Source of the DNA: Candidatus Magasanikiibacteriota bacterium | GTDB taxonomy: Bacteria > Patescibacteriota > Patescibacteriia > Magasanikbacterales > UBA922 | Assembly: GCA_003482855.1 (NCBI GenBank) | Contig: DMXO01000005.1 | Coordinates: forward strand, 227,719 to 291,718 | Direction: 5' to 3' | DNA length: 64,000 nucleotides | Shown here: positions 1 through 64,000 of the stretch, in pieces | Layout of the letters: each line of letters opens with the position of its first letter | How positions within the stretch are numbered: the stretch's first letter is position 1 | The notes under the pieces: generated by a model | What the model was told of the DNA's origin: nothing | Databases searched by the model: none | The model's input: the letters and a program-made list of their open reading frames with translations, nothing else | Program-made: the position numbers and the translations under genes

Positions 1-24
1 TTACTTTTTCATTTACTTTTTCTC

Positions 25-1479
25 TTGTTTCAAGTAAAATATAGCCATATGTCGAGTTCTGTAGCCAAAAATACAGCGTTTATGACTGTCGCTTCTATAT
101 TGCAAAAGGTGATTTCTTTTGGATATTTTGCAATTATCGCGCGAAACATCGGTGCTGAAGATACGGGAAAATATTTTTTTGCGTTGTCTTTTACGACTAT
201 ATTTGTTGTCTTTGTTGACTTGGGACTTACCAATGTATTGGTGCGTGAGGGGGCTAAAATAAAAGAAAAAATTCAAGATTATTTTTCTACTATCTTGTTT
301 GCAAAATTTCTTTTGGGCATCATCACATACATAGTTGCTATCATAGTCATTAATGTCATGGGTTATTCATCTGAGACACGGTATCTCGTATATATTTCCG
401 GTATTACCATGCTCCTTGATTCGTTTCATCTATCTATGTATGGTACATTGCGCGCCTTGGGTAATCTGAAGTATGAGGCTATAGGTATTGTGGGGAGTCA
501 ACTCGTGACATGTATACTTGGGTCATTGTTTTTGTGGATGAAATTACCTCTTGTATATCTCATGGTTGCCTTCTTTGCTTCGAGCGCATTGAATGTGCTT
601 TTTGCGTATATTATTGTGCATCATGTCTATCATATTCGCGTCCGCTTACAGTATGACAAAGCTGTTTTGAAATACATTGTTCCTATTGTTATTCCCTTTG
701 CACTTGCAGGTATTTTTGGCAGAGTCTACTCGTACATAGATTCTATTTTGTTGTCAAAATTGGCAGGGGACACTGTCGTAGGGTGGTACAGTATTCCTTA
801 CAAAATTACCTATGCCTTTCAATTCATACCCATGGCGCTTGTCGCAGCATTGTATCCACGTTTTAGTGAATATTTTATACATGACAAAGAAAAATTACAT
901 TACGTGTTTCATCAAGGTATAAAATATTTGTTACTAGTGTCATTGCCGCTTGCGGTAGGTATATCTCTTTTATCACGAGATCTTGTATTATTTTTGTTTA
1001 CCCATGAATATATCAATTCTATTGTACCCCTAGAGATTTTGATGATCGGCATGGTATTTGGATATCTCAATTTTCATATAGGTGCTTTGCTCAACGCTTG
1101 TAACAAACAAGTCACTCAAACTGTGCTTGTCGGGATCGTCATGGTAGTAAATATAGTACTCAATATTGTCCTTATACCTCGTTATGGAGCCACAGGAGCT
1201 GCTTTTGCAGCCGTTTTGGGTAATGTAGGGCTTATGAGTATGAGTTTGTTTATTGTTCCAAAAATCATCGCATTTAATTTCAATTTTTTATTATCAACAA
1301 TCGTACGTCTTGGATTCTCTGTGACAATCATGGGTGCTATAGTGTGGTATACTAATATGTACATAGGCCTTATACCTGCTATCTTGGCAGGCGTTGTGTC
1401 ATATATGGGTATGCTATTTATTGTACGGGCAGTGAAAAGTACTCAAATCAAAGAAATGTTATACCTTATTAGAAAGTAA
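25..1479 (+). CDS. polysaccharide/oligosaccharide flippase family membrane protein (Wzx/MurJ-like)
   Basis: 484-aa ORF, about 12-14 hydrophobic helices, N-terminal pattern typical of Wzx-type flippases. Alternative ATG at 49 (MSSSVAK). Followed by a GT4 glycosyltransferase. Confidence 0.6.
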   Translation: MFQVKYSHMSSSVAKNTAFMTVASILQKVISFGYFAIIARNIGAEDTGKYFFALSFTTIFVVFVDLGLTNVLVREGAKIKEKIQDYFSTILFAKFLLGIITYIVAIIVINVMGYSSETRYLVYISGITMLLDSFHLSMYGTLRALGNLKYEAIGIVGSQLVTCILGSLFLWMKLPLVYLMVAFFASSALNVLFAYIIVHHVYHIRVRLQYDKAVLKYIVPIVIPFALAGIFGRVYSYIDSILLSKLAGDTVVGWYSIPYKITYAFQFIPMALVAALYPRFSEYFIHDKEKLHYVFHQGIKYLLLVSLPLAVGISLLSRDLVLFLFTHEYINSIVPLEILMIGMVFGYLNFHIGALLNACNKQVTQTVLVGIVMVVNIVLNIVLIPRYGATGAAFAAVLGNVGLMSMSLFIVPKIIAFNFNFLLSTIVRLGFSVTIMGAIVWYTNMYIGLIPAILAGVVSYMGMLFIVRAVKSTQIKEMLYLIRK

Positions 1480-1484
1480 TACAT

Positions 1485-2642
1485 ATGAAAAAAATTCTTA
1501 TCACCACACTTGAATATCCGCCCCAAATAGGTGGTATTGCGACGTATGTGCATCAAATGGCTCAAGCTCTTGATACAGAAAAAGTAGTGGTTCTTGCTCC
1601 AAAAATGAAAGGGGATAAGGAGTGGGATGAACAAGTGAAATACAAAGTGATTCGCAAAAATCAATTATTTCCCAAATTTATTTGGCCTCGCTGGATAAAA
1701 GTTATTTTTCAAATACGCAAAATTGTAAAGCAAGAGGGGATTGAAATAATTCTGATTAATCATGTATTACCTATTGGCTATGCCGGATGGTTTATCAAAA
1801 AAATGTTCAAAGTTCCTTATATTATTGTTTCTCATGGTACTGACATACTCATGGGCACACGCAATGCATGGAAGACGAACATGATGAAAAAAGTTGTCAC
1901 TCTAGCTGAACAGATTATTTTCAATAGTGAGTCGTTGAGACGACATTTTCTTCGTGTACTTCCTGAATTTGAGAACAAATCAACGGTTTCATATCCATGT
2001 CCGGACAAAGATTTACTCATACCCCCACTGTCAGAAAAAGTAGATAGTTTGCGTCGTATGCTCGCGCTTGAGGGCAAAAAAGTAATGCTCACCGTGTCGC
2101 GTATGGATGAAGGCAAGGGATTCCCTCATTTGGTACGTGCTTTGCCTGCCATATTGAAGAGTGAGCCCCATGCTGTGTGGGTGATTATAGGAGATGGCCC
2201 CAAACGAAAGGAAATTTTGGATGATATACAAAAACATAGTTTACAAAATGTTGTCCGCTATATCGGAGAAGTACCCCATCAAGATCTAAAAACGTATTAT
2301 TACTTGGCAGACTTGTTTGTTTTATTTACCCATCCTGATGAAGGTAGAGAAGAAGGTCTTGGATTAGTATTTTTGGAAGCAGCGGCAGCTGGGTTGCCTG
2401 TTGTGGCAGGCAAGAGTGGCGGCGTAGAGGAGGCAGTAGTGCACACGCAGACAGGTGTTATTATAGATATAAGGCAACAAGCTATGGCTATGAGTGATTC
2501 TATAGTCGCATTGTTGCACAATGGAGATTATGCCTCTCAACTAGGGCAACAGGCACGAGCGCGTATCGAGTCTGACTTTAGGTGGGATCATCAATTGCAA
2601 AAGCTAGAGCCGTGGATTGGTAATATCAATTTTCAACAATAA
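1485..2642 (+). CDS. glycosyltransferase family 4 (GT-B fold)
   Basis: 385 aa. C-terminal EGFGLVFLEAAAAGLPVVA motif (EX7E-type GT1/GT4 signature). 5 nt after the flippase stop. Confidence 0.75.
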   Translation: MKKILITTLEYPPQIGGIATYVHQMAQALDTEKVVVLAPKMKGDKEWDEQVKYKVIRKNQLFPKFIWPRWIKVIFQIRKIVKQEGIEIILINHVLPIGYAGWFIKKMFKVPYIIVSHGTDILMGTRNAWKTNMMKKVVTLAEQIIFNSESLRRHFLRVLPEFENKSTVSYPCPDKDLLIPPLSEKVDSLRRMLALEGKKVMLTVSRMDEGKGFPHLVRALPAILKSEPHAVWVIIGDGPKRKEILDDIQKHSLQNVVRYIGEVPHQDLKTYYYLADLFVLFTHPDEGREEGLGLVFLEAAAAGLPVVAGKSGGVEEAVVHTQTGVIIDIRQQAMAMSDSIVALLHNGDYASQLGQQARARIESDFRWDHQLQKLEPWIGNINFQQ

Positions 2643-3265
2643 TGTATATGAAAGATATCCAACTTAAAGAGCACGAGCGAATCGTAGATGAAGTACGACA
2701 ATATGGACTGACTACTATATGGTCATGGATAGGAGGTATATTGTTGTTATTTTTGGCTGCTTTTTTTATGTTTTGGCTATTTCAACATGCGTGGTGGGGC
2801 CAGAGTTTATTTGGGTTGTTAGTTTTTTTTGGTTTTTTTGTTATGCTACGTACATATATGCTGTGGAAGAAAAATGTCTTTTTTATCACGACCCATCGGC
2901 TCATAGATATAGAACAACAGGGTTTTTTTCATCGGGTTGTATCTGAAATTCCGTATGACCAGATAGAGGATGTATCAGGGAAGGTGAGTGGAATATGCGG
3001 AACTATATTTCGATATGGGGATGTGCATATACAGACAGGGAATGGCAAAATAAAAATTATTGTTCCATACATAAAACGTCCTCTCCAGCTCCAACAACAG
3101 ATCAATGAAATGCGTGAACGCTATATATCAAAATACTCACATGATTTTAGTGGGGATGTCGCAGAAGTGGTTATTGATAAATTATACGAACTCGAATTAT
3201 CAGATTTGAGGCGTGTTCAGAAAGTATTAGACAAGAGAATTGAAAAATTGAATATTGAGAAGTAG
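2642..3265 (+). CDS. membrane protein with bacterial PH-like domain (YdbT/bPH_2-like), hypothetical
   Basis: 207 aa. Two TM helices near the N-terminus followed by a soluble domain, coiled-coil tail. Start overlaps the GT4 stop. Confidence 0.4.
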   Translation: MYMKDIQLKEHERIVDEVRQYGLTTIWSWIGGILLLFLAAFFMFWLFQHAWWGQSLFGLLVFFGFFVMLRTYMLWKKNVFFITTHRLIDIEQQGFFHRVVSEIPYDQIEDVSGKVSGICGTIFRYGDVHIQTGNGKIKIIVPYIKRPLQLQQQINEMRERYISKYSHDFSGDVAEVVIDKLYELELSDLRRVQKVLDKRIEKLNIEK

Positions 3266-3282
3266 TTAAATATAAGCACTGT

Positions 3283-3349
3283 CACGGCGCTTGAAATTCC
3301 GTCGCTCGCCCTAGATGCAAGTAAACTTGCGCCTGTGGGCTCGCTAGGA
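3283..3349. repeat. short copy of a dispersed GC-rich element family (related to 10934-11105 and 12791-12940)
   Basis: Shares tccgtcgctcgcc..ctag..tgcaagtaaa..gggctcgct with element A (10997-11060). An exact 10-mer tgcaagtaaa is shared. Lies in the 3' UTR between gene 2642-3265 and the bidirectional terminator. Confidence 0.4.
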
Positions 3350-3354
3350 ATTAT

Positions 3355-3698
3355 AAAAAATCCACCCCGTATATTCAGGGTGGTTTTTATATTGGAGTGG
3401 CATCGTTTGGAAGACGGCGGAGTACGATGCTCACTCCGTTTCCGGGTTTGTGTTTGCCGAATCACGCGATCTCCTCGCTGAGGTGGTAGACGTGAATTTG
3501 GCGATGATCGTGCGTTCCCCCGAGGATACCGGTCCACTCGAGGGTGTGCCTGTCCATGAATTCCCTGACCGAGATGGGGTCGTTTGACCTGATCTCGGTT
3601 GAGATTTCGTGGCACGCACCACAACCGCAACACCTTACCCGGAACCTGAGGTGGTAGACAAACCACCCTTTCATGAAACCCTCCGAAGATATTTGCCA
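3355..3698 (-). ncRNA. structured standalone ncRNA (~344 nt), class unresolved; weak RNase P RNA-like features
   Basis: No ORF on the sense strand. GC ~55% against ~35% background. Upstream TTGACA(3732-3727)-15nt-TATAGT(3711-3706) on the - strand, with intrinsic terminator CCACCC..GGGUGG+U6 at 3355-3388. Long-range helix UUCCGGGU/ACCCGGAA (RNA positions 55-62/252-259) and a second helix 80-85/184-189. Local hairpins GGUGGU-UUGUCU-ACCACC and CCGAGAU..AUCUCGG. 3' pseudoknot (loop GCAUCGU pairs ACGAUGC). 14-nt direct repeat GUCUACCACCUCAG x2. The motif ACAAACCCGG resembles RNase P CR-V, but the J3/4 GGAAAG motif is absent. Confidence 0.55.
3362..3388. terminator. bidirectional intrinsic terminator
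   Basis: ccaccc-cgtatattca-gggtgg hairpin flanked by an A6 run (3355-3360) and a T5 run (3384-3388). Ends both the + gene 2642-3265 and the - strand ncRNA. Confidence 0.7.
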
Positions 3699-3705
3699 TA
3701 TCAAT

Positions 3706-3732
3706 ACTATAGACAAATAGAAGATATGTCAA
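3706..3732 (-). promoter_or_regulatory. sigma70-like promoter for the - strand ncRNA
   Basis: Minus strand reads TTGACA-tatcttctatttgtc-TATAGT. Predicted TSS near 3698. Confidence 0.5.
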
Positions 3733-3759
3733 ATATTATTTTTGTGATATACTAATGTC

Positions 3760-4185
3760 ATGAAGCACGACCAACAATCATCCGTGAGGCGATTTTTTGC
3801 ATCGCGCACTTTTTTAATTATTGCACTTGCTGTCATGACAGTATTTGCTTTTGGATTTGCACGCGCTTATTACCAGGATTACAAAGTCAAAAGAGAAATA
3901 CGACAGCTTGAAGACGAACTTTCAAGACTTGAAAAAAGAAAGCTAGAGTCAGTAGAAATTTTGAAGTATGTGACGAGCAATACCTATGTAGAGGATGCTG
4001 CCCGCACAGAGCTCAATATGCAAGCTCCTGGGGAGCATGTAATTTTTCTTCAAGATACACAGGATAACAGCGCTATACAAGATAGTGTGGGAGAGGTTGC
4101 CATAGAAGATGGACAAAATATGCCAAATCCGGTAAAATGGTTCTATTATTTTATTCACAAACAGCCCCTCGAAGAGGAGCATTAA
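3760..4185 (+). CDS. septum formation initiator family protein (FtsB/DivIC-like)
   Basis: 141 aa. N-terminal TM helix, then a coiled coil (REIRQLEDELSRLEKRKLE) and a conserved beta region (YVEDAARTELNMQAPGEHVI). Confidence 0.6.
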   Translation: MKHDQQSSVRRFFASRTFLIIALAVMTVFAFGFARAYYQDYKVKREIRQLEDELSRLEKRKLESVEILKYVTSNTYVEDAARTELNMQAPGEHVIFLQDTQDNSAIQDSVGEVAIEDGQNMPNPVKWFYYFIHKQPLEEEH

Positions 4186-4198
4186 ACATTTTATTTTT

Positions 4199-5278
4199 AT
4201 GGAAAACGAAAATAAACCTATAGAAGAGGTGCAAGACCAGGGTGAAAAGAAGACCCCATCTTCACGCAACGCAGGTACTATGTTGTTGCTTGGACTGGTT
4301 GTTGCATTAATCGTTGGTGTTGGTGCTCTTTATTTTGTCGGAGTACGCGGTGTGAAGAGTCAATCCCAGACACCTGTTGTTATGAAGATTGCACAAGTCT
4401 TTCATTTGCCCATAGCAAAAGTAAATGGAGAAAGTGTTCTCTATACTGATTTCATAGATAATGTGCAAGCTATGCAACATTTTTATGATACTGATACAGA
4501 AAGTCTGCCTCGTCCTACAGATGAAGAGATGTCAGACTATGTATTGAGTCGTCTGATTATAAATAAATTGGTAGCAGATTCTGCAAAGGAGATGGATGTG
4601 ACATTGAGCCAGGAAGAAGTAGACAAAGTAGTCGATGAACAGATTTTACCTAATTTTGAAAATAGGGAGAAAGCAGAAGAAGAAATAAAAAATAGGTATG
4701 GTTGGTCGTTTGATACATTTGTCAATACTATTGTGCGCCCTACTGAGCTTGAGAAGAAATTATCTGAAACCTATGCTGCTGCTCATGAGCCTGATGATGA
4801 GACAACAAAGGCACAAGCGCAGAGTGTACTTGAACAAATCAAGAATGGCGGAGATTTTGAAGCGCTTGCGAAACAATATGGTTCTGACGGTACCAAAGAC
4901 CAAGGTGGAGATTTGGGTTGGTTTGGCAAGGGAGTCATGATTCCTGAATTTGAGGAGGTCGCTTTTGCTCTCGAAAAAGGTGAATTGAATTCAGAATTAG
5001 TAAAAACTGAATTTGGGTATCATATTATACGAGTGGACGACAAACGCATGACAGCAAATGAAGAGACAGGCGTTGAAGAGGAAGAAGTGAAGGCTCGTCA
5101 TATTTTGTTTCCGGTTGGTACAACAGGAGCAGACTTATTTCGCGATTATATGAATGGACAATTGAGCAAATCAAATATACAAGTCGCTGAAGGTATACAC
5201 AATCCGTTTGAAGAATTTTTTGCGCAACAACAAGCCCTAGAGTCTGGAGATACCCAAGAACAGAATCAGGACAAATAA
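4199..5278 (+). CDS. peptidyl-prolyl cis-trans isomerase, PpiC/parvulin type (PrsA/SurA-like foldase), membrane anchored
   Basis: 359 aa. N-terminal TM anchor. Parvulin signature GDLGWFGKGVMIPEFEEVAF...GYHIIRV. Confidence 0.75.
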   Translation: MENENKPIEEVQDQGEKKTPSSRNAGTMLLLGLVVALIVGVGALYFVGVRGVKSQSQTPVVMKIAQVFHLPIAKVNGESVLYTDFIDNVQAMQHFYDTDTESLPRPTDEEMSDYVLSRLIINKLVADSAKEMDVTLSQEEVDKVVDEQILPNFENREKAEEEIKNRYGWSFDTFVNTIVRPTELEKKLSETYAAAHEPDDETTKAQAQSVLEQIKNGGDFEALAKQYGSDGTKDQGGDLGWFGKGVMIPEFEEVAFALEKGELNSELVKTEFGYHIIRVDDKRMTANEETGVEEEEVKARHILFPVGTTGADLFRDYMNGQLSKSNIQVAEGIHNPFEEFFAQQQALESGDTQEQNQDK

Positions 5279-5323
5279 TTATAAGTAATAAAATTTCCTT
5301 AGTGCATACTGAGGAAATTTTAT

Positions 5324-5394
5324 GCGGGTATAGTATAATGGTAATATGTATCCTTCCCAAGGATAAGCCACGGGTTCGATTCCCGTTACCCGCT
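5324..5394 (+). tRNA. tRNA-Gly (anticodon CCC)
   Basis: Manual cloverleaf. Acceptor GCGGGTA/TACCCGC, D-stem GTAT/ATAT, anticodon stem TATCC/GGATA with loop TTCCCAA, T-arm ACGGG-TTCGATT-CCCGT, discriminator T. CCA not encoded. Confidence 0.8.
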
Positions 5395-5396
5395 CT

Positions 5397-5729
5397 ATGC
5401 TCAAAGACTCTCAATTTGTAAAAATAAAAGTTACTGTACCTTATGAAGCTTTTGAACGCGTACGCCATGCGCTGGGGGAAGCTGGGGCTGGGAGATTAGG
5501 GAATTATGACCATTGTTCATACTCATACCCTGTAAAAGGAAAATTTAGGCCTTTGGAGGGTGCTCACCCTGCCATTGGGGATGTTGGCAAACACGAAGAA
5601 GTAGATGAGATATGCATTGAATGTATTTGCCACAAAGATAAACTTCAGGGCGCTATTGAGGCATTACGAAGAACTCATCCGTATGAAGAGCCGGCGATTG
5701 ACATTCTTCCTCGTTATGAGATAGAATAG
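5397..5729 (+). CDS. cutA: divalent-cation tolerance protein CutA (PII-like fold)
   Basis: 110 aa. C-terminal HPYEEPAIDILP matches the CutA1 signature HPY(E/Q)xPE. Starts 3 nt after tRNA-Gly. Confidence 0.55.
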   Translation: MLKDSQFVKIKVTVPYEAFERVRHALGEAGAGRLGNYDHCSYSYPVKGKFRPLEGAHPAIGDVGKHEEVDEICIECICHKDKLQGAIEALRRTHPYEEPAIDILPRYEIE

Positions 5730-5750
5730 TGGCCAACGCGGCCATTTTAT
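5730..5750 (+). terminator. intrinsic terminator
   Basis: TGGCC-aacgc-GGCCA followed by TTTT. Confidence 0.55.
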
Positions 5751-5765
5751 GTTAATTTATTGTGT

Positions 5766-5836
5766 GCCCCTTTAGTTCAGTGGCAGAACGGTGGTATCGT
5801 AAACCACATACATCAGTTCGATTCTGGTAGGGGGCT
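5766..5836 (+). tRNA. tRNA-Thr (anticodon CGT)
   Basis: Acceptor GCCCCTT/AGGGGGC, D-arm GTTC-AGTGGCA-GAAC, anticodon stem GTGGT/ACCAC with loop ATCGTAA, T-arm ATCAG-TTCGATT-CTGGT, discriminator T. CCA not encoded. Confidence 0.8.
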
Positions 5837-5961
5837 CTGATGCGATGCATTTTCCGACATAAAGTCGGGATAAACTCCACGCGTAGATCATATATGGGTT
5901 TCCACCAAAGGCGGATCCACCTTGGATGGACGGATCCTCGCAGATGGCTCGAATTTATTGA

Positions 5962-5985
5962 CAGGATATTGTATCCTGTTTTTTC
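5962..5985 (+). terminator. intrinsic terminator downstream of tRNA-Thr
   Basis: CAGGATA-ttg-TATCCTG followed by T6. Confidence 0.6.
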
Positions 5986-6009
5986 ATTTTATGATATACT
6001 GTTGATATT

Positions 6010-6690
6010 ATGATTGTCCTCAAAAATGTTTCAAAACAATATACGCGTGATAGCGTAGGGTTGAAAGAAGTCAACCTTCACATCGAAGCAGGTGAGTTTG
6101 TCTCTGTTGTTGGCCAAAGTGGCACTGGCAAGACAACAATGGTGAAGTTACTTATTGCAGAAGAGCACCCGACATCGGGTGTTGTTGAGGTTGGTGGATG
6201 GAATATTTCCAGTATCAAATCTCACGATATTCCATTGCTCCGTCGCCAGATAGGAGTTATTTTTCAGGATTTTAAATTATTGGCCAAGAAAACAGTAGAA
6301 GAAAATGTATCGTTTGCTTTGGAAGTAGCTGGTGAATCAAGAGCACGTATTAGACAAGTTGTGCCGCGTGTGTTGGATATTGTGGGCTTATCTCACAAAA
6401 ATGAAAGATATCCACATCAACTTTCTGGTGGAGAACAACAACGTGTTGCTATTGCTCGCTCTCTTGTCCATAGACCAAAAATTTTGGTAGCAGACGAGCC
6501 TACCGGGAATCTTGATTCTATCAATACTCAAGAGATTATAGAAATACTTAAAAAAATAAATGAATTTGGCACTACTATATTATTGGTTACACACAATAGG
6601 GAAGTAGTAAATCATCTCAAACGTCGTGTAGTGACGCTTCACGATGGGCGTGTCGTCTCTGACGAACATAAAGGAAAATACAGAATATGA
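6010..6690 (+). CDS. ftsE: cell division ATP-binding protein FtsE
   Basis: 226 aa. Walker [13 protein letters not shown] signature [16 protein letters not shown], Walker [13 protein letters not shown]. Followed by ftsX with an ATGA overlap. Confidence 0.9.
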
Positions 6691-7598
6691 TTTCTTCGTT
6701 GTTTCGTATTGTAAAATTTTCTCTCCAAGATATTGTGCGCAATATGAGTTTGTCGTTTATGACATTACTTATTTTGATTCTCATGTTGTTGTCCATCAAT
6801 ACGCTCATCGTCGTTCGCGTATTGACACAGGAATCTATACAGACAGTGAAAGAGCAGATTGATGTAAGTATTTATTTTCATCCAGAGTCGAGCGATGAAG
6901 AAATTAAAGAAGTGCGAGATTATATACATTCCTTTCCAGAAGTTACACAAGAGACATTTTTGACTAAAGAGCAAGTCCTTGAGAGCTTCAAGACGCATTA
7001 TGCTGACAATGAAGAAATCATTGCGTCTCTGAGTGAGTTGGATGAGAATCCTCTTGGTCCTACACTGGTCGTGAAAACGCGTGAGCCGAGAGACTATGAG
7101 AAGATTATAGACGCATTGAGCGTGCCTGAATATGAAAATATTATAGAAGCAAAGACATTTGGAGACACTCAGACAGCTATTGAAAGAATTCATGCTATTA
7201 CTACTCAGGTGGAGCGTTTTACTTATTTTTTGACGGGCTTATTCGCGATTATTGCATTTGTTATTATTTTCAATACTATACGCGTCGCTATATATACTCA
7301 ACGTGCAGAGATAGGTATCAAGCGTCTCGTTGGCGCTACCAATTGGTTTATTCGAGGTCCTTACTTTATTGAGTCATTGTTGTTTACGATCATAAGTGTC
7401 GCCTTGACGTATGGTTTGGTACATGTCGCTTTGTCATTTATTGATCCCTATATAGGCGTTATCTTTGGAGACCCTTCATTACTGACCAATTATTTCTATG
7501 GTCATATCATGACTATTTTGGGTATAGAATTTGGTGCAGTATTTTTACTTACTATTATTTCCAGTGGACTGGCTATGAGGAGATATTTGAGGACGTAA
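6687..7598 (+). CDS. ftsX: cell division permease-like protein FtsX
   Basis: 303 aa. N-terminal TM, then a large extracellular domain and 3 C-terminal TM helices. Translationally coupled to ftsE. Confidence 0.85.
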   Translation: MISSLFRIVKFSLQDIVRNMSLSFMTLLILILMLLSINTLIVVRVLTQESIQTVKEQIDVSIYFHPESSDEEIKEVRDYIHSFPEVTQETFLTKEQVLESFKTHYADNEEIIASLSELDENPLGPTLVVKTREPRDYEKIIDALSVPEYENIIEAKTFGDTQTAIERIHAITTQVERFTYFLTGLFAIIAFVIIFNTIRVAIYTQRAEIGIKRLVGATNWFIRGPYFIESLLFTIISVALTYGLVHVALSFIDPYIGVIFGDPSLLTNYFYGHIMTILGIEFGAVFLLTIISSGLAMRRYLRT

Positions 7599-7624
7599 TT
7601 CATTATGATGATAATAGTATCAAT

Positions 7625-7646
7625 AACCTCCCTTGCGGAGGTTTTA
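7625..7646 (+). terminator. intrinsic terminator after ftsX
   Basis: CCTCC-cttgc-GGAGG followed by TTTT. Confidence 0.65.
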
Positions 7647-7660
7647 TATACAGATAAATA

Positions 7661-7689
7661 TTGACAAAAAAACATAATTTTTGTATTAT
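7661..7689 (+). promoter_or_regulatory. near-consensus sigma70 promoter for tRNA-Gln
   Basis: TTGACA(7661-7666)-17nt-TATTAT(7684-7689), 13 nt upstream of the tRNA 5' end. Confidence 0.6.
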
Positions 7690-7702
7690 ATTATCGCTAT
7701 AT

Positions 7703-7773
7703 TCGGGGATCGTCTAATGGTAGGACATCAGGTTTTGGTCCTGAGTATCGGGGTTCAAATCCCTGTCCCCGAG
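7703..7773 (+). tRNA. tRNA-Gln (anticodon TTG)
   Basis: U1:A72 with G73 discriminator (GlnRS identity set). Acceptor TCGGGGA/TCCCCGA, U8, D-arm GTCT-AATGGTA-GGAC, anticodon stem TCAGG/CCTGA with loop TTTTGGT, T-arm CGGGG-TTCAAAT-CCCTG. CCA not encoded. Confidence 0.75.
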
Positions 7774-7795
7774 CCCAGTACCGTACGGTACTGGG
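7774..7795. repeat. perfect 22-nt palindrome immediately 3' of tRNA-Gln
   Basis: CCCAGTACCGTACGGTACTGGG is its own reverse complement. No T-tract follows. Confidence 0.6.
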
Positions 7796-7911
7796 CGAGC
7801 CACCAACTAGTGGTTTGCCTGGTATCTATGGAAATAAAAACATGGTATACTTTTACCATGTTTTTAAATTTTAAATTGTGCCTCAAATTAAAGAATGAAA
7901 AGTAATTTTTT

Positions 7912-8952
7912 ATGTCAAATATATTAATTGAAATAATTTTAATAGTCGTCCTAATCATTTTAAATGGTTATTTTTCGTTATCGGAAATAGCACTGTTAAG
8001 TGTCAAAAAAAGCCGTCTTAGACACCTCTCAAAACAAGGAAACATAAAAGCTCAAAATGCTTTATTTTTGACGCGCAAATCTTCAGAAATGCTTTCTGCT
8101 ATACAAATAGGGATTACAACAATTGGTATTTTGGCAGGTGCGTTTGGTGGGGCGACAGTTGCCGAGCATTTAGAAGTATATTTAATGCAATTTTCTTTTG
8201 TTTCCGCGTACAGTGGCGCGGTCAGCGTAACTATTGTTGTCATTATAATTACATACTTGTCATTGGTAATTGGTGAATTAGTGCCAAAACAGATGGCATT
8301 GTCGAATCCAGAAAAAAGGTCTTTGAAAGTTGCCGGCACCATAAAAATAGTAATGAAAATTTTTCGTCCTTTAGTAAAATTGCTTAGCTTGTCAACTGAC
8401 GGATTACTCAAATTATTTCGTATTGCTCCTACTTCTGAGCAGGTAGTTACTGAAGAAGAAATAAAACTTCTCATAGCCGAAGGCGCGGAAAGTGGTGTAT
8501 TTGAACGGTCAGAACAAAAAATGGTTGAAAGTATATTCCATTTAGGAAATCGTCCCATAAAACATTTCATGACACCAGGCAATGATGTGGTATGGCTAGA
8601 CATACATGATCCGATTGATGTGGTGAGAAAGAAAATTACAGGCAGTGATAGATCTGTTTTTCCTGTCTGTGATGGAAATATAGACAATAATATTGGGGCG
8701 ATTGAAACCAAAGATGTATTAAGTCATTTGTTTGACAATGGTTTGGAAAACATTGATTTAAAATCTTTGGTACAGCCAGTTATGCGTATTCACGCGGATG
8801 TGCCATCGCTTGTCGCTATAGAACGTCTTAAAAGGTCATCAATCAGTATTGTTCTTATTACTGACAACACAACAGGTAAAGTTGCAGGTATTATTAGTTT
8901 TCACGATATACTCGAAGCTATTGTGGGTGAGTTTAAAGGCGGACAAGAATAA
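7912..8952 (+). CDS. HlyC/CorC family transporter (DUF21 - CBS pair - CorC_HlyC)
   Basis: 346 aa. N-terminal 4-TM DUF21 region, then a CBS-pair region and a C-terminal transporter-associated domain. Confidence 0.8.
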   Translation: MSNILIEIILIVVLIILNGYFSLSEIALLSVKKSRLRHLSKQGNIKAQNALFLTRKSSEMLSAIQIGITTIGILAGAFGGATVAEHLEVYLMQFSFVSAYSGAVSVTIVVIIITYLSLVIGELVPKQMALSNPEKRSLKVAGTIKIVMKIFRPLVKLLSLSTDGLLKLFRIAPTSEQVVTEEEIKLLIAEGAESGVFERSEQKMVESIFHLGNRPIKHFMTPGNDVVWLDIHDPIDVVRKKITGSDRSVFPVCDGNIDNNIGAIETKDVLSHLFDNGLENIDLKSLVQPVMRIHADVPSLVAIERLKRSSISIVLITDNTTGKVAGIISFHDILEAIVGEFKGGQE

Positions 8953-9099
8953 AAAATTTATCTTGTGAGGTTTATCTAACCTTCACCAAAGCTATGGCGG
9001 ACAAGTTGCAATCATAAAGTGTTATTATAAACTAGCCTCTATCTAGCATACAAAATTATTATAATATAGTTTGTGCTAGTCTAGAGCAATAATAAATTT

Positions 9100-9140
9100 T
9101 CAAATAAAAAATACCGCCATTGGGTGGTATTTGTTTTGTG
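9100..9140. terminator. bidirectional intrinsic terminator
   Basis: ATACCGCC-attg-GGTGGTAT flanked by A-run and T-runs. Ends hlyC-family (+) and the RelQ-like gene (-). On the - strand it is preceded by ATCCACAA, resembling the GTTCACAA+terminator modules at 11112, 12176 and 12755. Confidence 0.6.
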
Positions 9141-9165
9141 GATTTTGAGCGAATTACCGTTACTT

Positions 9166-9801
9166 TTATTTTTTTAGTCGTCTTACATACTTCACAATTT
9201 TTTCTAATTCGTTTGAAGCATTTTTTATATAGTTGTCCATTACTTTTTGCATCCTTTGTTTCAGTAGAGAATATTTTTTTTCATTTAGACTGTGTAAGTT
9301 CAAATCGTTTTTGTATAATATATCATGTTCTACTTCTGCCCATGCATGGTTGAGTATCAAGGCAAGCTGTATTTCGCATTCCAAATCTTTAAATTTTTTA
9401 TATTCGCTCAATCTAATTCTTTCATTCCCAAAATTGACAATAATATGAGTGGAACGGTACCCCGTCTTTTTTTCCGTTTCTTGTACAATAATTTTTTTGT
9501 CAAATTCATTTTTTAAACTATAAATGAATCGTTTACGTTCACTATCTGTATAAAATACCACTCGAATTCCAGCAATATCTTTGATGTCTGACAACCGTTT
9601 ATATATTTTGCCTCTCTGTCTTTTAGATTCAATTTTTTCTTTCAAACTATCGATCTCCTTAACCCGACTATTGAGATGATATTTATAATTGCCGGAATGA
9701 AGAATATTTTCAAGTAAAACATGGACAACATTACAGTATTCTGCATATAGGTTTCTTTTGATTCTATATTCAGCTAATATTTTTTTTAGATTTTTGTCCA
9801 T
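9166..9801 (-). CDS. RelA/SpoT-domain small alarmone synthetase (RelQ/RelP-like (p)ppGpp synthetase)
   Basis: 211 aa. Synthetase-domain motifs SRVKEIDSLKEK, DIAGIRVVFY (catalytic Asp), GYRSTHIIV, ECEIQLALILNHAWAEVEHDILYK. Collinear with Bacillus RelQ (YjbM). Confidence 0.75.
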   Translation of the reverse strand: MDKNLKKILAEYRIKRNLYAEYCNVVHVLLENILHSGNYKYHLNSRVKEIDSLKEKIESKRQRGKIYKRLSDIKDIAGIRVVFYTDSERKRFIYSLKNEFDKKIIVQETEKKTGYRSTHIIVNFGNERIRLSEYKKFKDLECEIQLALILNHAWAEVEHDILYKNDLNLHSLNEKKYSLLKQRMQKVMDNYIKNASNELEKIVKYVRRLKK

Positions 9802-9870
9802 AGTATGGTATGGTGAATTACAGTAGACGAGTTCTTACAACTTAGACTTGTTGACAATTGTTGTTTCTAA

Positions 9871-10020
9871 TTACAACATTTTTTGACCCCTGATTATCCT
9901 TACAAGTACTATAATAATAGCTATTATAAGTAAGATGTGAATGAAGCCACCAAGCGTGTAGGATGTGACGAGTCCAAGTAGCCATAAAATTATTAGAATG
10001 ATGGCAATAGTCCATAACAT
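9871..10020 (-). CDS. lmo0937-family small membrane protein (49 aa), unannotated in ORF track
   Basis: MLWTIAIILIILWLLGLVTSYTLGGFIHILLIIAIIIVLVRIIRGQKML. Matches the widespread MLWTI..LWLLG..YTLGG..IH.LL family. Confidence 0.6.
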   Translation of the reverse strand: MLWTIAIILIILWLLGLVTSYTLGGFIHILLIIAIIIVLVRIIRGQKML

Positions 10021-10160
10021 ATGATTTGGGTTAAAAATAAATTTTACTCGAATTATTTTTCTATACTCGGTTTAATTGATAAGGTGTGTCACCTCCATCC
10101 TAAGAGATGACACATCTATCAGTTCATAAACTAAGATATAAAAGATATCCTACCTAATTT

Positions 10161-10292
10161 TTAGGATTTATCAGCTTTTTCATCAGCCTTTTTGTCAGCA
10201 GCTGCATCTTTTTTTGCCATTTCTGCTCCTATCCCTAGGTTTTCTTTGACCTCATCTTTTTTTGTTTTGTCTGTGGTTTTGTCGTCTGTCAT
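10161..10292 (-). CDS. small K/D-rich hydrophilic protein (43 aa), possible CsbD/stress-protein-like
   Basis: MTDDKTTDKTKKDEVKENLGIGAEMAKKDAAADKKADEKADKS. Below the ORF-track cutoff, no clear SD. Confidence 0.3.
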   Translation of the reverse strand: MTDDKTTDKTKKDEVKENLGIGAEMAKKDAAADKKADEKADKS

Positions 10293-10474
10293 ATGATTTT
10301 TGTTATATATGAATAAAATTATTTTTTGTGAGGTTTATATTCACGTGTTGAATATACCTCGTATATCCTCAACAAGAGGTGGAGTAGGTGGTTTTGTTGC
10401 CATAGATAAGTGGTTAGTTGCACATCCTCATGGTTTTATGTGTGTCAAGTCTGTGCATTTTTTAAAGGGATTAT

Positions 10475-10825
10475 TTATTTTTTTGGTTGGAGAGCTTCTT
10501 GAATTGTTTTCACAACAGCCTGAACAAATGGATTACCATATTCAAGTTTGGGAAAAACTTTTTTTCCCCCGCGTTCTTTTTGCAACAATTTTGCGTGTTC
10601 CAAAATTTTTATGTGTTGTGATGCTAAGGGGAGTGATATGTCCAAAATTTGTGCGATATTGCTCACAGATATCTTGGGTTGTTGGGCAAGAATGCGAAAA
10701 ATTCGATAACGGTTGATGTCACTAAGTACCTTAAATGCTGCGGCCATACTCTTGTCAGTTTCACTAAATATCTTACGATTTTTTTGGATTTCTTTTTCAC
10801 TGATCATATATAAATTATTAAACAA
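10475..10825 (-). CDS. ArsR/SmtB family transcriptional regulator
   Basis: 116 aa. Winged HTH RYRIFRILAQQPKISVSNIAQILDISLPLASQHIKILEHAKLL. AT-rich imperfect palindrome ATTAAAcaattaTTTAAT in its own upstream region (10830-10850), a possible operator. Confidence 0.8.
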   Translation of the reverse strand: MFNNLYMISEKEIQKNRKIFSETDKSMAAAFKVLSDINRYRIFRILAQQPKISVSNIAQILDISLPLASQHIKILEHAKLLQKERGGKKVFPKLEYGNPFVQAVVKTIQEALQPKK

Positions 10826-10933
10826 TTATTTAATACTTTAATAATTGAAGTATATAATCTAATGTATGACTTGTCAATGATAAAATAGAACACCACGGTG
10901 TATAAGAGGTGTGTAACTTTTTGTTTATTTTAT

Positions 10934-11105
10934 GTGATTCGGCTCGCCTGCAAACGCTATGCGTTAGCATTGTGGGCAGGTTGGAAATCTCACGTCGTCG
11001 CCTCGCTCCTCCTGGTGGGGGAACCTTCGGGTTTCCTAGCCTTTCTTCTGCAAGTAAAACCTTACGGTTTCACCATTCCCTCGTTCGCTCCCCAGTTACG
11101 GCCAC
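10934..11105. repeat. GC-rich ~170-bp element A (homolog of element B at 12791-12940)
   Basis: Starts with gtgattcggctcgcc, a degenerate copy of the tRNA-Lys 3' end gtgatccggctgggg. Shares ~70% identity blocks with B (aatctcac, ggaaaccttcgg[g/a]tttccta, gttcg[c/a]tccccagt[t/c]acgg). Contains a GGAACC-UUCG-GGUUUCC hairpin. Confidence 0.55.
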
Positions 11106-11111
11106 AAAAAT

Positions 11112-11140
11112 AAAAAACTCACCATAAAGGTGAATTTTTT
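11112..11140 (-). terminator. intrinsic terminator for - strand gene 11232-12047
   Basis: TCACC-ataaa-GGTGA flanked by A/T runs. On the - strand it is preceded by GGTTCACAA. Confidence 0.55.
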
Positions 11141-11231
11141 ATTTGTGAACCTTATCGGGACAGCTGGCAAACTTTTGTAGTAACTTTGATGACAGAGTTG
11201 CAAGGGGTTGAGTACGATTAAATGTTAATCC

Positions 11232-12047
11232 TTATGGAAAAACAAATTTTAAACTCAAACATTTAAAAAATGGTAATGTTGATATTAGCAAAATTAATAT
11301 TACAAGCGAAACCAAAAAATATAATATAGTTTCTTTTAATGTTTGAATTGTTTTTTCTTTAGGCGCATTCAATAATCTCGGCACAGCTATCAAAAAAAAC
11401 GGTAATACAAAGACCTGTACGACATAAAATGTACACCAAATAGAAGGACTGGCAGTACAAACATCCAGAGAAAATTTAAAATACCCCCACAATACATAAA
11501 TTACACTCAGAATAAACGAAGTATCAAGGGTGGCAAGTAAGTAGGTTATTATTGTCTTTTTTGAAATATCACCTTCAAGTAATTTACGACCTTTTAATGC
11601 ACAGACATGAAAATATATAAATAACAACATCCAAGCTGAAGCCCACACAAAAGCAGAATTATGCTTGAGGTAAAAATTAAATTGTTCAAATGACATTTCA
11701 ATAAAGAATGCGTGCATTGCTACGCCACCAATGATCCACAAGGCGATTTTACTCCTAAGACTTCTATTTAAAATTACTTCTAGCGACCGCAGAAAAAAAT
11801 ACATCGATGAAATTGAAAGTATTAGTCCAATCTTGTAAACAATTTGATTTTGGGTTAATAAAGATAAAAATTCAAATATCTGATGGCCGCCAATAAGTGT
11901 AAAGGCTATAATTACATTTTTTAAAAAAGGTAGTAGCCACTTTTTTTGTATTGTCTGATATTTCATCAAAAACCATATATAATAAAATAAACTAAAGGCT
12001 AAAATTGTAGCACCAGTGGTTAATTGTACTTCTTTGCTATAGCACAT
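11232..12047 (-). CDS. hypothetical polytopic membrane protein
   Basis: 271 aa, about 8 hydrophobic helices. No recognisable catalytic motif. Confidence 0.5.
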   Translation of the reverse strand: MCYSKEVQLTTGATILAFSLFYYIWFLMKYQTIQKKWLLPFLKNVIIAFTLIGGHQIFEFLSLLTQNQIVYKIGLILSISSMYFFLRSLEVILNRSLRSKIALWIIGGVAMHAFFIEMSFEQFNFYLKHNSAFVWASAWMLLFIYFHVCALKGRKLLEGDISKKTIITYLLATLDTSFILSVIYVLWGYFKFSLDVCTASPSIWCTFYVVQVFVLPFFLIAVPRLLNAPKEKTIQTLKETILYFLVSLVILILLISTLPFFKCLSLKFVFP

Positions 12048-12175
12048 ATTATTTTTTAAAAAAGTCTATTAATTATTATACTCTTTTTGTTAACCATTTT
12101 ACAGTTCGAACGCCACCCGATTCTAACAACTTCTAACCATACACCGTCTGGTTCTGGCAAACTCAGATTTTGTCT

Positions 12176-12201
12176 TCGTATAGACAAGAAAACATCCTAT
12201 G
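12176..12201 (-). terminator. intrinsic terminator for - strand gene 12311-12580
   Basis: - strand CATCCTACGCCATAGGATG followed by UUUUCUU, preceded by GTTCACAA. A second hairpin GTCTTcgtataGACAAG follows. Confidence 0.55.
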
Positions 12202-12310
12202 GCGTAGGATGTCTCTAGTTGTGAACAAGGTCGGGACAGGTGGCAAACTTTTGTGGTGGAATTATTACTACAATTGCGAATTACAGATATTTTTGAAACT
12301 TTATTAATAA

Positions 12311-12580
12311 TTAAAGCTTAATTCCAAATTTAGATAAAATAAATATATAGATAGTATAAGCAATAAACATTACAAAAGATGATAGAATCATGGCCCAGCC
12401 AAATTTCATTCCTGTTTTAAGTAAAAATGGTAATATTATAAAAAATAAAAGTGATGGTAAAACCGCCCAAAATATACTCGTGGATAGACCAATTATCTTT
12501 TGGATGTCTTTTGTATCATGATACAGCCAAATAAGAGCCAAAATAGACACCAATGGCAAGGAAGCTATAACTGCTGCCAC
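12311..12580 (-). CDS. hypothetical small membrane protein (3 TM)
   Basis: 89 aa, hydrophobic throughout. Sits inside the repeat/terminator array. Confidence 0.4.
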   Translation of the reverse strand: MAAVIASLPLVSILALIWLYHDTKDIQKIIGLSTSIFWAVLPSLLFFIILPFLLKTGMKFGWAMILSSFVMFIAYTIYIFILSKFGIKL

Positions 12581-12754
12581 CGTGGTAAAACGTTTACTAA
12601 GTTCAGAGACACTAAAAATAATTAAGGCTGAAAGGATTATTTTTTATAATATATTGCATAGATAAAAGTTTAGTTTGGATAGTAAAATTATACGTTATTT
12701 GTACTAAATTAGCAAAATTTCGTTGGCAAACTCCATTTCAGCTTTTAATAGACA

Positions 12755-12790
12755 TAAAAAAACATCCTTTTGACGAGGATGTTTCTTTTT
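12755..12790 (-). terminator. intrinsic terminator (CATCCT-N7-AGGATG with U7 on the - strand) at the distal end of element B
   Basis: On the - strand it is preceded by CCGGATCACAAAAAG, a degenerate tRNA-Lys 3' end. Confidence 0.55.
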
Positions 12791-12940
12791 GTGATCCGGC
12801 TGGGGAATCTCACTGCTCGTCCTCATTTCATTCGGACTGCGCTTTAGGAAACCTTCGGATTTCCTAATATTCTTCCTCGGCATGTAGGGGGATATCTCCC
12901 CCTACCACCCCCTTGTTCGATCCCCAGTCACGGACTACGC
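12791..12940. repeat. GC-rich element B, bounded by an exact 16-nt duplication of the tRNA-Lys 3' end (12791-12806 = 12977-12992)
   Basis: gtgatccggctgggga occurs at 12791 and again inside tRNA-Lys (acceptor 3' strand, T-stem 3' strand and the first C of CCA). The interior is homologous to element A. Contains a perfect hairpin GUAGGGGGA-UAUC-UCCCCCUAC and an AGGAAAUC-CGAA-GGUUUCCU hairpin in - orientation. Confidence 0.6.
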
Positions 12941-12944
12941 AAAC

Positions 12945-12972
12945 TAAAAAACACCCGTCGGGTGTTTTTTAG
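12945..12972. terminator. bidirectional intrinsic terminator immediately downstream of tRNA-Lys
   Basis: A6-CACCC-gtcg-GGGTG-T6. Confidence 0.65.
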
Positions 12973-12977
12973 TTTGG

Positions 12978-13050
12978 TGATCCGGCTGGGGATCGAACCC
13001 AGGACCATCAGCTTAAAAGGCTGTTGCTCTACCAGCTGAGCTACCGGACC
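12978..13050 (-). tRNA. tRNA-Lys (anticodon TTT), CCA encoded (to 12975)
   Basis: - strand GGTCCGG TA GCTC AGCTGGTA GAGC A ACAGC CTTTTAA GCTGA TGGTC CTGGG TTCGATC CCCAG CCGGATC A CCA. G2:U71 wobble and A27:A43 mismatch. Confidence 0.8.
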
Positions 13051-13130
13051 GCATAAACGACCTTCGGTCGTCACGCGGCAAGCCTGCCGCAATTTTTAAT
13101 TTTCAATTTCAAATTTCGAATGATTTTTGA

Positions 13131-13158
13131 TTGAAAATTATGGTGTATATGATATACT
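13131..13158 (+). promoter_or_regulatory. candidate sigma70 promoter for the P-type ATPase (TTGAAA-16-TATACT)
   Basis: 28 nt upstream of the ATG at 13186. A divergent TTGACT-17-TATCAT on the - strand (13149-13177) may drive tRNA-Lys through a leader with two GC hairpins (13068-13100). Confidence 0.35.
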
Positions 13159-13185
13159 AATCCCATAAAAAAGTCAAGAATTAGC

Positions 13186-15870
13186 TTGTTTATGGAAAAT
13201 TACCACTTACAGAGTATAGCACAAGTTTTGAAAGATTTACAGGTTTCAGATAGGGGTTTATCCACCAAAGAGGCCGAAAAGAGGCTTGAGACTTATGGAC
13301 TGAATAAACTTCCTGCCTCATCTGAAAAAACAACACATCTCAAAATTTTTTTGCAACAATGGAAAAGTCCATTGATTTTAATTTTGGCAGTTGCAGGAAT
13401 TATTAGTGGAAGTTTGGGCGAGATTGTGGATATGATAGTTATTTTCATTACCGTAGGAGTCAATGTATCTATAGGTTTCATACAGGAATTCAAAGCAGAC
13501 CAAGCTCTTAAGAAACTTAACAAATTAGTATCATACAAAGCCGTGGTACTCCGAGAAGGAAGAGAAACTGTGATAGATAGTGTTCATATTGTTCCTGGAG
13601 ATATTATGATTATTGATGCAGGTACCAAGATTCAGGCAGACGGAAGAATTTTTGAATGTAGTGATTTACAGATAAATGAATCAGTATTGACGGGTGAATC
13701 TGAGTCTATAGAAAAACATACAAAAAAATTGATTGGTGATCTTGTCATAAGTGACAGAAAAAATATGGTATACAAGGGGACATCGGTCATAAATGGACGC
13801 GCGCATGTAGTTATTACTGCAACCGGTGCACATACTGAGATAGGTGCCATTGCTTCTCTAGTAGACAAAACTAGACAAGAAAAAACTCCATTGCAACGAC
13901 AACTTGGCAAGATGGGTAGGGTGATAGGTATTATTGTGCTCTGTTTGTCTCTTGGGATTTTTTTGCTTGGTGTTTTGGTCAAATCTGAACATCATTCTCT
14001 CTTGGAAATGTTCAAAATATCAGTAGCTCTTGCTGTCGCCGCTATACCTGAAGGTTTGGTGATTTCCATGACTGCTATTTTGGCTATAGGTATGCAACAT
14101 ATTCTCAAAAGGAAAGCCCTTGTGCGTAAATTGCTTGCTGCCGAGACGCTTGGATCAGTGAGTGTTATTTGTACTGACAAGACAGGCACCTTGACTGAAG
14201 GAAATATGAAAGTTACCCATGCTGTAACTGCAAATGATGAGATAAGTGGACAAGAGCTTGATGTTGTACATATGGATGACGAGGGTGAACATAGAGATAT
14301 TTTGTTTGCACTTCGTATCGGAGTGATGTGTAATGATAGTATTTTGGAGAATCCTCATGAAGTCGAAGGTAAATGGAATTTTGTTGGAGATACGACAGAT
14401 ACTGCGCTTGTATACGCAGGTATGAAAGCAGGACTTCAGAAGCATGATCTTGATAACGTATTGCGTAGGATAGCAGAGATACCTTTTGATAGTGTAAATA
14501 AATTTATGGCTACATTGCATCATGTTGATCACGAATCTCTCGTATATATCAAAGGTGCACCAGAGGTGTTGTATGATAAGTGTATGTATTATGAAGAAAA
14601 TGGAGAAACAAAAAAGATGAATAAACATATGCAAGAATGGTTTTCCAAGCAAGAAGATATTTTAACAGGTAAGGGCTTGCGTGTGCTCGCTCTTGCGTAC
14701 AAGAGGTATGATACACATATAGACAAGCTCTCAGTAGAGGATATTGATGATATTATTTTGGTTGGACTTATTGCATTGTCAGATCCATTACGTGAAAGTG
14801 TAAAAGAAACTATAGAAAAAGCGCGTGGAGCCGGTATTCGTATTATCATGATCACGGGGGATCATATGCGCACAGCACGATCGATTGGTCTACAGTTGGG
14901 GATTCCATCAGAAGACGACAATATCTTCAATGGACGTCAACTCGAAGACATTGGTGATGAAGATTTACAACGTGTTGTAGAACATATTTCTATTTTTGCA
15001 CGTGTGGATCCCAAGCATAAAATTCGCATTGTGCAAGCATTACAAGCACGAGGAGAAGTCGTTGCCATGACAGGAGATGGTATCAATGATGCACCTGCCC
15101 TCAAGGGATCTGATATTGGTGTGGCAGTCGGGTCAGGGACTGATGTAGCAAAAGAAATTTCCGATATTATCCTCCTAGATGATAATTTTGAAACCATAGT
15201 TTCTGCAGTAGAAGAAGGTCGTGGAATCTATCAAAATATAAAGAAGGTAATATTGTATCTCATGTCAAATAGTTTGATTGAAGTAATTTTGATAGCAGGT
15301 AGCCTGATCGCTGGTCTGCCCCTCGCATTATTGCCCGCACAAATTTTGTGGATCAATTTGGTTCAAGAAGGTGCTGTGGCTTTTTCTCTGGGATTTGATA
15401 AAGGGGACAAAGAAAATATGAAAGATATGCCTCGTAAAAAAGACGAATCAATTATTGATAGCAAGATGAAATTTATTATTGTCCTCGTGAGTGTGATTCC
15501 CAATGTTATACTGTTTAGTATATTTTTGTTTTTTCTCAAAACGACACAAGATATTTCACTTGCAAGAACATTAATGTTTGTAGGAGTTGGCATAGGGTCA
15601 TTATTTTATATTTTTTCTATTCGAAGTTTGCGCAAGATGATTTGGCAGATAAATCCATTTGGTAATAAATTTTTGATATATGCCCTTCTCGTAAGTTGGT
15701 TTATTTTATTTTCTTCGATTTATTTTGAACCTTTACAAAAATTATTGCGTACCGTTCCTTTGACGTTTAACCACTGGATGTTGATGATAGGGTTTGGTTT
15801 ATTAAATGTGATACTTATTGAATTAGTTAAAGGAATAATTTTAATTAAAAAACATAATTACGTAACATAA
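13186..15870 (+). CDS. cation-transporting P-type ATPase (P2/P3-type, Ca2+/Mg2+-like)
   Basis: 894 aa. DKTGTLT phosphorylation motif, TGES actuator motif, TGDGINDAPAL hinge, 10 TM helices. Confidence 0.9.
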   Translation: MFMENYHLQSIAQVLKDLQVSDRGLSTKEAEKRLETYGLNKLPASSEKTTHLKIFLQQWKSPLILILAVAGIISGSLGEIVDMIVIFITVGVNVSIGFIQEFKADQALKKLNKLVSYKAVVLREGRETVIDSVHIVPGDIMIIDAGTKIQADGRIFECSDLQINESVLTGESESIEKHTKKLIGDLVISDRKNMVYKGTSVINGRAHVVITATGAHTEIGAIASLVDKTRQEKTPLQRQLGKMGRVIGIIVLCLSLGIFLLGVLVKSEHHSLLEMFKISVALAVAAIPEGLVISMTAILAIGMQHILKRKALVRKLLAAETLGSVSVICTDKTGTLTEGNMKVTHAVTANDEISGQELDVVHMDDEGEHRDILFALRIGVMCNDSILENPHEVEGKWNFVGDTTDTALVYAGMKAGLQKHDLDNVLRRIAEIPFDSVNKFMATLHHVDHESLVYIKGAPEVLYDKCMYYEENGETKKMNKHMQEWFSKQEDILTGKGLRVLALAYKRYDTHIDKLSVEDIDDIILVGLIALSDPLRESVKETIEKARGAGIRIIMITGDHMRTARSIGLQLGIPSEDDNIFNGRQLEDIGDEDLQRVVEHISIFARVDPKHKIRIVQALQARGEVVAMTGDGINDAPALKGSDIGVAVGSGTDVAKEISDIILLDDNFETIVSAVEEGRGIYQNIKKVILYLMSNSLIEVILIAGSLIAGLPLALLPAQILWINLVQEGAVAFSLGFDKGDKENMKDMPRKKDESIIDSKMKFIIVLVSVIPNVILFSIFLFFLKTTQDISLARTLMFVGVGIGSLFYIFSIRSLRKMIWQINPFGNKFLIYALLVSWFILFSSIYFEPLQKLLRTVPLTFNHWMLMIGFGLLNVILIELVKGIILIKKHNYVT

Positions 15871-15875
15871 TATAT

Positions 15876-16451
15876 ATGACTTTGCAGACGAATTATCTGA
15901 AAAAAGTAGGCAACGATTTGCTTGATTTTGCCACCAAGCGCCGTGATATAATCAAACAGACAGGAGATGCACTTCATTTTTCTAAACGCGCTATATTTGC
16001 CATGCACAGAGATGACATGAAAGAAGCAGGAATCAAGCTGAAAGAAGCAGAAAAAATATTTAAAGATTTGAACAAGAAATATGCTAGAGATGCTCGTGTC
16101 CAAGAAGAGGGTTCATACAAAGCAGGACTTGAAGAGTATGTGGAAGCAGTATTGTTGCATCAATTTCTGAATACGGGGAAAATAGGAGAAATAAAAGGGC
16201 TGCCTATCTCAGGAGAAAGTTATGTCGCAGGACTCTGTGACGTGCCTGGAGAGTTGTATCGTTATGCTATCAAATCTGCGACCAGTAGAAATGTAGAAAT
16301 GGTGAAGAGGTGTAATGAAATGGCACAACAAATTACTGGCGAACTCATTGAATTCAATCTGACGAGCTATTTGCGTAATAAATTTGATCAAGCCAAGAGT
16401 GCGGTACAGAAAATTGAGCAGGTGGTGTATGAATTATCTTTAACAAAATAA
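15876..16451 (+). CDS. hypothetical all-alpha protein (possibly translin-like)
   Basis: 191 aa, helical, motif VPGELYRYAI. Assignment tentative. Confidence 0.35.
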   Translation: MTLQTNYLKKVGNDLLDFATKRRDIIKQTGDALHFSKRAIFAMHRDDMKEAGIKLKEAEKIFKDLNKKYARDARVQEEGSYKAGLEEYVEAVLLHQFLNTGKIGEIKGLPISGESYVAGLCDVPGELYRYAIKSATSRNVEMVKRCNEMAQQITGELIEFNLTSYLRNKFDQAKSAVQKIEQVVYELSLTK

Positions 16452-16452
16452 T

Positions 16453-16815
16453 ATGGGATTCTTCAAAAAACTTTTTTTTGGTAATACCACAACCATCGAA
16501 ACACCCCAGCCGACTCCTACAGAGAACGTTCTGTATAAATCAGGGAAGATTAAAGTTAATGATTTTTTTAAGATTGAAGGAAGAGGCTTTGTGTTGACTG
16601 GAGATATAGTAGAAGGTGGTTTGGTGGTTGGTTTTACCGAACTGAGTGGTGTAGTTATACAAGGAATTGAGGCATTTAATAAGACACTGAAAACAGCAAT
16701 TCAAGGGCAGCAAGTGGGAATATTGACAAATATAAAAGATAAGGATGCAGTCAAAAGTTTTTTAGAAAAATACCCGGATAAAATTGTTGAGTTTTTTGCT
16801 CCAGAACAGAAATAA
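16453..16815 (+). CDS. small protein with EF-Tu domain-2-like beta-barrel
   Basis: 120 aa. KIEGRGFVLTGDIVEGGLVVG...QQVGILT resembles the EF-Tu/EF-G domain II barrel (GRGTVVTGRVERG...GDNVGVLL). Confidence 0.4.
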   Translation: MGFFKKLFFGNTTTIETPQPTPTENVLYKSGKIKVNDFFKIEGRGFVLTGDIVEGGLVVGFTELSGVVIQGIEAFNKTLKTAIQGQQVGILTNIKDKDAVKSFLEKYPDKIVEFFAPEQK

Positions 16816-16821
16816 AGAAAT

Positions 16822-18102
16822 ATGAACAGATTTAAATCAGTTTTGAAGAACATAATTCCCAAAAAATTTCTTAACCTGCGTCATTTATTTTGGGCGTGGT
16901 GGGGAGCAGTGAAATATAAACACCCTTCAGAAGATTTGCTCGTCATTGGTATTACCGGGACTACAGGGAAGTCCAGTGTCATACATTTTTTGAGACAAGT
17001 TCTTGAGTACGCGGGATATAAGGTCGGTTCACTTTCGACCGTAGATTTTTATATTGGGGGTGAACAAAAACTTAATGATCAAAAAATGACGATGCTTGGT
17101 AAAATGCAGATACAAAAATATCTGCGTGAGATGTGTGATAAGAAATGTGATGTCGCTATAGTCGAGACGACTTCTGAAGGCCGTCTCCAGTATCGACATA
17201 AGTTTATCAATTATGACATGATGATACTCACCAATTTGTATCCTGAACATATTGAATCACATGGGAGTTTTGAAAAATATAAGCAAGCCAAGTTGGATCT
17301 TTTTAAATATGTATCGAAATGTAAGACAAAAGAGCATGGCAAAATTGCTATCGTGAATGGTGAGAATGAATATGCACAAGAATTTTTGCAGTTTAATTTT
17401 GATCAAAAAATAGCTTATACATTTTCGGATAAACATATAGAAGTAGACAAAGAAGGGATACATTTTGAAACACACGGATATCATTTCCATGCGCCTCTCT
17501 ATGGCAAACACAATGCAGAAAATATGGTAACAGTGGTATCTATTGCGCGTGCTATGGATATGGATTGGCAGACATTGCAACATGCTGTAGCACAAGTTCA
17601 TTCGGCTCCGGGTAGAATTGAATTTATACCAGAGACAGAATCGAGAGGTTTCAGAGTAATAGTAGACTACGCATTTGAACCTGTGGCATTACGAAAATTA
17701 TATGATGTGGTAGATATGCTTGGAGTAGAAGGGAAGATTATACATGTCTGTGGTTCTACTGGCGGTGGAAGAGATAAGGCGCGAAGAATACCTATTGGTG
17801 AGTTAGTTGGTACCAAATCAGATATTTTTATAGTGACTGATGAAGATCCCTATGATGAAGATCCTCTCGAAATTATAAAGTCAGTCTCTCAGGGAGCTCA
17901 AAATGTAGGGAAAAAAGTGGAACAGGATTTATTTGAGATTTTGGATAGAAAGGAAGCAATTCAAAAATCAATTAATATGGCTCAATCAGGAGATTTAGTT
18001 TTGATCACAGGGAAGGGGAGCGAACAGAAGATGTGTATTGCAGGAGGCAAGATGATTTCTTGGGATGATAGAGAAATAGTAAGAGAAAGTTTGAAAATTT
18101 AA
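16822..18102 (+). CDS. Mur ligase family protein (MurT/FolC/MurE-like; lacks an N-terminal UDP-binding domain)
   Basis: 426 aa. P-loop GITGTTGKSS at residue ~43, central-domain motifs DVAIVETTSEGRL and TNLYPEHIESHG. Confidence 0.7.
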   Translation: MNRFKSVLKNIIPKKFLNLRHLFWAWWGAVKYKHPSEDLLVIGITGTTGKSSVIHFLRQVLEYAGYKVGSLSTVDFYIGGEQKLNDQKMTMLGKMQIQKYLREMCDKKCDVAIVETTSEGRLQYRHKFINYDMMILTNLYPEHIESHGSFEKYKQAKLDLFKYVSKCKTKEHGKIAIVNGENEYAQEFLQFNFDQKIAYTFSDKHIEVDKEGIHFETHGYHFHAPLYGKHNAENMVTVVSIARAMDMDWQTLQHAVAQVHSAPGRIEFIPETESRGFRVIVDYAFEPVALRKLYDVVDMLGVEGKIIHVCGSTGGGRDKARRIPIGELVGTKSDIFIVTDEDPYDEDPLEIIKSVSQGAQNVGKKVEQDLFEILDRKEAIQKSINMAQSGDLVLITGKGSEQKMCIAGGKMISWDDREIVRESLKI

Positions 18103-18109
18103 AATAGTT

Positions 18110-18874
18110 ATGAAATTAGTTAGCATCATAATCCCCGTATATAATCGTACTGACAAATTTCGCAGTGCGTTATCTTCGGTTATTGCGCAAACGCATGAAA
18201 ACATAGAAATCATTGTAGTAGATGATGGTTCATTACCTCATGCTGTGGAATATACCATGCGAGATATGCTTAAATTTCAGAAATACGATGCGCAAAAAGA
18301 AGATAATCAAAATATTTTAGACCGAATAGAACATATCCAATATATTCGTCAAGAAAATAAAGGTGCTCCTTCAGCCCGTAATAAAGGTCTTGAGTTAGTA
18401 AAAGGCGAGTATGTTATTTTTTGGGATGCTGACGTAGTTGCGCAGCCAGATATGCTACAAAAAATGCTTGAAGTTTTTGAGAAGAATAATGAGGCGAGTT
18501 TTGTATATTGCAATTTTACGCTCATGCCGTTATCAAAAAAAATGAAAGGACAAAAATTTAATGTTGAGGAATTACAAAAAAATAATTATATACATACCAC
18601 AAGTCTTATACGTAGAAAAGATGTAATTAAATGGGACGAATCGTTAAAGCGTTTTCAGGATTGGGATTTATGGCTTAGTATGATAGAAAAAGGTAAAAAA
18701 GGTATATGGATTGATGAATATCTTTTTCATGTTATAGGTGGAGGAACTATGAGCAGTTGGCTGCCAAGTTTCACATACAAAAAACCATGGTCGTATTTAC
18801 CATGGATAAAATCACGCGTGAAAAAATATCTTGAAGCAAGAGAGGTTATTTTGAAAAAACACAAGATATTGTGA
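18110..18874 (+). CDS. glycosyltransferase family 2
   Basis: 254 aa. IIPVYNR...VVDDGS...DADV (DxD) GT-A motifs. Confidence 0.75.
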   Translation: MKLVSIIIPVYNRTDKFRSALSSVIAQTHENIEIIVVDDGSLPHAVEYTMRDMLKFQKYDAQKEDNQNILDRIEHIQYIRQENKGAPSARNKGLELVKGEYVIFWDADVVAQPDMLQKMLEVFEKNNEASFVYCNFTLMPLSKKMKGQKFNVEELQKNNYIHTTSLIRRKDVIKWDESLKRFQDWDLWLSMIEKGKKGIWIDEYLFHVIGGGTMSSWLPSFTYKKPWSYLPWIKSRVKKYLEAREVILKKHKIL

Positions 18875-18921
18875 TACTAGGATATTTTGGTATGGGATAA
18901 TATCTTGATATTCTAATATCT

Positions 18922-20412
18922 TTATTGTGTTTTTAACTTGTTGAATATTCTATAGAGTGTTGTTACCACTTCGTCAAATATAGTTATTGGTTTGCCAACA
19001 AACGCCATGACGAATGCAAGATAAAATATTCCAAGTACATGATATAACGCAGGAGCTGTGATATTGGTGATAAGGAGAGCAATGATACCCCCGAGAAGGC
19101 CAATATAAAAGTCATGATAATCCGAAATAGATCGGATTTTTTTTATGAGTTCATGTATGAGCACAATAACTACCAACAGAAGCGCAAGAGAACCAAACAG
19201 GCCAAGTTCTGCGAGCATTTCGAGGTAGCCCCAATCAAAATGTCGTGTAGTAATTTGAGCATAGGTATATGGATTGATGTATGTGAGCGTAGCTCCCAAA
19301 CCACTACCAATTATAGGATGTGCTTTGATCATCGCAAAGATAGGCGAGAGAAGCACTGTTCGGGTATTGGTGCTGATTTCAGTTTCAGGCAATACCATGC
19401 TTCCTATACGCACACCCGCGATTTCTAAGCCAAGACTTTTGCCCATACTTGATGCTATATTTATCGACATAAATATGAGTATCATCATTGCAATACTCCA
19501 CAGTGATACAATGAACCAACGTCGTAGCAGGTGTTTGTATTTGAGAAATAATAATCCTACGATGAATCCAAGGAGGTATGCGCGTGAAAAATTGAGTGCG
19601 AGGACAATTGTTCCAGAAAAAAACAAAAATCTCCACATGCGATTGTGCTTTTCATTACGCATGAGCAATGCACAAATGATGAGAAGAAGTGGCGGAATGA
19701 GCAAGTGTTCAGGCAATACAATGCGATAAAAGAAATCAGTTACATAGGTTATCTTGCCCATAGCGATATCACGAAACCATGTATAGAAGACCCCGTGAAT
19801 TTCCGCTTGTTTGGTGACAAAAAGTACAAAAGTGAAAAGAGAAAATAGAGCTGAACCTATGAGAAATACAATGATAAGTCGGATAAAATAATGTAGTGTT
19901 TTTTCATCTCTAAATAAATGGAAGGCTGGCAAAAGTAATACAAAAAATACGAAAGGGATAAGATCCTGTATAACACTTGCTGTTGAATGGCCATTGAAAA
20001 TACCTACACCAGACGCAATAATGAGCATTACAGTAAGGGGTAAGAGAACATAATATAGTCTATGGGATATATATATTTTGAATGTATCTGAAGTGGGGTT
20101 ACTGAGCGAATATCCAAGCCACAGAAATGAAAATACAATGAGCAAAACAGTGCGAATAGAGAGTCCAAAAAATTCAAACAAGTGTCCAGATCCACCAAGT
20201 GACAATTCTCCGAGTATGATCATCCATGCATGATTTGGATTTTTAAAAAAAGTAAGCCCCAATACGAAGACAAGGACAAATACTATAATTGCTTGGAGAA
20301 TGGCGTGAGGGGCAATATAGAATGATAGGAGTCTAACGCCCCCAAAAATAAGCAGAAGTAGTAGTGTTTGCCAATTTTTGAAAATTGAATGCATGGACAA
20401 TCGTTCCTCCAT
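18922..20412 (-). CDS. O-antigen ligase/Wzy-like polytopic membrane protein
   Basis: 496 aa, >10 TM helices, periplasmic loop with Wzy_C-like features. Confidence 0.5.
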   Translation of the reverse strand: MEERLSMHSIFKNWQTLLLLLIFGGVRLLSFYIAPHAILQAIIVFVLVFVLGLTFFKNPNHAWMIILGELSLGGSGHLFEFFGLSIRTVLLIVFSFLWLGYSLSNPTSDTFKIYISHRLYYVLLPLTVMLIIASGVGIFNGHSTASVIQDLIPFVFFVLLLPAFHLFRDEKTLHYFIRLIIVFLIGSALFSLFTFVLFVTKQAEIHGVFYTWFRDIAMGKITYVTDFFYRIVLPEHLLIPPLLLIICALLMRNEKHNRMWRFLFFSGTIVLALNFSRAYLLGFIVGLLFLKYKHLLRRWFIVSLWSIAMMILIFMSINIASSMGKSLGLEIAGVRIGSMVLPETEISTNTRTVLLSPIFAMIKAHPIIGSGLGATLTYINPYTYAQITTRHFDWGYLEMLAELGLFGSLALLLVVIVLIHELIKKIRSISDYHDFYIGLLGGIIALLITNITAPALYHVLGIFYLAFVMAFVGKPITIFDEVVTTLYRIFNKLKTQ

Positions 20413-20416
20413 AGTT

Positions 20417-21337
20417 TCAACGTAAATTATAGCCAGAAATATTTTTGTATCCGTTCAAGAATGTTTTGATATCCATTTTCGGTTTTCCTTCGAGTTGTAA
20501 TTCAAACACTTGGATTGAAGAATCTTTGGTACCAATGCGGAGTATATCATGTTCTACAATGACTTTGCTAGGAATAATCTGTTTTTGTGTAGGCTTGATA
20601 TCAAGTAATTTCAAACGTTTGTCTCCCCATAATGTCCAAACACCCGGCCATGGCGTGAATGCGCGGAATTGATTATAGATTTCTTGTGATGTTTTATTCC
20701 AATCAATATGTCCATCATCGCGTGAAAGTTGTTTGCATGTGGTAGCTTTTGAATCATCTTGGGGTACTGGGTTCAGTTTGCCTTCAATATACTGTGGAAC
20801 AGCTTCCTCAAGCCCTTGTAAGCCTAGTACAGCGAGCTTTTTATCCAAGTCAGTATAAGTGTCATCTGGATCAATAGTAAGCAGTTTTTGAAGCAAAATA
20901 GGGCCAGTGTCTAGACCAATATCCATTTTCATAATCGTAACGCCTGTCTCATGTTCGCCATTCAAAAGCGCAGATTGGATAGGGGAGGCACCACGATATT
21001 TAGGTAATAGAGACGTATGGACGTTGATAGTACCATGTTGAGGCGCATTTAAAATGTGGGGTGGAATGAGGAGACCATATTGGGCGACGATAAATAGGTC
21101 GTAGGTTTTAGGTTTTAGGTTATAGGTTTTTAAAGATGACGGTTGGCCAATAGAGAGATTATTTTTTTCTGCAAGTAATTTAACAGGAGATGCTTGGAGT
21201 TCTTGTTTGCGACCTACTGGGCGGTCGGGTTGGGTGATGACAATCTCAATATCAAATAAAGGACTGTCGATGAGTCCTTGCAAAATAGTTGTGGCGAAGT
21301 CGTGGGTGCCGAAGAAAATAATTTTCATAATTTTCAA
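20417..21337 (-). CDS. fmt: methionyl-tRNA formyltransferase
   Basis: 306 aa. HTSLLPKYRGASPIQ motif, N- and C-terminal Fmt domains. Contains a 4x AGGTTTT tandem heptamer (21103-21130) encoding KTYNLKPKTYDLF. Confidence 0.9.
   Translation of the reverse strand: MKIMKIIFFGTHDFATTILQGLIDSPLFDIEIVITQPDRPVGRKQELQASPVKLLAEKNNLSIGQPSSLKTYNLKPKTYDLFIVAQYGLLIPPHILNAPQHGTINVHTSLLPKYRGASPIQSALLNGEHETGVTIMKMDIGLDTGPILLQKLLTIDPDDTYTDLDKKLAVLGLQGLEEAVPQYIEGKLNPVPQDDSKATTCKQLSRDDGHIDWNKTSQEIYNQFRAFTPWPGVWTLWGDKRLKLLDIKPTQKQIIPSKVIVEHDILRIGTKDSSIQVFELQLEGKPKMDIKTFLNGYKNISGYNLR
21103..21130. repeat. tandem heptanucleotide repeat (AGGTTTT)x4 inside fmt coding sequence
   Basis: Units aggtttt, aggtttt, aggttat, aggtttt. 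The reading frame is maintained. Confidence 0.7.
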
Positions 21338-21365
21338 ACAATTTTGAAAATTCGTAAATTAGTAA

Positions 21366-21848
21366 TTAATCAATCGTATAAATACCTTTTGCTTTATCAA
21401 TAAACAAAATTCCATCTAAATGATCAACCTCATGTTGTATAACACGAGCAAAGAAATCATGTGCTTCAAACTTTATTTCCTTTCCTGATTTGTCGAGCGC
21501 ATTGACCACAATATCTTTGTAACGACTGACGCGTCCAAATGTTTTTGGCACAGATAGACATCCTTCTACATCAATTAATTTTTTTCTGCTCAATTTTGTC
21601 CATATCGGATTAACAAGTACAAGGTCATCAACTTTTTCTGGTGTAGCTTCTTTACCAATGATACAGAGTCTAATATTTTTTCCGACTTGTGGTGCAGCAA
21701 GGCCTATACCGTCACTTGTATACATTATAGGAATCATTTCTTTCGTAAGTTCTTGGATTTCTTTGGATAACAAAATATCTGGGTCAAGTTCTTTTGATCG
21801 CGTGCGGAGAATTTTATTTGGGAGTGTAACTATTGATAACATATACAA
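21366..21848 (-). CDS. def: peptide deformylase
   Basis: 160 aa. GIGLAAPQVG, EGCLSVP and HEVDHLDG motifs. Confidence 0.9.
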   Translation of the reverse strand: MYMLSIVTLPNKILRTRSKELDPDILLSKEIQELTKEMIPIMYTSDGIGLAAPQVGKNIRLCIIGKEATPEKVDDLVLVNPIWTKLSRKKLIDVEGCLSVPKTFGRVSRYKDIVVNALDKSGKEIKFEAHDFFARVIQHEVDHLDGILFIDKAKGIYTID

Positions 21849-21881
21849 TAATATAAACGATCAACGAGCAACTGACAACAA

Positions 21882-22199
21882 TCAAGTAAGTTGTTTGCTG
21901 TTTGTTGATGGTTGTTCGTCGCTCCCAGGCTCGGGCCTAGAGTCCCTTGCTCGCTGACTGCTTTTCCATACAAATAGCTTTCCTGGGTTAGATGGATTTG
22001 ATTCCTGTATTTCCCCAAAAATTTGACGTGCGCGCTGTACACCAATTCGTTTGATAACACCAAGATACATTCCAAATTTTTTGCGTTCACCAAAAGCACT
22101 TGATATGACATCAGCCCAATAATGTGCTTCAGAATGAATATGTTTGTTTCGTGGCTTGTCTAGGGTTTTATCACCCAAGATTTTTGATATACCATCCAT
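21882..22199 (-). CDS. hypothetical protein (C-terminal third overlaps a GC-rich repeat-like segment)
   Basis: 105 aa. The N-terminal 65 aa are plausible. The C-terminal low-complexity tail is encoded by the GC-rich segment 21905-21962, which resembles the dispersed element family. Confidence 0.3.
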   Translation of the reverse strand: MDGISKILGDKTLDKPRNKHIHSEAHYWADVISSAFGERKKFGMYLGVIKRIGVQRARQIFGEIQESNPSNPGKLFVWKSSQRARDSRPEPGSDEQPSTNSKQLT

Positions 22200-22224
22200 A
22201 GTTATATACTAAAGAATGGCTTAT

Positions 22225-23019
22225 TTAAGCAAAATCAAAGACTCCTGTCAAGTATCCTACCCCAAAAGGAGCTTCATATGCATAATTTTTGAACGTATAG
22301 TCTATATTTTGAAGAGCGCCAAGTAAAATAAGCAGTGACCTATAGCCACATTCAGCTGCCTCATTTACAAATTTTTGATCCATTTGCATAATGCCAGTGG
22401 TATTATGTGCTTCGAGTAGCTGTATAATTTTATCATCAAATTCTTTGCCTACTTTGCTAAATCCTGCTGGCGCGTCAGTAGTCAGTCCATGAGATAGATC
22501 TCCAGAGGCAATGAGAGCAACACGTTTGTCTGAATCCATAAACGCATTTTTGAGAAGATATCCAAATGCGAGGTGCGATTTTGCATCGAGACCGCTATAG
22601 CCAATCGGCAAAATTTTTACATCTGGCATGTGTGTGGCAAGAAAATGAAGTGGCACTCCAACGCCATGGTCTATATGGTCATCGCTTATGAGCCGGACAG
22701 GTATACGTTCTTCCATTGCTATATGTCCAATGTGTGCAGACATGTCAGGAGCTCCCTTCCATTCATTGCGTGTGGTGTGATCTCCAAACTCTTCGAATGA
22801 CGAAATAAAGCGTGTGTGTGCATTGAGCGTAAATGCATCGTCGTACAGTTGTCCGTGAGGAGAGATGATAGCTATGACATGAGGTTTGCTCAAATAGAGT
22901 TCCTCTTCAACTTTTGCAAAAGCTTGTTGTGTTTTTTTTAGTTTTTCTATTTCTTCTTTGCCGATTGATGGGAGAAGTATAGGTGGGTGCGGTGTGGTAG
23001 CCGCAAATACGAGAGGCAT
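22225..23019 (-). CDS. MEMO1/AmmeMemoRadiSam-system protein B family (class III extradiol dioxygenase-like fold)
   Basis: 264 aa. HPPIL..SPHG and SGDLSHG motifs. Confidence 0.7.
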   Translation of the reverse strand: MPLVFAATTPHPPILLPSIGKEEIEKLKKTQQAFAKVEEELYLSKPHVIAIISPHGQLYDDAFTLNAHTRFISSFEEFGDHTTRNEWKGAPDMSAHIGHIAMEERIPVRLISDDHIDHGVGVPLHFLATHMPDVKILPIGYSGLDAKSHLAFGYLLKNAFMDSDKRVALIASGDLSHGLTTDAPAGFSKVGKEFDDKIIQLLEAHNTTGIMQMDQKFVNEAAECGYRSLLILLGALQNIDYTFKNYAYEAPFGVGYLTGVFDFA

Positions 23020-23048
23020 AGAATTATATTATAGTATTATATATATGA

Positions 23049-25328
23049 TTAAAGTGTTTGCATTGCCCAATTAGATAACATCTCAAATTCGTTGAATCGT
23101 GTATTTTTGCCAAAATCAGGGTTACCCATGGCAATGATGACGAATTCTTTTCCATCGTTGTTTCTTTTCACGCGCATGGCGAGGCATGTGCCTGCTTCAT
23201 AGAGGAAACCGGTTTTGCTTGCAATAACTGTGTAAGGGAGCCCTGTCTTTGCCATGAGATAATTGCTATTGGTATCAGCATGGTCTGGTTTGCCATCTAG
23301 ATCTGTCAACTCTGTATAAGTGTATGATGTAGCACCTAGGTAGGTATGCATGGTCGTATCATTAGATGCTTTTGAAAATATAGTCAGATAATCACGAGCT
23401 GTGGTAACATTTTTTACATCAAGACCTGAAGTATCTGCAAAGGTCGTATGAGATAGTCCCCAATTTTTTGCTTGATTATTCATCCGTGCAATGAATGCAT
23501 CCTCTTGATTTGAATTAGTATTTACGAGCATGCGTGAAGGAGTATTGAGAGACGAAACAAGCATCGCATACATGAGATCCTGATTGAGCACGCGTTCTCC
23601 TGCAGCGATACGATATGTATGATATGAGGCTTTGTGTTGATTTGGATCGTATGTGGTAGATTGATTGAGGTTGATACCATCAAGCAAAAGTTGGTAGCCA
23701 GTCATGACTTTGGTAAGGGAAGCCATGGGACGTTCGAAGTCTATATTTTTGCCTGCCAGTATCTCTTGGGTACTATAATCAGCCACGAGATAAGTCTCCA
23801 TATTTGTCTCGAATTGAGGTCCGACATAGCTGAGTTCAGTTACGGAGGTTTTTACCATATAGTCTACAGGGTTGGTTGAATTTGTTTCTTTTGGGTCAGT
23901 TTCTTCTGAAGCTGTATTATTGGCAGTACTGTCTGTAGATATAAGCGTGGTATCATCTGATGTATTTGAGGTCTCTGGTTTTATAGACATAGGAGTTCCT
24001 GTATCGTGTGCCATGCCTGCAAATTGGTTGAGCCAGACAACATTACTCCAATTGTAACCGAGTCCTTCAAATATTTCTTCTGAGGCAATATGTCTCTTCT
24101 TTCCTTTTTCTACCACATAGATTTTGTTGTGTTCCTTTACTCCAAAGAGCGTACCATCTTTGAGGAGTATTGGATCGCCGAGAGATAGGGTATCGAAGTC
24201 TTCAAAATGAGCTTTTTCTATAGTGAGATTAGGGAAATTTATTTTTGCAATAATTTCATCATATATTGGATAATACATGTTTCCTTGTATATAAAATAAT
24301 TCTTTTGTTTCGGAGATGCGTACAACACGACCAAGTGGATTGCTTTGCTCTGCCGTAATGGTTGAACCAAAAGTATATGAATTGAGATCAGACGCGGTAA
24401 CATCTATTACTTCGTCAGGATTGTAGCCAAGTTGTCTCACTACATCATAACTTGCAAATGGACGTTTGTAATCATAATCAAGTAAATAATATGATCCTTG
24501 TTCTTTTACAATCGCGTAGTTTGGCAGTGAGATAGTGCCTATATTTTCATATCGAGCTAGTTCAGATGCGGGTATAGTGACAATCATGTTTGGATTGTAT
24601 CGGGTCAAGAGAGATGTCATATTTTCAAATTTTCTCTTTTTTCCACCTTGGATAAGGTATACTGAAGGATCATTGGTAGTTTTGGCCAGTGTACCATCCG
24701 GATATATTTGGTCAAACCATCGTTGCCATAAATTCCAAAAGTTTTCATTCCCATGTAAATGTGGCGTGTATGAATAGAGAAAACCTGTTGCGTTGCTTGT
24801 GGGTGTCACTTGTGTGTCGTCAATAGTGTAGGTGACATTGGCCCGTTTGATCCAATTCTCGGCATACATATGTTCGTAATACCAACGCATGATTCCTGCA
24901 GCACGATCAACTTGAATACCAAAACCCTTGTATTTTTGTATATCTGGGTCTGACATACTACATGAATCACATACTCCGTAGCCAGTTGCCCAATCAAGTT
25001 GTTTGTCTGTAGGATCTGGAGCAGTGACAAGACTTTGCTCTTTCTGAAGTTTTACCAGTAGATATTTGGGATTTATTTTACTTTCCTGAGCTGCCCGGTA
25101 AATGATATCTGATGCTTTTCGTGTAGTACCTTCCCAATCCAAAGCATGGTAATTTGATATATAGCCTCCTTTTTCTTCGAGAAATGCTTGTATATCTGAT
25201 CGGGTCATGGATTGGTAATTTTGCATTTCTTCGTCAGAAATAATAAAGTTTGGGTCAAAATCGGCTGCCAACAATACTTGTGGTGATAATAACAAAATTA
25301 ATACTAAAATAGTGAAAAAATTCTTCAT
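23049..25328 (-). CDS. serine-type D-Ala-D-Ala carboxypeptidase (peptidase S11, PBP5-like) with ~450-aa N-terminal extension
   Basis: 759 aa. Signal peptide. C-terminal S11 domain with SLTK (SxxK), SLN (SxN) and KTGF (KTG) motifs. N-terminal region unassigned. Confidence 0.75.
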   Translation of the reverse strand: MKNFFTILVLILLLSPQVLLAADFDPNFIISDEEMQNYQSMTRSDIQAFLEEKGGYISNYHALDWEGTTRKASDIIYRAAQESKINPKYLLVKLQKEQSLVTAPDPTDKQLDWATGYGVCDSCSMSDPDIQKYKGFGIQVDRAAGIMRWYYEHMYAENWIKRANVTYTIDDTQVTPTSNATGFLYSYTPHLHGNENFWNLWQRWFDQIYPDGTLAKTTNDPSVYLIQGGKKRKFENMTSLLTRYNPNMIVTIPASELARYENIGTISLPNYAIVKEQGSYYLLDYDYKRPFASYDVVRQLGYNPDEVIDVTASDLNSYTFGSTITAEQSNPLGRVVRISETKELFYIQGNMYYPIYDEIIAKINFPNLTIEKAHFEDFDTLSLGDPILLKDGTLFGVKEHNKIYVVEKGKKRHIASEEIFEGLGYNWSNVVWLNQFAGMAHDTGTPMSIKPETSNTSDDTTLISTDSTANNTASEETDPKETNSTNPVDYMVKTSVTELSYVGPQFETNMETYLVADYSTQEILAGKNIDFERPMASLTKVMTGYQLLLDGINLNQSTTYDPNQHKASYHTYRIAAGERVLNQDLMYAMLVSSLNTPSRMLVNTNSNQEDAFIARMNNQAKNWGLSHTTFADTSGLDVKNVTTARDYLTIFSKASNDTTMHTYLGATSYTYTELTDLDGKPDHADTNSNYLMAKTGLPYTVIASKTGFLYEAGTCLAMRVKRNNDGKEFVIIAMGNPDFGKNTRFNEFEMLSNWAMQTL

Positions 25329-25454
25329 AAAAGTATGTTAATTATACATGGATAAGTATATCATACATTGGCTTTTTGTATAAGGATGTATTTGTTTTTT
25401 TCTTTTTTTATTGGTCTGTTGCTTTTTTGGCTTATTTTGGTATAATTTTATCGT

Positions 25455-26126
25455 ATGAATTATGGCAAACTTTATATTGTTGCAACACCCATTGGTAATT
25501 TGGGTGATATTACATTACGCGCTTTGGAAACACTCAAAACTGTGGATATTATTTTGTGTGAAGATACGCGTGTTACGAGTAAATTATTAGCTCATTTTGA
25601 GATTAGCAAATCGCTTGTTAGTTATCATCATCATAGCGATGAAAAGAAAGTTAGTGAAATTAGAGAATTGCTTGAACAAGGGAAAAATATTGCATTGGTG
25701 ACAGATGCGGGTACGCCGGGAATTAGTGATCCGGGAAATCAATTGGTGAAGTTCATAGCCAATAGTTCACAGCCAATAGAAATTATACCTATTCCGGGAG
25801 TAAGTGCAGTAGTTACGGCTCTTAGTATTTCTGGCTTTCCGACAGACAAATTTTTGTTTCTTGGTTTTCCTCCGCATAAAAAAGGACGAAAGACTTTTTT
25901 TGAAAGTATTACTAATGCAGAACATACAGTTGTGTTTTATGAGTCAAGTCATAGAATCAAAAAATGTCTTAGCGAATTAGCAAAAGTTTTGAAACTAGAG
26001 ATGAAGGTATGCATATGTAGAGAATTGACCAAAAAATTTGAAACAGTATATCGTGGTACTGTTGGTGGTATTGGAGACATGCGGGTTTTGGAAAAAGGAG
26101 AATTTGTCATTTTGGTTTCTAATTGA
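25455..26126 (+). CDS. rsmI: 16S rRNA (cytidine1402-2'-O)-methyltransferase RsmI
   Basis: 223 aa. LYIVATPIGNLGDITLRALETL...ILCEDTR tetrapyrrole-methylase fold signature. Confidence 0.85.
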   Translation: MNYGKLYIVATPIGNLGDITLRALETLKTVDIILCEDTRVTSKLLAHFEISKSLVSYHHHSDEKKVSEIRELLEQGKNIALVTDAGTPGISDPGNQLVKFIANSSQPIEIIPIPGVSAVVTALSISGFPTDKFLFLGFPPHKKGRKTFFESITNAEHTVVFYESSHRIKKCLSELAKVLKLEMKVCICRELTKKFETVYRGTVGGIGDMRVLEKGEFVILVSN

Positions 26127-27658
26127 ATTATATGAAAAAAACTTTTTATATCTCAACAGCAATTCCTTATGTTAATGCAAAGCCTCATATAGGTCATGCT
26201 TTGGAGTATGTACAAACAGATGCACTTGCACGTTATCAGCGACTCCTGGGGAAAGATGTTTTCTTTTTGTCAGGCACGGATGAAAATTCTCTCAAAAATG
26301 TGCAAGCTGCCGAAAAAGCTGGTGTGAGTACAAAAAATTTTGTTGATGAACATTATACATTTTTTTATAATTTTAAAGATGCACTCGACATATCATTTGA
26401 TGACTTCATTCGAACTACGGAACAAAGGCATTTTGATGGTGCACAAAAATTGTGGTCTTTATTCAAAAAAGAAGATGTAGAGAAGCGGGCATACAAGGGA
26501 CTGTATTGTGTAGGTTGTGAAGCATTTTACAAAGAAGATGAACTTGTGGATGGCAAATGCCCTGATCACAAGACAGTGCCAGAAGTTGTTGAAGAGGAAA
26601 ATTGGTTTTTTAAACTTTCTCATTATCAAGATGAACTTAAAAAACTTATAGAAAAAGATATCATAAAGATTACACCTGAATTTCGTAAGAATGAATGGCT
26701 TGCTTTTGTTGATCGGGGACTTGAGGATTTTAGCATTTCACGCTCACAAGAGCGTGCACATGGGTGGGGAGTACCAGTACCCAAGGATGAAGGGCAGATT
26801 ATGTATGTGTGGGTAGATGCGCTCTCAAATTATATTACTGCGCTTAATTTCGCAGACGATGGTGAATTGTACAAAAAATATTGGCAAACATGTGAAGATA
26901 GAGTGCATGTCATTGGCAAAGGCATTGGCAAGTTTCATGTTTTGTATTGGCCAGCGATGTTATTGTCAGCAGGTATTCCATTACCGACAGAAGTATTTAT
27001 CCACGGCTATGTGACAGCAGAAGGGGAGAAGATAAGCAAAAGTCTGGGCAATGTGGTAGATCCCTATGAAGTAGTAGAGAAATATGGTACTGACGCTGTA
27101 CGTTATTATTTGCTCGGGGCTATTTCATCTACACAAGATGGTGATTTTTCTGTAGAACGTTTTGAAGAATTTTATACGGCGCATCTCGTGAATGGGGTGG
27201 GGAATTTGACGAGCAGAATTTTGACCATGTTAGAAAAATATAATGAAAGTATAATATCTGTTGTAAACAAAGAGACTTCAGACTTCAGACTTCAGACTTC
27301 AGACTTCTGGAAAAAGATTGAAGAAACACTACAATATTATAATTTTGAAGAATCAATTCATTCAATAAATAATTTTGTTGCGCAACTAGATGGTATTATT
27401 TCTGAACAAAAACCCTGGGAAAAAGCAAAAAATGGTGAAGACATTTCCGGATTGCTGTATCAGCTTGCAGAAGGTTTACGTCATATTGGTTTAGCCCTCT
27501 TGCCAATTATTCCTCAATCCGCAGAAAAGATTTTGAATCAACTTGGTATACAAGTGAGTGATTTGGAAAATTTAGAAATTGAAAGAGAGTGGGGGAGACT
27601 TGAACCTGAAACAAAAGTGAAGAAGGGAGAATTACTTTTTCAAAGATTGAATAAGTAA
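26123..27658 (+). CDS. metG: methionine--tRNA ligase
   Basis: 511 aa. HIGH motif (PHIGH), KMSKS motif (KISKS), anticodon-binding domain. Contains a 5x AGACTTC heptamer array (27273-27307) encoding ETSDFRLQTSDFW. Confidence 0.9.
   Translation: MNYMKKTFYISTAIPYVNAKPHIGHALEYVQTDALARYQRLLGKDVFFLSGTDENSLKNVQAAEKAGVSTKNFVDEHYTFFYNFKDALDISFDDFIRTTEQRHFDGAQKLWSLFKKEDVEKRAYKGLYCVGCEAFYKEDELVDGKCPDHKTVPEVVEEENWFFKLSHYQDELKKLIEKDIIKITPEFRKNEWLAFVDRGLEDFSISRSQERAHGWGVPVPKDEGQIMYVWVDALSNYITALNFADDGELYKKYWQTCEDRVHVIGKGIGKFHVLYWPAMLLSAGIPLPTEVFIHGYVTAEGEKISKSLGNVVDPYEVVEKYGTDAVRYYLLGAISSTQDGDFSVERFEEFYTAHLVNGVGNLTSRILTMLEKYNESIISVVNKETSDFRLQTSDFWKKIEETLQYYNFEESIHSINNFVAQLDGIISEQKPWEKAKNGEDISGLLYQLAEGLRHIGLALLPIIPQSAEKILNQLGIQVSDLENLEIEREWGRLEPETKVKKGELLFQRLNK
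27273..27307. repeat. tandem heptanucleotide repeat (AGACTTC)x5 inside metG
   Basis: Five perfect units, in frame. Confidence 0.75.
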
Positions 27659-27720
27659 TTAGATATTGAGGAATTCAAAATTGTTTAAAAATTTAAAATT
27701 CGAAATTTAAAATTAATCCT

Positions 27721-28257
27721 ATGTCTCTCTTTGATATAGTTCTCCTCATCATAATCGGGGGATTCACCATGTTTGGATTTTGGTTTGGTTTTTTTCATAC
27801 ACTGGGATCTTTATTTGGTACGGTATTTGGTGCTTTTTTTGCGAGTCGTTTCTATGAACCGATGTCCCATTGGCTTGTGGGCATTACTGGCTGGAATGAA
27901 AATACATCACGTGTAGTCATGTTTATTATTGCTTTTTTTGTTATCAATAGACTTATCGGATTTGCGTTTTGGATTGTAGATAAATTTTTTAGCATTATTA
28001 CTCATTTGCCTTTTATCAAAGGGATTAATAGACTTCTCGGTTTTATTCTTGGTCTGCTTGAAGGAATGATAACTATAGGACTTGTAGTTTTTTTCGTTGA
28101 GCGAGTTCCATTGTCAGAAGGAATTATGGAATCTTTGTCTCACTCAGTTGTAGCTCCTATCGCAAGTGACATAGCTTCTATTTTGTGGCCACTTTTACCA
28201 AGCGCATTACAGATGCTTCAATCTACTATAGACTATGTAGGTAACACCGTATTATAA
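27721..28257 (+). CDS. CvpA family membrane protein
   Basis: 178 aa, 4 TM helices, N-terminal MSLFDIVLLIIIGGF pattern typical of CvpA. Confidence 0.65.
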   Translation: MSLFDIVLLIIIGGFTMFGFWFGFFHTLGSLFGTVFGAFFASRFYEPMSHWLVGITGWNENTSRVVMFIIAFFVINRLIGFAFWIVDKFFSIITHLPFIKGINRLLGFILGLLEGMITIGLVVFFVERVPLSEGIMESLSHSVVAPIASDIASILWPLLPSALQMLQSTIDYVGNTVL

Positions 28258-28268
28258 GAAAGAATTTT

Positions 28269-30095
28269 ATGTCGTATATAAAAAATATTTTATTGGTTGT
28301 ATCTCTTGTATTGGTGTCTGGTTGTACGACTGGTGGAGATATATCTGGCACATCGTTGGCCTCTCTTGAAGGTAGTCGAGAAAATACGCCATATCAATAT
28401 AGCGCGCCATGGGACAAAGTATTGTATGAAGGATTTTATACACGCATGCAAGGACCTAACAACCCCAATAGTACAGGTGAAATAAAAGGTGGCGTCGTTC
28501 CTCATCATCTTTTAGCAGGCCATATGGCGGCTGCTTTTTTTGATAATTTAGCTCCACAAAATCCATCTACCATTATCATAATTGGTCCGAATCACTTTGG
28601 GCGCGGAGTTGCTGATGTTATTTCTACTCTTCGTGATTGGAAAACACCTTTTGGAGATGTAGAGACAGACACATCGCTTGTTGAAAAACTTGTTAGCAAT
28701 AATATAGTAGTTGTTGATGAGGAAACTATAAAGGAAGAACATTCTTTATATTCCACAATTCCTTTCATAAGACATTCTCTTCCGAATGCAAAAGTTGTTC
28801 CACTTGCATTGCGAAATGATATAGCTACAGAAAAAATGGATGAACTCATAGCTATATTGGCACAGGAGATGCCAAAAGATGCGGTGATTATTTCTTCGAT
28901 TGATTTTTCTCATTACCAGACGCTTCCTGTTGCCAATTTCCATGATGAACTAAGCATGGGGGTTATAAAATCTTTTGATTATGATCGTTTGGAAGATCTT
29001 GAAATTGACTCAGTTCCTAGTCTTTATGTACTTATGAAACTTATGGAGCATTTCAAAGCTCAACATATTTCATATGAAGAACATTCCAACTCAGCTATAG
29101 TTGCTGATACCCCAGATGAGAAATTGACAACAAGCTATTATATACCATATTTTACGTACGGTGATCCAACTAATAAGCGTGTAGCAAGTATTTTGCATTT
29201 TGGTGACATGATGCTTGATCGTAATGTAAAGAAACGCATAGATATGTATGGTACTGATCATGTACTAGGACAATTGGCTGGCGAGGAACTTAGATTTTTC
29301 AAAGGTATGGATGTGATTGGTGCAAATTTAGAAGGTCCTTTTGCAGATTCACGTCGTGACACGACAAAAGAAATAGCATTTCGATTTGATCCGGCTCTTA
29401 TTCCTATGTTGCAGAAATATAATCTTTCATTATTTACTATTGCCAATAACCATACACTTGATATGGGTTGGCAAGGGTTTGAAGAATCAAAGAAAAATTT
29501 ATCCGATGCAGGAATTGAGTATTATGGGCATGAATTGAGAGTGACACAAGAAGACTCAGTATTGTATAAAGAGATTGGTGGACTTAAGTTTGGTTTTATT
29601 GGCGTGGATGATACTATTTTGAAACTTGATGTAAGTATTATAAAGCAATTGATTGAAGAATCTGAAAAAAATAATGATTATACTATTGTCAATATACATT
29701 GGGGAGCTGAATATGGAGTGCTTAATTCAAATGCAAGGCAACAATATCTTGCACATGAGATGATCGATGCTGGCGCAGATGTTATTATTGGCAATCATCC
29801 ACACGTCGTGCAAGAGATAGAGATGTATCACGATAGACCGATATTTTATTCTCTTGGTAATTTTATATTTGATCAATATTTTTCTATCCCTACACAGCAG
29901 ACAATAGGTGTTGGACTTGTATTCCAAGATACAGATAGCCTCAATATACATATATTTCCTATAGAAGCAGAAGATAGTCGCAATCAGCTTATGGACCACG
30001 AAGCGTCTCGGGCTTTTCTCAAACAACTGGTTGCATCAAGTCGTCTAGGCGACTATACTATGGATAATAATACATTACATATATCTTTTAATTAA
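28269..30095 (+). CDS. lipoprotein: MEMO-like (extradiol-dioxygenase-class-III-like) N-domain fused to CapA/PgsA-type metallophosphatase domain
   Basis: 608 aa. Lipobox LVSGC. N-domain VPHHLLAGHM..IIGPNHFG..SIDFSHY. C-domain GANLEGPF..ANNHTLD..NIHWGAEY..GNHPHVVQ..SLGNFIFD (CapA signature). Confidence 0.6.
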   Translation: MSYIKNILLVVSLVLVSGCTTGGDISGTSLASLEGSRENTPYQYSAPWDKVLYEGFYTRMQGPNNPNSTGEIKGGVVPHHLLAGHMAAAFFDNLAPQNPSTIIIIGPNHFGRGVADVISTLRDWKTPFGDVETDTSLVEKLVSNNIVVVDEETIKEEHSLYSTIPFIRHSLPNAKVVPLALRNDIATEKMDELIAILAQEMPKDAVIISSIDFSHYQTLPVANFHDELSMGVIKSFDYDRLEDLEIDSVPSLYVLMKLMEHFKAQHISYEEHSNSAIVADTPDEKLTTSYYIPYFTYGDPTNKRVASILHFGDMMLDRNVKKRIDMYGTDHVLGQLAGEELRFFKGMDVIGANLEGPFADSRRDTTKEIAFRFDPALIPMLQKYNLSLFTIANNHTLDMGWQGFEESKKNLSDAGIEYYGHELRVTQEDSVLYKEIGGLKFGFIGVDDTILKLDVSIIKQLIEESEKNNDYTIVNIHWGAEYGVLNSNARQQYLAHEMIDAGADVIIGNHPHVVQEIEMYHDRPIFYSLGNFIFDQYFSIPTQQTIGVGLVFQDTDSLNIHIFPIEAEDSRNQLMDHEASRAFLKQLVASSRLGDYTMDNNTLHISFN

Positions 30096-30100
30096 ATTAT

Positions 30101-32101
30101 ATGGAAGAAGAAAAACAATCTATACCGGAAGTGCCGCAGCCAAATGGTTCCGTATTTTCAAAAACACAAGTAGTACTATATGGAGCAGTAGCTCTTGTGG
30201 GGATAGCTGCCATCGCGTCTTTTGTCACATTTTTTTTGTTTAGGAATCAACAAGGTGCGCGTGAGGTCGGTGAGTTGCCTCGCGGACAAGATGTGGAACG
30301 TGATATATATGACGCATTAGAAAATATACCGACAAAGACTCCAGATCCAAATGAAGTCCTATACCTCCATACCAATTCTTTTTTTGCCGCATATACTGAG
30401 ACCTTGAATGGAAGAAGAAATTTTACTCCATCGCTTGAAGACAATAAAATTAAAATTACATGGTATAAAGGTGCGCACGCTATTGGCCCAGAAATGCAAG
30501 CTATCTTGGATGAAAAGACAAAGGATATAGAAAAGAGCGATGATGGATACGGACATTTTTATATGTATACCGCAGGTGTCGTCTCATCCCCAGATAGACT
30601 TGCGGGGAAGAATGTATATCTCATTTCCGAAGGTTCTGGTGGCATGGGTATATATTTTAGTGCGGATTTTGCTTTATTTGACGAAGTTTTACATGAATTT
30701 ATTTATTTAGAAAAATCAGGATCGTCTGTCTGTGATCAGTCACTACTGTGCAAGAGTTTTGTTGTACAAGATTTTTCTGAGCTCACTCCTCCCGATGTCT
30801 TGGATATACCGAATGAAGATTCTCTACTTGCACATACGAATGTGTATATAAAAAGAGAAGATGAAGAATCCGCGGCTCCTGTCTTTGATAGTCTTGGTGC
30901 TGCAAATAATCATGGGGGTATTGTGGATGTACAGACTGGTGAATTGGTTAGTATACCTGCGGCATCTGCTGTAGTATTTACTGATCCTATATATGGGCCA
31001 GTATATAGAAAAGGCAAACAGTTTGCTATTGTTCTTCCTGATGGCGCAATGCATTTGTATGATCTTGTTCCTGACTTTTTTGCTGTGGAAGAAATAAAAG
31101 CACAGAAAGAGATGTACGATGTACAATCAAAATTAAGTGTACAATGGATTCCAAAGTATAACACAACAGATGCGTATGTACCTTCAGGAGATATTGTACA
31201 TTTTTGTGGGAGGAGTATTGGTGGATTTCCCAATATTGTGACACAAAAAGATTGGTTCAAAAATCAAGAATTAATAAAAATAGGTGAGACTAATCATGGA
31301 GATGGTGTCTACACTATGAAGAACCCGGAAAATAATACATATTACAAAGATGTATTTGATATAGGATATCAAGGTTCAAAAGTGCTTGCGTCAAATAACA
31401 CTTGGGATGAAGAAAAACAAATTGCATTTGACGCAAAATCTGAGACTGAGAGGTACGCTGATTTTCTTTCGGATAATCCTATCATCTTTTGGCAAGATCA
31501 CTGGGGAGATTGGCGAGCTTATCGTAAAGCGAAATATCAGACACTTGCCGAATGTGCAAAACCGGTAATTTATTTATATCCAGAGAATGAAATGGATGTC
31601 CGTGTGCAAGTAAATCCAGAAGGTGGATTCAAGTATACTGATCCTGCGTATGGTGATGAAGGGTGGTTTGTCCGAGCAACTCCAAAAGGAGAAATAAAAA
31701 ATCTTGCTGACGGGATATCGTATGAATATCTCTTTTGGGAAGGATATGAGTACAATTATGAGATACCATGTTATGGATTTGTAATGAGTAGAGAAGATGT
31801 ACCAACAAAGATGTATATGCTTCTTTCACAACTTGGGTTGAATGAACGTGAGTCAGCAGACTTCATGGATTTTTGGCAAGAAAAATTGGTTGCTAAACCT
31901 TATGTGTACGTGACATTTGTGTCGCAACAGGTTTTTGATGATATCGCACCACTCACTGTAGAACCACAGCCTGACTCTATTATACGTGTATTTATGGATT
32001 ATCAGCCATTGGATTATCCTATGTATGTTTCAGAACCTATTATAAAAACGCCTGAACGTATAGGATTTACCGTTGTTGAGTGGGGTGGACGGTTGAGGTA
32101 A
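30101..32101 (+). CDS. hypothetical membrane-anchored extracytoplasmic protein
   Basis: 666 aa. Single N-terminal TM helix (residues ~24-46). No recognisable motifs. Confidence 0.5.
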   Translation: MEEEKQSIPEVPQPNGSVFSKTQVVLYGAVALVGIAAIASFVTFFLFRNQQGAREVGELPRGQDVERDIYDALENIPTKTPDPNEVLYLHTNSFFAAYTETLNGRRNFTPSLEDNKIKITWYKGAHAIGPEMQAILDEKTKDIEKSDDGYGHFYMYTAGVVSSPDRLAGKNVYLISEGSGGMGIYFSADFALFDEVLHEFIYLEKSGSSVCDQSLLCKSFVVQDFSELTPPDVLDIPNEDSLLAHTNVYIKREDEESAAPVFDSLGAANNHGGIVDVQTGELVSIPAASAVVFTDPIYGPVYRKGKQFAIVLPDGAMHLYDLVPDFFAVEEIKAQKEMYDVQSKLSVQWIPKYNTTDAYVPSGDIVHFCGRSIGGFPNIVTQKDWFKNQELIKIGETNHGDGVYTMKNPENNTYYKDVFDIGYQGSKVLASNNTWDEEKQIAFDAKSETERYADFLSDNPIIFWQDHWGDWRAYRKAKYQTLAECAKPVIYLYPENEMDVRVQVNPEGGFKYTDPAYGDEGWFVRATPKGEIKNLADGISYEYLFWEGYEYNYEIPCYGFVMSREDVPTKMYMLLSQLGLNERESADFMDFWQEKLVAKPYVYVTFVSQQVFDDIAPLTVEPQPDSIIRVFMDYQPLDYPMYVSEPIIKTPERIGFTVVEWGGRLR

Positions 32102-32104
32102 ATT

Positions 32105-32962
32105 ATGATTATTGATTCACATTGTCATCTACATTTCGATAGTTTCAAGAGCGATCGCGATCAAGTGATCGCTTCTTGTATTGAACATGGTGTAATCATA
32201 AATACCGTGGGTACTCATAGTGGTACAAGTAAACGCGCAGTCGAGTTGGCAGAAAAAAATGAAAATATGTATGCGACGATAGGACTTCATCCCACACATG
32301 TTTTTCCTATGGAAGTACATGGAGATGAATATGATTTCATTTCAAAAGCAGAGACATTTGACGAAGCATATTATGATACGCTTGCTCAATCAGAAAAAGT
32401 TATTGCAGTAGGGGAATGCGGTATAGATTTGTTTCATCTACCTGAAAATAAAAGTACAGAAGAAGTTTTAGAGAAACAAAAAGAAGTATTTTTGAAACAA
32501 GTAGATTTTGCAAACAAATATAATTTACCTCTTGTTATACATGTACGAGACGCGCATGAACAGCTTATACAAATTCTGAAGTCTGAAGTCCGAAGTCCGA
32601 AGTCCGCCGTGGTCCACTGTTACACATCAAACTGGGGAAATGCTGGAAAATATTTAGATATGGGTTTTTATCTAGGATTTACTGGGGTCATTACATTTCC
32701 ACCAAAAAAAACTGACCCTAAATCTCAAGAAGATCTAATAGAAGTTGTAAAAAAATGTCCTTTGAACAGAATGCTTATCGAAACTGACGCGCCTTATCTA
32801 GCACCTCAGGCATATCGTGGGCAACGTTGTGAACCCTGGATGGTAGAAGATGTAATAAAAAAAATAGCTGAGATTAGAGGAAAAACACTAGACGAAATAA
32901 AAAATATACTATATCAAAATACGTTAAACTTATTCACAAGAATGAAATTAAAAGATAGTTGA
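32105..32962 (+). CDS. tatD: TatD family metal-dependent hydrolase (DNase)
   Basis: 285 aa. IDSHCHL, GECGIDL, HVRDAH and ETDAPYL motifs. Contains a (GAAGTCY)x4-5 heptamer array at 32576-32610, the reverse complement of the metG heptamer. Confidence 0.85.
   Translation: MIIDSHCHLHFDSFKSDRDQVIASCIEHGVIINTVGTHSGTSKRAVELAEKNENMYATIGLHPTHVFPMEVHGDEYDFISKAETFDEAYYDTLAQSEKVIAVGECGIDLFHLPENKSTEEVLEKQKEVFLKQVDFANKYNLPLVIHVRDAHEQLIQILKSEVRSPKSAVVHCYTSNWGNAGKYLDMGFYLGFTGVITFPPKKTDPKSQEDLIEVVKKCPLNRMLIETDAPYLAPQAYRGQRCEPWMVEDVIKKIAEIRGKTLDEIKNILYQNTLNLFTRMKLKDS
32576..32610. repeat. tandem heptanucleotide repeat (CTGAAGT/CCGAAGT)x5 inside tatD; reverse complement of the metG repeat unit
   Basis: Units ctgaagt, ctgaagt, ccgaagt, ccgaagt, ccgccgt. 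RC is GACTTCA/GACTTCG, a circular permutation of AGACTTC. Confidence 0.7.
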
Positions 32963-33294
32963 CGTATCTAGCAAAAAAGTGTAAACTATCTGCGTTTCAT
33001 TTAAAGTCAAGATTTTCCCATATGGCTCTTTTTCCTTTAGATCCAAAAGATAGGAAATATACCCTCATGGGGCTACGTATCGTAGGTGATTTTGGCGCTA
33101 CCATTGCTGTCCCTGTCGTACTTTTTGTGCTTACTGGGCAGTGGTTGGAGGGGAAATATGGCCACGCGCCGTGGTTCACAGTAGGTGGATTTATCCTTGC
33201 GGCGTTGCTTTCGGGAAAGATGATCTATAAGAAAGCAAAGGCTTACGGGAAGGAATATCAAGAATTAGATAAAAAGGATGGGAATAAAAAATAG
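32959..33294 (+). CDS. AtpZ/AtpI family ATP synthase-associated membrane protein
   Basis: 2 TM helices, MGLRIVGDFGATIAVPVVLFVLTGQWL pattern. Immediately precedes atpB. The true start may be an internal Met (MALFPL). Confidence 0.5.
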   Translation: MTYLAKKCKLSAFHLKSRFSHMALFPLDPKDRKYTLMGLRIVGDFGATIAVPVVLFVLTGQWLEGKYGHAPWFTVGGFILAALLSGKMIYKKAKAYGKEYQELDKKDGNKK

Positions 33295-33389
33295 TTTTTT
33301 GGTCTTATGGTTTTTCGATCTTGCATAGTTTAGGGTCAAAACATCAAAAGATCAGTTTGGAAAAAGAATTTTAGAAGAAAAAAAGTATT

Positions 33390-34178
33390 ATGTCAGCTGA
33401 AATCCATATACCTACCTTAGCTCCAGAAGTCGTATTTCATATTGGTAATATCAATGTGACCAATACGATGGTCAACGTTTGGATTGCTATACTTATTTTT
33501 TTGGTACTTGGAATTTTTGTGAAACGAGCAGCGAAACTTAGACCAGGGAAATTGCAAAATACATGTGAGTTTTTTCTAGAAGGTGTGCTTGGCTACTTTG
33601 ACCAAGTGACAGGAGATCGAAAAAAGACTATCCGTTTTTTGCCGGTAGTCGGGTCGATCTTCTTTTTTATTTTATTATCCAATTGGCTAGGCCTTTTGCC
33701 GGGTACTGGAAGCATTTTGGTTGGCCATACCATGCTTTTGCGTCCAGCAAATACTGATTTAAACCTCACACTTTCTATGGCCATTATCTCTGTCTTGGCA
33801 TCCCATGCATACGCCTTCGCAGCCATTGGATTTTTTAGTCACGTAGGTAAATTTGTTCAATTTGGGAATCTTCTGAAAAGCATTAAAAAAGGGCCAATTG
33901 CAATTTTTACTGCCATTATCGAGTTTGCTGTTGGATTGATTGAGATTGTTTCAGAGATAGCAAAAATAGTTTCTCTCTCCCTTCGTTTATTTGGTAATAT
34001 TTTTGCAGGAGAAGTTTTGATTTCAGTTATTTCAGCATTGGTTGCAGTGCTTGTCCCAACCCCATTCATGTTGCTTGAGCTGCTCGTTGGTCTTATACAA
34101 GCAACCGTATTTGCAATGCTGACGATTGTATATTTGACGGTTGCAAGCAGCGAGCCACATGGGGCGGAGGAACATTAG
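33390..34178 (+). CDS. atpB: F0F1 ATP synthase subunit a
   Basis: 262 aa. LSLRLFGNIFAGEVL motif with the essential Arg. Confidence 0.9.
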   Translation: MSAEIHIPTLAPEVVFHIGNINVTNTMVNVWIAILIFLVLGIFVKRAAKLRPGKLQNTCEFFLEGVLGYFDQVTGDRKKTIRFLPVVGSIFFFILLSNWLGLLPGTGSILVGHTMLLRPANTDLNLTLSMAIISVLASHAYAFAAIGFFSHVGKFVQFGNLLKSIKKGPIAIFTAIIEFAVGLIEIVSEIAKIVSLSLRLFGNIFAGEVLISVISALVAVLVPTPFMLLELLVGLIQATVFAMLTIVYLTVASSEPHGAEEH

Positions 34179-34318
34179 ACGACAAAATACAATATACACA
34201 TAGCAAAATACAATTTGTATTTTATTCCATGTATGTTGTATGTTAATTATTAATCGATACTATTCCTCGAGGTTAAACACTTTTCCCAAAGATCCCTCGC
34301 ACGGCACTGGTATCATAA

Positions 34319-34558
<240 letters not shown>

Positions 34559-34563
34559 ATACC

Positions 34564-34617
34564 AGATATTGGAATATTCAGATATTAGGATGTTTGATAT
34601 CCTAATATCCAATATCT
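34564..34617 (+). promoter_or_regulatory. long nested AT-rich hairpin between atpE and atpF
   Basis: AGATATTG...GATATTAGGAT-gtttg-ATCCTAATATC...CAATATCT. 8-bp outer and 11-bp inner stems. Confidence 0.45.
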
Positions 34618-34631
34618 TAATATCAAAATAT

Positions 34632-35207
34632 ATGACACAAGAAGTACACACAACCGAAAATATTGTGGAAACACAGGCAGAAGTCACTCATGGTACAACT
34701 GTAGCTGACGAAGGTCTTGCCGCCTCACTTGGTTTGAATGGTCAGTTGTTTGCATGGCAATTACTTAATTTTGCTGTTGTTGCTGCAATCGTGTGGTTTC
34801 TTATTCTCAAACCTCTGACAAGCAAACTCGAAGAACGCAAAAAACTTATAGATGATAGCCTCGATAAAGCGAAAGAAATTGAGACAAATTTTGAAACAAG
34901 TGAGAAAAAATATCAAGAAAAATTGGATGAGGCAAAAGCCGAGGCTAACAAAGTAATTGAGCAAGCTCATGCAGAAGGAAAACAACTCGGGGATAGTATG
35001 AAAACTCAAGCAAAAGTGGAAGTAGAGAAACTTGTTGAACAAGCAAAAAAACATATCGCAGCAGAAAAGGATACCATGTTTGAAGATATCAAAAAGGAAG
35101 CTGCGAGTATGATAGTACTTGCACTTGAAAAAGTTTTAGGAGAAAAAATGGATAGTGAAAAAGATAAAAAAATTATTGAAGAATCCCTGAGGAATCTCAA
35201 GAAATAA
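34632..35207 (+). CDS. atpF: F0F1 ATP synthase subunit b
   Basis: Start reassigned to ATG 34632 (MTQEVH), in frame with track ORF 34569. One TM helix (LLNFAVVAAIVWFLIL) and a long charged helix. Confidence 0.8.
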   Translation: MTQEVHTTENIVETQAEVTHGTTVADEGLAASLGLNGQLFAWQLLNFAVVAAIVWFLILKPLTSKLEERKKLIDDSLDKAKEIETNFETSEKKYQEKLDEAKAEANKVIEQAHAEGKQLGDSMKTQAKVEVEKLVEQAKKHIAAEKDTMFEDIKKEAASMIVLALEKVLGEKMDSEKDKKIIEESLRNLKK

Positions 35208-35228
35208 TATAGTGTTTGAATATCTCGT

Positions 35229-35618
35229 ATGGCAAAGACATCAAATAAACAATACGCACACGCATTATATGAAATCAGTATTGGATTGAAAGGAAGCGAT
35301 TTAGATTCTTCACTGCGGGCATTTGTGGAATTATTGGTGCGTAATCATAAACTTAAGCAGGCACATAATATTATTGACGAGTTTATTTCGTATACCAAAA
35401 AACAAGAAGGGGTAGTTGAATTGGAGATTACTTCGGCCAGGCAACTCGATGAGAAAACCATTGAAATTATTAAAAAAGCATTTGGTGAAAAAGTTGAAGC
35501 TATACAGAATGTCGATGAAGATTTGATTGGCGGAGTGAGAGTGAAGATGGGAGACAAGATTTTGGATGGAAGTTTAAAAAGTCAATTACGTGCTTTACAC
35601 GAGTTGCTCTCTAGGTAA
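35229..35618 (+). CDS. atpH: F0F1 ATP synthase subunit delta (shortened, 129 aa)
   Basis: N-terminal YAHALYEIS and C-terminal IGGVRVKMGDKILDGSLKSQLRAL match the ends of E. coli delta. About 50 aa of the N-domain are missing. Confidence 0.65.
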   Translation: MAKTSNKQYAHALYEISIGLKGSDLDSSLRAFVELLVRNHKLKQAHNIIDEFISYTKKQEGVVELEITSARQLDEKTIEIIKKAFGEKVEAIQNVDEDLIGGVRVKMGDKILDGSLKSQLRALHELLSR

Positions 35619-35633
35619 ATAATGTAGTTATAT

Positions 35634-36149
35634 ATGCATGATGTTCAATCTAGTTTGACTGAGGAACAAAGAAAATTACTCGAAGCAACCTCTTTTAATT
35701 ATTTGAATAAGATTGGAACGATTAGAAATACTTTGGCTACCTTAGCACTTCAGATGCGTGAGGAAGGCAACCTAGACAATGTGGTAGTTGGATGGTTTAG
35801 AGAGGGAATTAGTGTCTTGAAAAGTCGGATTGATGGAAATATATCTTTAATATCGCGGTCACCTCTCGTGGCACAGCCAGACGTTGCTGTAATCCTTGAT
35901 ATTCATGAACTAATCAAAGAACAAGTCGATAAATTGGATGCCGCATTGGATGATGACATAATAGAAATAGTTAAAAATTTTGAAACAGGATCAGAAAAAG
36001 ATTTAAAAAGTATATTTGATGAGTTAGTTATCCAAGGGAGAAGAATGAAGGGGGTAGAATTATTTGAAATATATTATCGAGAAACAGAATTTGGTATGCA
36101 TGGAAATGAAGGTAACCAACGATTAACTAATGGTAATTATCACGCTTAA
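35634..36149 (+). CDS. hypothetical protein inserted in the atp operon between atpH and atpA
   Basis: 171 aa, acidic, no recognisable motif. Tight spacing (15 nt after atpH, 21 nt before atpA) indicates co-transcription. Confidence 0.5.
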   Translation: MHDVQSSLTEEQRKLLEATSFNYLNKIGTIRNTLATLALQMREEGNLDNVVVGWFREGISVLKSRIDGNISLISRSPLVAQPDVAVILDIHELIKEQVDKLDAALDDDIIEIVKNFETGSEKDLKSIFDELVIQGRRMKGVELFEIYYRETEFGMHGNEGNQRLTNGNYHA

Positions 36150-36170
36150 AAATAAATATTATAATAATAT

Positions 36171-37661
36171 ATGTCTACAAATCAAATCGTTGAAGAACTC
36201 AAAAAACACATTAGTGCATTTGAAAAAAATATTGAGGTTGAAGAAGTCGGGGCTGTCATTGAAGTTGGAGATGGCATTGCTCGCATGAGTGGTCTAACCA
36301 AATGTCAGGCGCAAGAAATGTTGGAATTCCCTGGCGGTATTCTTGGCGTCGCCTTGAATTTGGAAGAAGAGACAGTTGGTGCCATGATTTTGGGTGAATA
36401 CAAAGGTATTAAAGAAGGAGATATAGTCAAGCGTACCGGACGTATTTTATCCGTTCCAGTAGGTGAACAAATGGTTGGTCGCGTAGTGAATGCATTGGGA
36501 CAAGAAATTGATGGCAAGGGCGAAATAAAAACAAAACAATTTTACCCCGTAGAAAAAATTGCTCCGGGAGTTATGACACGTGAAGGAGTGCATGAGCCAG
36601 TACAGACAGGTATCAAAGCGATTGATGCTATGATTCCTATTGGACGTGGACAACGCGAGCTTATTATTGGTGATCGACAGACAGGCAAGACAGCTATTGC
36701 TATAGATGCAATTATCAATCAAAAAGGACAAAACATGAAGTGTATTTATGTCGCAGTCGGACAAAAAGAAAGTAAAGTTGCTCGTATTGTTGCGAAACTT
36801 CAAGAAACCGGCGCAATGGAATATACAACGGTAGTGGTTGCAGGCGCGAGTGATCCTGCCTCTATGTCATTTATTGCACCATATGCGGGGGTTGCTATGG
36901 CAGAATACTTTGCTGACAAAGGTGAGGATGTCTTGATTATTTATGATGACTTGACCAAACAGGCATGGGCATATCGTGAAATTTCTTTGCTCTTGCGTCG
37001 TCCACCTGGTCGTGAAGCTTATCCAGGTGATGTATTTTACCTCCATTCACGTCTTCTCGAGCGTGCGTGCAAACTTAATAAGGAAAATGGGGGAGGATCA
37101 ATTACAGCATTACCAATTATTGAAACACAAGCAGGGGATGTGACCGCATATATTCCTACCAATGTTATCTCTATTACTGATGGCCAAATTTTTCTAGAAA
37201 CCGATCTATTTTACAAAGGTGTCCGTCCAGCTTTAAACATCGGTTTGTCTGTCTCACGTGTAGGTGGAGCTGCGCAAATAAAACCTATGAAAAAAGTGGC
37301 AGGTAAGGTGAAACTTGCTATGGCGCAATTCCGTGAACTTGAAGCTTTTGCACAGTTTGCAAGTGACTTGGATGCTGATACAAAAAAACAAATTGATTTG
37401 GGATATAGAATTACTGAACTCATGAAACAACCCCAATATTCTCCTATGGCTGTGGAAGAACAAGTTGCTGTTATTTTCGCGGCGAACAATGGCGTCTTTG
37501 ATAGTGTAGAAGTGAAAGCTGTTTCGGAGCATGAGAAAAAGCTTGTTGAATTTATGAACAAAACGAGACGTGCATTACTGGACAAAATTAAAGCAGGGGA
37601 ATGGGATGAAAAGATTGAGGGTGAATTGAGGGATGCGTGCGTAGAATTTAAGAAAAACTAA
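36171..37661 (+). CDS. atpA: F0F1 ATP synthase subunit alpha
   Basis: 496 aa. Walker A GDRQTGKT. Confidence 0.95.
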
Positions 37662-37681
37662 TTCAAAAGACAATACGAAGT

Positions 37682-40040
<2,359 letters not shown>

Positions 40041-40048
40041 TATATCGT

Positions 40049-40477
40049 ATGGTTACAAATTTATTAAAACTCAAAATTGCCACACCTGAAAAAGTTGTCT
40101 ATGAGAATGATATTTTTCAAGTTTCTATCCCAACTACCACGGGTGAAATAACAGTACTTCCACATCATATCCCGCTCGTGTCCGTTCTTGTCGCTGGTGA
40201 ACTCAAGATTAAAGATTCACATGGTGACCATGTTATTGCTATTGCAGGAGGTTTTTTGGAAATTCGTGGTAATAATGAAATTATTTTGCTTGCAGACAAC
40301 GCAGAACGAGCTGAAGACATTGACATTGATCGTGCAGAACAAGCGCGACAGAGAGCACAAAAAGAAATGGAAGAAGCAAAAAACAGACAAGATATTGACT
40401 TTGCAAAACTACAAGCAGTGATAGATAGAGAAATGAACCGGGTGAGAGTAGGGAAAAAATATAAAAGCGTAAAATGA
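40049..40477 (+). CDS. atpC: F0F1 ATP synthase subunit epsilon
   Basis: 142 aa. Beta-sandwich N-domain and C-terminal helical hairpin. Confidence 0.85.
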   Translation: MVTNLLKLKIATPEKVVYENDIFQVSIPTTTGEITVLPHHIPLVSVLVAGELKIKDSHGDHVIAIAGGFLEIRGNNEIILLADNAERAEDIDIDRAEQARQRAQKEMEEAKNRQDIDFAKLQAVIDREMNRVRVGKKYKSVK

Positions 40478-40502
40478 TTTTTTATTAGAATATAGTCAAA
40501 TT

Positions 40503-40724
40503 ATGAAACATGAATTTGGTATAAAGAGTTTTTTTGTAGAGGTTTCTTTGACTATGTTCCTATTGCTGACTAACGTTTTCATGGGATTTTTCACTCATGA
40601 GAATTTAGCACAGCAAGATTCATTGATATACAGAATTGAAAATACCTTGACTATACAGAATATTCTTATAGCATTTGTTGCAGGCGTTATTGCTTATATT
40701 GTCATACAATCTATACGCAAGTGA
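40503..40724 (+). CDS. hypothetical small membrane protein
   Basis: 73 aa, two hydrophobic segments. Confidence 0.35.
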   Translation: MKHEFGIKSFFVEVSLTMFLLLTNVFMGFFTHENLAQQDSLIYRIENTLTIQNILIAFVAGVIAYIVIQSIRK

Positions 40725-40746
40725 TATTATTTATTAACAAAAATAC

Positions 40747-40775
40747 TTGATATTTTTATTACATACGCGTATACT
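40747..40775 (+). promoter_or_regulatory. sigma70-like promoter TTGATA-17-TATACT
   Basis: 37 nt upstream of the ATG at 40812. Confidence 0.45.
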
Positions 40776-40811
40776 ATAGCGTATTAATTTTTTTATATTA
40801 TCCAGTATAAT

Positions 40812-42218
40812 ATGAGTGAAGTAATAAATGAAAAAAAACAATGGAGACATATCTTGCAGGAAGCAATAACTTTTTCTTGGCTGGCATGGAGTGCATTATT
40901 TGCTTTTATCGCAGTAGAGTTGTCTGATGGCAATAAACTGATAGCTGGTGGATTGATTCTTGCTGCTGCGGTGCTTGCCATGAATGGTCTTGCACGCACA
41001 GATTTTTGGCTTACAGCACACGGCCCTGTATGGTGGAGAGAACATAAGTATCTACGTGTTTTTCATCACATTACCAATGAAGGTGAGTTAGCAGGTATAT
41101 TTATTGGTGTGATTGCCCTCGTATTGTTATATGCAAGTGGGCAGGCAGAACATATTCATTTTCCTTATAGAGAAGCTTTCACGTTACTTGGTATTATGTC
41201 TACTGCAAATCTTGCGGTCAGACATATGATACCTGTCATGGGATTACTTGAGAAGATTGGTGGATCACGACTGGTAATTATTGGGGGTTCGCTTCTTGCA
41301 TCACTTACTGGAGAGCCTGCAGCAAGTGTATTTTTGGCTGAGTATCTCAAAAAACGTGTATCTGGAGAAAATAAATCTAAATTAGCAACTGGTCTTGCTG
41401 CAACAATTGGCTCTGGTGGGGGATTAATGCCGTTTGCTGCGCCTCCAATCCTTATCGTTTGGGGCGTCCTATCAAGTAAATTTGGTTGGGGCATTCCACA
41501 ACTTATTGGTTTTGCAGGCATTGGTTGTGTAGCTCATGTTATATTTTCTACATTGCGCTTTTATAAATTGATTGAAAAAGAAAATCATCCACCACAAAAA
41601 TTTGAATCAAAAGGAATTTTTTATCTGTCTTTACTTGCCATCATTGTATTGTGGCATATTTTTTATCCAGGAATGTTGTTATGGATAGTTGATGCAATTA
41701 TAGGTGTCATCTCTTGGATTACCGCATACAAAAAGTATAAAAATTGCGGTGAAGAAGATAGAGAAGAGGCCTTCACGGCAAAATGGCAGCCGGTTATTCT
41801 TGCGATATTGCTTGTAGCTTTGGAGATCATTGGACATGTGGCTGATCCACTTATTGAATTTATCGCTCATCAAATACCAACAGCATGGCCTCCACTCGTA
41901 ATTGCTATAGCCTTATTTTTTATGACAGCATGGGTGTCTCATGTTGCGGATAATGCACTTGCTAGTCGCGTATTTATCATGATACCTGTTGCCCTCATAC
42001 CTGTGCTTGGTCCAGAGGTTGCCGCTATGGTGGCGGCGAGTGTAGTTATGGGTGCATTATTTGGTGGTTTCATTATGATTCCTGCAAATTTACCAAATTT
42101 TTATCTTGCTCGTGCTTTTAAAGTTTCACCAGGTGCATGGATACGAGTTTCATGGAAATTATATATCACGGTATTGGCCTATATAGGATGGATTGTTGTA
42201 AAGTTTTTTATAGTCTAG
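40812..42218 (+). CDS. hypothetical polytopic membrane (transporter-like) protein
   Basis: 468 aa, about 12 TM helices, Gly-rich re-entrant-like segment GSGGGLMPFAAPPIL. Confidence 0.45.
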   Translation: MSEVINEKKQWRHILQEAITFSWLAWSALFAFIAVELSDGNKLIAGGLILAAAVLAMNGLARTDFWLTAHGPVWWREHKYLRVFHHITNEGELAGIFIGVIALVLLYASGQAEHIHFPYREAFTLLGIMSTANLAVRHMIPVMGLLEKIGGSRLVIIGGSLLASLTGEPAASVFLAEYLKKRVSGENKSKLATGLAATIGSGGGLMPFAAPPILIVWGVLSSKFGWGIPQLIGFAGIGCVAHVIFSTLRFYKLIEKENHPPQKFESKGIFYLSLLAIIVLWHIFYPGMLLWIVDAIIGVISWITAYKKYKNCGEEDREEAFTAKWQPVILAILLVALEIIGHVADPLIEFIAHQIPTAWPPLVIAIALFFMTAWVSHVADNALASRVFIMIPVALIPVLGPEVAAMVAASVVMGALFGGFIMIPANLPNFYLARAFKVSPGAWIRVSWKLYITVLAYIGWIVVKFFIV

Positions 42219-42288
42219 TTATATTGTTTTACTCATCAAAATCTAGTATAATAAAGCCGTCTGTACCAAGTCGGTTTTATTATTTCAT

Positions 42289-42915
42289 ATGCATACACGT
42301 TATATTGTTCGTTCCATTGCTCATTACCGAATGAATGTCGTAGTAAAAATTCTCATTATATCTGATTTTATCGGTTTTTTAGCAATCGAGCTATGTACGC
42401 CAATCTTTGCGTTGTTTGTGGTAGATGCCATTCCTAATACAGATATTACGGTAGTTGGTATATCAGCTTCCCTGTTTTTGCTTTCAAAATCAATCTTTGA
42501 AGTTCCTATTGGTATGTTTATTGATAAGACACGTTCAGAAAAAGACGATTTATTTTTTGCATGTCTTGGAGTGCTATTGATTGGGATTGGTTATCTATGC
42601 TATATATTTATTCATTCAATCTCACAACTATATATACTTCAGATATTTTTAGGCTTTGCAAGTGCCATCTCATACCCTGGATGGTGCACCATTTTTACAC
42701 ATCATTTGGATAAAGGGAAGGAAGGATTTGAATGGAGTATGTATGACGTGTTAACAGGTCTTGGTATGGCTGCAGCGGCTGCTCTTGGTGGTTTAATTGC
42801 AAGTGTATTTGGCTTTTCATTTTTATTTATAATCATTTTTATATTGTCTGTGTTGAGTGCGTTATTGTTACTTACCATATCAAAACAAATTTTTTTATAT
42901 AAAAATAAACAATAA
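42289..42915 (+). CDS. MFS-type half transporter (6 TM) or truncated MFS
   Basis: 208 aa resembling the C-terminal 6-TM half of an MFS permease. Confidence 0.4.
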   Translation: MHTRYIVRSIAHYRMNVVVKILIISDFIGFLAIELCTPIFALFVVDAIPNTDITVVGISASLFLLSKSIFEVPIGMFIDKTRSEKDDLFFACLGVLLIGIGYLCYIFIHSISQLYILQIFLGFASAISYPGWCTIFTHHLDKGKEGFEWSMYDVLTGLGMAAAAALGGLIASVFGFSFLFIIIFILSVLSALLLLTISKQIFLYKNKQ

Positions 42916-42951
42916 AACGATACATACCGCATTTGAATTTTAGTTTTTCGT

Positions 42952-43374
42952 ATGCCTCTCTCATGTTCGTCAGCCCTTATCTGTTGTATGGATTTCCGCC
43001 TAACCTCTGCTTTGCATGCATGGATGGAAAAAGAGGGGATTATGGATGACTGTGATGTTATCTCCGTTGCTGGAATTAGCAAAGCTATAGCTGAAGACAA
43101 AGAATCTAATGATGCTAAGTTTATATTGAAACAGATAGAACTATCATCAAAATTACATGACATTAAAACACTATATTTAATCCATCACACAGACTGTGGT
43201 GCATATGGCGGTCATAACGCATTTCAAAGTATTGATACCGAGAAACAAACATATATACATGATATGGAAAAGGTCAAGAAAGTTATTCATGAGAGCTTTT
43301 CTGGGCTAAAAATTAGATGTATTCTTGCTGAAATGCATTCACCAGAAAATATACAGTTTGTATCACTTAATTAG
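42952..43374 (+). CDS. beta-carbonic-anhydrase-like small protein (CxDxR...HxxC motifs)
   Basis: 140 aa. CMDFR at residue 12 and HHTDCGA at ~78, with beta-CA-like spacing. Confidence 0.35.
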   Translation: MPLSCSSALICCMDFRLTSALHAWMEKEGIMDDCDVISVAGISKAIAEDKESNDAKFILKQIELSSKLHDIKTLYLIHHTDCGAYGGHNAFQSIDTEKQTYIHDMEKVKKVIHESFSGLKIRCILAEMHSPENIQFVSLN

Positions 43375-43401
43375 TTTTAATTATTTAAATCACCAATCTC
43401 T

Positions 43402-43866
43402 ATGGGGCCAGAAATTATTAGTTATATCGCTCTAGGATTTATTATTGTCATAGGTTTTTTTATCGTACGCGCTGCTTTCAAATTACATGAAAAAAATTAT
43501 CCATTGGAAGATGGAGAAAAAAAATTGTACGAAGAGTCGGATGTAAGATTCGAAACACATCTCAACGGAGAAACAACTATACGTAAAGTTCGCGTACGTA
43601 TCACTGATAGGCGTCTATTTATCTTTTCTCATGGCGAATATTTATACGCTGTGATATATGTTGATGGTCGAGCTGCAGACAAGACAAGAGATCATCTAAA
43701 AGGGGTGGAACATATTCCACGCACTTCCTTCAAAGTGGAGCATCATGAGAAGCGTAATGTCGATGTTTTGGTCGTCGAACATGCAAATATTATTGGTTTA
43801 CCTATGCGCTATACTTTTTTTATGGCAGGGGTTCAAGATGCTGCTAAAGCTCTGGGTATAGTGTAA
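43402..43866 (+). CDS. hypothetical membrane-anchored protein
   Basis: 154 aa, N-terminal TM. Confidence 0.4.
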   Translation: MGPEIISYIALGFIIVIGFFIVRAAFKLHEKNYPLEDGEKKLYEESDVRFETHLNGETTIRKVRVRITDRRLFIFSHGEYLYAVIYVDGRAADKTRDHLKGVEHIPRTSFKVEHHEKRNVDVLVVEHANIIGLPMRYTFFMAGVQDAAKALGIV

Positions 43867-43898
43867 CATTTCTTTATATTATGCGTCTTCTATATGAG

Positions 43899-43930
43899 AA
43901 GCCCGCTCACTGCGGGTTTAGGTGTTTTTT
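43899..43930 (+). terminator. intrinsic terminator
   Basis: CCCGC-tcact-GCGGG followed by a T-rich run. Confidence 0.5.
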
Positions 43931-45679
43931 ATGAAATATAATACAAAATTGACATTCAAAATATTTTGGCAACATGCAAGCCGTTATAAATTGGCTATGT
44001 TTGTACTGAGTACAACCATTATTATGGCTGGCAGTCTTGCTATTATTGAGCCTCTTTTTTACAAGAAATTTTTTGATGTACTTGTTGCTGGAGGATCTCG
44101 TGAAGTGCTTGTTTCGTTGTTGGGGACTATTTTGACTTTATATCTTATTGAGTGGGCATTGTGGCGAATTGCTGGTTTTATAAATAGTTATTTTCAGACA
44201 CGCGTAATGGGTGATTTATCTATTACTTGTTTTAACTATTTACACAAACATTCTTTTAGTTTTTTCAATAATAATTTTGTTGGCTCACTGGTTAAACGAG
44301 TAAACCGTTTTTACCACGCCTTTGAAGGTGTTGCTGATGCCTGTACATGGGATTTATTGCCAATTATTGTTGATGTCATTCTAGTTATTATTGTATTGTC
44401 TACGCGCAGTCCTTTTTTGGGTGTGGGATTGGGTATATGGGTTACAATTTTTTGCCTTGTCAATTATGCATTTAGCAGATACAAACTTAAGTATGATGTA
44501 GAGCGTAGTGAAATGGATAGCAAAGTTACGGGGATATTGGCAGATACGATTACCAATCATTCAAATGTTAAGTTATTTGTTGGATACGATAGAGAGAAAA
44601 AATATTTTGAGAGAATGACACGTATACTCAACAAGATGAGGAAATTTACATGGGATATATCGAGTGTTTTTGAAGCTTTTCAAATGCTACTCATGATATG
44701 TTTGGAAATAGGTATATTTTATTTTGCTATTTCTCTATGGGAAAAAGGTGTTTTGACAGTTGGTGATTTTGTGCTCATCCAAGCTTATTTGTTACGTGTG
44801 TTTATGAAATTGTGGGACGTAGGCCGCATCATTAGACGTTTTTATGAACATCTGGCCGACGCAGAAGAAATGACTGAAATACTTGATCAACCCCATGATA
44901 TTTTAGATGTAAAAAATGCAAAAAGGCTTGTAGTCTCAAATGGACAAATTGAGTACAGAAATGTAAATTTTTATTACCACAAGACTAGAAAAATTATTGA
45001 CCATTTCAACTTGACTATACATCCGCAAGAAAAGATAGCTTTTGTTGGACCATCAGGAGCTGGTAAATCTACTATTGTTAAATTATTGCTACGGCAACAC
45101 GATATCACTGATGGTACAATAGAAATAGATAACCAACGAATTTCTCATATTACTCAAGAAAGTCTCTGGGAAAATATCAGTCTTGTACCTCAAGATCCTA
45201 TACTTTTCCATAGGACGCTTATGGAAAATATTCGTTATGGCAGACCAGACGCGACGGATGGAGAAGTGAAAGATGCTGCAAAAAAAGCGCATTGTCATGA
45301 ATTTATTAATGAATTTCCAGAAAAATATGATACATATGTCGGTGAGCGTGGTGTTAAGTTGTCTGGTGGAGAACGCCAAAGAGTCGCTATCGCCCGTGCA
45401 ATCTTGCGCAATGCCCCAATTCTTGTGTTAGATGAAGCAACGAGTAGTCTTGATTCTGGGTCAGAAAAAATGATCCAGGATGGTCTTGATGTACTTATGA
45501 AAGGAAAGACAGTCATCGTAGTCGCGCATAGATTGTCTACCATCATGCGTATGGATCGTATTGTGGTCATAGATCATGGCAAAGTAATGGAAGAGGGAAC
45601 ACATGTAGAACTTCTGAAAAAGAAGAAAGGCCTTTATAGCAAGCTGTGGAAATTGCAGGCTGGTGGTTTTATAGAGTAA
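43931..45679 (+). CDS. ABC transporter permease/ATPase (MsbA-like exporter)
   Basis: 6-TM domain and NBD. Walker A GPSGAGKST, LSGGERQRVAIARA. Start reassigned from the GTG at 43922 to ATG 43931. Confidence 0.85.
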   Translation: MKYNTKLTFKIFWQHASRYKLAMFVLSTTIIMAGSLAIIEPLFYKKFFDVLVAGGSREVLVSLLGTILTLYLIEWALWRIAGFINSYFQTRVMGDLSITCFNYLHKHSFSFFNNNFVGSLVKRVNRFYHAFEGVADACTWDLLPIIVDVILVIIVLSTRSPFLGVGLGIWVTIFCLVNYAFSRYKLKYDVERSEMDSKVTGILADTITNHSNVKLFVGYDREKKYFERMTRILNKMRKFTWDISSVFEAFQMLLMICLEIGIFYFAISLWEKGVLTVGDFVLIQAYLLRVFMKLWDVGRIIRRFYEHLADAEEMTEILDQPHDILDVKNAKRLVVSNGQIEYRNVNFYYHKTRKIIDHFNLTIHPQEKIAFVGPSGAGKSTIVKLLLRQHDITDGTIEIDNQRISHITQESLWENISLVPQDPILFHRTLMENIRYGRPDATDGEVKDAAKKAHCHEFINEFPEKYDTYVGERGVKLSGGERQRVAIARAILRNAPILVLDEATSSLDSGSEKMIQDGLDVLMKGKTVIVVAHRLSTIMRMDRIVVIDHGKVMEEGTHVELLKKKKGLYSKLWKLQAGGFIE

Positions 45680-45721
45680 GTGATATACTTATCTCATATC
45701 ATACATCTAACATAAACTTAT

Positions 45722-45865
45722 ATGGAATGTGAAAAATGTGGGGTAGAACTTACTGATGAAAATCACTGTTGTAGCGGTGGCACATGTTGCAAAGAGTGTT
45801 CACCAAATTGTAAAAGTGACGACTGTGGTCCTGAATGCCAGGAGTGTGGTTGTGGAGAAGAATAA
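45722..45865 (+). CDS. small cysteine-rich peptide (47 aa, 13 Cys), unannotated in ORF track
   Basis: MECEKCGVELTDENHCCSGGTCCKECSPNCKSDDCGPECQECGCGEE. Own intrinsic terminator at 45869-45900. Metallothionein-like, zinc-ribbon-like or a modified-peptide precursor. Confidence 0.5.
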   Translation: MECEKCGVELTDENHCCSGGTCCKECSPNCKSDDCGPECQECGCGEE

Positions 45866-45868
45866 TTT

Positions 45869-45900
45869 TATCACCCCATTTTTGGGGTGATTTTATTTTA
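45869..45900 (+). terminator. intrinsic terminator after the Cys-rich peptide gene
   Basis: TCACCCC-attttt-GGGGTGA followed by TTTTATTTT. Confidence 0.7.
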
Positions 45901-45914
45901 AATATTTAGTATAT

Positions 45915-46640
45915 ATGCGTTCATATTATTCAGTATTATTTTTTGGAGCTGTTCTTTTGTTTATGGGACAAAGTTGTACAGAAACATCTCAACCAACACA
46001 GACACCGGAAATAAATCCTAATGACCAAACATTAAACGTCGTATCTTCATTCGAAGAATGTATAAAAGCTGGTTACCCGGTAATGGAGAGTTCTCCGCGT
46101 CAATGCAAAACCCCCGAGGGGAAAAATTTTATTGAGGATATTATCCTAACACCTGTTGGACAAGAGGTTGTAAATACTGCACCCGAAGATACAATAGAAA
46201 CACCATCTGTAAAGAAGCCAGTAGCTCCTGTGGTAAAGCCAACTACTGTAGTTTTACCAGACGCCATATATTATGACGAAGAAGGTTTTCCATTAAATCC
46301 AGTGGAAATGCAAGAATTTACCAATTCAGCTGGCGTTCTTTTTTACTATGTTGAAGGTGAGTGGTTGCCGGAAGAATATGTATATCCTTATCGTGATGGT
46401 GATATTGATACTATTCCTTCACCCGATTATAATGATTCTGATATTCAAGAAGATTATACTGCAGACAGCCCATCACGTAGGTTACCCGATGTTCCCATTA
46501 TAATAGAAGAAGATGTTTATGTAGACCCAAATGCATGTTCATTTGAAGGGGATAGTTATACGTCTGGAGAAAATACATACTACTGCGTTGATGGTATTTG
46601 GACACACGAGGATTATGTTTATCCATATCAAAATTTATAA
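45915..46640 (+). CDS. hypothetical secreted protein with internal repeat G(E/I)W..E(E/D)YVYPY
   Basis: 241 aa, signal peptide, acidic. Two copies of the ...W..EEYVYPY... motif. Confidence 0.5.
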   Translation: MRSYYSVLFFGAVLLFMGQSCTETSQPTQTPEINPNDQTLNVVSSFEECIKAGYPVMESSPRQCKTPEGKNFIEDIILTPVGQEVVNTAPEDTIETPSVKKPVAPVVKPTTVVLPDAIYYDEEGFPLNPVEMQEFTNSAGVLFYYVEGEWLPEEYVYPYRDGDIDTIPSPDYNDSDIQEDYTADSPSRRLPDVPIIIEEDVYVDPNACSFEGDSYTSGENTYYCVDGIWTHEDYVYPYQNL

Positions 46641-46663
46641 AAATTAGTCTTTAATTTATATAT

Positions 46664-47614
46664 ATGCGTCTACGATACATGTATGTGTGGGGTATCTCTC
46701 TTTTGGGAGGATTATTAATGCTTGGTGCCGCATGCAGCCCAACAGCACCTGTTGAGGAACAAAATGCCAAACCTGAAACAGGCGGTGGCCAAGCTTGTAG
46801 CTACTATGTAAACGGAGTACAACAAAACTGGCGTTGTGAAAACGATCAGTGGTGTGGAACACAGTCTGGTGATTGTAGAGATGTACCATTTTGTAATGCA
46901 AATACTGATTGTACTACAAATCAAGTTTGTGTAAATGGGTATTGTGGACCTTCACAACAAACTAATCAGCAGGGCTCACCTTGCAGTTCAAATGAGCAGT
47001 GTATTTCAGGTAAATTATGTTCAAATGGTGTCTGCGTTCCTGCAGAACAAGTACTTCCATCTGATCCAAACACTGGCGAATTGCTTTGTAACTCAGATGC
47101 ACAGTGTTGGAATGGAAAAGTGTGTGTGGATAGCCATTGTGTAGTACCCACAACTCCCACAAGTGGGATAGGGTCTTCTTGTACTTCAGATGGTCAGTGT
47201 GGTACAGGAGTTGCTTGTTTTCAAGGGCGTTGTACCTCAGTTCCATCAAGTTGTAATTATCATCCTGAGTGTTTGAGCGATAATTTTGTGTGTTCAAATC
47301 ATACCTGCGTATGGCCTGGTCAAAGTGGACATACATGTAGTAACACAGATGGAGATAGATGGCATTGTCTGAATGCCCAGGCATGTGGAGGAGCATTAAA
47401 TGAATGTTTAACGCCAGGCTCGCCAACTCCCATTACTGAAATAAACTGTGCAAATGATAGCGACTGTGGAACGGGGAATAAATGTAATGGTTTCACTTGT
47501 TATACGCCACTTTACAATCCTTCTTCATGTACAACAGATGCACAGTGTGTAGAAAAGATGTCATTTTGCCAAAATAATGTATGTATCTTTGCCCCGGGAG
47601 GTAATGCGGATTGA
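46664..47614 (+). CDS. cysteine-rich lipoprotein with ~8 tandem 4-Cys modules (C-x4-[QED]C-x4-5-C-x3-C)
   Basis: 316 aa. Signal peptide with lipobox-like LMLGAAC. About 50 Cys. Module repeated, e.g. SPCSSNEQCISGKLCSNGVCVP, LLCNSDAQCWNGKVCVDSHCVVP, SSCTSDGQCGTGVACFQGRCTSV. Confidence 0.6.
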   Translation: MRLRYMYVWGISLLGGLLMLGAACSPTAPVEEQNAKPETGGGQACSYYVNGVQQNWRCENDQWCGTQSGDCRDVPFCNANTDCTTNQVCVNGYCGPSQQTNQQGSPCSSNEQCISGKLCSNGVCVPAEQVLPSDPNTGELLCNSDAQCWNGKVCVDSHCVVPTTPTSGIGSSCTSDGQCGTGVACFQGRCTSVPSSCNYHPECLSDNFVCSNHTCVWPGQSGHTCSNTDGDRWHCLNAQACGGALNECLTPGSPTPITEINCANDSDCGTGNKCNGFTCYTPLYNPSSCTTDAQCVEKMSFCQNNVCIFAPGGNAD

Positions 47615-47651
47615 TACATATAGTATTTACAAATATAATTCGAATAACAAC

Positions 47652-47682
47652 AAAAAAGGGCTGTACTACTGCCCTTTTTTTG
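47652..47682 (+). terminator. intrinsic terminator
   Basis: AGGGC-tgtactact-GCCCT followed by T7. Confidence 0.65.
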
Positions 47683-47881
47683 TTTAACATTGACAAGATA
47701 ATTTATATAATGCATACTATATTTGTATTAATTAATAACAGTATACATATGATCTGTCCTAGAAATTTAGGAGGCGGTGGCTGTGGTTGTTAATCAGTCT
47801 TGTACCGTGCGACAAAACCTCACAAAAAATTATGTGAGGTTTTGTTTGCCTATAGTTTTCAAAATTGATACAATTAAATTA

Positions 47882-48427
47882 ATGGATTCAATTATGCACC
47901 CATATATACCTATAGTACTTGGAACTGCTCGAAAAGGGCGGCAATCTGAGCATGTGGCACAATATATATACAACACACTCAAAAACAATAAAGAGGCTAT
48001 TTTTGAGCTTGTGGATGTGCGTAATTACCTTGTCGAATCTCGAACTATACCTCCGTGGGAAAACAGTAACATAGCCAAACCATGGCGAGACATTGTAGCA
48101 AAATCTTCAGCTTTTATTTTTGTTGTGCCTGAATATAATAGAGGTTATCCAGGAGAATTCAAGATGTTGCTCGATCAGGAGTTTAAAGGATATAACAAGA
48201 AACCTGCACTGATAGTAAGCGTTTCATCCGGTGGCTTCGGTGGTGTACGAATGGCTGAACATTTAATTCCCACATTACGATATATGGGGTTTCATCTTTT
48301 ATCTCAAGATATACAAGTACCAAAGGTAGAAGAGTTTGTGAAAATGAGTATGGAAGAAAAAGATCAAACACTGAAAGAGAAGATAGAGAAAATGGTAGAT
48401 GCCCTTATAGAAAAAAAGAATGACTAA
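47882..48427 (+). CDS. NADPH-dependent FMN reductase family flavoprotein
   Basis: Start reassigned to ATG 47882 (MDSIMHPYIPIVLGTARKGRQSEH). Flavodoxin-like; AFIFVVPEYNRGYPGEFK motif. Confidence 0.7.
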   Translation: MDSIMHPYIPIVLGTARKGRQSEHVAQYIYNTLKNNKEAIFELVDVRNYLVESRTIPPWENSNIAKPWRDIVAKSSAFIFVVPEYNRGYPGEFKMLLDQEFKGYNKKPALIVSVSSGGFGGVRMAEHLIPTLRYMGFHLLSQDIQVPKVEEFVKMSMEEKDQTLKEKIEKMVDALIEKKND

Positions 48428-51400
48428 CTATAATCTCAACGTATCCCAGAAGCAGGCTATCGAATATACCGACGGCCCGCTTTTGATTATTGCTGGGGCT
48501 GGTACAGGCAAGACAACAGTTATTACTCAAAAAATAGCTTATTTAATAGAACAAAAGTTTGCCACGCCTGAGCAAATTTTGGCATTAACGTTTACTGACA
48601 AGGCGGCTGGAGAAATGCAAGGACGTGTAGATGAAATGATGGATATAGGTTATGTAGATTTACAGATTTCTACATTTCATGCATTTTGTCAAAGGCTCCT
48701 TGAGGAATACGGTTTGGAAATTGGATTACCAAATAAATTCAAATTACTAACGCTGACAGATGCATGGCTTCTTATGCGAGAGCATGTTTACGATTTTAAT
48801 TTGGATTATTATAGACCACTCGGCAATCCAAATAAACACATCCATACTCTCCTTGACCATTTTTCAAAATGTAAAGACGAGCTTGTTTCTCCAAAAAGTT
48901 ATATAGAATACGCAGAAGGTTTGGCAATGGATAGTGATAGCGCGCAAATTTTGGAAAAAAATAAAACAGTCGAACTCGCGCATGCGTATCATCAGTATAA
49001 CCAGCTATTACTCGATAAAGAATCTCTTGATTTTGGGGATATTATCTTTTACTGTGTGAAACTCTTACAAGAACGCCCAAATATATTGAAACTCTTACAA
49101 GAACGTTTTAAATATATTCTCATAGATGAATTTCAGGATGTCAATTGGGCACAATATCAACTTATAAGATTATTAGCCAATAAAAATTCACAATTGACAG
49201 TGGTGGGGGATGATGATCAGAGTATTTATGCATTTCGTGGAAGTAATGTGTCTATTATCATGCGATTTAAGGAAGATTATCCAGATGCAAAAGAGATTGT
49301 ATTGACGGAAAATTATCGTTCAAAGCAAGAAATTCTTGATTTTGCATATGCATCCATTCAAAATAATAATCCAGACCGTCTAGAGCAAAAATTGGGTGTA
49401 AATAAGAAACTTCTGAGTGGAGTTCAAGTAGAAAAAATAAAGAGTCAAAAAAATGTCGAGCATCTACATTTTCAGACACTTGATGATGAAGTGGTTGGTG
49501 TAATCAAAAAAATTAGTGAAATCAAAGAACAATCCAGGTTAGTATCTTGGGATGACTTTGCAATCTTAGTTCGGGCAAATAGCCATGTAGAGCCATTTGC
49601 CAATGCGCTCGAATCTCATAATATCCCATATGAATATCTTGCTTCGTCAGGGCTATATCGCCAGCCGATTGTGCTTGATGCTATCGGCTTTCTTAATAGT
49701 ATTGAACATATTCATGACGATAGAGCCATATACCGGCTCTTACGCATGCCATTCTTACAAATGAAAGAGGATGACTTACAAAAATTGACTGCCATGGCGA
49801 AGAAAAAAAGTATAGCATATTATGAGGCACTGAAGCGGTCAAGAGAATTTTATCTTTCGATGGAAGGTACAAATGTGTGTGAAAAACTTATCAGTCTCTT
49901 TCATGAGGGGATGAGACATTCACGATTCGAAAAACCAACAAGCGTACTGTATCAATTTTTGGAAAATAGTGGGTATCTTTCATATCTCACTCATGAAGAA
50001 GGACGGGGAAATAAAGAAATTATTAGACAAATCCATCATCTTAAACAGCTTTTTGATCTTATACGAAATTATGAAGAAGTAATGCCTGGTGCCCATGTAG
50101 CAGGATTTGTAGAGCACTATAACTATATTATAGAATCCGGCGACGGTGGTAAGATGTACCAGCCGACAGATACTCCTAATTCAGTAAATATCTTGACAGT
50201 TCATGCGGCAAAGGGTCTGGAATTTAAATATGTGTTTGTTGTTAATTTGGTAGAAGAAAGATTTCCAAGTAGAAATAGAGGTGGCGATATAGAATTACCT
50301 GATGAATTAGTAAAAGAATTATCAAATGGGGGTCACAATTTCCATTATCAAGAAGAACGCAGACTATTTTATGTGGCAATTACACGTGCAAAAGAAAAAT
50401 TATTTTTGACAAGTGCCGATGATTATGGCGGCTCACGAAAAAAGAAGATCTCACGATTTTTAGACGAGGTTGGATTTGAAACTAACAAACAACGAACAAC
50501 GAACAACGAACAACGGAGCGGACTTCTTAACAAAAAAATATCCTACATTTCTGCCTTGCCGGCAGGCAGACAATATCCAATATCTTCCAAGACAAGGAAT
50601 CAAAGTAACGAATTACCAAAAATTATTCAAGATACCTTCTCCTACTCTCAGATCAATTCGTATGAACGTTGTCCCTATCAGTATAAATTAGCGCATGTAC
50701 TTAAAATTCCAATGAAAGGTAGTGCAAGCTTTAGTTTTGGCAACACGATACACAATACATTGCAAACATTTTATGAACGTATCCAAGAGCTTAATAGAGC
50801 AAAACAGAGCAGTCTGTTTGGTTTGCCTGTAGAAGCACCGCGTATTAAAGGTGATGGAATACAGGTACCAACATTGGAAGAGTTGCTCGATGATTACGAG
50901 AAGGCGTGGATTCCCGATTGGTACAAAAGCAAACAACAGCGAGAGAGTTATTACCAAAAAGGTAAAGAAATTTTGAAAGTATTTTATGCCTCAGAGCAAA
51001 ACTCCTGGTCAATACCAGTAAGCCTTGAAGGTTGGTTCAAAATAAAAGTAGGGGAGTACCTTGTCAATGGACGTATTGATCGTATAGACAAACAATTAGA
51101 CGGCAGTTTAGAAATTATTGACTACAAAACAGGGTCAGCGAAGGAAACTCTCACAAGTGAAGATAAACAGCAACTTATCATATATCAGATTGCTGCCCAA
51201 TCATTATCAGAGTATAACCACATAGGACCTGTAGGTAAACTTACATTTTATTATGTCAATGACAACATAAAAACTTCATTTTTGGGAGAAAACAAGGATA
51301 TAGAAAAATTAAAAGGAAAATTAATTAATGTTATTACTCAAATTCAAGGGGGCGACTTCGCTGCTACGCCAGGTAAACATGTGTGCGCGTACTGTGATTT

Positions 51401-51431
51401 CAAAGAAATTTGTGAATTTAGGCAATTATAA
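48420..51431 (+). CDS. UvrD/PcrA-family helicase fused to a C-terminal PD-(D/E)xK nuclease with Cys cluster (AddA/RecB-like)
   Basis: 1003 aa. Helicase motif I AGAGTGKTTV. C-terminal DGSLEIIDYKTG and CAYCDFKEIC. Contains an (AACGAAC)x3-5 heptamer array at 50484-50518. Confidence 0.8.
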   Translation: MTNYNLNVSQKQAIEYTDGPLLIIAGAGTGKTTVITQKIAYLIEQKFATPEQILALTFTDKAAGEMQGRVDEMMDIGYVDLQISTFHAFCQRLLEEYGLEIGLPNKFKLLTLTDAWLLMREHVYDFNLDYYRPLGNPNKHIHTLLDHFSKCKDELVSPKSYIEYAEGLAMDSDSAQILEKNKTVELAHAYHQYNQLLLDKESLDFGDIIFYCVKLLQERPNILKLLQERFKYILIDEFQDVNWAQYQLIRLLANKNSQLTVVGDDDQSIYAFRGSNVSIIMRFKEDYPDAKEIVLTENYRSKQEILDFAYASIQNNNPDRLEQKLGVNKKLLSGVQVEKIKSQKNVEHLHFQTLDDEVVGVIKKISEIKEQSRLVSWDDFAILVRANSHVEPFANALESHNIPYEYLASSGLYRQPIVLDAIGFLNSIEHIHDDRAIYRLLRMPFLQMKEDDLQKLTAMAKKKSIAYYEALKRSREFYLSMEGTNVCEKLISLFHEGMRHSRFEKPTSVLYQFLENSGYLSYLTHEEGRGNKEIIRQIHHLKQLFDLIRNYEEVMPGAHVAGFVEHYNYIIESGDGGKMYQPTDTPNSVNILTVHAAKGLEFKYVFVVNLVEERFPSRNRGGDIELPDELVKELSNGGHNFHYQEERRLFYVAITRAKEKLFLTSADDYGGSRKKKISRFLDEVGFETNKQRTTNNEQRSGLLNKKISYISALPAGRQYPISSKTRNQSNELPKIIQDTFSYSQINSYERCPYQYKLAHVLKIPMKGSASFSFGNTIHNTLQTFYERIQELNRAKQSSLFGLPVEAPRIKGDGIQVPTLEELLDDYEKAWIPDWYKSKQQRESYYQKGKEILKVFYASEQNSWSIPVSLEGWFKIKVGEYLVNGRIDRIDKQLDGSLEIIDYKTGSAKETLTSEDKQQLIIYQIAAQSLSEYNHIGPVGKLTFYYVNDNIKTSFLGENKDIEKLKGKLINVITQIQGGDFAATPGKHVCAYCDFKEICEFRQL
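50484..50518. repeat. tandem heptanucleotide repeat (AACGAAC)x3 perfect plus 2 degenerate, inside the helicase gene
   Basis: Units aacaaac, aacgaac x3, aacggag. Encodes TNKQRTTNNEQRSG, in frame. Confidence 0.7.
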
Positions 51432-51435
51432 ATAT

Positions 51436-51957
51436 ATGATTATATTATTCTGGGCTGCAACTATTATATTTACTATTGTGTATGCAGGTATTTTATTTTA
51501 TCTTTTGTATGCGCTGTATGCCATGATTAGTGGGGCGCCATTTGTACCTACGAGCCATGAAAAGGTGAAAAAAATGATTGATATGGTAGACCTCAAAGAA
51601 CATGAACGTTTCATAGATCTTGGTTCTGGAGATGGCAGGCTTGTTTTAGCTGCGACACAACATTGTAAGCATGCGACAGGCGTAGAGATTAGTCCATTAC
51701 TATACTGGACTAGTCGGACACAACAATTGAGAAAGCATATAAAAAATGCAACATTTATACGAGATACACTATGGAATATTGACCTGGCATCGTATGATGT
51801 TGTATCAATTTATTTTATTCCACACTGGATGAAAAAACTTGAAAAAAAAATAAAACAGGAAATGAAGCCCGGGAGTCGTATCATCTCCCATGCCTTTACA
51901 TTTCCTGGGTGGCGTTATCAGAAAAAAGATGATACTATATATATGTACTATGTATAA
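51436..51957 (+). CDS. class I SAM-dependent methyltransferase, membrane anchored
   Basis: Start reassigned to ATG 51436. N-terminal TM, motif I FIDLGSGDGRLVLAA. Confidence 0.6.
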   Translation: MIILFWAATIIFTIVYAGILFYLLYALYAMISGAPFVPTSHEKVKKMIDMVDLKEHERFIDLGSGDGRLVLAATQHCKHATGVEISPLLYWTSRTQQLRKHIKNATFIRDTLWNIDLASYDVVSIYFIPHWMKKLEKKIKQEMKPGSRIISHAFTFPGWRYQKKDDTIYMYYV

Positions 51958-51965
51958 TACATACT

Positions 51966-52265
51966 ATGCCTTTTTCACCACTGGGAAATACACTTCATAA
52001 CAACAAAAGCAAAAAAAGTGAGGACAAAAATCATCACGTAGACGATCTTATTATTCATGCTGCCACACAGACATTCGAAGAGATGTATGGAAAAGAAATA
52101 TCCCAGGCTGCTAAGCCTTTATTTCTCAAGAATAGAACGCTTACTGTGAGTTGTTCAAATTCGGAGATAGCACAAAAAATACGCGAAAATCAGACAGAAA
52201 TCGTAGAGAAAATTAACCATGTACTCGGTAAAAATGAGGTAGATAGAATACGATATTTAGCCTAA
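51966..52265 (+). CDS. DUF721/DciA-like small protein (tentative)
   Basis: 99 aa. C-terminal LTVSCSNSEIAQKIRENQTEIVEKIN resembles DUF721. Confidence 0.35.
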   Translation: MPFSPLGNTLHNNKSKKSEDKNHHVDDLIIHAATQTFEEMYGKEISQAAKPLFLKNRTLTVSCSNSEIAQKIRENQTEIVEKINHVLGKNEVDRIRYLA

Positions 52266-52302
52266 ATACTACCCTTGCAAAGAGGATACAAACATAGTAC
52301 AA

Positions 52303-52755
52303 TTGGTAATAGCTGTCGGGAGCTATTTTTGCTTTTTTATGACTTTACGACAATATATTTTTACTATGGTTTTTGCCACAGTCTTGTGCTGGATTTCTTG
52401 GGTTTTTGTCATATCAAATGTGGATCCATTCCAGACTACAATGCTGGGTTTTGTTTTTTTCTATGCAAGTCTTTATCTTGCACTGCTTGGTACTATTTCA
52501 CTTGTTATATTTTTTTGTTACAAATTATTTGCTTCACGGGATTTACCATTGTTCCGTTATGTGCAGATTAGTTCTCGACAGTCATTATTTATCTCGACTT
52601 TTTTGGTCATCTGTCTGTATTTACAGGGTCAGCAGTATCTGAATATATGGAATGCGTTATTATTAATGGCTATTTTTATATTATTTATTTCTTTTAGCCT
52701 TTCAGTCAAACACGGATCCAAACAAACCCATGCACCTACCGAAGGTCATAACTAA
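52303..52755 (+). CDS. hypothetical membrane protein (4 TM)
   Basis: 150 aa, hydrophobic. Confidence 0.4.
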   Translation: MVIAVGSYFCFFMTLRQYIFTMVFATVLCWISWVFVISNVDPFQTTMLGFVFFYASLYLALLGTISLVIFFCYKLFASRDLPLFRYVQISSRQSLFISTFLVICLYLQGQQYLNIWNALLLMAIFILFISFSLSVKHGSKQTHAPTEGHN

Positions 52756-52767
52756 TTGTTTTAATTA

Positions 52768-54006
52768 ATGTATATGCGCCAATCACATTTATTTACCAAA
52801 ACACGAAAAGACATACCATCTGATGAAATTTCCAAAAATGCAGAACTTTTGATACGCGGTGGTTTTATCCATAAAGAAATGGCAGGCGTATATGCATATT
52901 TACCACTCGGCTTGCGCGTCCTCAACAAAATTAATGACATCATTAGAGACGAGATCAATGTCATTGGCGGGCAAGAGCTTTTTTTGACCACTTTACAAAA
53001 TAAAGATACATGGGAAAAAACAGGACGATGGGATGACAACGTAGTTGATAATTGGTTCAAGACACAGCTTAAAAGTGGCACTGAGATGGGTCTCGGGTTT
53101 ACTCATGAAGAAGCGTTGGCATCACTCATGAAAAATCATATTAATTCATACAAAGACTTACCTCGTTTTGTGTATCAAATTCAGACAAAGTTTAGAAATG
53201 AGGCTCGAGCAAAGAGCGGTATTTTGCGATGTCGAGAATTTTTGATGAAAGATTTATATTCTTTTACGCGCGATGAAAAGGATCTAGATGAATTTTATGA
53301 AAAAGCAAAGCAGGCTTACGTTAACATTTTTAAACGTGTCGGAATAGGTGACGAGACGTTTATAACATTTGCGAGTGGTGGGACATTTTCTAAGTATAGT
53401 CATGAATTTCAAACAGTATGTGATTCTGGTGAAGATATCATATTTTTATCACGAGAGAAAAATATAGCAGTAAACAAAGAAGTCTATACTGATGAAGTAC
53501 TCGCCGATTTAGGATTAAAAAAGAATGAACTTGAAGAAGCAAAAGCTATTGAGGTTGGGAATATTTTCAAACAAAAAACAAAATTTAGTGAACCGCTTGG
53601 TCTCACATACGCAGATGAAGATGGAAATGTTAAGCCAGTAATTATGGGTGCGTATGGTATTGGACCTGGTAGAGTACTCGGTACCATTGTAGAAGTCTAT
53701 CACGATGAAAAGGGGATTATATGGCCAGAGTCAGTCGCGCCATTCCATGTACACTTGATTTCACTTTGCAAAGGCGAAGAAATGAAAAAGGCTGATGAAT
53801 TATATGATATGCTTGTCAAAAAAGGAGTGGATGTATTATACGATGATCGAGAAGGAGTGAATGCTGGATCAAAATTCGCTGATAGTGATTTAATAGGCAT
53901 TCCGAAGCGTATTATAGTAAGTCAAAAAACCTTAGAAAAAAATTCTGTTGAAATTAAACACAGAAATGAAGAAAAAAGTGAATTAATTGGTATAGATCAA
54001 TTGTAA
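52768..54006 (+). CDS. proS: proline--tRNA ligase (short form lacking INS editing domain)
   Basis: 412 aa. YQIQTKFRNEARAKSGILRCREFLMKDLYSF matches class II motif 2 of bacterial ProRS. Confidence 0.85.
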   Translation: MYMRQSHLFTKTRKDIPSDEISKNAELLIRGGFIHKEMAGVYAYLPLGLRVLNKINDIIRDEINVIGGQELFLTTLQNKDTWEKTGRWDDNVVDNWFKTQLKSGTEMGLGFTHEEALASLMKNHINSYKDLPRFVYQIQTKFRNEARAKSGILRCREFLMKDLYSFTRDEKDLDEFYEKAKQAYVNIFKRVGIGDETFITFASGGTFSKYSHEFQTVCDSGEDIIFLSREKNIAVNKEVYTDEVLADLGLKKNELEEAKAIEVGNIFKQKTKFSEPLGLTYADEDGNVKPVIMGAYGIGPGRVLGTIVEVYHDEKGIIWPESVAPFHVHLISLCKGEEMKKADELYDMLVKKGVDVLYDDREGVNAGSKFADSDLIGIPKRIIVSQKTLEKNSVEIKHRNEEKSELIGIDQL

Positions 54007-54015
54007 AAGTATTAT

Positions 54016-55062
54016 ATGTTTGAAGCATTATTCAAAAAATTTGGCAAAGATATTGCGATCGATTTGGGTACTGCAAATACACTCGTGTATACCCCCGACA
54101 AAGGAATCGTGATAGAAGAACCATCTGTAGTTGCAGTGAATATAAAGACCGAACAAATACTTGCTGTAGGCCATGAAGCAAAACAAATGCTGGGGAAAAC
54201 CCCACCCCACATTCAAGTTACGCGTCCTTTAACTGAGGGCATCATATCAGATTATGAAGTGACTGAAAAAATGCTCAAGTATTTTATTGATAAAGTACAT
54301 CAGGATGGATTTTCTATAGCATCACGGCCGCGAGTCGTGATAGCAGTGCCTCTTGATGTGACTGAAGTCGAGATAAAGGCAGTGGAAGACGCGACACTTT
54401 CTGCAGGAGCGCGGGAAGTACATATTATTCAAGAACCTATGGCTGCAGCGATTGGTGCGCGCTTGCCAATTCAAGAGGCAGTAGGCAATATGATAGTGGA
54501 TGTGGGGGCAGGAAAGACGGAAATAGCTGTCATTTCTCTCAGTGGTGTCGTCACGTGGAAGTCTACACCCATTGCAGGAGACGAACTCAATCGAAATATT
54601 ATGCAATATGCACGCGAAGTATTTAATATTTTTGTAGGTGAAGCTCATGCCGAACAAATAAAAATAAAAGTAGGCTCTGCCATAGCCAACCATGCACATA
54701 TTGAGTTTCCTATGAAAGGAAGAGATGTCATCACTGGTTTACCAAAAGAGATTACTATCTCAAGTGAACATATTTATGAAGCTATTGAGCGTAGTATAAA
54801 AACGATTGTTGAATACGTGAAAATGACACTTGAAGTTACACCACCAGAACTTACTGCTGATATTCATGAAAGAGGACTCCTGCTTACTGGCGGTGGAGCT
54901 CTTCTCAAGGGTTTGGACTCTGTCATTTCTCATGCGGCTGAGATACCCGTGCGTATTGTCGATGATCCGCTTACTTCTGTTGTGCGTGGAGCAGGTATAC
55001 TTCTCGAAGATCAAGAACTTCTCAAACAAGTGACATTGCCATCTGCTCGAAGCAAATCATAA
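54016..55062 (+). CDS. mreB: rod shape-determining protein MreB
   Basis: 348 aa, actin fold. DLGTANTLVY, GGGALLKGLD. Confidence 0.9.
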   Translation: MFEALFKKFGKDIAIDLGTANTLVYTPDKGIVIEEPSVVAVNIKTEQILAVGHEAKQMLGKTPPHIQVTRPLTEGIISDYEVTEKMLKYFIDKVHQDGFSIASRPRVVIAVPLDVTEVEIKAVEDATLSAGAREVHIIQEPMAAAIGARLPIQEAVGNMIVDVGAGKTEIAVISLSGVVTWKSTPIAGDELNRNIMQYAREVFNIFVGEAHAEQIKIKVGSAIANHAHIEFPMKGRDVITGLPKEITISSEHIYEAIERSIKTIVEYVKMTLEVTPPELTADIHERGLLLTGGGALLKGLDSVISHAAEIPVRIVDDPLTSVVRGAGILLEDQELLKQVTLPSARSKS

Positions 55063-55086
55063 ATGGTTGGTAATTAATTATCATGT

Positions 55087-55902
55087 ATGGTACAGAAAAG
55101 AAAGACTTTTTTTGCGATTCTTATTATTATAGGTTTTGTCATAGGCCTACACATACTTCGTGTACTAACTCCTATAGAAAATATTTTTTCTTCAATTTTA
55201 CAATGGACTTCAAGACCATTTAATTCATTTGCCGCTTATTTACATACACGCAAAGAAGTAAATACTGATATTGATCAGATGATTCAAGAAATTTTATCAC
55301 TTAAGCAATCGTTTAAACAAAATGAAGTGGATGCTGTTGCATTGCGTCTTCTCAAAGAAGAAAATGAGGAATTACGCAAACAATTAACTTTTTTTTCATC
55401 ACACAATTTTGAACATATCGGAGCTGATGTAATAGGTCGCACGGTAGACCCACTCGGGACTACTATTATTATAAATAGGGGCATACAAGATGGCATTTCA
55501 AAAGATAATCCAGTTGTTGTAGGGAATGGAATTTTGATAGGTAGTATTTTGAAAGTAGATAAACATAGTTCTATAGTACGGTTGATAAATGATAATAATA
55601 GCAAAATAGGAGCAACCATTATGAACAACGAAAAGAGTATCGGTTTGATTGAAGGAGGTTATGGACTTGGCGTACGCATGAATTTTATCCCACAAAATGA
55701 GATCATTTCTCCAGGGGATACTGTTATTACCTCAGGTCTTACGACAGGAGTGCCTCGAGGTCTTATCATTGGCAAGGTGGAAGTGGTCGAAAAGCATCCT
55801 TACGAACCTTTCCAACAGGCAGTAATAAATTCAACAGCAGATCTTGCTCATATCACTGCAGTAAGTGTCATCACGCAAGTTTTTATAGAGTCTGAAGGAT
55901 AA
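55087..55902 (+). CDS. mreC: rod shape-determining protein MreC
   Basis: 271 aa. N-terminal TM, coiled coil, two beta domains. Confidence 0.8.
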   Translation: MVQKRKTFFAILIIIGFVIGLHILRVLTPIENIFSSILQWTSRPFNSFAAYLHTRKEVNTDIDQMIQEILSLKQSFKQNEVDAVALRLLKEENEELRKQLTFFSSHNFEHIGADVIGRTVDPLGTTIIINRGIQDGISKDNPVVVGNGILIGSILKVDKHSSIVRLINDNNSKIGATIMNNEKSIGLIEGGYGLGVRMNFIPQNEIISPGDTVITSGLTTGVPRGLIIGKVEVVEKHPYEPFQQAVINSTADLAHITAVSVITQVFIESEG

Positions 55903-55906
55903 TTTT

Positions 55907-56413
55907 ATGAAAAAAATAATTGATGTACTACTGTCTATTTTTCTATCTTTTTTATTAGTAATCTTGCATATAGCTTTTTTGAATATACTTCCTTCCCCAT
56001 TAAACGCACTGAATACTATTTTTAGTATAATAGTATTACTTATTATTGTGACAAATTCAGGAAAGGTTGTATGGATATCCTTCTTTGTCTATTTTCTTTT
56101 GGATATATATAGTTCGACGCCATTCGGTACGAATCTCTTTGCAGGCACCTTAACTACTCTTGTTATATACTGGTTCCATAAGGATATTTTTACCAACCAG
56201 TCATTGTTATCAACTTTCGTAATAACTGCGGCTGGTCTCGTAGTATTCCGTCTTATGTATACATGTATAAATTTATTTTATAAAGATTTTTTATGGTCTG
56301 ATCTATTTATTGCATATGGCTGGGAAATTGTCTGCACGGTTATTGTTGCTCTCATATTGCATACACTATTTTTCATAATTTCAAAAAAGATGAGGCCGTC
56401 TTTCATTAAATAA
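55907..56413 (+). CDS. mreD: rod shape-determining protein MreD-like membrane protein
   Basis: 168 aa, 5 TM, positioned between mreC and PBP2. Confidence 0.55.
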   Translation: MKKIIDVLLSIFLSFLLVILHIAFLNILPSPLNALNTIFSIIVLLIIVTNSGKVVWISFFVYFLLDIYSSTPFGTNLFAGTLTTLVIYWFHKDIFTNQSLLSTFVITAAGLVVFRLMYTCINLFYKDFLWSDLFIAYGWEIVCTVIVALILHTLFFIISKKMRPSFIK

Positions 56414-56415
56414 AT

Positions 56416-58431
56416 ATGAACAATGAAGTAGATCCTTTTTTGATTATCTCAAAAAAAAACTCTAATAGATTGGATGGCAAGTTTAGATTGTCTTGGACAG
56501 AGGATTGTTTTGATGTACATGGTACTTCACAAAAAACAGATGTGTTGGATTCCGGCACATCTCATATCGGTAGCAGTTTCACTACAAAAAAAGTTTTTTT
56601 TATTCTTATTGTTATAGCTTTGAGCATCTCTGTTGTAGTTGGTAGATTGATGTATCTACAAATTTTGCAAGGAGATACTTTTAGAAATCTCGCTGAAGGT
56701 AACCGACAGAGGATAATTCCTATACCTTCTGAGCGAGGGCTTGTGTTTGATAGAAATGATGTGCAAATAACACAAAATATACCAAATTTTTCGCTTGCTG
56801 TTATTCCACAAGATCTACCCAAAAAAAATGAAGAACTTGTGAAAGTAATTGTTGAACTTGCTGATATTGTAAATAAAAATGTTGAGGAAATTGCTGAAAT
56901 CATACATAAGTATAGTAATTATCAGCGCGATTCCATTATTATACAAGAGGATATACCATATGAAATGGCACTTAAAATTCAAATAGCAACAGCTGATTTG
57001 CCTGGGATCTATGTACAAAGGGGAAGTAAACGTCTCTATACACCCCAAGGGATTGTAACCTCTACAATACCTGTAGTAGAAGAATCACTTACAGTACACA
57101 ACGATAACTCTTTGTCGCATATTTTGGGATATGTTGGAAAATTATCCCCAGAGGAAGTCAAGGAGAATTATAATAAAGGATATCTGCCGTCTGATTCTAT
57201 AGGAAAAACAGGGGTAGAAAAAACATATGAACAATATTTACGCGGTATATATGGTAGAAGGACAATAGAAGTAAATTCTCGAGGAAAAGAACAATCTGTA
57301 TTGGCAGAAGAATCACCTAACTCAGGTTCACATATCAAATTAAACATTGACATCAATATACAAGCAAAACTTGAGGAAATCCTACAAAATACACTTGATA
57401 AAATACAAAAAAAACGCGCTTCTGCTGTTGCCATGAATCCACAAAATGGTGAAATTCTAGCACTTGTAAGTTTACCCGGATTTGATAACAATGATTTTTC
57501 TGGAGGAATAGATGCTGGTGCCTACACAAGATATATAGAAGATGAAAATAAGCCTCTTTTTAACAGAGCTATAGCAGGTGCATACCCATCTGGTTCAGTG
57601 ATCAAACCATCCATAGCATCTGCTGCTTTGGAAGAAAAAATAATAACCCCATACACTACCGTGAACAGTGTCGGGGGTATCAACGTGGGTCAATGGTTTT
57701 TTCCTGATTGGAAAGCGGGGGGGCATGGCACCACAGATGTACGCAAATCAATCGCATGGTCGGTAAATACATTCTATTACACCATAGGTGGGGGATATGG
57801 AAATATACCAGGTTTGGGAGTGACAAAAATGACGGAGTATTTCAAAAAATACGGTTTGGGAAGTGAGTTGGGTATTGATATACCCGGTGAAGCCGAGGGA
57901 TTTGTACCATCTCCAGAATGGAAAGAAAAAGTAAAAAAAGAACCTTGGTATATTGGTGATACATACAACTTATCAATCGGACAAGGTGACCTGCTCGTCA
58001 CTCCATTACAAATAACGGCCATAACTTCCGCTATTTCAAATGGAGGAATTTTATACGAGCCACATGTCGTGCACAGCATTATAGACCCAATCACAAAAGA
58101 AGAAACCATAGCAGACTCAAAGATACTTAATGAAAATTTTATTCATAAAGAAAACTTAGAAACGATAAAACTTGGTATGAAGGATTGTGTTGAAGAAGGA
58201 TCTTGCTGGGATTTGAACAGATTGCCATTTCGATCCGGTGGAAAAACAGGCACTGCACAGTGGAGTAGCACCAAAGACACCCATGCGTGGTTTACTGCCT
58301 TTGCACCTTTTGAAAAACCGGAGATTGCTATTACTATCATGGTAGAAGAGGGCGGGGAAGGTGGTTGGGTTTCAGAGCCTGCAGGTGCTAACTTCTTGCA
58401 ATGGTGGGCAACATACAGATACAAGAATTAA
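56416..58431 (+). CDS. mrdA: penicillin-binding protein 2 (class B transpeptidase)
   Basis: 671 aa. N-terminal TM, dimerisation domain, transpeptidase SVIKP (SxxK), SVN, KTGTAQ. Confidence 0.85.
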   Translation: MNNEVDPFLIISKKNSNRLDGKFRLSWTEDCFDVHGTSQKTDVLDSGTSHIGSSFTTKKVFFILIVIALSISVVVGRLMYLQILQGDTFRNLAEGNRQRIIPIPSERGLVFDRNDVQITQNIPNFSLAVIPQDLPKKNEELVKVIVELADIVNKNVEEIAEIIHKYSNYQRDSIIIQEDIPYEMALKIQIATADLPGIYVQRGSKRLYTPQGIVTSTIPVVEESLTVHNDNSLSHILGYVGKLSPEEVKENYNKGYLPSDSIGKTGVEKTYEQYLRGIYGRRTIEVNSRGKEQSVLAEESPNSGSHIKLNIDINIQAKLEEILQNTLDKIQKKRASAVAMNPQNGEILALVSLPGFDNNDFSGGIDAGAYTRYIEDENKPLFNRAIAGAYPSGSVIKPSIASAALEEKIITPYTTVNSVGGINVGQWFFPDWKAGGHGTTDVRKSIAWSVNTFYYTIGGGYGNIPGLGVTKMTEYFKKYGLGSELGIDIPGEAEGFVPSPEWKEKVKKEPWYIGDTYNLSIGQGDLLVTPLQITAITSAISNGGILYEPHVVHSIIDPITKEETIADSKILNENFIHKENLETIKLGMKDCVEEGSCWDLNRLPFRSGGKTGTAQWSSTKDTHAWFTAFAPFEKPEIAITIMVEEGGEGGWVSEPAGANFLQWWATYRYKN

Positions 58432-58528
58432 GTAAATGTGGATAAATATTTGACGTTACATACGAGCATGTTATACTACGTACTAACCGCTTTGGAGCGG
58501 TACTTATTTTTTTATAGTTTGTCATATT

Positions 58529-58993
58529 ATGATGATGGAAGATACACAATACATGAGTCAAGATAAATTGGACCAGCTCAAAGCAGAGTACAGTGATCTT
58601 AAATTAGAAAAAATATCTGCTATAGCCAAACGTATTGATGAAGCAAGACAGCTGGGTGATTTGTCTGAAAATGCTGAGTATCATGCCGCCCGAGACGAAA
58701 TGGCATGGGCGCAAAGCAGAGTAAAAGAGCTAGAACATATTATTGATAGCGCTGAAATTGTTGCAAATACAGGGAGCAAAATAATACAAATAGGATCTTC
58801 CATCCGCGTAAAGGCTAACAAGGTAGAAAAGGAATATACTATTGTAGGAGCCCAGGAAGCCAATCCACTAGCTGGAAAAATATCAAATGAATCACCCATC
58901 GGTAGTGCTTTTTTGGGCAAAAGTAAGGGAGATAAAGTACAAGTGCGACTACCGGCAGGGGTTCAGGAATACAAAATTTTGGATGTAAAATAA
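58529..58993 (+). CDS. greA: transcription elongation factor GreA
   Basis: 154 aa. Coiled-coil N-domain with GDLSENAEYHAARDE, FKBP-like C-domain. Confidence 0.85.
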   Translation: MMMEDTQYMSQDKLDQLKAEYSDLKLEKISAIAKRIDEARQLGDLSENAEYHAARDEMAWAQSRVKELEHIIDSAEIVANTGSKIIQIGSSIRVKANKVEKEYTIVGAQEANPLAGKISNESPIGSAFLGKSKGDKVQVRLPAGVQEYKILDVK

Positions 58994-59011
58994 GCTTATT
59001 TCTATATACTA

Positions 59012-59042
59012 CAACCCCCGTAAGGGGGTATTTGTATTTTTA
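59012..59042 (+). terminator. intrinsic terminator after greA
   Basis: ACCCCC-gtaa-GGGGGT followed by TTTGTATTTTT. Confidence 0.65.
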
Positions 59043-59095
59043 TCATGAATTTGATACAATAACCTCATATTTAAGCCAATTTATAGACTTACTTT

Positions 59096-61171
59096 ATGAC
59101 TAATACAACAGAAGTCAATATAAATGATGAACGAAAAATTAGACTAAAAAAAATAGAAGACCTAAAGACAATGGGGATCAATCCTTATCCAGCTCATTGC
59201 GATACACACGAAACTATCAAGCACGCGCTAAATCTACCACAAGGATCTGCTGTCAAAACAGTAGGGCGCCTCATGACAAAACGTGAAATGGGCAAATTAA
59301 CTTTCTGCCATTTACAAGATGAGACAGATAAAATTCAAATTGCTTTTAAACAGGATGAATTGGGGTCAGACAATTATAAATTATTCACTAAAAAAATTGA
59401 TACGGGCGATATTATCTTTGTGGATGGCGAACGATTTGTCACTCATAAAGGAGAGGAATCTATACTTGTCAAAAAATGGATGATTCTTTCAAAGGCATTA
59501 CTGCCATTGCCAGATAAATTTCATGGTTTGCAAAAAGAAGAATTGCGTCTGCGAAAAAGATATCTTGATTTACTTTTGAGTCCAGAAATTAGAGACATAT
59601 TTTACAAAAAAGCGAAATTTTGGGACGTCACAAGAAGCTTTATGAAAGCAAAAGGATTTTTTGAAGTTGAAACCCCTTACCTTGAGACGACGACTGGAGG
59701 GGCAGAAGCGACTCCATTTGCAACACATCACAATGACTTCGACTTAGATGTCTATCTTCGTATTTCAGTAGGAGAACTTTGGCAAAAACGTTTGATGGCA
59801 GCTGGATTTGAAAAGACTTTTGAAATAGGAAGAGTTTTCCGTAATGAAGGATCTAGCCCTGACCACTTACAGGAATTTACTAACATGGAATTTTATTGGG
59901 CGTATGCCAATTATAATGACGGCATGAAATTAGCTCAAGAATTATACCAACAGATTGCCACAGAGGTATTTGGGACTACAAAATTTAAAACGAAAGAATA
60001 CGAATATAATTTAGCAGGAGAATGGCCTCGCATTGATTATACCGACGAAATTAAAAAGCAAACAGGAATTGATACCACACATGCAGATGAAGAGGAAATG
60101 AAAGAAAAGCTTCAAAAATTACATGTATCCTACGAGGGAGATAACAGAGAACGTCTCACAGACACATTATGGAAATACTGCAGACGCAATATTGCCGGTC
60201 CAGCTTTTCTGATTAACCATCCAAAACTTATCTCGCCACTTGCAAAAGCGCGCCCAGAAAATCTGCTAACTACTGAACGTTTTCAAATTATCATTGCGGG
60301 TAGTGAAGTAGGTAATGGATATTCAGAACTTAACGATCCTATAGATCAGCGTGCACGCTTTGAGTTGCAGCAAAAACTTATTGAAAAAGGGGATAGTGAA
60401 GCTATGATGCCTGATTGGGAATTTGTAGAAATGCTTGAGCATGGCATGCCACCAACATGCGGATTTGGTTTTGGCGAACGCTTATTTTCTTTCATGATAA
60501 ATAAACCTATACGTGAATCTGTTTTGTTTCCTCTTATGAAGCCAGAACAAAGTAATCCATCAATCCAAGCAAAGAAACAATATGGAAATCAGCATCTTCC
60601 GATTACACGTGATGAAGCGTTGTCATTTGTGAAAGAATATACCAAAAAAGAAGCAAATCTCAACCACTACCTCGAATCAGAGGCAGTCATGAGACATCTT
60701 GCTAGACGCCTCAGTGAAAATGAATCATATTGGGGTATGCTCGGACTTTTGCACGATATCGATTGGGAAATTACAGAGCATGATCCTACAGATCATCTTA
60801 CTGAAGCTCCAAATATTCTCAAAGCAAAAGGATTTAGTGAAGATTTTATACAAATTATTTTGTCGCATGGATATGGATTTGATTGTGCAGGATTGAAAGA
60901 CAAAAAAAGAACTGAAAAAATAGAGCATGCGCTTGCCTGCAGTGAAACTGTTACTGGTCTTATCTATGCCATTGCACTTATGCGTCCTGACAAAATAAAA
61001 AATTTAGAAATTTCCTCGGTAAAAAAGAAAATGAAAGACAAAAAATTTGCAGCAAATGTTGATAGGGATGTAATAAAAGAATGTGAGAAACTAGGTCTCA
61101 CCATTGATGAATTTTTACAAATTGCTATTAATGCCATGCGCGAAATATCTCATAATATTGGATTGATATAA
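59096..61171 (+). CDS. lysS: lysine--tRNA ligase (class II) fused to a C-terminal HD-domain phosphohydrolase (YqeK-like)
   Basis: 691 aa. Residues 1-~490 are a complete LysRS ending ...GFGFGERLFSFMINKPIRESVLFP. Residues ~500-691 carry an HD motif (GLLHDIDW) plus downstream His/Asp residues. Confidence 0.8.
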   Translation: MTNTTEVNINDERKIRLKKIEDLKTMGINPYPAHCDTHETIKHALNLPQGSAVKTVGRLMTKREMGKLTFCHLQDETDKIQIAFKQDELGSDNYKLFTKKIDTGDIIFVDGERFVTHKGEESILVKKWMILSKALLPLPDKFHGLQKEELRLRKRYLDLLLSPEIRDIFYKKAKFWDVTRSFMKAKGFFEVETPYLETTTGGAEATPFATHHNDFDLDVYLRISVGELWQKRLMAAGFEKTFEIGRVFRNEGSSPDHLQEFTNMEFYWAYANYNDGMKLAQELYQQIATEVFGTTKFKTKEYEYNLAGEWPRIDYTDEIKKQTGIDTTHADEEEMKEKLQKLHVSYEGDNRERLTDTLWKYCRRNIAGPAFLINHPKLISPLAKARPENLLTTERFQIIIAGSEVGNGYSELNDPIDQRARFELQQKLIEKGDSEAMMPDWEFVEMLEHGMPPTCGFGFGERLFSFMINKPIRESVLFPLMKPEQSNPSIQAKKQYGNQHLPITRDEALSFVKEYTKKEANLNHYLESEAVMRHLARRLSENESYWGMLGLLHDIDWEITEHDPTDHLTEAPNILKAKGFSEDFIQIILSHGYGFDCAGLKDKKRTEKIEHALACSETVTGLIYAIALMRPDKIKNLEISSVKKKMKDKKFAANVDRDVIKECEKLGLTIDEFLQIAINAMREISHNIGLI

Positions 61172-61182
61172 CGAGATCTCAT

Positions 61183-61602
61183 ATGAAAAAAGTTTTGATT
61201 TTCGGCACATTTGATATAGTACATGCCGGCCATATTCATATGTTTAAGGAAGCAAGGGAATATGGTGACTGTCTTGTCGTCTCCGTGGCCAAAGACGTAA
61301 ATGCTGAAAAAATAAAAGGTAAAGCTCCGTTTTATAATGAGCATGAACGGGTTGATTTTTTGAAAAATATAAAAATTATTGATGAAGTGCTCATGGGTGA
61401 TGCGAATGATCCATACAAAAATATTAACACGGTCAAGCCTGATGTTATAGCCCTTGGCTACGATCAGAAAGTTTATGTTGATCATTTGGAAGATGCGATT
61501 ACCAACATGGGTTTAGAAATTCAAATAGTGCGTTTGGCTCCCTATTATGAAAAAAGATTCAAAAGTAAAAAATTAAAAAAATATATTGAACGTATAGTTT
61601 AG
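61183..61602 (+). CDS. cytidylyltransferase-like nucleotidyltransferase (HxGH motif; RibL/TagD-like)
   Basis: 139 aa. GTFDIVHAGHIHMF. Confidence 0.6.
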   Translation: MKKVLIFGTFDIVHAGHIHMFKEAREYGDCLVVSVAKDVNAEKIKGKAPFYNEHERVDFLKNIKIIDEVLMGDANDPYKNINTVKPDVIALGYDQKVYVDHLEDAITNMGLEIQIVRLAPYYEKRFKSKKLKKYIERIV

Positions 61603-61609
61603 ATCTACT

Positions 61610-62653
61610 ATGGAACAGCAAAAAATTTTGATTGCCACGACAAATAGAGGAAAATTTCATGAGATGAAAACATTCTTAGATGATCTTCCATTTGAATTTA
61701 TTTCACTTGATGATTTAAAGCACAAACCAAAAGAACCAGAAGAAAATGAAGGAACGATAGAAGGTAATGCTGCACTCAAGGCAAAATATTATGCAGAAAA
61801 GACAGGCTATATAGCACTTGCAGATGACGGGGGTCTTTTTATTGACATTCTAAATGGATGGCCTGGCGTTATAAGTGCTCGAGTTGGAGAAACTGATGAA
61901 GAAAGACGTTCTCATGTGCTTGAAAAAGTAAAAAATTTACCTGATGAACAATGTTCAGCTTCATTTCGGTTGGCTCTTGCGCTGTATGACCCACACAACA
62001 AAAGTCAGTTTCTTTGTCTAGGCGAGCGCGTAGGTAAAATTTTAAAAGAGGGAAGAAAAGGTCCAAGTGCCTGGGGTTATAATGAAATTTTTTATCTTGA
62101 AGATTTAAAAAAAACATATGGTGAGCTGACTCCGGAAGAAAAAAATGCAACAAGCCATCGCGGTAAAGCTTTGCAAAAGACAAAATATTTTTTACAAAAT
62201 AATTATGGAGCAAAACATATTGTTGTCGCTTTGCCCATTGTTATAAATAAAGGACAAATGCTCATCACTCTACGCAATGATCCACACAGACCTGAAGTAC
62301 ACAAAAAATGGGAATTCCCCGGTGGAATAATAGATTTTGGTGAAACAGGGGAAAGTACCTCAATAAAAGAAGTAAAGGAAGAAGCTGGATATGAAGTAGA
62401 CGTCATAAAGCAACTTTCCAAAATCAGCATAAAAGATCATCAATTTCCGCATTTTAGATATCAGGTATATCTCATTCCTTATGTCTGTAAACTTATTGGA
62501 GGAGATGGAAGGTTTAGCAAGACAGAAGTATTGGATGCCAAGTGGATTGATCTTGAGACACATCGTGACTATGATTTCTTGGATGGGGATAACGATTTTT
62601 TGGATGAAATTATGCCGGAATTAAAAGAAATAATCAAAATTCATAATCTATAA
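61610..62653 (+). CDS. RdgB/Ham1-type non-canonical NTP pyrophosphatase fused to a NUDIX hydrolase
   Basis: 347 aa. N-domain ILIATTNRGKFHEM..ADDGGLFI (ITPase). C-domain Nudix box GGIIDFGETGESTSIKEVKEEAGYEV. Confidence 0.75.
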   Translation: MEQQKILIATTNRGKFHEMKTFLDDLPFEFISLDDLKHKPKEPEENEGTIEGNAALKAKYYAEKTGYIALADDGGLFIDILNGWPGVISARVGETDEERRSHVLEKVKNLPDEQCSASFRLALALYDPHNKSQFLCLGERVGKILKEGRKGPSAWGYNEIFYLEDLKKTYGELTPEEKNATSHRGKALQKTKYFLQNNYGAKHIVVALPIVINKGQMLITLRNDPHRPEVHKKWEFPGGIIDFGETGESTSIKEVKEEAGYEVDVIKQLSKISIKDHQFPHFRYQVYLIPYVCKLIGGDGRFSKTEVLDAKWIDLETHRDYDFLDGDNDFLDEIMPELKEIIKIHNL

Positions 62654-62661
62654 ATACATGT

Positions 62662-63909
62662 ATGCTTGATATAAAATTTATCCGTGAAAATACAGACGCA
62701 ATAAAACAAAATTGCAGAAATAGAAATGTAAAAGTCGATGTAGACTTCTTGCTTGAGTTAGATGAAAGACGTCGCAACTTTCAACAACAGATAGATGCTC
62801 TACGTGCTGAACGAAACCATGTGAGCAAAGGAAAACCAAGTGAAGACGAGATCGGACATATGCGTGAAGTGGGAGAAAAAATAAAACAATTTGAAGAACA
62901 GCTAGAAAAAACTCAAATTGAATATAACGAATTACTATTACGTGTACCCAATCTTACACATCCAGATAGTCCCATTGGTGGGGAAGAAAATTTTAAAATA
63001 ATAGAAGAACGCGGAAAAAAGTCGACATTCAATTTTACCCCCAAAGATCATGAAGAAATAATGACTGATCTTGATCTCATAGATTTTGAACGCGGTGCAA
63101 AAGTGACGGGCAGTAAATTTTACTTTGTCAAAAATGATATGGTTCGTCTCAATCAAGCACTTCTGAACTATGGCATGGATATCGTAACGAGACGTGGTTT
63201 TACACTCATAGAAACACCGGATCTCGCCAAACATGAAATTCTTACGGGGGCAGGTTTTAATCCCCGAGGAGAAGAAAAACAAATTTATAATATTGAAAAT
63301 GAAAATATGAGCCTTGTTGGTACGGCCGAAATCACTATGCTTGGATATCATGCAAATGAAGTTCTCGATTTAAATGAAGGACCAAAAAAATATGTCGCGC
63401 TCTCACACTGTTTTCGTACTGAAGCAGGAAGTTACGGACGCACAAGTAAGGGATTATATCGCGTGCATCAATTCACGAAATTAGAGATGTTTATATTTTG
63501 CAAGCCAGAAGAAAGTGAAAAGATGCATGAAGAATTATTGAATATTGAAAAAGAAATTTGTGATGGATTGGGATTCAACTATCGTGTAATCGATATTGCT
63601 AGTGGCGATCTAGGAGGGCCAGCATACCGTAAGTATGATCTGGAAGCGTACATGGTTATGCAAGATGGCTTTGGTGAGATCACCAGTACCAGCAATTGTA
63701 CAGATTATCAGTCACGCCGACTTAATATAAAATACAAAACTGACGAAGGACAGAGTGAGTACGTGCATACGCTCAATGGTACAGCGATTGTACTGAGCCG
63801 TTTTCCAATCGCGATCATCGAACAATTCCAACAAGCAGATGGCACCATACAAATACCTGCTGTTTTACAAAAATTCATGGGGAAAAAATTAATCAAATTA
63901 CATGCATAA
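62662..63909 (+). CDS. serS: serine--tRNA ligase
   Basis: 415 aa. N-terminal coiled-coil arm, class II core with FRTEAG and GSG..R motifs. Confidence 0.9.
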   Translation: MLDIKFIRENTDAIKQNCRNRNVKVDVDFLLELDERRRNFQQQIDALRAERNHVSKGKPSEDEIGHMREVGEKIKQFEEQLEKTQIEYNELLLRVPNLTHPDSPIGGEENFKIIEERGKKSTFNFTPKDHEEIMTDLDLIDFERGAKVTGSKFYFVKNDMVRLNQALLNYGMDIVTRRGFTLIETPDLAKHEILTGAGFNPRGEEKQIYNIENENMSLVGTAEITMLGYHANEVLDLNEGPKKYVALSHCFRTEAGSYGRTSKGLYRVHQFTKLEMFIFCKPEESEKMHEELLNIEKEICDGLGFNYRVIDIASGDLGGPAYRKYDLEAYMVMQDGFGEITSTSNCTDYQSRRLNIKYKTDEGQSEYVHTLNGTAIVLSRFPIAIIEQFQQADGTIQIPAVLQKFMGKKLIKLHA

Positions 63910-64000
63910 ACCATTACTTATCATACTGCCTGGTTGGGGTGGCAATAGACTCACATGGAATGAATTTATTTGCAAAGCCGAAAAAAAATTTGATGTAGAA
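63903..64000 (+). CDS. alpha/beta-hydrolase-like protein (5' partial, runs off window)
   Basis: MHKPLLIILPGWGGNRLTWNEFICKAEKKFDV. Overlaps the serS stop by 7 nt. Confidence 0.3.

Follow-up and report, generated by a model that had tools for sequence, protein, structure and literature searches.

A structured element behind tRNA genes of Patescibacteria carries copies of tRNA 3' ends and resembles E. coli RtT RNA

A tract beside a tRNA-Lys gene of a Candidatus Magasanikiibacteriota bacterium (contig DMXO01000005.1) contains two copies, A and B, of one conserved structured element of roughly 135-160 nt, and this element is widespread 3' of many tRNAs in Patescibacteria. We lean toward regarding A and B as a structured element of tRNA-gene 3' trailers, the Patescibacteria counterpart of E. 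coli RtT RNA; it is probably a trailer RNA serving as a mimic of the tRNA 3' end, a function that we infer. The window is the whole stretch of 64,000 nt that was analysed (positions 227,719 to 291,718 of the contig), and the features of the tract within it are the following.

12975-13050, minus strand: tRNA-Lys(UUU) (ARAGORN; Rfam tRNA, 68.5 bits)
12975-12992, minus strand: last 18 nt of tRNA-Lys, TCCCCAGCCGGATCACCA, the 'master' sequence X
12940-12976, minus strand: T0, terminator-like bidirectional hairpin directly 3' of tRNA-Lys (inverted repeat)
12789-12939, minus strand: element B, RtT-like structured element (CM hit, 118.7 bits)
12915-12938, minus strand: 5' arm of element B
12884-12906, 12844-12867 and 12819-12837, minus strand: P2, P3 and P4 of element B
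12807-12813, minus strand: GUGAGAU of element B
12789-12806, minus strand: 3' arm of element B; its part 12791-12806 duplicates the tRNA-Lys 3' end exactly
12756-12788, minus strand: T1, terminator hairpin 3' of element B, homologous to T2 (terminator scan)
12724-12732 and 12241-12249, minus strand: AGTTTGCCA flanking the 89-aa ORF
12311-12580, minus strand: membrane protein ORF, 89 aa, PRK09272 / PF28289 family
12219-12251, minus strand: D3b, 3'UTR motif, AAAGTTTGCCACCTG and then a degenerate tRNA-Lys 3' end, TCCCGACCTTGTTCACAA (12219-12236)
12189-12215, minus strand: T2, terminator hairpin 3' of the 89-aa unit (terminator scan)
12155-12163 and 11165-11173, minus strand: AGTTTGCCA flanking the 271-aa ORF
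11232-12047, minus strand: membrane protein ORF, 271 aa, no match in the family search
11143-11175, minus strand: D3a, 3'UTR motif, AAAGTTTGCCAGCTG followed by a degenerate copy of the tRNA 3' end, TCCCGATAAGGTTCACAA (11143-11160)
11103-11147, minus strand: T3, bidirectional terminator-like hairpin 5' of element A, T0 homologue (inverted repeat)
10963-11107, minus strand: element A, RtT-like structured element (CM hit, 119.8 bits)
11083-11105, minus strand: 5' arm of element A
11054-11074, 11020-11036 and 10997-11008, minus strand: P2 (GUAA loop), P3 and P4 of element A
10970-10987, minus strand: 3' arm of element A, TTTCCAACCTGCCCACAA
10930-10968, minus strand: tail 3' of element A, a small hairpin (10950-10968) and the tRNA-Lys-3'-end-like GAGCCGAATCACATAA (10930-10945)
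9109-10825, minus strand: distal block as a whole
10475-10825, minus strand: ArsR-type regulator, distal block
10161-10292, minus strand: 43-aa ORF, distal block
9871-10020, minus strand: 49-aa protein, lmo0937 family, distal block
9166-9801, minus strand: 211-aa protein, RelA_SpoT/YjbM-like (small alarmone synthetase-like), distal block
9109-9132, minus strand: T0-like terminator of the RelQ-like unit (terminator scan)

The tract adjoins tRNA-Lys, as the first-pass annotation had stated, and the 16-nt duplication that it reported (12791-12806 = 12977-12992) is exact. Its description of the tract as repeated modules of a tRNA-3'-end-like sequence plus terminator, derived from the end of tRNA-Lys, is borne out by local alignment against shuffled sequences, in which these modules are mutually homologous (z = 6-14). 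For example, the tRNA 3' end with T0 aligns with the 3' end of B with T1 (z = 12), the tRNA 3' end, T0 and the start of B align with the 271-aa 3'UTR motif, T3 and the start of A (z = 6.4), and the end of B with T1 up to AGTTTGCCA aligns with the 89-aa 3'UTR motif with T2 up to AGTTTGCCA (z = 10), T1 and T2 being 71% identical. The two 3'UTR motifs, D3a and D3b, align with each other (z = 14), and in each of them the tRNA-end copy agrees with the tRNA end in 12 of 18 positions, by our own count. The claim that every unit has a tRNA-3'-like end holds for these longer modules, which are significant against shuffles, but not for the short motif WTCACAA, which is not enriched (28 seen versus 39.7 expected). 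At the end of the RelQ-like unit, the terminator is similar to T0 (z = 6.6), whereas the 'tRNA-like' part is weak; at the end of element A, GAGCCGAATCACATAA is indeed a tRNA-Lys-3'-end-like fragment, but it lies past the real 3' arm, which is not tRNA-Lys-like, and no U-tract terminator follows it. Three of the four proposed terminators are found as terminator-like hairpins (9109-9132, 11103-11147 and 12756-12788), whereas that of the 89-aa unit lies at 12189-12215 and not at 12176-12201. The common sequence proposed for unit starts, AGTTTGCCA, is present there and enriched (6 in the window versus 0.9 expected, with 0/100 shuffles as high), but it also stands at unit ends, and four minus-strand copies fall within 11165-12732. 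The gene labels RelQ-like, lmo0937 and ArsR hold, and the 89-aa protein covers only residues 28-116 of the 116-residue PRK09272 / PF28289 profile.

Elements A and B are homologous (70% identity), have no match in Rfam, and B folds at -65.9 kcal/mol (z = -5.5). Nine further copies were found in other Patescibacteria, making 11 in total, and each of the nine lies 3' of a tRNA on the strand of that tRNA: Lys(CUU) twice, Lys(UUU), Gly(UCC), Phe, Arg, Ser twice and, in one case, a partial class-II tRNA. In 8 of the 11 copies, the 3' arm reproduces the 3' end of the upstream tRNA exactly over 15-20 nt. The 5' arm, on the other hand, is the inverted partner of the tRNA-end sequence across the terminator hairpin, giving a long quasi-palindrome; read as a tRNA reverse complement it tracks the unusual T-loops of L164, L166a and L167, and in each of the eight loci next to a tRNA, the tRNA end, hairpin and 5' arm fold together into a single long hairpin. 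In the window, T0, whose 18 bp form a perfect palindrome with A- and T-tracts, is the tip of a quasi-palindrome that spans the tRNA-Lys 3' end to the 5' arm of B (12912-12999; -59.4 kcal/mol); for the 5' arm of A, the palindromic partner on the upstream side is D3a (-33.5 kcal/mol). Arms carry local tRNA sequence in most copies; at L166 they mismatch the adjacent tRNA-Ser, and at L166a the 5' arm matches tRNA-Ser but the 3' arm does not. Uhr1 and Uhr2, which stand in tandem, agree in 19 of the 20 alignment columns of the 3' arm but in 44 of the 90 of the core, so that in this pair the arms are better preserved than the core.

The helices of the family covary. Across the 11 copies, the modelled structure of 31 pairs (closing helix P1 and hairpins P2 and P3) pairs in 92% of cells versus 78.8% in shuffles, with 0/500 shuffles reaching 92% and slid controls giving 26-53%, and 21 of the 31 pairs change compensatorily on both sides. 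By eye, a fourth hairpin, P4, is of variable length and has compensatory stems, with GNA or CGAA loops in P4 and GNRA or GNNA loops in P2; P3 carries a CGAA loop, and junction nucleotides are strongly conserved while stems vary. The helices show no excess of G-U over A-C (11 versus 12), and the P3 loop is of UNCG type when the opposite strand is read; assignment of the strand therefore depends on just the loop types, the complete tRNA end and the analogy with RtT. Equal G-U and A-C counts, together with a terminator-centred long quasi-palindrome in every locus, would suit a DNA palindrome devoid of any RNA role, e.g. cruciforms with a part in replication or recombination at tRNA terminators; the arms would then be by-products of quasi-palindrome correction. 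We find this quite unlikely, given that the GNRA/GNA loop pattern is specific to the tRNA strand, that a single strand that folds would typically show the conserved unpaired junctions and the compensatory changes seen in P2-P4, and that the E. coli RtT RNA carries a small-RNA annotation, rttR.

The distribution of the copies could also reflect a non-autonomous, mobile miniature element homing to tRNA 3' ends, in which the conserved core would be a scaffold and the arms, pairing with both strands of the tRNA gene end, would be target-matching segments; the recombinase or nuclease would be encoded elsewhere, or copy-in would be hairpin-templated, and arrays would arise by repeated insertion. Copies adjoin six identified tRNA species (seven tRNA genes) with arms mostly matching the local tRNA, are patchy among close relatives, and in tandem arrays have diverged cores with identical arms; L166a resembles an intermediate, and the absence of G-U/A-C asymmetry, the bidirectional hairpins and the palindromic design suit action at the DNA level. 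However, the neighbours of the copies are housekeeping genes with no consistent recombinase or nuclease among them, a search of viral contigs, phage records and plasmids gave no match, and the relatives compared include no empty/filled pair with exact boundaries. Miniature inverted-repeat elements (MITEs) are likewise small, non-coding, multicopy and patchy with inverted termini, but here the termini differ per copy, following the local tRNA, and the interior is conserved, the opposite of MITEs; no target-site duplication or transposase was identified for the element. The E. coli counterpart is in addition a documented processed RNA. We consider mobility unlikely.

Comparison with five syntenic relatives upholds the view that the flank of tRNA-Lys is a variable hot spot. 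In L154, L160 and L161, tRNA-Lys is intact with its terminator and the tract is lacking, L161 having a tRNA-Lys that on inspection is identical in sequence to that of the window and is adjoined by a large serine recombinase island; in L156 and L159, GIY-YIG ORFs and partial tRNA-Lys copies lie downstream, and the distal flank differs between relatives. Such occupants would again be compatible with mobility, and the absence of the element from the orthologous tRNA-Lys in all five relatives fits a dispensable or mobile element. The first-pass annotation had read the 16-nt repeat as a classic att core and the tract as serial integrase insertions at the tRNA-Lys 3' end, the units being remnant islands ending in an attR core. 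This would agree with direct repeats that decay with distance from the tRNA, with the variability of the region and the serine recombinase island in one relative, and with the att sites of islands and prophages, where a direct repeat of the tRNA 3' end also lies downstream of an intact tRNA; the present locus is, in relatives, a hot spot for foreign DNA. Unlike such sites, however, the exact repeats enclose about 170 bases, all non-coding (a hairpin and the ~150-nt element B), with no cargo; the 16-nt repeat forms the 3' strand of the covarying helix that closes the element, and an inverted copy of this repeat is present too. The search of the window found no recombinase gene, the lack of an integrase having been noted before, and, to our knowledge, large serine recombinases would not leave direct repeats of 16-20 nt. 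The same small unit recurs in other genomes at other tRNAs, mostly copying the local tRNA, and its design is also that of E. coli RtT; the same minimal 'remnant' at eight independent loci is implausible, making serial integration the least probable of the readings considered, and a highly improbable one.

A terminator-like hairpin follows most copies and the next gene is on the same strand in 7/7 loci where readable, as might be expected if the element were a leader or attenuator gating tRNA read-through into the downstream gene, with the core as a ligand- or factor-binding domain and the terminator as expression platform; highly conserved junction nucleotides between varying stems would agree with this. 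The downstream genes are, however, mutually unrelated (membrane protein, ArsR, sigma-like protein, tRNA-Met and unknowns), a promoter is predicted between element A and the ArsR gene, and the tRNA-derived arms are left unexplained; we therefore rate such a role as very unlikely, slightly below that of a DNA palindrome.

The element most resembles E. coli RtT RNA (rttR; RF00391), itself little understood, which corresponds to the 178-bp repeats of the tyrT-tyrV operon. Both stand immediately behind a tRNA gene, on its strand, singly or in tandem; every RtT unit has the final 19 nt of the tRNA, CCA included, at its end, and its 5' segment GGGGAAGG pairs with the tRNA-end copy to close a multi-hairpin structure and forms an inverted pair with the upstream tRNA end as well. 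The collinear motifs GGGAAGGGUGArAACC, CCCGAAGG and GAGGAGCGAAGCGACGA are common to both, and an identical 17-nt block occurs at the same offset (z = 7.9; 0/300 shuffles). Sequence homology is nonetheless marginal: RF00391 gave no match to the Patescibacteria copies even at E <= 10, and profile comparisons gave E = 0.005-0.014 (CM, with an equally good hit on the opposite strand) and E = 1.7-8.4 (nhmmer). The Patescibacteria copies differ in standing behind many tRNA species rather than tRNA-Tyr alone, and their hairpins are bracketed by A and T tracts and hence terminator-like. Their core retains AGGGAAGG as an internal motif, outside which comes a further arm derived from the local tRNA, and a Tpr-like ORF is lacking. 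Other functional RNAs reside in tRNA trailers or have ends matured by tRNA-processing enzymes, e.g. E. coli 3'ETS-leuZ and mascRNA/MALAT1-type ends, but we know of none among them with a copy of the neighbouring tRNA's 3' strand, an inverted arm or such a conserved core.

A unit comprises, in order, a terminator-like hairpin; a 5' arm, the inverted complement of the stretch just upstream that holds T-loop, T-stem and 3' acceptor strand; a conserved multi-helix core of P2 (GNRA loop), P3 (CGAA loop) and variable P4; a 3' arm corresponding to the final 15-20 nt of the tRNA up to and including the discriminator, plus CCA where gene-encoded; and a second terminator-like hairpin. Upon read-through past the tRNA terminator, both arms would fold into P1, which may imitate the stacked acceptor and T stems of the neighbouring tRNA, so that tRNA 3'-end maturation would release a stable RNA ending like a tRNA. 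The proposed release draws on the E. coli annotation, which places the end of rttR precisely at the CCA of the tRNA-like 19-mer; the E. coli literature ties RtT to tyrT transcript processing and the stringent response. The released RNA could then act as a mimic or competitor of tRNA 3' ends. It speaks against the trailer-RNA reading that tRNA-end processing needs no identity to a particular neighbouring tRNA, and that the arms of L166 are unlike the adjacent tRNA-Ser. The match between arms and tRNA may be kept by selection for both pairings or, alternatively, by quasi-palindrome copying templated by the hairpin, in which the tRNA would serve as master copy. The tract itself probably originated by repeated local duplication of modules of tRNA 3' end plus terminator, with or without the element and with small genes between copies, rather than by integrase-mediated insertion. 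Together, these data suggest that the Patescibacteria form, without an Rfam match, would belong to a kind of RNA already known through RtT yet poorly understood.

Two structured elements of ~150 bases, A and B, lie on the minus strand near tRNA-Lys(UUU) of this low-GC Patescibacteria contig, and they belong to a family of RtT-like elements, not described before, that mimic tRNA ends in Patescibacteria and the function and mode of spread of which we infer. The nearest matches to the Translin-like protein of this contig are proteins labelled Candidatus Magasanikbacteria at source. A and B share 70% identity, and the fold of B is much stronger than that of shuffled sequences (z = -5.5). The tract in which they are set also encodes membrane proteins of 271 aa and 89 aa, the former of which is encoded in identical form on contigs from groundwater metagenomes, and includes the following features.

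13050-12975, minus strand: tRNA-Lys(UUU)
12940-12976: terminator-like hairpin T0
12939-12789, minus strand: element B
12756-12788: terminator-like hairpin T1
12189-12215: terminator-like hairpin T2
11103-11147: terminator-like hairpin T3
11107-10963, minus strand: element A
9109-9132: terminator-like hairpin T5

The first-pass annotation had described units ending in a tRNA-Lys 3'-end-like motif plus a terminator and had interpreted them as traces of integration at att sites; the observation largely holds, the interpretation does not. The 16-nt duplicate of the tRNA-Lys 3' end that it reported is exact (12791-12806 = 12977-12992), the position it gave for the third terminator is ~14 nt off (T2 sits at 12189-12215), and the 7-mer WTCACAA shows no enrichment (28 observed vs 39.7 expected). 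Longer modules proved related in local alignments against shuffles, namely the tRNA end with T0 and the end of B with T1 (z = 12); the tRNA end with T0 and the start of B and the 3'UTR motif of the 271-aa gene with T3 and the start of A (z = 6.4); the end of B with T1 up to AGTTTGCCA and the 3'UTR motif of the 89-aa gene with T2 up to AGTTTGCCA (z = 10); the two 3'UTR motifs (z = 14); and T0 and the RelQ terminator (z = 6.6). Because these modules are related and AGTTTGCCA is repeated, with four minus-strand copies inside 1.6 kb and six window-wide vs 0.9 expected, the tract is best described as a patchwork of duplicated tRNA-3'-end-like plus terminator modules, as had been proposed. Within 11165-12732, AGTTTGCCA stands on both sides of the 89-aa ORF and of the 271-aa ORF, like a 9-bp direct repeat around each, and it is similar to AGTTTGCG, the sequence after T0; a promoter -35 region, an operator and a duplication junction are candidates for it. 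The 89-aa ORF itself (12311-12660) aligned to residues 28-116 only of the 116-residue PRK09272 family profile and may be truncated at its N terminus or use another start.

Searches of the Rfam library, both at gathering threshold and at E <= 10, returned only tRNAs and noise, with no family match for A or B, and neither ARAGORN nor the Rfam tRNA and tmRNA models called a cloverleaf or tRNA-like T-arm domain in the elements. Nine further copies were gathered by three routes. A DNA pattern scan of genome contigs with CTGGGGANCGAACNAGGG, a pattern too permissive and prone to chance matches from GC-rich genomes, gave one true match among the matches listed, a Candidatus Uhrbacteria locus (L026); a two-anchor metagenome scan gave L128 and L129; and a protein search with translated conserved open frames of the element gave L162, L164, L166, and L167, all found via spurious ORF calls overlying element copies. 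Each new copy sits in a tRNA trailer, on the strand of the tRNA and some tens of bases beyond the 3' end of its gene or of an earlier copy. Lys(CUU) and Ser(UGA) are each followed by two copies in tandem; the other upstream tRNAs are Lys(UUU), Gly(UCC), Phe(GAA), Arg(GCG), and a class-II tRNA that is partial. In total, 10 of the 11 copies follow a tRNA or a preceding element copy, with the tRNA fully called for nine and partial for L167; element A lies 1.9 kb away from tRNA-Lys and has a degenerate tRNA-end copy upstream. Known RNA classes were also considered. By eye, the conserved positions did not fit tmRNA, the RNase P-like 'GAGGAAAG', the hammerhead 'CUGAnGA', T-box, retron, or bridge/omega RNA, and these classes were rejected also for want of a partner gene nearby or an Rfam library match. 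TIGR-Tas arrays, which consist of much shorter units than these elements, were set aside on that ground. Group I introns in Patescibacteria tRNA genes were likewise rejected as an explanation, their insertion site being the anticodon loop (PMC13011429). In L128, a stretch of ~600 nt directly after the element and its terminator (6590-7200) has 50-71% GC in a 40% GC contig, no Rfam match, and ORFs without Pfam match, one of them (141 aa) carrying a CxxC...CxxC motif.

The fold of the family is backed by covariation. When the 11 copies were aligned to a covariance model comprising the closing helix P1 and the hairpins P2 and P3 (31 pairs), 92% of helix cells were paired vs 78.8% after shuffling (0/500 shuffles reached 92%) and 26-53% in a control with the partners slid by 1-3 columns. 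Compensatory changes were seen in 21 of the 31 pairs, and in P1 both sides had changed in 10 of the 11 pairs of helices 1 and 2. CGAAC faces GUGAG at the inner end of P1, where the two may form a tandem G-A motif. The P2 hairpin is capped by a GNRA loop in 10/11 copies and the P3 hairpin by a nearly invariant tip, CCCGAAGG; the junction strands AGGGAAGG and UGAGGAAAG are conserved and purine-rich. A further hairpin of variable length, P4, was recognized by eye outside the model from its compensatory stems (for instance CCCUCCG/CGGAGGG, CCCC/GGGG, and GACAAAUUAC/GUAAUUUGUC). The strand is argued from the complete tRNA end that it carries, from its GNRA and GNA loops, and by analogy with RtT; counts of wobble pairs were neutral (11 G-U vs 12 A-C). 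Read on the opposite strand, P3 presents a UNCG loop, so that a role at the DNA level or on both strands is possible.

In most copies the arms of P1 match the local tRNA. In 8/11 copies the 3' strand reproduces exactly 15-20 nt from the 3' end of the adjacent upstream tRNA, running through the discriminator and, where the tRNA gene encodes it, through CCA. The copied sequence varies with the tRNA, for example CCGGATCA in the window and L128, CCGACGCACCA in L026, CATCCGCTCA at tRNA-Gly, CCTCGGCACCA at tRNA-Phe, and GCGAGTGCA at tRNA-Arg. Reverse-complemented, the 5' strand reads as the tRNA T-loop, the 3' strand of the T-stem, and the start of the acceptor strand, and it tracks the unusual T-loops of L164, L166a (the first L166 copy), and L167. 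Copies in tandem have diverged in their cores and kept their 3' arms, as Uhr1 and Uhr2 show, with identity at 44/90 core columns and 19/20 columns of the 3' arm. At 8/8 tRNA-adjacent loci, the stretch that starts at the tRNA T-loop and takes in the whole 5' arm folds as a single long hairpin with the terminator at its tip (-34 to -59 kcal/mol); successive elements fold together in the same way, as do the 271-aa 3'UTR motif and element A. The rule is that the 5' arm is the palindromic partner of the upstream tRNA-end copy and the 3' arm pairs with its own 5' arm, with two exceptions. The two L166 copies share an end that is not that of tRNA-Ser and looks more like that of a tRNA-Leu, although the 5' arm of L166a is a perfect 14-nt complement of the adjacent tRNA-Ser; and the 3' arm of element A, TTTCCAACCTGCCCACAA, is not tRNA-Lys-like.

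These arms bear directly on the proposal that the tract arose by serial site-specific integration at a tRNA att core. A direct repeat of the tRNA 3' end is present, exact over 16 nt and with degenerate copies further out, as integration would have it; the repeat is, on the other hand, half of a covarying helix in a unit that recurs at seven tRNA genes, and the exact repeats enclose T0 and element B alone, ~170 non-coding bases with no cargo genes. The window lacks an integrase, as noted at first pass: Pfam scans of 28 of its proteins gave no recombinase family, the remaining ORFs are housekeeping-like by eye, and tblastn of the window with two serine recombinases from related loci gave nothing except 21 aa matching the tRNA-Lys gene, a match that arose because an ORF called in L161 overlaps the tRNA. 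A prophage remnant was rejected on size and recurrence, since an identical deletion would be needed in every locus. A MITE does not fit either, there being no terminal inverted repeats conserved among copies; unlike in a MITE, the arms vary by locus, tracking the local tRNA in most copies, and the core is the conserved part. Three viral-contig scans and a phage BLAST gave no true element copy, a plasmid BLAST gave a single weak and probably unrelated match, a search for homologues of the sigma-like protein next to the L026 copies retrieved that protein alone, and the ORFs adjoining the copies in L128, L162, and L164 contained no recombinase-like families. Short tRNA-3'-end repeats adjoining tRNA genes are not always integrase att sites, and this family is a caution to that effect.

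The broader intuition that the flank of tRNA-Lys is variable holds, the downstream content differing among five syntenic relatives. The position of tRNA-Lys beside a P-type ATPase gene is kept in at least four of the five, L159 having pseudo-copies only, at the contig start. L154 and L160 have only a terminator and a convergent gene downstream, L161 has its own terminator and then a convergent gene for a 579-aa serine recombinase at the edge of a gene island, and L156 and L159 have a small GIY-YIG ORF with partial tRNA-Lys copies. The RtT-like element is absent from all five, and the 3.9-kb tract is therefore lineage-specific. In L154, L160, and L161, the tRNA and a terminator are present and the tract is missing, the distal flank, by which its outer boundary would be placed, not being shared. 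The GIY-YIG ORF (74-91 aa) of L156 (6680-7064, minus strand) and L159 (1-412) begins directly after, or replaces, tRNA-Lys and is followed by partial or degenerate tRNA-Lys copies that extend from the D-arm as far as the 3' end and have a changed anticodon arm; the two pseudo-copies in L159 have a hairpin instead of the 5' strand of the anticodon stem, and ARAGORN calls no tRNA there. In L161 (1-7230), the large serine recombinase gene ends at tRNA-Lys, and the island carries OLD-like nuclease, MazG-like, and HNH genes; by inspection this tRNA-Lys has the same sequence as that of the window, and a 13-nt copy of the tRNA 5' end, GGTCCGGTAGCTC, lies ~100 nt upstream of it. Two GC-rich hairpins upstream of tRNA-Lys, ACGACCTTCGGTCGT and GCGGCAAGCCTGCCGC, are common to 13051-13100 of the window and 7112-7160 of L161. 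A gene for a 546-aa large serine recombinase (L128, 11167-12807, minus strand) abuts tRNA-Gly(CCC) on the contig that carries a tRNA-Lys-linked element.

The closest parallel is the RtT RNA (RF00391) of E. coli, which, with the 178-bp repeats of the tyrT operon, has been known since 1978-1991. According to a 2024 preprint, RtT takes part in the processing of tyrT transcripts and probably also in the stringent response, by an unknown mode of action (10.1101/2024.07.17.603846). At the E. coli tyrT locus, RF00391 matches four units at 133-138 bits (gathering threshold, 45 bits), and all RF00391 matches obtained are from E. coli. Its consensus structure is closed by a 5' GGGGAAGG pairing with the tRNA-Tyr-derived CCUUCCCC, each of the four units finishes with AATCCTTCCCCCACCACCA, identical to the 19 nt at the 3' end of tRNA-Tyr, and the annotated small RNA rttR ends exactly at the CCA of this 19-mer; folding indicates that the E. 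coli 5' arm, too, is the inverted partner of the upstream tRNA-Tyr end and that the unit adopts a multi-hairpin fold. The Patescibacteria elements share this plan. They directly follow a tRNA gene in the same orientation, end in a copy of the tRNA 3' end (15-20 nt in 8/11 copies, 19 nt in E. coli), and have a multi-hairpin fold closed by the same helix between a 5' segment and the tRNA-derived 3' segment. A GCGAAGC mini-hairpin occurs in the fold of the E. coli unit and in several Patescibacteria copies, and collinear sequence motifs are common to both, including an identical 17-nt block, GAGGAGCGAAGCGACGA, at the same offset in L128 and the tyrT-tyrV spacer unit (Smith-Waterman z = 7.9, 0/300 shuffles). 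Profile comparisons give weak support for homology: with models built from the Patescibacteria copies, the E. coli unit reached E = 0.005-0.014 and its opposite strand did equally well, and nhmmer gave E = 1.7-8.4 in a 1.3-Mb background. The Patescibacteria copies lie outside RF00391, a search of the window tract and five other loci yielding no match even at E <= 10. Because the architecture is the same and common descent plausible, but RF00391 does not take them in, we name the elements RtT-like. Elsewhere, a Photobacterium damselae plasmid (NZ_CP146975.1) carries, at positions 390-450 and 590-650 of one locus (L170), a twice-repeated GGGAGGAGCG(A/C)AGCGACGGAATGAACCGAGCGATAGCGAGAACG that has the motifs GAGGAGCGAAGCGACG and GAGCGAnAGCGAGAACG in common with RtT and the Patescibacteria elements (BLAST E only 0.3) and no annotated adjoining tRNA. 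In E. coli SK1144 (NZ_AP018784.2, 2698163-2699473), the tRNA-Tyr genes are 33 nt apart with a fatty acid desaturase gene directly after, and the K-12 RtT repeats seem to be absent or replaced.

A mode of action can be proposed. Read-through of the tRNA terminator would transcribe the element, and P1 would imitate the stacked acceptor and T stems of the local tRNA. By analogy with E. coli, where the rttR annotation implies as much, the 3' end of the RNA would be set by tRNA 3'-end maturation, and the product would act via mimicry of the tRNA 3' end. The arm match may be kept by selection for both pairings of the 5' arm, with the upstream tRNA end and with its own 3' arm, or by correction templated on the hairpin, in which the selected tRNA serves as master; L166a has the look of an intermediate in such correction. 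A bolder reading, which we consider unlikely, makes the elements a self-propagating 'programmable' cassette with a conserved scaffold, both arms of which are rewritten from the upstream tRNA 3' end by hairpin-templated copying or guided homing. Such a cassette would yield, across Patescibacteria, mimics fitted to single tRNA ends, and E. coli RtT would be a relic of it. If this were true, the mimics could titrate RelA/small alarmone synthetases, CCA-modifying toxins, or other factors that read the 3' ends of uncharged or damaged tRNAs. A RelA_SpoT-family gene does lie ~1.2 kb downstream of element A on the same strand, with three small genes between; to tie its product to a tRNA-end mimic is speculation. 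The 211-aa RelA_SpoT-domain protein (9166-9801, minus strand) scores 46 bits vs a YjbM equivalog cut-off of 320 and matches the PADLOC candidate defence family PDC-S33 (E = 1.5e-17), its gene being preceded on one strand by element A, an ArsR gene, a 43-aa ORF, and an lmo0937-family ORF.

From a comparative point of view, an RtT-related family behind many tRNAs in a distant, genome-reduced phylum makes a class of what had been a curiosity of one locus. It offers a clue to what may be constrained, namely identity to the tRNA 3' end and the dual pairing of the 5' arm, with the upstream tRNA end and with its own 3' arm, and it opens the hypotheses of tRNA-end mimicry, processing by tRNA maturation enzymes, and hairpin-templated homogenization.

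Follow-up and report, generated by a model that had tools for sequence, protein, structure and literature searches.

Two homologous non-coding elements, A and B, located beside a tRNA-Lys gene, may be the remains of DNA that inserted site-specifically and accreted at the 3′ end of that gene. This reading is tentative, and we put its probability at roughly 45%. The array containing both elements spans 2.1 kb, in the order A, ORF271, ORF89, B and tRNA-Lys (Table 1), and lies within a 64,000-nucleotide stretch of DNA, hereafter the window. The host is a groundwater CPR bacterium, Candidatus Magasanikbacteria. Of the 18-19 contigs on record with ORF271, six were aligned across the region and proved 100% identical there.

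Table 1. Coordinates of the features of the tRNA-Lys array within the window.
Feature	Coordinates	Strand	Remarks
Element A	10934..11105		GC-rich (56%), non-coding paralogue of B; alignments; covariance model match, 173 bits
Extra segment of A, ~37 nt	10940..10980		Own hairpin, -14.8 kcal/mol, z -2.6
Terminator, bidirectional, between A and E	11106..11140		Homologous to the B/tRNA terminator; terminator scan
Module E	11140..11181	-	3′-UTR element of ORF271; ends in tRNA-tail-like TCCCGATAAGGTTCACAA by the terminator; 83% to D
ORF271	11232..12047	-	Membrane protein without Pfam match; cargo between A and B
Terminator adjoining module D	12189..12215	-	Terminator scan
Module D	12216..12257	-	3′-UTR element of ORF89; paralogue of E, 83%
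ORF89	12311..12580	-	Small membrane protein (PF28289); second cargo gene between A and B
Terminator, bidirectional, abutting B left end	12756..12788		Scan matches on both strands
Element B	12791..12940		GC-rich (54%), non-coding; covariance model match, 176 bits
B left end	12791..12806	-	Direct copy of tRNA-Lys 3′ end; 16/16 vs 12977-12992
Hairpin H2 of B	12845..12866		UAGGAAACC-UUCG-GAUUUCCUA; C(UUCG)G loop; homologue in A at 11017-11038
Hairpin H3 of B	12884..12905		Perfect 9 bp; -18.3 (+), -22.8 (-) kcal/mol
B right end	12914..12935	+	Inverted copy of tRNA-Lys T-loop/T-stem/acceptor (GTTCGATCCCCAG TCACGGAC); 13/13
Imperfect palindrome, ~87 nt	12915..12998		85% identity; self reverse-complement blastn match
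Terminator, bidirectional, between B and tRNA-Lys	12944..12972		Intrinsic; CTAAAAAACACCCGTCGGGTGTTTTTTAG; centre of the palindrome
tRNA-Lys(UUU) gene	12975..13050	-	CCA encoded; ARAGORN; Rfam tRNA, 68.5 bits; anchor of the array

Elements A and B are colinear homologues, well above background. Their overall identity is 61.5% over 135 MAFFT columns and single blocks reach 83-90%, which bears out an earlier sequence-only reading that had put the shared blocks at ~70%. The local alignment of A with B scores 76, while the background, from 2,552 tiles of the window, has a 99th percentile of 34 and a maximum of 39. The homology runs on through the following terminator into the next tail. Both elements are GC islands, as that reading had noted, in a window of ~36% GC. 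The indels between them are 37, 8, 4 and 3 nt long, so no conserved reading frame is possible, in agreement with the proposed lack of coding capacity. A GC content of ~55% is kept in both despite ~38% divergence, and GC/AT differences are symmetric (23 vs 21). Such a pattern hints that structure has been under selection, or that each element was acquired separately and recently.

The ends of A and B are derived from tRNA-Lys. In the tRNA gene, the segment from the T-loop to the 3′ end reads GTTCGATCCCCAGCCGGATCAC. B starts with GTGATCCGGCTGGGGA, which matches the reverse complement of the tRNA-Lys 3′ end at every position (0.08 matches expected by chance) and covers the T-stem 3′ strand, the acceptor 3′ strand and the discriminator. 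A opens with a 10/11 version of the same sequence, and thus the suggestion that both elements start like a tRNA-Lys 3′ end holds. The repeat at the left end of B has the same orientation as its source and lies 170 bp downstream of the intact tRNA-Lys; a direct repeat of the 3′ part of the target tRNA in this position is what defines an att repeat. The right end of B is identical to the T-loop and T-stem of tRNA-Lys in the opposite orientation. When the 28-mer at the tRNA 3′ end is compared with the window, its best non-self match is the left end of B and its second-best the right end. Furthermore, the imperfect palindrome centred on the terminator spans the right end of B, the terminator itself and the tRNA-Lys 3′ end.

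The same terminator and tail recur at every junction of the array. Read along the minus strand, tRNA-Lys is followed by a terminator, B, a copy of the tRNA tail, a terminator, ORF89 and the tail-like module D; after D come a terminator, ORF271, the tail-like module E, a terminator, A and a further tail copy. D and E share a level of identity (83%) that exceeds the background maximum of 55%. For the 58-nt junction formed by the terminator and the left end of B, the best window-wide matches are exactly the other three junctions, at 12179 (71%), 11103 (59%, the third-best match) and 12935 (55%), all beyond the 99.99th percentile. The junction repeats also emerge as repeat families D6, D10 and D11. 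Five tails can be aligned from a T-loop-like GTTYG to TCAC. Two of them, those of the tRNA and of B-left, are individually significant; A-left, D and E, the older repeats, are degenerate and at noise level against the tRNA alone, so their assignment is based on position and mutual homology.

Sequences related to A and B are confined to this locus. Smith-Waterman and covariance model searches find A and B as the sole two copies in the 64-kb window, 1.7 kb apart, and the covariance model built from both matches nothing else there. A genome-wide or dispersed family, as had been proposed, is not supported by these sequence searches. The suggested short copy at 3283-3349 scores 29 (background 95th percentile, 28) and the possible copy at 21905-21962 scores 22, close to the background mean of 21; both are invisible to blastn and to the A+B covariance model at E<=10. 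The 10-mer tgcaagtaaa, offered as a link to the short copy, is a chance-level match, with ~20 exact 10-mer matches expected for a 172-nt query against 128 kb. A third candidate copy at 12060-12185 was rejected on background-level scores in Smith-Waterman comparison with the window, blastn and the covariance model.

Wider searches gave the same picture. Among GTDB genomes, a scan with the exact T-loop block pattern returned one match, attributable to chance. The most conserved block, that of the hairpin, retrieved from JGI metagenomes a 2-kb contig of the same population with both copies, plus seven chance matches. Four exact-pattern scans of viral contigs, including the tRNA tail and the B junction, yielded nothing real, and BLAST against phages and plasmids gave no match. 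These results bear on whether A and B are MITE-like, non-autonomous transposon copies with terminal inverted repeats, as their length (~150-170 bp), inverted termini (CTGGGGA / TCCCCAG plus flanks) and non-coding nature might suggest. We consider this origin extremely unlikely: there are two adjacent copies at one locus and none elsewhere in the window, in the GTDB, viral, phage or plasmid collections, or in the metagenome scan outside that contig. Moreover, the would-be terminal repeats consist of tRNA-Lys sequence, and beyond the 16-nt tRNA tail that is repeated in the flanks no short target-site duplication is seen.

The layout of the array is consistent with repeated insertion at the tRNA gene. 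Each unit ends in a copy of the tRNA-Lys 3′ segment, from T-loop or T-stem to discriminator, with a terminator of the same family as that of the tRNA directly after it. Such a layout is expected if circular DNA with a tail and terminator undergoes site-specific recombination at the 3′ end of a tRNA gene. The tRNA would be restored by the incoming DNA and the earlier tail displaced downstream, and repeated events would accrete units. The bodies of A and B could be element-side DNA beside the crossover, representing a decayed or miniature integrative unit of ~190 bp that was inserted twice, or inserted once and then duplicated with its flanks. The far end of each body would carry this tRNA segment in inverted form, which lets the two ends pair as a tRNA-minihelix-like stem. 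Of the three origins raised by the sequence-only reading, att-site remnants fit best, given the direct-orientation tRNA-Lys tails downstream, the repeated terminator-and-tail junction and the mobile cargo between A and B; the MITE-like origin is not supported, and a structured RNA is a less probable alternative for B.

Several observations fit this reading poorly. No integrase or recombinase gene lies within +-10 kb, nor among ten scanned ORFs of 262-415 aa at 22-64 kb; an active element would carry its integrase in cis, while a CIME can lack one. The empty scans of viral contigs for the tRNA tail and the B junction revealed no donor element, and the six aligned contigs, all identical across the region, showed neither an empty site nor an excised circle. 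Att arms are usually AT-rich and poor in hairpins, whereas A and B are rich in both GC and hairpins. To our knowledge, an inverted tRNA-like right end is no feature of ordinary attL or attR sites.

Local replication errors alone could in principle have built the array, site-specific recombination playing no part. The tRNA tail and terminator would first be duplicated in tandem; template switching at the terminator hairpins would then extend palindromes into the tail, and insertion of unrelated DNA and decay of the copies would follow. Such a history would account for A-B homology that continues through the flanking terminators into the next tail, as in a segmental duplicate, for a palindrome centred on a terminator hairpin, for the lack of a nearby recombinase gene, and for the partial tRNA-Lys duplications at the same locus in relatives. 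It leaves unexplained why mobile genes sit precisely between tail copies, why a uniform junction module occurs at every unit, and where the GC-rich bodies of A and B came from. We regard replication error as the sole cause as unlikely and infer that a recombinase made the array.

The cargo between A and B points to horizontal transfer. Judging from its homologues, ORF271 is evidently a horizontally transferred, mobile gene. Homologues from CPR lineages and phyla other than its own are 74-84% identical to it, and those from DPANN archaea 49-56%; in contrast, the adjacent housekeeping ATPase has no relative above 68%. Their neighborhoods are unrelated, and their flanks have no sequence in common. 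In the Kerfeldbacteria genome L028, the ORF271 homologue is a cassette of an integron-like, attC-bearing array.

The tRNA-Lys locus itself varies among relatives. Six loci found through homologues of the ATPase keep the linkage of tRNA-Lys to the ATPase, and A, B, ORF271 and ORF89 are missing from them; blastn and the covariance model detect no A- or B-like sequence at these six tRNA-Lys loci. The DNA between the repeats is thus foreign and variable among relatives, as expected of DNA between att repeats or within CIMEs. Instead, the relatives carry differing insertions, truncated or hairpin-bearing pseudo-tRNA-Lys copies, GIY-YIG genes, and the tRNA in both orientations, which marks the locus as a recombination hot spot. 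A tblastn search of the window for remnants of GIY-YIG genes found none.

The occurrence of ORF271 in an attC-bearing array raises the question of whether A and B are folded single-strand recombination sites, like integron attC or CTX phage attP. Their inverted tRNA-like ends would anneal into a duplex resembling the tRNA-Lys target, and A and B would be non-coding cassettes anchored at tRNA-Lys. The ends of B do pair over 15 bp, imperfectly, in a duplex whose sequence is a copy of the acceptor and T-stem of tRNA-Lys, imperfect palindromes with bulges occur in the region, and the identity at the B right end, as read from the sequence, starts with GTTCGAT, which agrees with the integron core GTTRRRY at 6/7 positions. 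The general plan is also alike: single genes or non-coding stretches form small units, imperfect palindromic elements lie between them, and ORF271 is itself a genuine attC-array cassette in another CPR genome. However, in A, B, D and E, on both strands, canonical core pairs RYYYAAC ... GTTRRRY are absent in the required order, leaving 6/7 partial matches in the wrong order. There is neither an attI nor, within +-10 kb or among the ten scanned ORFs, an IntI-like gene, and the repeat here is tRNA-derived and coupled to a terminator. The flanks of ORF271 in the window share nothing with the L028 attC sites, and the elements that follow the ORFs are D and E, not A and B. Single-strand sites of this kind are therefore very unlikely. 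A 10-mer, ATTCGGCTCG, common to A and an L028 attC was dismissed as expected by chance.

B is predicted to fold far better than shuffled sequences, and A is not. The minimum free energy of B is -55.1 kcal/mol on the plus strand (z -4.8) and -64.7 kcal/mol on the minus strand (z -6.1). In the model, its ends pair in a 15-bp imperfect, tRNA-minihelix-like closing stem around three hairpins; the sequence of this stem copies the acceptor and T-stem of tRNA-Lys. The perfect 9-bp hairpin and the tetraloop hairpin that had been noticed in B correspond to H3 and H2, respectively. H2 is the best conserved block between A and B, with 90% identity over 20 nt. At the relative position of H3, A has a hairpin of other sequence (11054-11073; -10.6 kcal/mol on the minus strand, p 0.016), although this replacement of one hairpin by another at the same place appears in a structure-guided manual alignment only. 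Element A as a whole folds no better than shuffles (z -0.9 on the plus strand, -0.65 on the minus), and its closing stem is degraded, with 4/7 inner pairs kept. Its extra segment folds by itself, as had been claimed; read on the minus strand, it prolongs the match to the tRNA as far as a T-loop-like GCGTTTG, and it is similar to the D/E module. Free energies favor the minus strand for H2, H3 and the closing stem of B and for the H3 position of A, and the plus strand for H2 of A, so neither strand is favored throughout. In the MAFFT alignment of just two sequences, A and B, no pair is changed on both sides. The partly compensatory changes suggested for a GGAAAYC/GGUUUCC stem turn out, once A and B are aligned, to be one-sided changes or mismatches.

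These folds are relevant to the proposal that B, and perhaps A as well, represents a small structured RNA particular to this lineage, in which a tRNA-Lys-like acceptor/T-stem minihelix would close a three-arm junction. Read-through transcription from the minus-strand tRNA-Lys promoter might produce such an RNA, or it might be released by processing of a longer transcript; it could mimic a tRNA and serve, for example, as substrate or decoy for enzymes that recognize tRNA ends. The z-scores of B on both strands agree with this proposal, as do its status as a GC island, as tRNAs are, in a 36% GC genome, the GC content maintained equally in A and B, the conservation of H2, and the retention of the H3 position in A with other sequence. 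A promoter-like site at 10830-10858 and a plus-strand downstream terminator also accompany A. Against it, A and B match no Rfam 15 family, at the gathering threshold that served as the criterion or at E<=10, in a test that took in tRNA, tmRNA, T-box, 6S, SRP, RNase P and Y RNA-like families; tRNA-Lys alone scores. The sole sub-threshold match in B is to Clostridiales-2 (12848-12918, minus strand), at 19.9 bits against a gathering threshold of 58.6. ARAGORN reports neither a tRNA nor a tmRNA at A or B. Terminators adjoin both ends of B, and scans of both strands found no promoter between B and either of them. The degraded closing stem and shuffle-level fold of A, the lack of a consistently stabler strand, the zero compensatory pairs on an unbiased alignment, and the lack of a homologue in the six related loci also count against an RNA. 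On balance, a structured RNA seems improbable, about as much so as an origin by replication error alone.

Known tRNA mimics offer a partial parallel to B. They include the tRNA-like domain of tmRNA, the bacterial Y-RNA-like YrlA and viral tRNA-like structures. As in tRNA minihelices and mimics, the ends of B can pair in an acceptor/T-stem-like helix whose 3′ strand is identical to tRNA-Lys. Unlike them, B lacks both a local T-arm and a CCA and matches no Rfam family, tRNA and tmRNA included, and its paralogue A loses the helix. Two specific resemblances on the minus strand of B were rejected. GGGGAUCGAAC and AUGCCGAGG resemble the 5′ part of tmRNA; they are not conserved in A, have no local T-arm and give no match to the tmRNA model. 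GGGUGGUA, a T-box-like motif, is wrongly positioned relative to the terminator and has no RF00230 match.

It is a still less probable idea that A and B are a functional, mobile non-coding cassette of ~150 nt whose ends rebuild the tRNA-Lys acceptor/T-stem duplex, marking an undescribed tRNA-anchored, integron-like system of CPR. In that case, the modeled structure would act either as RNA, mimicking a tRNA end, or as folded single-stranded DNA, as an attC- or CTX-like substrate. Classical integron arrays and DPANN archaea would be the partners with which this system exchanges genes of the kind of ORF271. We instead infer that the hairpins of A and B have no function of their own today.

Taken as relics of insertion at tRNA-Lys, A and B would have a documented precedent: tandem accretion of decayed att-flanked elements (CIMEs) at tRNA-Lys 3′ ends (PMC5704250). 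The CIMEs at the tRNA-Lys hot spot of Streptococcus agalactiae likewise show an intact tRNA-Lys with its 3′ segment directly repeated downstream, tandem units bounded by these repeats, a lack of integration genes within units, and horizontally acquired cargo between repeats (PMC5704250). The present array differs in that its units are tiny (~190 bp to 1 kb), no integrase was found among the ORFs scanned, and a conserved terminator hairpin accompanies each repeat. Two of its units are purely non-coding, GC-rich and hairpin-rich, with an extra inverted copy of the tRNA segment. Neither excision nor an empty site is in evidence for it.

If A and B are relics of insertion at the tRNA-Lys 3′ end, then single genes that move horizontally use tRNA-Lys as a landing pad in an ultra-small CPR genome. 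GC-rich islands in AT-rich genomes then need not be RNA genes, which is useful for annotation and unsurprising. It would matter more if A and B turned out to work as an active recombination site, or as an RNA, that mimics a tRNA. This would mean a new tRNA-anchored cassette mechanism linked to CPR gene flow, including that of a cassette common to integron arrays and DPANN archaea.

Segments A and B, two GC-rich non-coding stretches beside tRNA-Lys(UUU), are homologous and colinear. Their identity is 61.5% overall (135 aligned columns) and 83-90% in blocks, and their local alignment score of 76 compares with a 99th percentile of 34 and a maximum of 39 among 2,552 window tiles on both strands. 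We recovered the perfect 9-bp hairpin and the C(UUCG)G hairpin that the sequence-only reading had described in B, the 37-nt extra segment of A that folds on its own, and the tRNA-Lys-like starts of both segments. Its two additional copies are background: the "short copy" scores 29 (95th percentile 28) and the "possible copy" 22 (mean 21). The 10-mer tgcaagtaaa common to the element and the short copy is expected by chance, and the supposedly partly compensatory stem changes are mismatches or one-sided changes.

The dispersed family proposed earlier yielded no further copies in genome, metagenome, viral, phage or plasmid collections. Among 185,579 GTDB species genomes scanned for exact occurrences of the T-loop block, one chance match appeared. 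The hairpin block retrieved from JGI metagenomes only a 2-kb contig of the source population, which holds both A and B, and seven chance matches in coding contexts; four scans of viral contigs and BLAST searches of phages and plasmids returned nothing. Because only exact or near matches register in such scans, diverged relatives could have escaped them, and the source genome is evidently outside the GTDB representatives. A covariance model of A and B matched nothing beyond the two segments (E<=10; window and 14 related loci). With only these two copies, a MITE is hardly credible. The pair is real but local and tRNA-Lys-linked. It belongs to a groundwater population of Candidatus Magasanikbacteria (CPR/Patescibacteria), where the region is 100% identical across the six contigs aligned over it.

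Both ends of B resemble tRNA-Lys. The left 16 nt are the identical reverse complement of the tRNA 3' end, spanning the 3' strands of T-stem and acceptor and the discriminator. At the right end, GTTCGATCCCCAG matches the T-loop and T-stem at 13/13 positions in opposite orientation and is followed by the acceptor-like TCACGGAC. These ends are the two best non-self matches to the tRNA 3' 28-mer in the window, and they pair as a 15-bp closing stem around three hairpins, copying the acceptor/T-stem helix. B has a folding z of -4.8 (plus strand) and -6.1 (minus strand). A retains hairpin H2, carries a different hairpin at the H3 position (minus strand -10.6 kcal/mol, p 0.016), lacks much of the closing stem and does not fold better than shuffled sequence. 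In MFE folds, H2, H3 and the closing stem of B and H3 of A are more stable on the minus strand, and H2 of A on the plus strand; neither strand is consistently favoured in these predictions. A lineage-specific structured RNA mimicking tRNA, for which the fold of B would speak, seems unlikely; no Rfam family matches A or B even at E<=10. Both keep about 55% GC (window mean ~36%) with symmetric GC/AT differences between copies, a pattern that points to selection for structure or to separate acquisitions. The tRNA-Lys 5' leader also bears two GC-rich hairpins, ACGACCTTCGGTCGT and GCGGCAAGCCTGCCGC, and CCTTCGG, present three times on the plus strand of the 64-kb window, occurs once in this leader and once each in A and B.

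A and B sit within a mosaic of 2.1 kb, which on the minus strand runs tRNA-Lys, terminator, B, tail, terminator, ORF89, D, terminator, ORF271, E, terminator, A, tail. The best window-wide matches to the 58-nt junction of terminator and B-left (the tRNA-tail copy of B) are exactly three other junctions, each of which exceeds the 99.99th percentile; the pattern is also seen in repeat families D6, D10 and D11. D and E, a pair absent from the sequence-only reading, are the 3' UTRs of unrelated membrane-protein genes, ORF89 and ORF271. They share 83% identity with CGGGACAGSTGGCAAACTTTTGT exact in both, and each ends in a tRNA-tail-like ..GTTCACAA adjoining a terminator. A T-loop-like GTTYG ... TCAC tail is common to tRNA, B-left, A-left, D and E in minus-strand alignment, individually significant for tRNA and B-left only. 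The A and B regions remain homologous across the following terminator and into the tail beyond it. The right end of B, a bidirectional terminator and the real tRNA-Lys 3' end form an imperfect 87-nt palindrome (85%); the A-terminator-E junction has a weaker version of this layout. A purely local duplication, its palindrome extended by template switching, we consider rather improbable.

Coordinates of the features discussed
Sequence	Feature	Position	Strand	Remark
Window	A	10934-11105
Window	B	12791-12940
Window	H2, hairpin of B	12845-12866
Window	H3, hairpin of B	12884-12905
Window	D	12216-12257
Window	E	11140-11181
Window	ORF271	11232-12047	minus
Window	ORF89	12311-12580	minus
Window	tRNA-Lys(UUU)	12975-13050	minus	divergent from P-type ATPase gene
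Window	tRNA-Lys 5' leader	13053-13095
Window	Junction match to terminator + B-left	12179		71%
Window	Junction match to terminator + B-left	11103		59%
Window	Junction match to terminator + B-left	12935		55%; tRNA itself
Window	87-nt palindrome	12915-12998
Window	A-terminator-E junction	about 11081-11165
Window	"Short copy"	3283-3349
Window	"Possible copy"	21905-21962
Window	GC island	3387-3692
Window	RelA_SpoT-domain gene	9166-9801	minus	~1.1 kb from A
Window	Heptamer runs	27274-27306; 32572-32604
L023	tRNA-Lys copies + GIY-YIG genes	5523-5911
L011	tRNA-Lys copies + GIY-YIG genes	9453-9841
L024	tRNA-Lys copies + GIY-YIG genes	1-412
L024	DUF3800-II RNA	4364-4440
L025	GC-rich stretch + terminator	3820-4150
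L028	Integron-like array	1-10719

ORF271, a 271-aa membrane protein present on 18-19 contigs on record (GCA_001783195.1 MFQX01000009 among these), has undergone wide horizontal transfer across CPR bacteria and DPANN archaea. Homologues have 74-84% identity in other CPR lineages, e.g. Kerfeldbacteria, and 49-56% in DPANN archaea; the P-type ATPase adjoining tRNA-Lys has no relative above 68%. The contexts of the ORF271 homologues are unrelated: ldh/rplA, a radical-SAM gene/NUDIX gene, and a Kerfeldbacteria contig where the homologue forms a single cassette within an integron-like array that has eight attC-like repeats (..YTAACAGCGCG ... CGCGCGRACGTTRNNY GAAATA). The array looks like a chromosomal one of integron type in a CPR genome. 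That A and B are folded single-strand recombination sites of an integron-like system is very improbable; the array shares a homologous cargo gene with the window and no common flank sequence.

In six related genomes tRNA-Lys still adjoins the ATPase, in either relative orientation, and A, B, ORF89 and ORF271 are all missing from the locus. These loci bear instead pseudo-tRNA-Lys copies with GC-hairpin insertions, and small GIY-YIG genes. In related Magasanikbacteria, truncated or degenerate copies have arms swapped for GC-rich hairpins, and the GIY-YIG genes that accompany tRNA-Lys encode 74-91 aa. The pseudo-tRNA copies, GIY-YIG genes and variable tRNA orientation suggest homing-endonuclease-driven turnover of the locus. 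Downstream of tRNA-Lys in one relative, ~270 nt of GC-rich non-coding sequence precede a strong terminator; this stretch, which neither matches Rfam at E<=0.05 nor resembles the window, is a possible new ncRNA. In another, a DUF3800-II RNA (Rfam RF02961, 49.3 bits) adjoins a DUF3800 gene.

Other features of the window were also recorded. Its strongest GC island (up to 60% GC), the "ncRNA" of the earlier reading, is flanked by a bPH_2 gene and divIC and matches no Rfam family at E<=1; dubious ORFs on the minus strand overlap it (171, 84 and 63 aa), and one of them crosses a terminator. Two runs of tandem heptamers, (GACTTCA)n and its complement, stand in inverted orientation 5.3 kb apart and are 91% complementary. 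An ArsR-family regulator and two tiny ORFs lie upstream of the gene for a 211-aa RelA_SpoT-domain protein of the small alarmone synthetase type; a link to the tRNA-like elements would be pure speculation.

In the mosaic, then, an intact tRNA is followed downstream by direct repeats of its 3' segment; every repeat is joined to a terminator, and mobile cargo lies in between. We therefore read A and B, with a probability of about 45%, as element-side remnants of a ~190-bp unit, decayed or miniature, that is present in two copies. Such an arrangement would follow from site-specific integration at the tRNA 3' end with tandem accretion there, and tandem accretion of decayed att-flanked elements (CIMEs) at tRNA-Lys genes is documented (PMC5704250). 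Several points limit confidence: neither an integrase nor a sign of excision was found, the older copies of the tail are weak, B has an unusual right end in being inverted and tRNA-like, and GC content is retained with symmetric differences. No recombinase gene lies within +-10 kb or among ten scanned ORFs (262-415 aa, at 22-64 kb). It is distinctly unlikely that the pair reflects a new cassette mechanism anchored at a tRNA, or an RNA mimicking tRNA; its closest likeness is to known tRNA-gene integration relics.

Follow-up and report, generated by a model that had tools for sequence, protein, structure and literature searches.

How does an essential gene come to carry five perfect copies of a seven-nucleotide unit in its coding sequence, and does the array reflect an inserted element, a selected peptide or a local mutational process? 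The window, i.e., the whole stretch of 64,000 nucleotides (64 kb) analyzed here, holds such an array in metG, exactly as described in an earlier note on this DNA. TRF reported it with period 7, 100% matches and a score of 70. The array and its host gene are the following.

27273..27307, plus strand: metG array (AGACTTC)x5, 5.0 perfect copies, inside metG, encoding ETSDFRLQTSDF
26123..27658, plus strand: metG open reading frame (methionine--tRNA ligase), host of the array; Pfam tRNA-synt_1g, E = 1.9e-100

The array covers residues 384-395 of the open reading frame, corresponding to residues 381-392 of the 508-residue protein, and reads ...VVNK-ETSDFRLQTSDF-WKK in its protein context. It is located at the N-terminal border of the anticodon-binding domain, with the Pfam Anticodon_1 match beginning at residue 392 of the open reading frame. 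An AlphaFold2 model of MetG has a mean pLDDT of 91, with values of about 75 locally at the array residues, and places residues 381-392 at the end of a loop and in the first turns of a helix spanning residues 383-401. In the protein alignment the array residues are flanked by invariant motifs, GNLxxR before and KPW after. The best homologs were MetG proteins of Candidatus Magasanikbacteria at 76-77% identity, and the collections searched yielded no MetG relative above 77% protein identity. Judged by this similarity, the source organism is a relative of Candidatus Magasanikbacteria within the CPR/Patescibacteria. The array DNA showed no hairpin or G-quadruplex potential (fold MFE of -0.9 and -1.9 kcal/mol). 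As these fold energies are weaker than those of shuffled sequences, a hairpin or G-quadruplex was rejected as the driver of the array.

Besides metG, the earlier note had reported the same unit in reverse complement in tatD, and heptamer arrays in fmt and in a helicase gene. The arrays of fmt and the helicase gene were both recovered. For tatD the statement holds for a single unit, since one GAAGTCT is the exact reverse complement of AGACTTC and the three units that follow read GAAGTCC. The tatD unit is hence related to the metG unit, with its main form one mismatch away, but not identical to it. The C replacing T in the second tatD unit is required because GAA GTC TGA would create an in-frame stop codon. 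The heptamer arrays in these genes and in metG have a length of 29-35 nt and leave the long host open reading frames intact.

32578..32606, plus strand: tatD array, GAAGTCT followed by GAAGTCC x3, in tatD, encoding KSEVRSPKS
32105..32962, plus strand: tatD open reading frame (TatD-family hydrolase), host of the array; Pfam TatD_DNase, E = 3e-75
21094..21128, minus strand: fmt array of five imperfect units, with a core TAGGTTT x4.1 at 21102-21130; units on the coding strand AACCTAT AACCTAA AACCTAA AACCTAC GACCTAT, encoding (K)TYNLKPKTYDL
20417..21337, minus strand: fmt open reading frame (methionyl-tRNA formyltransferase), host of the array; Pfam Formyl_trans_N, E = 3e-42, and Formyl_trans_C, E = 9.9e-25
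50484..50515, plus strand: helicase-nuclease array AACGAAC x4.6 in the interdomain linker between UvrD helicase and PD-(D/E)XK nuclease, encoding NKQRTTNNEQR
48420..51431, plus strand: UvrD-helicase/PD-(D/E)XK nuclease fusion open reading frame, host of the array; Pfam UvrD-helicase, UvrD_C and PDDEXK_1
25750..25779, plus strand: 14-nt (2 x 7) tandem duplication AGTTCACAGCCAAT x2.1 in a gene for an RsmI-like TP_methylase
27688..27714, no strand assigned: weak AT-rich heptamer array AAAATTT x3.9 with 80% matches, in the spacer after metG

The window was scanned for runs of at least 13 self-matches at each lag, and 300 shuffles of three-base blocks served as control. At lag 7, four runs were found in comparison to a mean of 0.003 per shuffle, so that the tracts exceed the length expected by chance. 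Lags 4-6, 8-13 and 15 gave no run of this length in the window, and the two runs at lag 14 were both the heptamer arrays themselves. Similarly, a scan for perfect runs with periods of 5-15 returned arrays of three or more units at period 7 only, and the shuffle expectation for an AGACTTC array in the window was 0.00. The same preference was seen in relatives, for which DNA around MetG orthologs was sampled (75 non-redundant loci, 811 kb). Period 7 accounted for 34 perfect arrays and its multiples 14 and 21 for 10 and 4, respectively, whereas each of the periods within 4-21 that is not a multiple of 7 yielded 0-6. TRF detected 102 period-7 arrays in 875 kb of the relatives' DNA, three of them with copy numbers of 7.6-8.4. 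The units are diverse and AT-rich, with 25% GC as compared to a background of 41%. The window arrays are thus part of a lineage-wide phenomenon that is specific for period 7. The suggestion that in-frame heptamer arrays recur in housekeeping genes is borne out for this genome as well as for its Patescibacteria relatives, where they include the same loops.

Several loops carry arrays in more than one lineage. The TatD loop contains arrays with differing units in 5 of 24 orthologs, namely the window and the relatives L126, L149, L151 and L158. The MetG loop that bears the window array also has an array in L126 and a 14-mer x2.2 in L127. In most relatives, however, this loop is non-repetitive, with 24 codons, the consensus KIPxxxEDIFETxKFW and a lag-7 self-match fraction (p7) of about 0.2. 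An ancient array shared at the metG loop was rejected for most relatives on the basis of this non-repetitive majority form, and the metG-loop arrays of the window, L126 and L127 look independent of one another in their sequences. A loop in the RsmI-like methylase holds the 14-mer x2.1 in the window, GAAATTC x4.1 in L002 and TATCATG x5 in L165. The same loops were thus struck independently in different lineages, with unrelated units. As a separate observation, permissive loops with heptamer arrays also gather 14-mers and GC-rich palindromes.

Coding sequence had been put forward as a place to look for enrichment of such arrays. We found the opposite, as 68% of the arrays lie inside open reading frames in comparison to 90% of random 32-nt windows (p = 2e-9), i.e., coding DNA is depleted of units with a length not divisible by 3. 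Even so, with about 90% of the genomes being coding, most arrays fall in genes. The median copy number was 4.3 for coding and 4.1 for non-coding arrays (p = 0.13). Since coding and non-coding arrays are equal in size, the reading frame does not explain the size of 4-5 units. The 4-5-unit mode of the non-coding arrays means that tract length is set by something besides frame selection.

Length change was then followed codon by codon against orthologs. An expansion by three units (21 nt), as the earlier note had envisaged, is seen in a different MetG loop (GYGQ...KYW), where AATTCAA occurs in 2 units in L173 and in 5 units in L178. The gap between the two is exactly 21 nt, and the three extra units add the seven residues KIKNLKF. 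The TatD loop of L126 likewise has 34 codons, +7 over the modal 27, with five AGAACTY units. The window arrays did not follow this pattern, their net changes ranging from 0 to +4 codons. In fmt, the segment from QPxSL to AQYG has 24 codons in 9/9 sequences, i.e., the window and eight orthologs, a net change of 0. The tatD loop, from HVRDAH to HC[YF], has 28 codons in the window versus a modal 27 (net +1), and the window TatD array aligns to solved TatD structures without a gap. The array loops of TatD as a whole differ by +1, +3, +4, +5 and +7 codons and are not uniformly +7. In metG, the segment from M[LI]EKY to FW comprises 28 codons in the window, as compared to 27 in L125 and 24 in the majority of relatives. 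When the window and L125 are compared from NKE to FW, the lengths are equal and both end in SDFW, which places the +1 of the window outside the array. The MetG loop of L126 has exactly the consensus 24 codons, yet it carries a perfect 31-nt array, CAAGTTA x4.4. A simple insertion of about four residues in MetG, as drawn by a MAFFT protein alignment, was discarded, as comparison at the codon level showed that the gaps were misplaced and that replacement of sequence describes the loop better. The helicase-nuclease linker is hypervariable in length and sequence among orthologs and hence uninformative on length change. Simple expansion predicts +7 residues while the window shows 0, +1 and +4 or about 0, so that either extra deletions or a length-neutral replacement step is needed.

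The fmt array illustrates how units can change at constant length. Relatives carry GAACTAT-type units at the orthologous place in fmt. Position 3 of the unit is C in 5/5 units of the window and A in 5/5 units of both L124 and L135, and unit identity is 0.83 within the window genome as compared to 0.69 to the orthologous units of L124. By this pattern, the fmt array is old and evolves in concert at constant length, and it is no recent expansion. Parallel unit changes at constant length were also observed between L169 and L178 and between L201 and L202. Between L170 and L179, the array extends further into both flanks without any indel.

Taken together, we propose that the metG array is probably a locally arisen heptanucleotide microsatellite of the LSSR class that has been filtered by selection in genes. 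Misalignment of nascent and template strand at a 7-nt offset, i.e., replication slippage, would generate the array locally, without insertion from elsewhere. Slippage would produce tracts of about 30-35 nt (4-5 units) throughout the genomes of this lineage, and as CPR genomes are small and about 90% coding, most tracts would fall in genes. There, selection would retain those that are in frame, stop-free in all three phases and situated in permissive surface loops or linkers. The copy number of a genic array could then change only by three units (21 nt, seven residues), as changes of one or two units would pose a standing frameshift hazard. Between such steps, the units would be homogenized mutually at constant length by concerted evolution. 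The outcome would be a lineage-specific peptide segment with a seven-residue period, which in MetG would lie where the first helix of the anticodon-binding domain begins. The specificity for period 7, the local origin of the units, the 21-nt steps, the concerted evolution, the hot-spot loops and the depletion in coding sequence are observed directly, whereas we infer slippage as the molecular event from these patterns, and the array itself would be neutral. Slippage alone does not account for the preference for period 7, and the proposed reading leaves unexplained that tracts outside genes also have 4-5 units and that net length changes are so frequently close to zero.

A serious rival concerns the mode in which the arrays are born. 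In a templated one-step replacement ('delins'), a tract of about 30-35 nt would be overwritten in place by reiteration of an adjacent 7-mer, either through serial slippage (a backward followed by a forward slip) or through fill-in synthesis that stutters while a break or gap is repaired. The net length change near zero in fmt (0), in the MetG of L126 (0) and in the window metG array versus L125 (0) is what replacement would leave behind, as is the spread of the array into both flanks between L170 and L179 without an indel. The TatD array loops, which range from +1 to +7 codons rather than all showing +7, and the tract size of 4-5 units that is alike in coding and non-coding DNA fit it as well. 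On the other hand, the clean 21-nt steps (L173 versus L178, and the TatD of L126) need no replacement, cycles of +3 and -3 units or later in-frame deletions also result in length neutrality, and the arrays bore no direct sign of breakage or repair. We therefore regard templated replacement as possible, though clearly less probable than a microsatellite arising and turning over by slippage. A further reading would have the Patescibacteria possess an idiosyncratic replication or repair activity working in a 7-nt register, which writes heptamer stretches of about 30-35 nt, in many cases over the sequence already in place, and which is a major source, definable in mechanistic terms, of the lineage-specific loop insertions and replacements in CPR housekeeping proteins. 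We consider this unlikely.

Whether the arrays came from elsewhere depends on the origin of their units. The last metG unit together with the following TGG reads TCA GAC TTC TGG and matches TCT GAC TTC TGG in L125. Since SDFW is common to the window and L125, the last unit is local sequence of ancestral origin, from which the array runs upstream. An external origin would make the arrays copies of a dispersed element, e.g., a miniature mobile repeat, or RNA-templated tracts added by a reverse transcriptase. Such an origin could explain that the units of metG and tatD are the same or nearly the same in opposite orientation. It would also suit the occurrence of (AGACTTC)x3 in at least 119 loci across many phyla in a genome-contig scan, with several loci in single genomes such as Acidobacteria gp6 AA46 (9) and one Vicinamibacterales MAG (5), and genome-specific favored heptamers have been reported elsewhere, e.g., TAACTGA (PMC4679880). 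However, there are three unrelated units among the four window arrays, and the units match local ancestral sequence both in metG (versus L125) and in the fmt of relatives. Neither flanking structure nor a duplicated target was seen at the window arrays. No AGACTTC-like site was found in the 64 kb beyond metG and tatD when up to 3 mismatches were allowed, and two such sites, even at 2-3 mismatches, with no flanking structure do not resemble a dispersed mobile mini-repeat of the RPE or MITE kind.

The wide distribution of AGACTTC itself does not single it out. The (AGACTTC)x3 loci contain 191 period-7 arrays with many units, as compared to no more than 11 for any other single period, and the arrays around these loci are mostly outside long open reading frames. 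In viral contigs, AGACTTC was found at 7 loci and two control heptamers of the same composition at 9 and 2. AGACTTC as a special dispersed unit was rejected, because the loci and genomes with AGACTTC arrays carry a further 65 heptamer arrays built from many units and because the viral-contig controls are as frequent. By a rough hand estimate, the chance of a near-match of units among four arrays is about 0.1, and the unit shared by metG and tatD is weak evidence at most for a common source. Element-mediated expansion, which had also been suggested for these arrays, thus finds no backing in units that differ between arrays and have a local origin, and we judge it very improbable.

Equally improbable in our view is a functional repeat, i.e., either a seven-residue peptide repeat under selection or a contingency switch that acts by frameshifting (phase variation). 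The arrays do stay in frame and free of stops, and the position of the fmt array is conserved across relatives, as a functional repeat would be expected to show. The identity of the units, however, holds at the DNA level including synonymous positions, pointing to mutational homogenization and not to selection on the peptide, and the peptides found at one loop are wholly different between lineages. Arrays of equal size occur in non-coding DNA, and coding sequence is depleted of them. Unlike a phase-variable contingency locus, which has its repeat in the promoter or 5' coding region of a dispensable surface or virulence gene, the arrays sit mid-gene in metG, fmt, tatD and the helicase-nuclease gene, and no frameshifted alleles were seen; the hosts are single-copy housekeeping genes in which switching off would be lethal or costly. 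Chance, or an artefact of assembly or sequencing in an uncultivated lineage that is probably known from a metagenome assembly, can practically be dismissed given four arrays versus a shuffle expectation of about 0.003, array lengths of 29-35 nt that are below sequencing-read length, unbroken open reading frames and like arrays in independent NCBI, JGI and ENA assemblies.

If the metG array is a microsatellite of local origin, then heptamer microsatellites, known from large free-living bacteria, operate in ultra-small CPR genomes too. With intergenic DNA being scarce in CPR, the heptamer process would act directly on essential proteins, and the arrays would represent a concrete mutational source of some of the lineage-specific insertions that hamper the alignment of CPR proteins. 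For annotators, heptamer tracts of this kind are to be taken as real and not as errors. Loops that were struck independently may serve as natural replicates for asking why slippage favors a 7-nt register.

Heptanucleotides are described as the most abundant class of LSSR in prokaryotes, with units of 5-11 nt and polymerase slippage as the proposed origin, according to the accounts of Mrazek, Guo & Shah (2007, PNAS) given in PMC4679880 and PMC4692102. The metG array, with an uninterrupted head-to-tail motif of this size, shares with the class a tract beyond chance length, the dominance of period 7 over neighboring periods (34 versus 0-6 arrays in the 811 kb of relatives' DNA) and a handful of copies. 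The relative depletion in coding sequence (68% versus 90%) and slippage as the proposed origin are common to both. LSSR have been described chiefly from genomes that are large and in many cases GC-rich (Burkholderia, Xanthomonas, cyanobacteria, actinobacteria), and there they are mostly intergenic. The arrays described here instead occur in a small CPR genome of 37% GC, two thirds of them are genic and include essential genes, their units are AT-rich (25% versus 41% background), and they show 21-nt steps and concerted evolution between orthologs.

Genome-dispersed tandem heptanucleotide arrays are likewise known as STRR (short tandemly repeated repetitive) sequences from the heterocystous cyanobacteria Calothrix and Nostoc (cited in PMC4692102), where a few defined units recur at many, mostly intergenic loci. 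In the present case, a Magasanikbacteria relative carries three unrelated units in four arrays; the units vary between arrays and stem from local coding sequence, which sets them apart from the cyanobacterial STRR. Two further heptamer repeats, TAACTGA of marine Beggiatoaceae, cyanobacteria and Bacteroidetes (2-6 units in Beggiatoaceae; PMC4679880) and the G-quadruplex-forming GGGNATC of Xanthomonas and Nostoc (about 4 units; PMC4692102), have no known generating mechanism. Both involve one dominant unit per genome near gene starts or ends, and a regulatory or structural role has been proposed for them. The window arrays differ in that they lie mid-gene, are without G-runs and have essentially no self-structure; AGACTTC hence lacks the four or more G-tracts of a GGGNATC-type G-quadruplex heptamer.

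Rickettsia palindromic elements are mobile palindromes of about 100-150 bp, dispersed and conserved in sequence, that are inserted in frame in housekeeping genes. They have in common with the present arrays that in-frame repetitive DNA is tolerated in surface-exposed parts of essential proteins, whereas the arrays are tandem, 30-35 nt in length and of local origin. No literature linking CPR or Patescibacteria with heptamer repeats was found. The kind of repeat is therefore already known from the LSSR, STRR, TAACTGA and GGGNATC heptamers. The lineage is new, as are the predominance in essential genes, the length steps of 21 nt, concerted evolution within genes and the loops that act as recurrent hot spots.

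In more distant Patescibacteria, alignments placed GC-rich palindromes in frame at the exact sites where sister lineages have heptamer arrays, as exemplified by CCGCCAGCTGGCGG, CTCGCTTCGCGAG and CTGGCAAAGCCAG in two of the loci fetched around MetG orthologs:

L166 (~10700) and L173: GC-rich in-frame palindromes in MetG and neighbouring genes

The permissive loops that hold heptamer arrays therefore also gather a second type of small insert, the GC-rich palindromes.

A GC-rich inverted repeat was also found within the helicase-nuclease ORF of the window, whose heptamer array lies ~35 nt before it:

50550-50570: GC-rich inverted repeat, TCTGCCTTGCCGGCAGGCAGA

As DNA, this repeat folds at -5.9 kcal/mol (z = -1.95). 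It encodes the peptide ISALPAGRQ, and the stretch holding this peptide, KISYISALPAGRQYP, is absent from most orthologs.

Across Patescibacteria, heptamer arrays recur at two positions in TatD genes, and two arrays are present in a single TatD gene in L162 and L174:

~nt +197: array position seen, e.g., in L154, L157, L162 and L193
~nt +474: array position seen, e.g., in the window, L126, L149, L151 and L158

The MetG ortholog P0006 of locus L127 (identical to L122) carries an array at its start:

L127, 9989-10008: GAACTAA x2.9

Since the extended N-terminus of P0006 (MKSELRTKN...) is made by this array, heptamer arrays can also produce N-terminal extensions.

Two further features lie in the window and in L002, respectively:

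Window, 21882-22199, minus strand: 105-residue ORF without Pfam match, between def and a Memo/LigB-like gene
L002, 19055-21061: reverse transcriptase (RVT_1), 668 residues, ~7.5 kb from metG

In relatives L002, L123, L124 and L125, PriA (612-641 residues) is encoded between def and the Memo/LigB-like gene; the window has only the short ORF at this place, so priA appears to be lost or relocated here. L002 represents the closest sequenced relative, and no link between its reverse transcriptase and the heptamer arrays was found.

The RsmI-like TP_methylase gene of L159 contains, by alignment, an in-frame insertion of ~30 residues, CHSRESGNPHCHFDCNGGISFYNRAMDSRFRGNDN, in the same TP_methylase loop as the 14-mer duplication of the window and the heptamer arrays of L002 and L165. 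This insertion looks like a translated REP-like palindromic repeat.

Follow-up and report, generated by a model that had tools for sequence, protein, structure and literature searches.

A GACTTCA heptanucleotide unit recurs in frame in tatD, metG and gltX of a Magasanikbacteria genome

The tatD gene of this Candidatus Magasanikiibacteriota genome contains, within its coding sequence, a tandem array of seven-base units whose reverse complement is repeated in metG, an unrelated gene nearby. How could the same heptamer come to lie in opposite orientations in two unrelated genes? We addressed this question in the 64,000-nucleotide stretch of DNA that includes both genes (hereafter, the window), in 10 kb of sequence on each side of it, and in alignments with orthologues that lack the arrays. 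The best reading of the results is that the tracts in metG, tatD and a third gene, gltX, form one genome-specific heptanucleotide microsatellite family with the unit GACTTCA.

Two CTGAAGT units, two CCGAAGT units and a degenerate CCGCCGT make up the tatD array (positions 32576–32610, forward strand), which runs antisense to the family unit GACTTCR, is read in frame as L-KSEVRSPKSAV and encodes LKSEVRSPKSAV. Its host gene (32105–32962, forward strand) specifies a TatD-family hydrolase of 285 amino acids (Pfam PF01026, TatD_DNase, E=3e-75). The metG array (27273–27307, forward strand) comprises five perfect copies of AGACTTC, the sense of the family unit, and encodes (E)TSDFRLQTSDF(W). It is situated between the catalytic-domain and anticodon-domain Pfam hits of a 508-amino-acid methionyl-tRNA synthetase (26132–27658, forward strand). 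Tandem Repeats Finder returned both tracts with period 7: 4.1 copies with 95% matches at 32578–32606 in tatD, and 5.0 copies with 100% matches at 27273–27307 in metG. The exact runs agree, and both tracts have the three or more tandem head-to-tail copies that define the long simple sequence repeats (LSSR) of bacteria. Rotating the metG unit gives GACTTCA, whose reverse complement is precisely the TGAAGTC found in tatD. The first two tatD units are thus the exact reverse complement of the metG unit, while in the last two full units the T is replaced by C. The first-pass annotation had described the tatD array and its reverse-complement relation to metG at a distance of about 5 kb, and both descriptions proved accurate, the spacing being 5.3 kb.

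The arrays are the same in independent assemblies of several samples made with different assemblers, with intact open reading frames (ORFs). The TatD protein is identical on 23 contigs and is represented at NCBI by OGH90965.1, from Candidatus Magasanikbacteria RIFOXYC2_FULL_39_8, a groundwater member of the CPR; metG has five copies of its unit in four of four assemblies. No copy-number variants of the array proteins were found in 90% protein clusters. One observation hints at an assembly or sequencing artefact: in two independent Logan assemblies (SRR6488198 and SRR3989339), the contigs L002 and L004 start at window position 27278, inside the metG array. This shared start could reflect copy-number heterogeneity, or k-mers common to the GACTTCA arrays of other organisms. 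Given the agreement among samples and assemblers, we regard the probability of an artefact as negligible.

We searched for further GACTTCA arrays, in either orientation, in the window together with its two 10-kb extensions, 82.4 kb in all. This check, which the first-pass annotation had proposed, revealed a third array in gltX, the glutamyl-tRNA synthetase gene, 9.4 kb past the end of the window (L388:20706–20731; 73367–73392 in extended coordinates). It contains 3.7 copies of GACTTCA in sense orientation (AAGTCTGAAGTCTGAAGTCTGAAGTC) and encodes GLQTSDFRLA. Five heptamer arrays are present in the 82.4 kb, and the gltX array brings to three of five (metG, tatD and gltX) those that share a unit. 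Among 25 unascertained arrays from other sequences, only 1 pair in 300 collided in unit class, so the probability that three of five arrays share one class by chance is about 0.001 or less. The relatives contain a single GACTTCA-unit array in 811 kb, in the tatD gene of L130. Within the 82 kb, no two-copy seed of the unit was found elsewhere, and single copies of GACTTCA outside the arrays are not enriched. A common origin of the unit is therefore supported, as the first-pass annotation had argued in preferring a common mobile or templated origin to independent slippage; the mobile element that formed part of that proposal did not find support, as described below. The shared unit implies copying between loci. 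The direction of any such copying is constrained in one respect: the extra tatD units are of the C type and the metG and gltX units of the T type, and pure T-type units in tatD would give TGA, which rules out that the metG units were copied into tatD.

The remaining two arrays have other units. In fmt, which encodes a methionyl-tRNA formyltransferase of 306 amino acids (20417–21337, reverse strand; Pfam Formyl_trans_N and Formyl_trans_C), the array at 21096–21130 (reverse strand) reads, in the gene's sense, AAAACCT, ATAACCT, AAAACCT, AAAACCT and ACGACCT, and encodes KTYNLKPKTYDL; it belongs to a different unit family. The other is at 50484–50515 (forward strand), in a gene for a 1003-amino-acid UvrD/PcrA-type helicase fused to a PD-(D/E)XK nuclease (48420–51431, forward strand), where 4.6 copies of AACGAAC / GAACAAC encode TNKQRTTNNEQR in the linker between UvrD_C and PDDEXK_1. 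When exact arrays of at least three copies were sought in the window at periods 5 to 15, only period 7 gave any (n=3). A mismatch-tolerant scan found four arrays of period 7 and none at periods 5, 6 and 8–12, and shuffled sequence gave none. All four window arrays (fmt, metG, tatD and the UvrD-type gene) are in frame within housekeeping genes. Period 7 is likewise the sole period with arrays of at least three copies in 752 kb of relatives. These relatives have 4 exact arrays of at least three copies in 752 kb, against 3 in 64 kb here, a density about nine times higher per kb in this genome. The shuffles, together with the unit-collision estimate, rule out a chance origin of the arrays.

Density is uneven across the clade: L200 has two arrays in 4.5 kb and L392 four in 18.7 kb, so heptamer-rich genomes recur within Magasanikbacteria. 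Arrays are located within ORFs in 5 of 5 cases in this genome (82 kb) and in 11 of 12 cases in the Magasanikbacteria sample. The four arrays of the 18.7-kb L392 locus have four different units. One of them, a perfect (AACCCTA)x5 at L392:13355–13389 in this other Rifle Magasanikbacteria genome, is positioned between the ATP synthase delta- and alpha-subunit genes and has as its complement TTTAGGG, the telomere repeat of plant type.

Since 7 and 3 have no common factor, every triplet of a heptamer is read in frame at each third unit; in a pure array, each of the seven overlapping triplets enters the frame once per three units. A unit that contains a stop codon would thus terminate translation if repeated without interruption. 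In three of three arrays built from such units, the repeat is interrupted at the in-frame positions (TAA in fmt, TGA in tatD and TAG in the tatD gene of L200); in tatD, a T-to-C change in the third unit converts TGA to CGA. The units of metG, the UvrD-type gene and gltX are free of stop codons, and their arrays are pure. As read from these sequences, the arrays are shaped by selection that acts on the frame, on stop codons and on the tolerance of the loop.

We then asked how the arrays relate to the codons that orthologues have at the same sites. The first-pass annotation had spoken of an inserted 7-mer, and the comparison with orthologues, which it had also suggested, showed little or no net gain in length. 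The fmt array aligns with the L263 orthologue without gaps and with no change in length, the L263 DNA being weakly period-7 there. In the UvrD-type gene, the relative L266 has, at the same place, a degenerate period-7 tract of equal length, again without gaps; the array region is 83% identical to L266, against 69% for the whole gene. The tatD loop is as long as that of Thermotoga maritima TatD (1J6O), with which it aligns gaplessly, and it exceeds the clade's commonest length by one amino acid and the nearest relative (L265) by four. The gltX array also aligns gaplessly with the glutamyl-tRNA synthetase 6B1Z, with no change. Only the metG loop is longer than the clade baseline, by four amino acids, which is not a multiple of 7 bases and is inside the range of solved methionyl-tRNA synthetase structures. 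None of 120 MetG orthologues has the AGACTTC array, and no proto-repeat was found at the metG site in relatives. The nearest relatives compared are only 66% (TatD) to 77% (MetG) identical. The alignments of fmt, tatD, the UvrD-type gene and gltX rule out simple insertion relative to orthologues. Because the arrays fill loops of normal length, native codons appear to have been overwritten or homogenised, not pushed apart. Simple slippage does not readily explain how 26–35 bases were replaced at no net change in length, since steps of one unit would put essential genes out of frame.

The sites that carry the arrays look permissive. In an AlphaFold2 model of TatD (mean pLDDT 94.9), the array corresponds to the end of helix 151–161 and to loop 162–167, before strand 168–170, and pLDDT is lowered there. 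From general TIM-barrel geometry, we take this helix-to-strand loop to face away from the active site. The UvrD-type array is in an inter-domain linker, as the metG array is between two domain hits. The tatD loop is also a site at which repeats recur. L130, another species, has a GACTTCA-family unit at the same site, where three of three departures from the pure array are synonymous. Because the unit and the site are identical in L130, the tatD array looks old and predates this genome, and we infer that the perfect metG and gltX arrays are young. Other relatives have other units in this loop: (AACTYAG)x6 in L200 and (AAATTAC)x4.7 in L236, with decayed 7-base or 7-amino-acid periodicity in L185, L186, L189, L190, L240 and P0009. 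In L200 and P0009, the loop is longer by exactly seven amino acids, the equivalent of three units. The metG loop of L200 has yet another unit, (AAGTTAC)x4.4, with no change in length. The metG and tatD units of L200 do not qualify as a reverse-complement pair like the one described here, since they agree at only 5 of 7 bases whichever orientation is taken, a match that by our own estimate is not significant. The tatD unit itself emerges from codons of native type. The clade consensus is L-K-S and the nearest relative has E-V-R-G; written with AAG TCT GAA GTC CG., L-K-S-E-V-R gives two units.

Repeats of other types are found at the same loops. Among 77 TatD orthologues, 15 have inserts of 19–34 amino acids at the array loop (L183, L184, L192, L194, L198, L207, L209, L219, L223, L224, L232, L238, L245, L247 and L252), with recurring peptides such as ..IASLPAVARNDI, CHSERSEES and SPILSLTKER. 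In the metG loop of L392:8245, the peptide PSPLLTKEGLGEV is encoded by an inverted repeat, CCCCTCCTT..AAGGAGGGG. The tatD and metG loops thus seem to collect several kinds of repeat element. A perfect palindrome, CTGCCTTGCCGGCAGGCAG, is present at window positions 50551–50569 in the UvrD-type linker, 35 bases past the array, where it encodes ALPAGRQ; it is single-copy in the window and is also present in L266. A PACRQAGQ peptide occupies the tatD loop of the Magasanikbacteria P0022 and P0037. Together, the palindrome and the PACRQAGQ loops suggest a small palindromic element that may land in frame in protein loops.

Outside the clade, GTDB genomes of many phyla contain more than 119 stretches with three tandem copies of GACTTCR. 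Among the matches listed, about half are outside long ORFs; they often adjoin arrays of related units, and a single genome sometimes has several. Five genomes occur twice among the first 80 of the more than 119 matches. In Verrucomicrobiota, Myxococcota, Acidobacteriota and Bacteroidota (L011–L129), many GACTTCR arrays are within a few hundred bases of other heptamer arrays (for example, L016, L027, L074, L086 and L126), whose units differ by one or two bases (AAGCCCG, AAATCCG, GGCCTCG and others). This arrangement suggests that islands and genome-specific families of heptamer arrays may exist in other phyla as well. In viral contigs, GACTTCR arrays numbered 20, against 16 and 16 for two shuffled heptamers and 1 for an octamer control; a hexamer control was swamped by Asp-Ser coding repeats. 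The shuffled controls being equally frequent, no general preference for GACTTCR is shown, and we discarded the idea that it is a universally favoured unit. No paper in the library searched has this repeat string, and a search for papers on heptamer repeats in CPR genomes found none.

Three explanations compete with a microsatellite family that spreads between loci, and each is less well supported. Slippage could have occurred independently at each locus from native proto-repeats, with the identity of the metG, tatD and gltX units a coincidence. The readability of the tatD unit from native-type codons fits this proposal, as do the unrelated units at the tatD and metG loops of other genomes and the viral counts, which speak against a general advantage of the unit. 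We nevertheless consider it unlikely, because three of five arrays belong to one unit class where collisions affect about one pair in 300, because the 82 kb contain no two-copy GACTTCA seed elsewhere, and because the metG relatives have no proto-repeat at the site. A second proposal is insertion of the unit by a mobile or enzyme-templated process, in which GACTTCA would arrive with an element of the MITE type or be added at breaks by an activity akin to reverse transcriptase or telomerase. The presence of the unit in both orientations in unrelated genes is in keeping with such a process, as are the dispersed same-unit arrays within single contigs or genomes of other phyla among the matches listed, and the cross-phylum heptamer families for which the literature offers no known mechanism (PMC4679880). 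Against it, the metG, tatD and gltX arrays have no common flanks, terminal inverted repeats or target duplications; there is zero net gain at fmt, tatD, gltX and the UvrD-type gene, metG alone being longer (by four amino acids); and the tatD array is common to another species at the same site. Moreover, the genes of the window and those called in the 10 kb on either side of it include no reverse transcriptase, transposase or recombinase. The mobile origin put forward in the first-pass annotation is thus very unlikely.

The arrays could also be functional, either as a repeated target for a protein that binds DNA or RNA or as a contingency (phase-variable) switch that reversibly frameshifts its host. 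The recurrence of one specific unit speaks for a function, as do the purely synonymous departures in L130 and the elevated identity of the UvrD-type array region to L266 (83% against 69%); the unit length, as in contingency loci, is not a multiple of three. However, the orientation relative to the transcript differs (sense in metG and gltX, antisense in tatD), most orthologues lack the arrays, and an Rfam search of the arrays gave no family match. None of the hosts is a surface or restriction gene; all are essential housekeeping genes, and the in-frame copy number is the same in every assembly. A function of either kind is therefore quite unlikely, if somewhat less so than insertion by a mobile or templated process.

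Taken together, the evidence leads us to favour, with a confidence somewhat better than even, a genome-specific heptanucleotide microsatellite family in which 7-base slippage or conversion acts under selection on the frame and the unit spreads between loci by templated copying. Tandem repeats in bacterial DNA prefer a 7-base register, and this genome has about nine times the relatives' density of exact arrays. Slipped-strand mispairing or conversion in that register would then expand and homogenise short proto-repeats. The products seen in these genes all keep the frame and are free of stop codons; the arrays thus survive only in tolerant surface loops and linkers, at near-native loop length and with interruptions at each third unit where a stop would otherwise arise. 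The perfect arrays of metG and gltX would be younger than the tatD array, and the shared unit would have spread between loci when short patches were copied from an array already present. For this templated copying, the most economical guess is template switching or ectopic conversion, and no mobile element would be involved. Nor would any function be required: the arrays may be tolerated passengers and, at the same time, frameshift hazards.

A more radical mechanism would be a unit-specific, length-preserving overwriting, in which templated patch synthesis or conversion writes GACTTCA tandems over existing DNA in either orientation. We rate this as improbable. If it were true, only in-frame, stop-free products would be visible in essential genes, and the heptamer families specific to single genomes across bacterial phyla, so far unexplained, would arise from the same process.

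Bacterial heptamer repeat families have been known since 1990, and we know of no explanation for either the preference for period 7 or the spread of one unit within a genome. The excess of heptamers among bacterial repeats is documented (PMC4692102; PMC4679880), and the heptanucleotide class of bacterial LSSR of Mrazek, Guo and Shah (2007), as far as these two papers relate it, resembles the present tracts in its head-to-tail 7-base units, in the over-representation of period 7 among periods that are not multiples of three, in lineage-specific enrichment and in the proposed cause, polymerase slippage. As related there, most published cases lie between genes and vary in length, whereas the arrays described here are all in essential genes, in frame, confined to loops, of about five units and almost without change in length. 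Our tracts are therefore best read as a coding, lineage-specific version of bacterial heptanucleotide microsatellite families. Also comparable are the families specific to single genomes, namely the cyanobacterial STRR and the TAACTGA repeats of marine Beggiatoaceae (PMC4679880), GGGAATC of Xanthomonas and GGGGAYT of Nostoc (PMC4692102), and (GATAGRA)n of Chloroflexus (PMC6749651). In these families, as here, one heptamer forms arrays at scattered places in a genome, in both orientations and beyond chance, without mobile-element features or a known mechanism, and the unit is also found in unrelated phyla. Those families have tens to hundreds of members, mostly intergenic, whereas ours has three in 82 kb, all coding, in a small CPR genome with little intergenic space.

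Systems of other kinds fit less well. The contingency loci of Haemophilus, Neisseria and Mycoplasma also have a repeat in an ORF, with a unit that is not a multiple of three, so that adding or dropping one unit changes the reading frame, but the hosts here are methionyl- and glutamyl-tRNA synthetases, a formyltransferase, a TatD hydrolase and a UvrD-type helicase. Contingency-type OFF or length variants were not seen among 23 tatD contigs, 4 metG assemblies and the 90% protein clusters. MITE- or REP-like insertions differ in that our arrays have no conserved ends, bracketing inverted repeats or target-site duplication, and the filled site is longer only at metG. DNA uptake sequences (the USS of Haemophilus and the DUS of Neisseria) are short motifs that accumulate in genes at poorly conserved positions by length-preserving replacement. 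They are over-represented as singletons, however, whereas single GACTTCA copies are not enriched outside the arrays here.

Since the arrays are in conserved genes, each has alignable orthologous sites without an array. It is these sites that show directly that native codons were replaced, not added to, and that selection sculpts the arrays. They also open a route to reconstructing how an array was born, which intergenic arrays do not provide. Perfect 7-base repeats are possible strain markers as well and, where they lie in tRNA synthetase genes, frameshift hazards to this reduced CPR genome.

Several features of the neighbouring genes deserve mention in their own right. Between cvpA and tatD, window positions 28269–32101 hold a Memo/PGA_cap fusion of 608 amino acids and a 666-amino-acid ORF without a Pfam hit. 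Both of these large genes are missing from the closest syntenic relative, L265, where cvpA is followed by one small gene and then tatD. A 316-amino-acid protein encoded at 46664–47614 has a cysteine-rich domain resembling DUF7107, Dickkopf_N and EB modules, which is unusual for a bacterium. At 15876–16451, the window encodes a member of the Translin family (PF01997, E=7e-23), which is found mainly in eukaryotes and archaea; translin has been reported to bind single-stranded microsatellite and telomeric repeats. Finally, an AT-rich repeat of period 8, with 3.6 copies of ATATCCTA, is present at 34597–34624, at the start of atpF or immediately upstream, and gene callers differ on the atpF start codon (191 or 205 amino acids) across assemblies of identical sequence.
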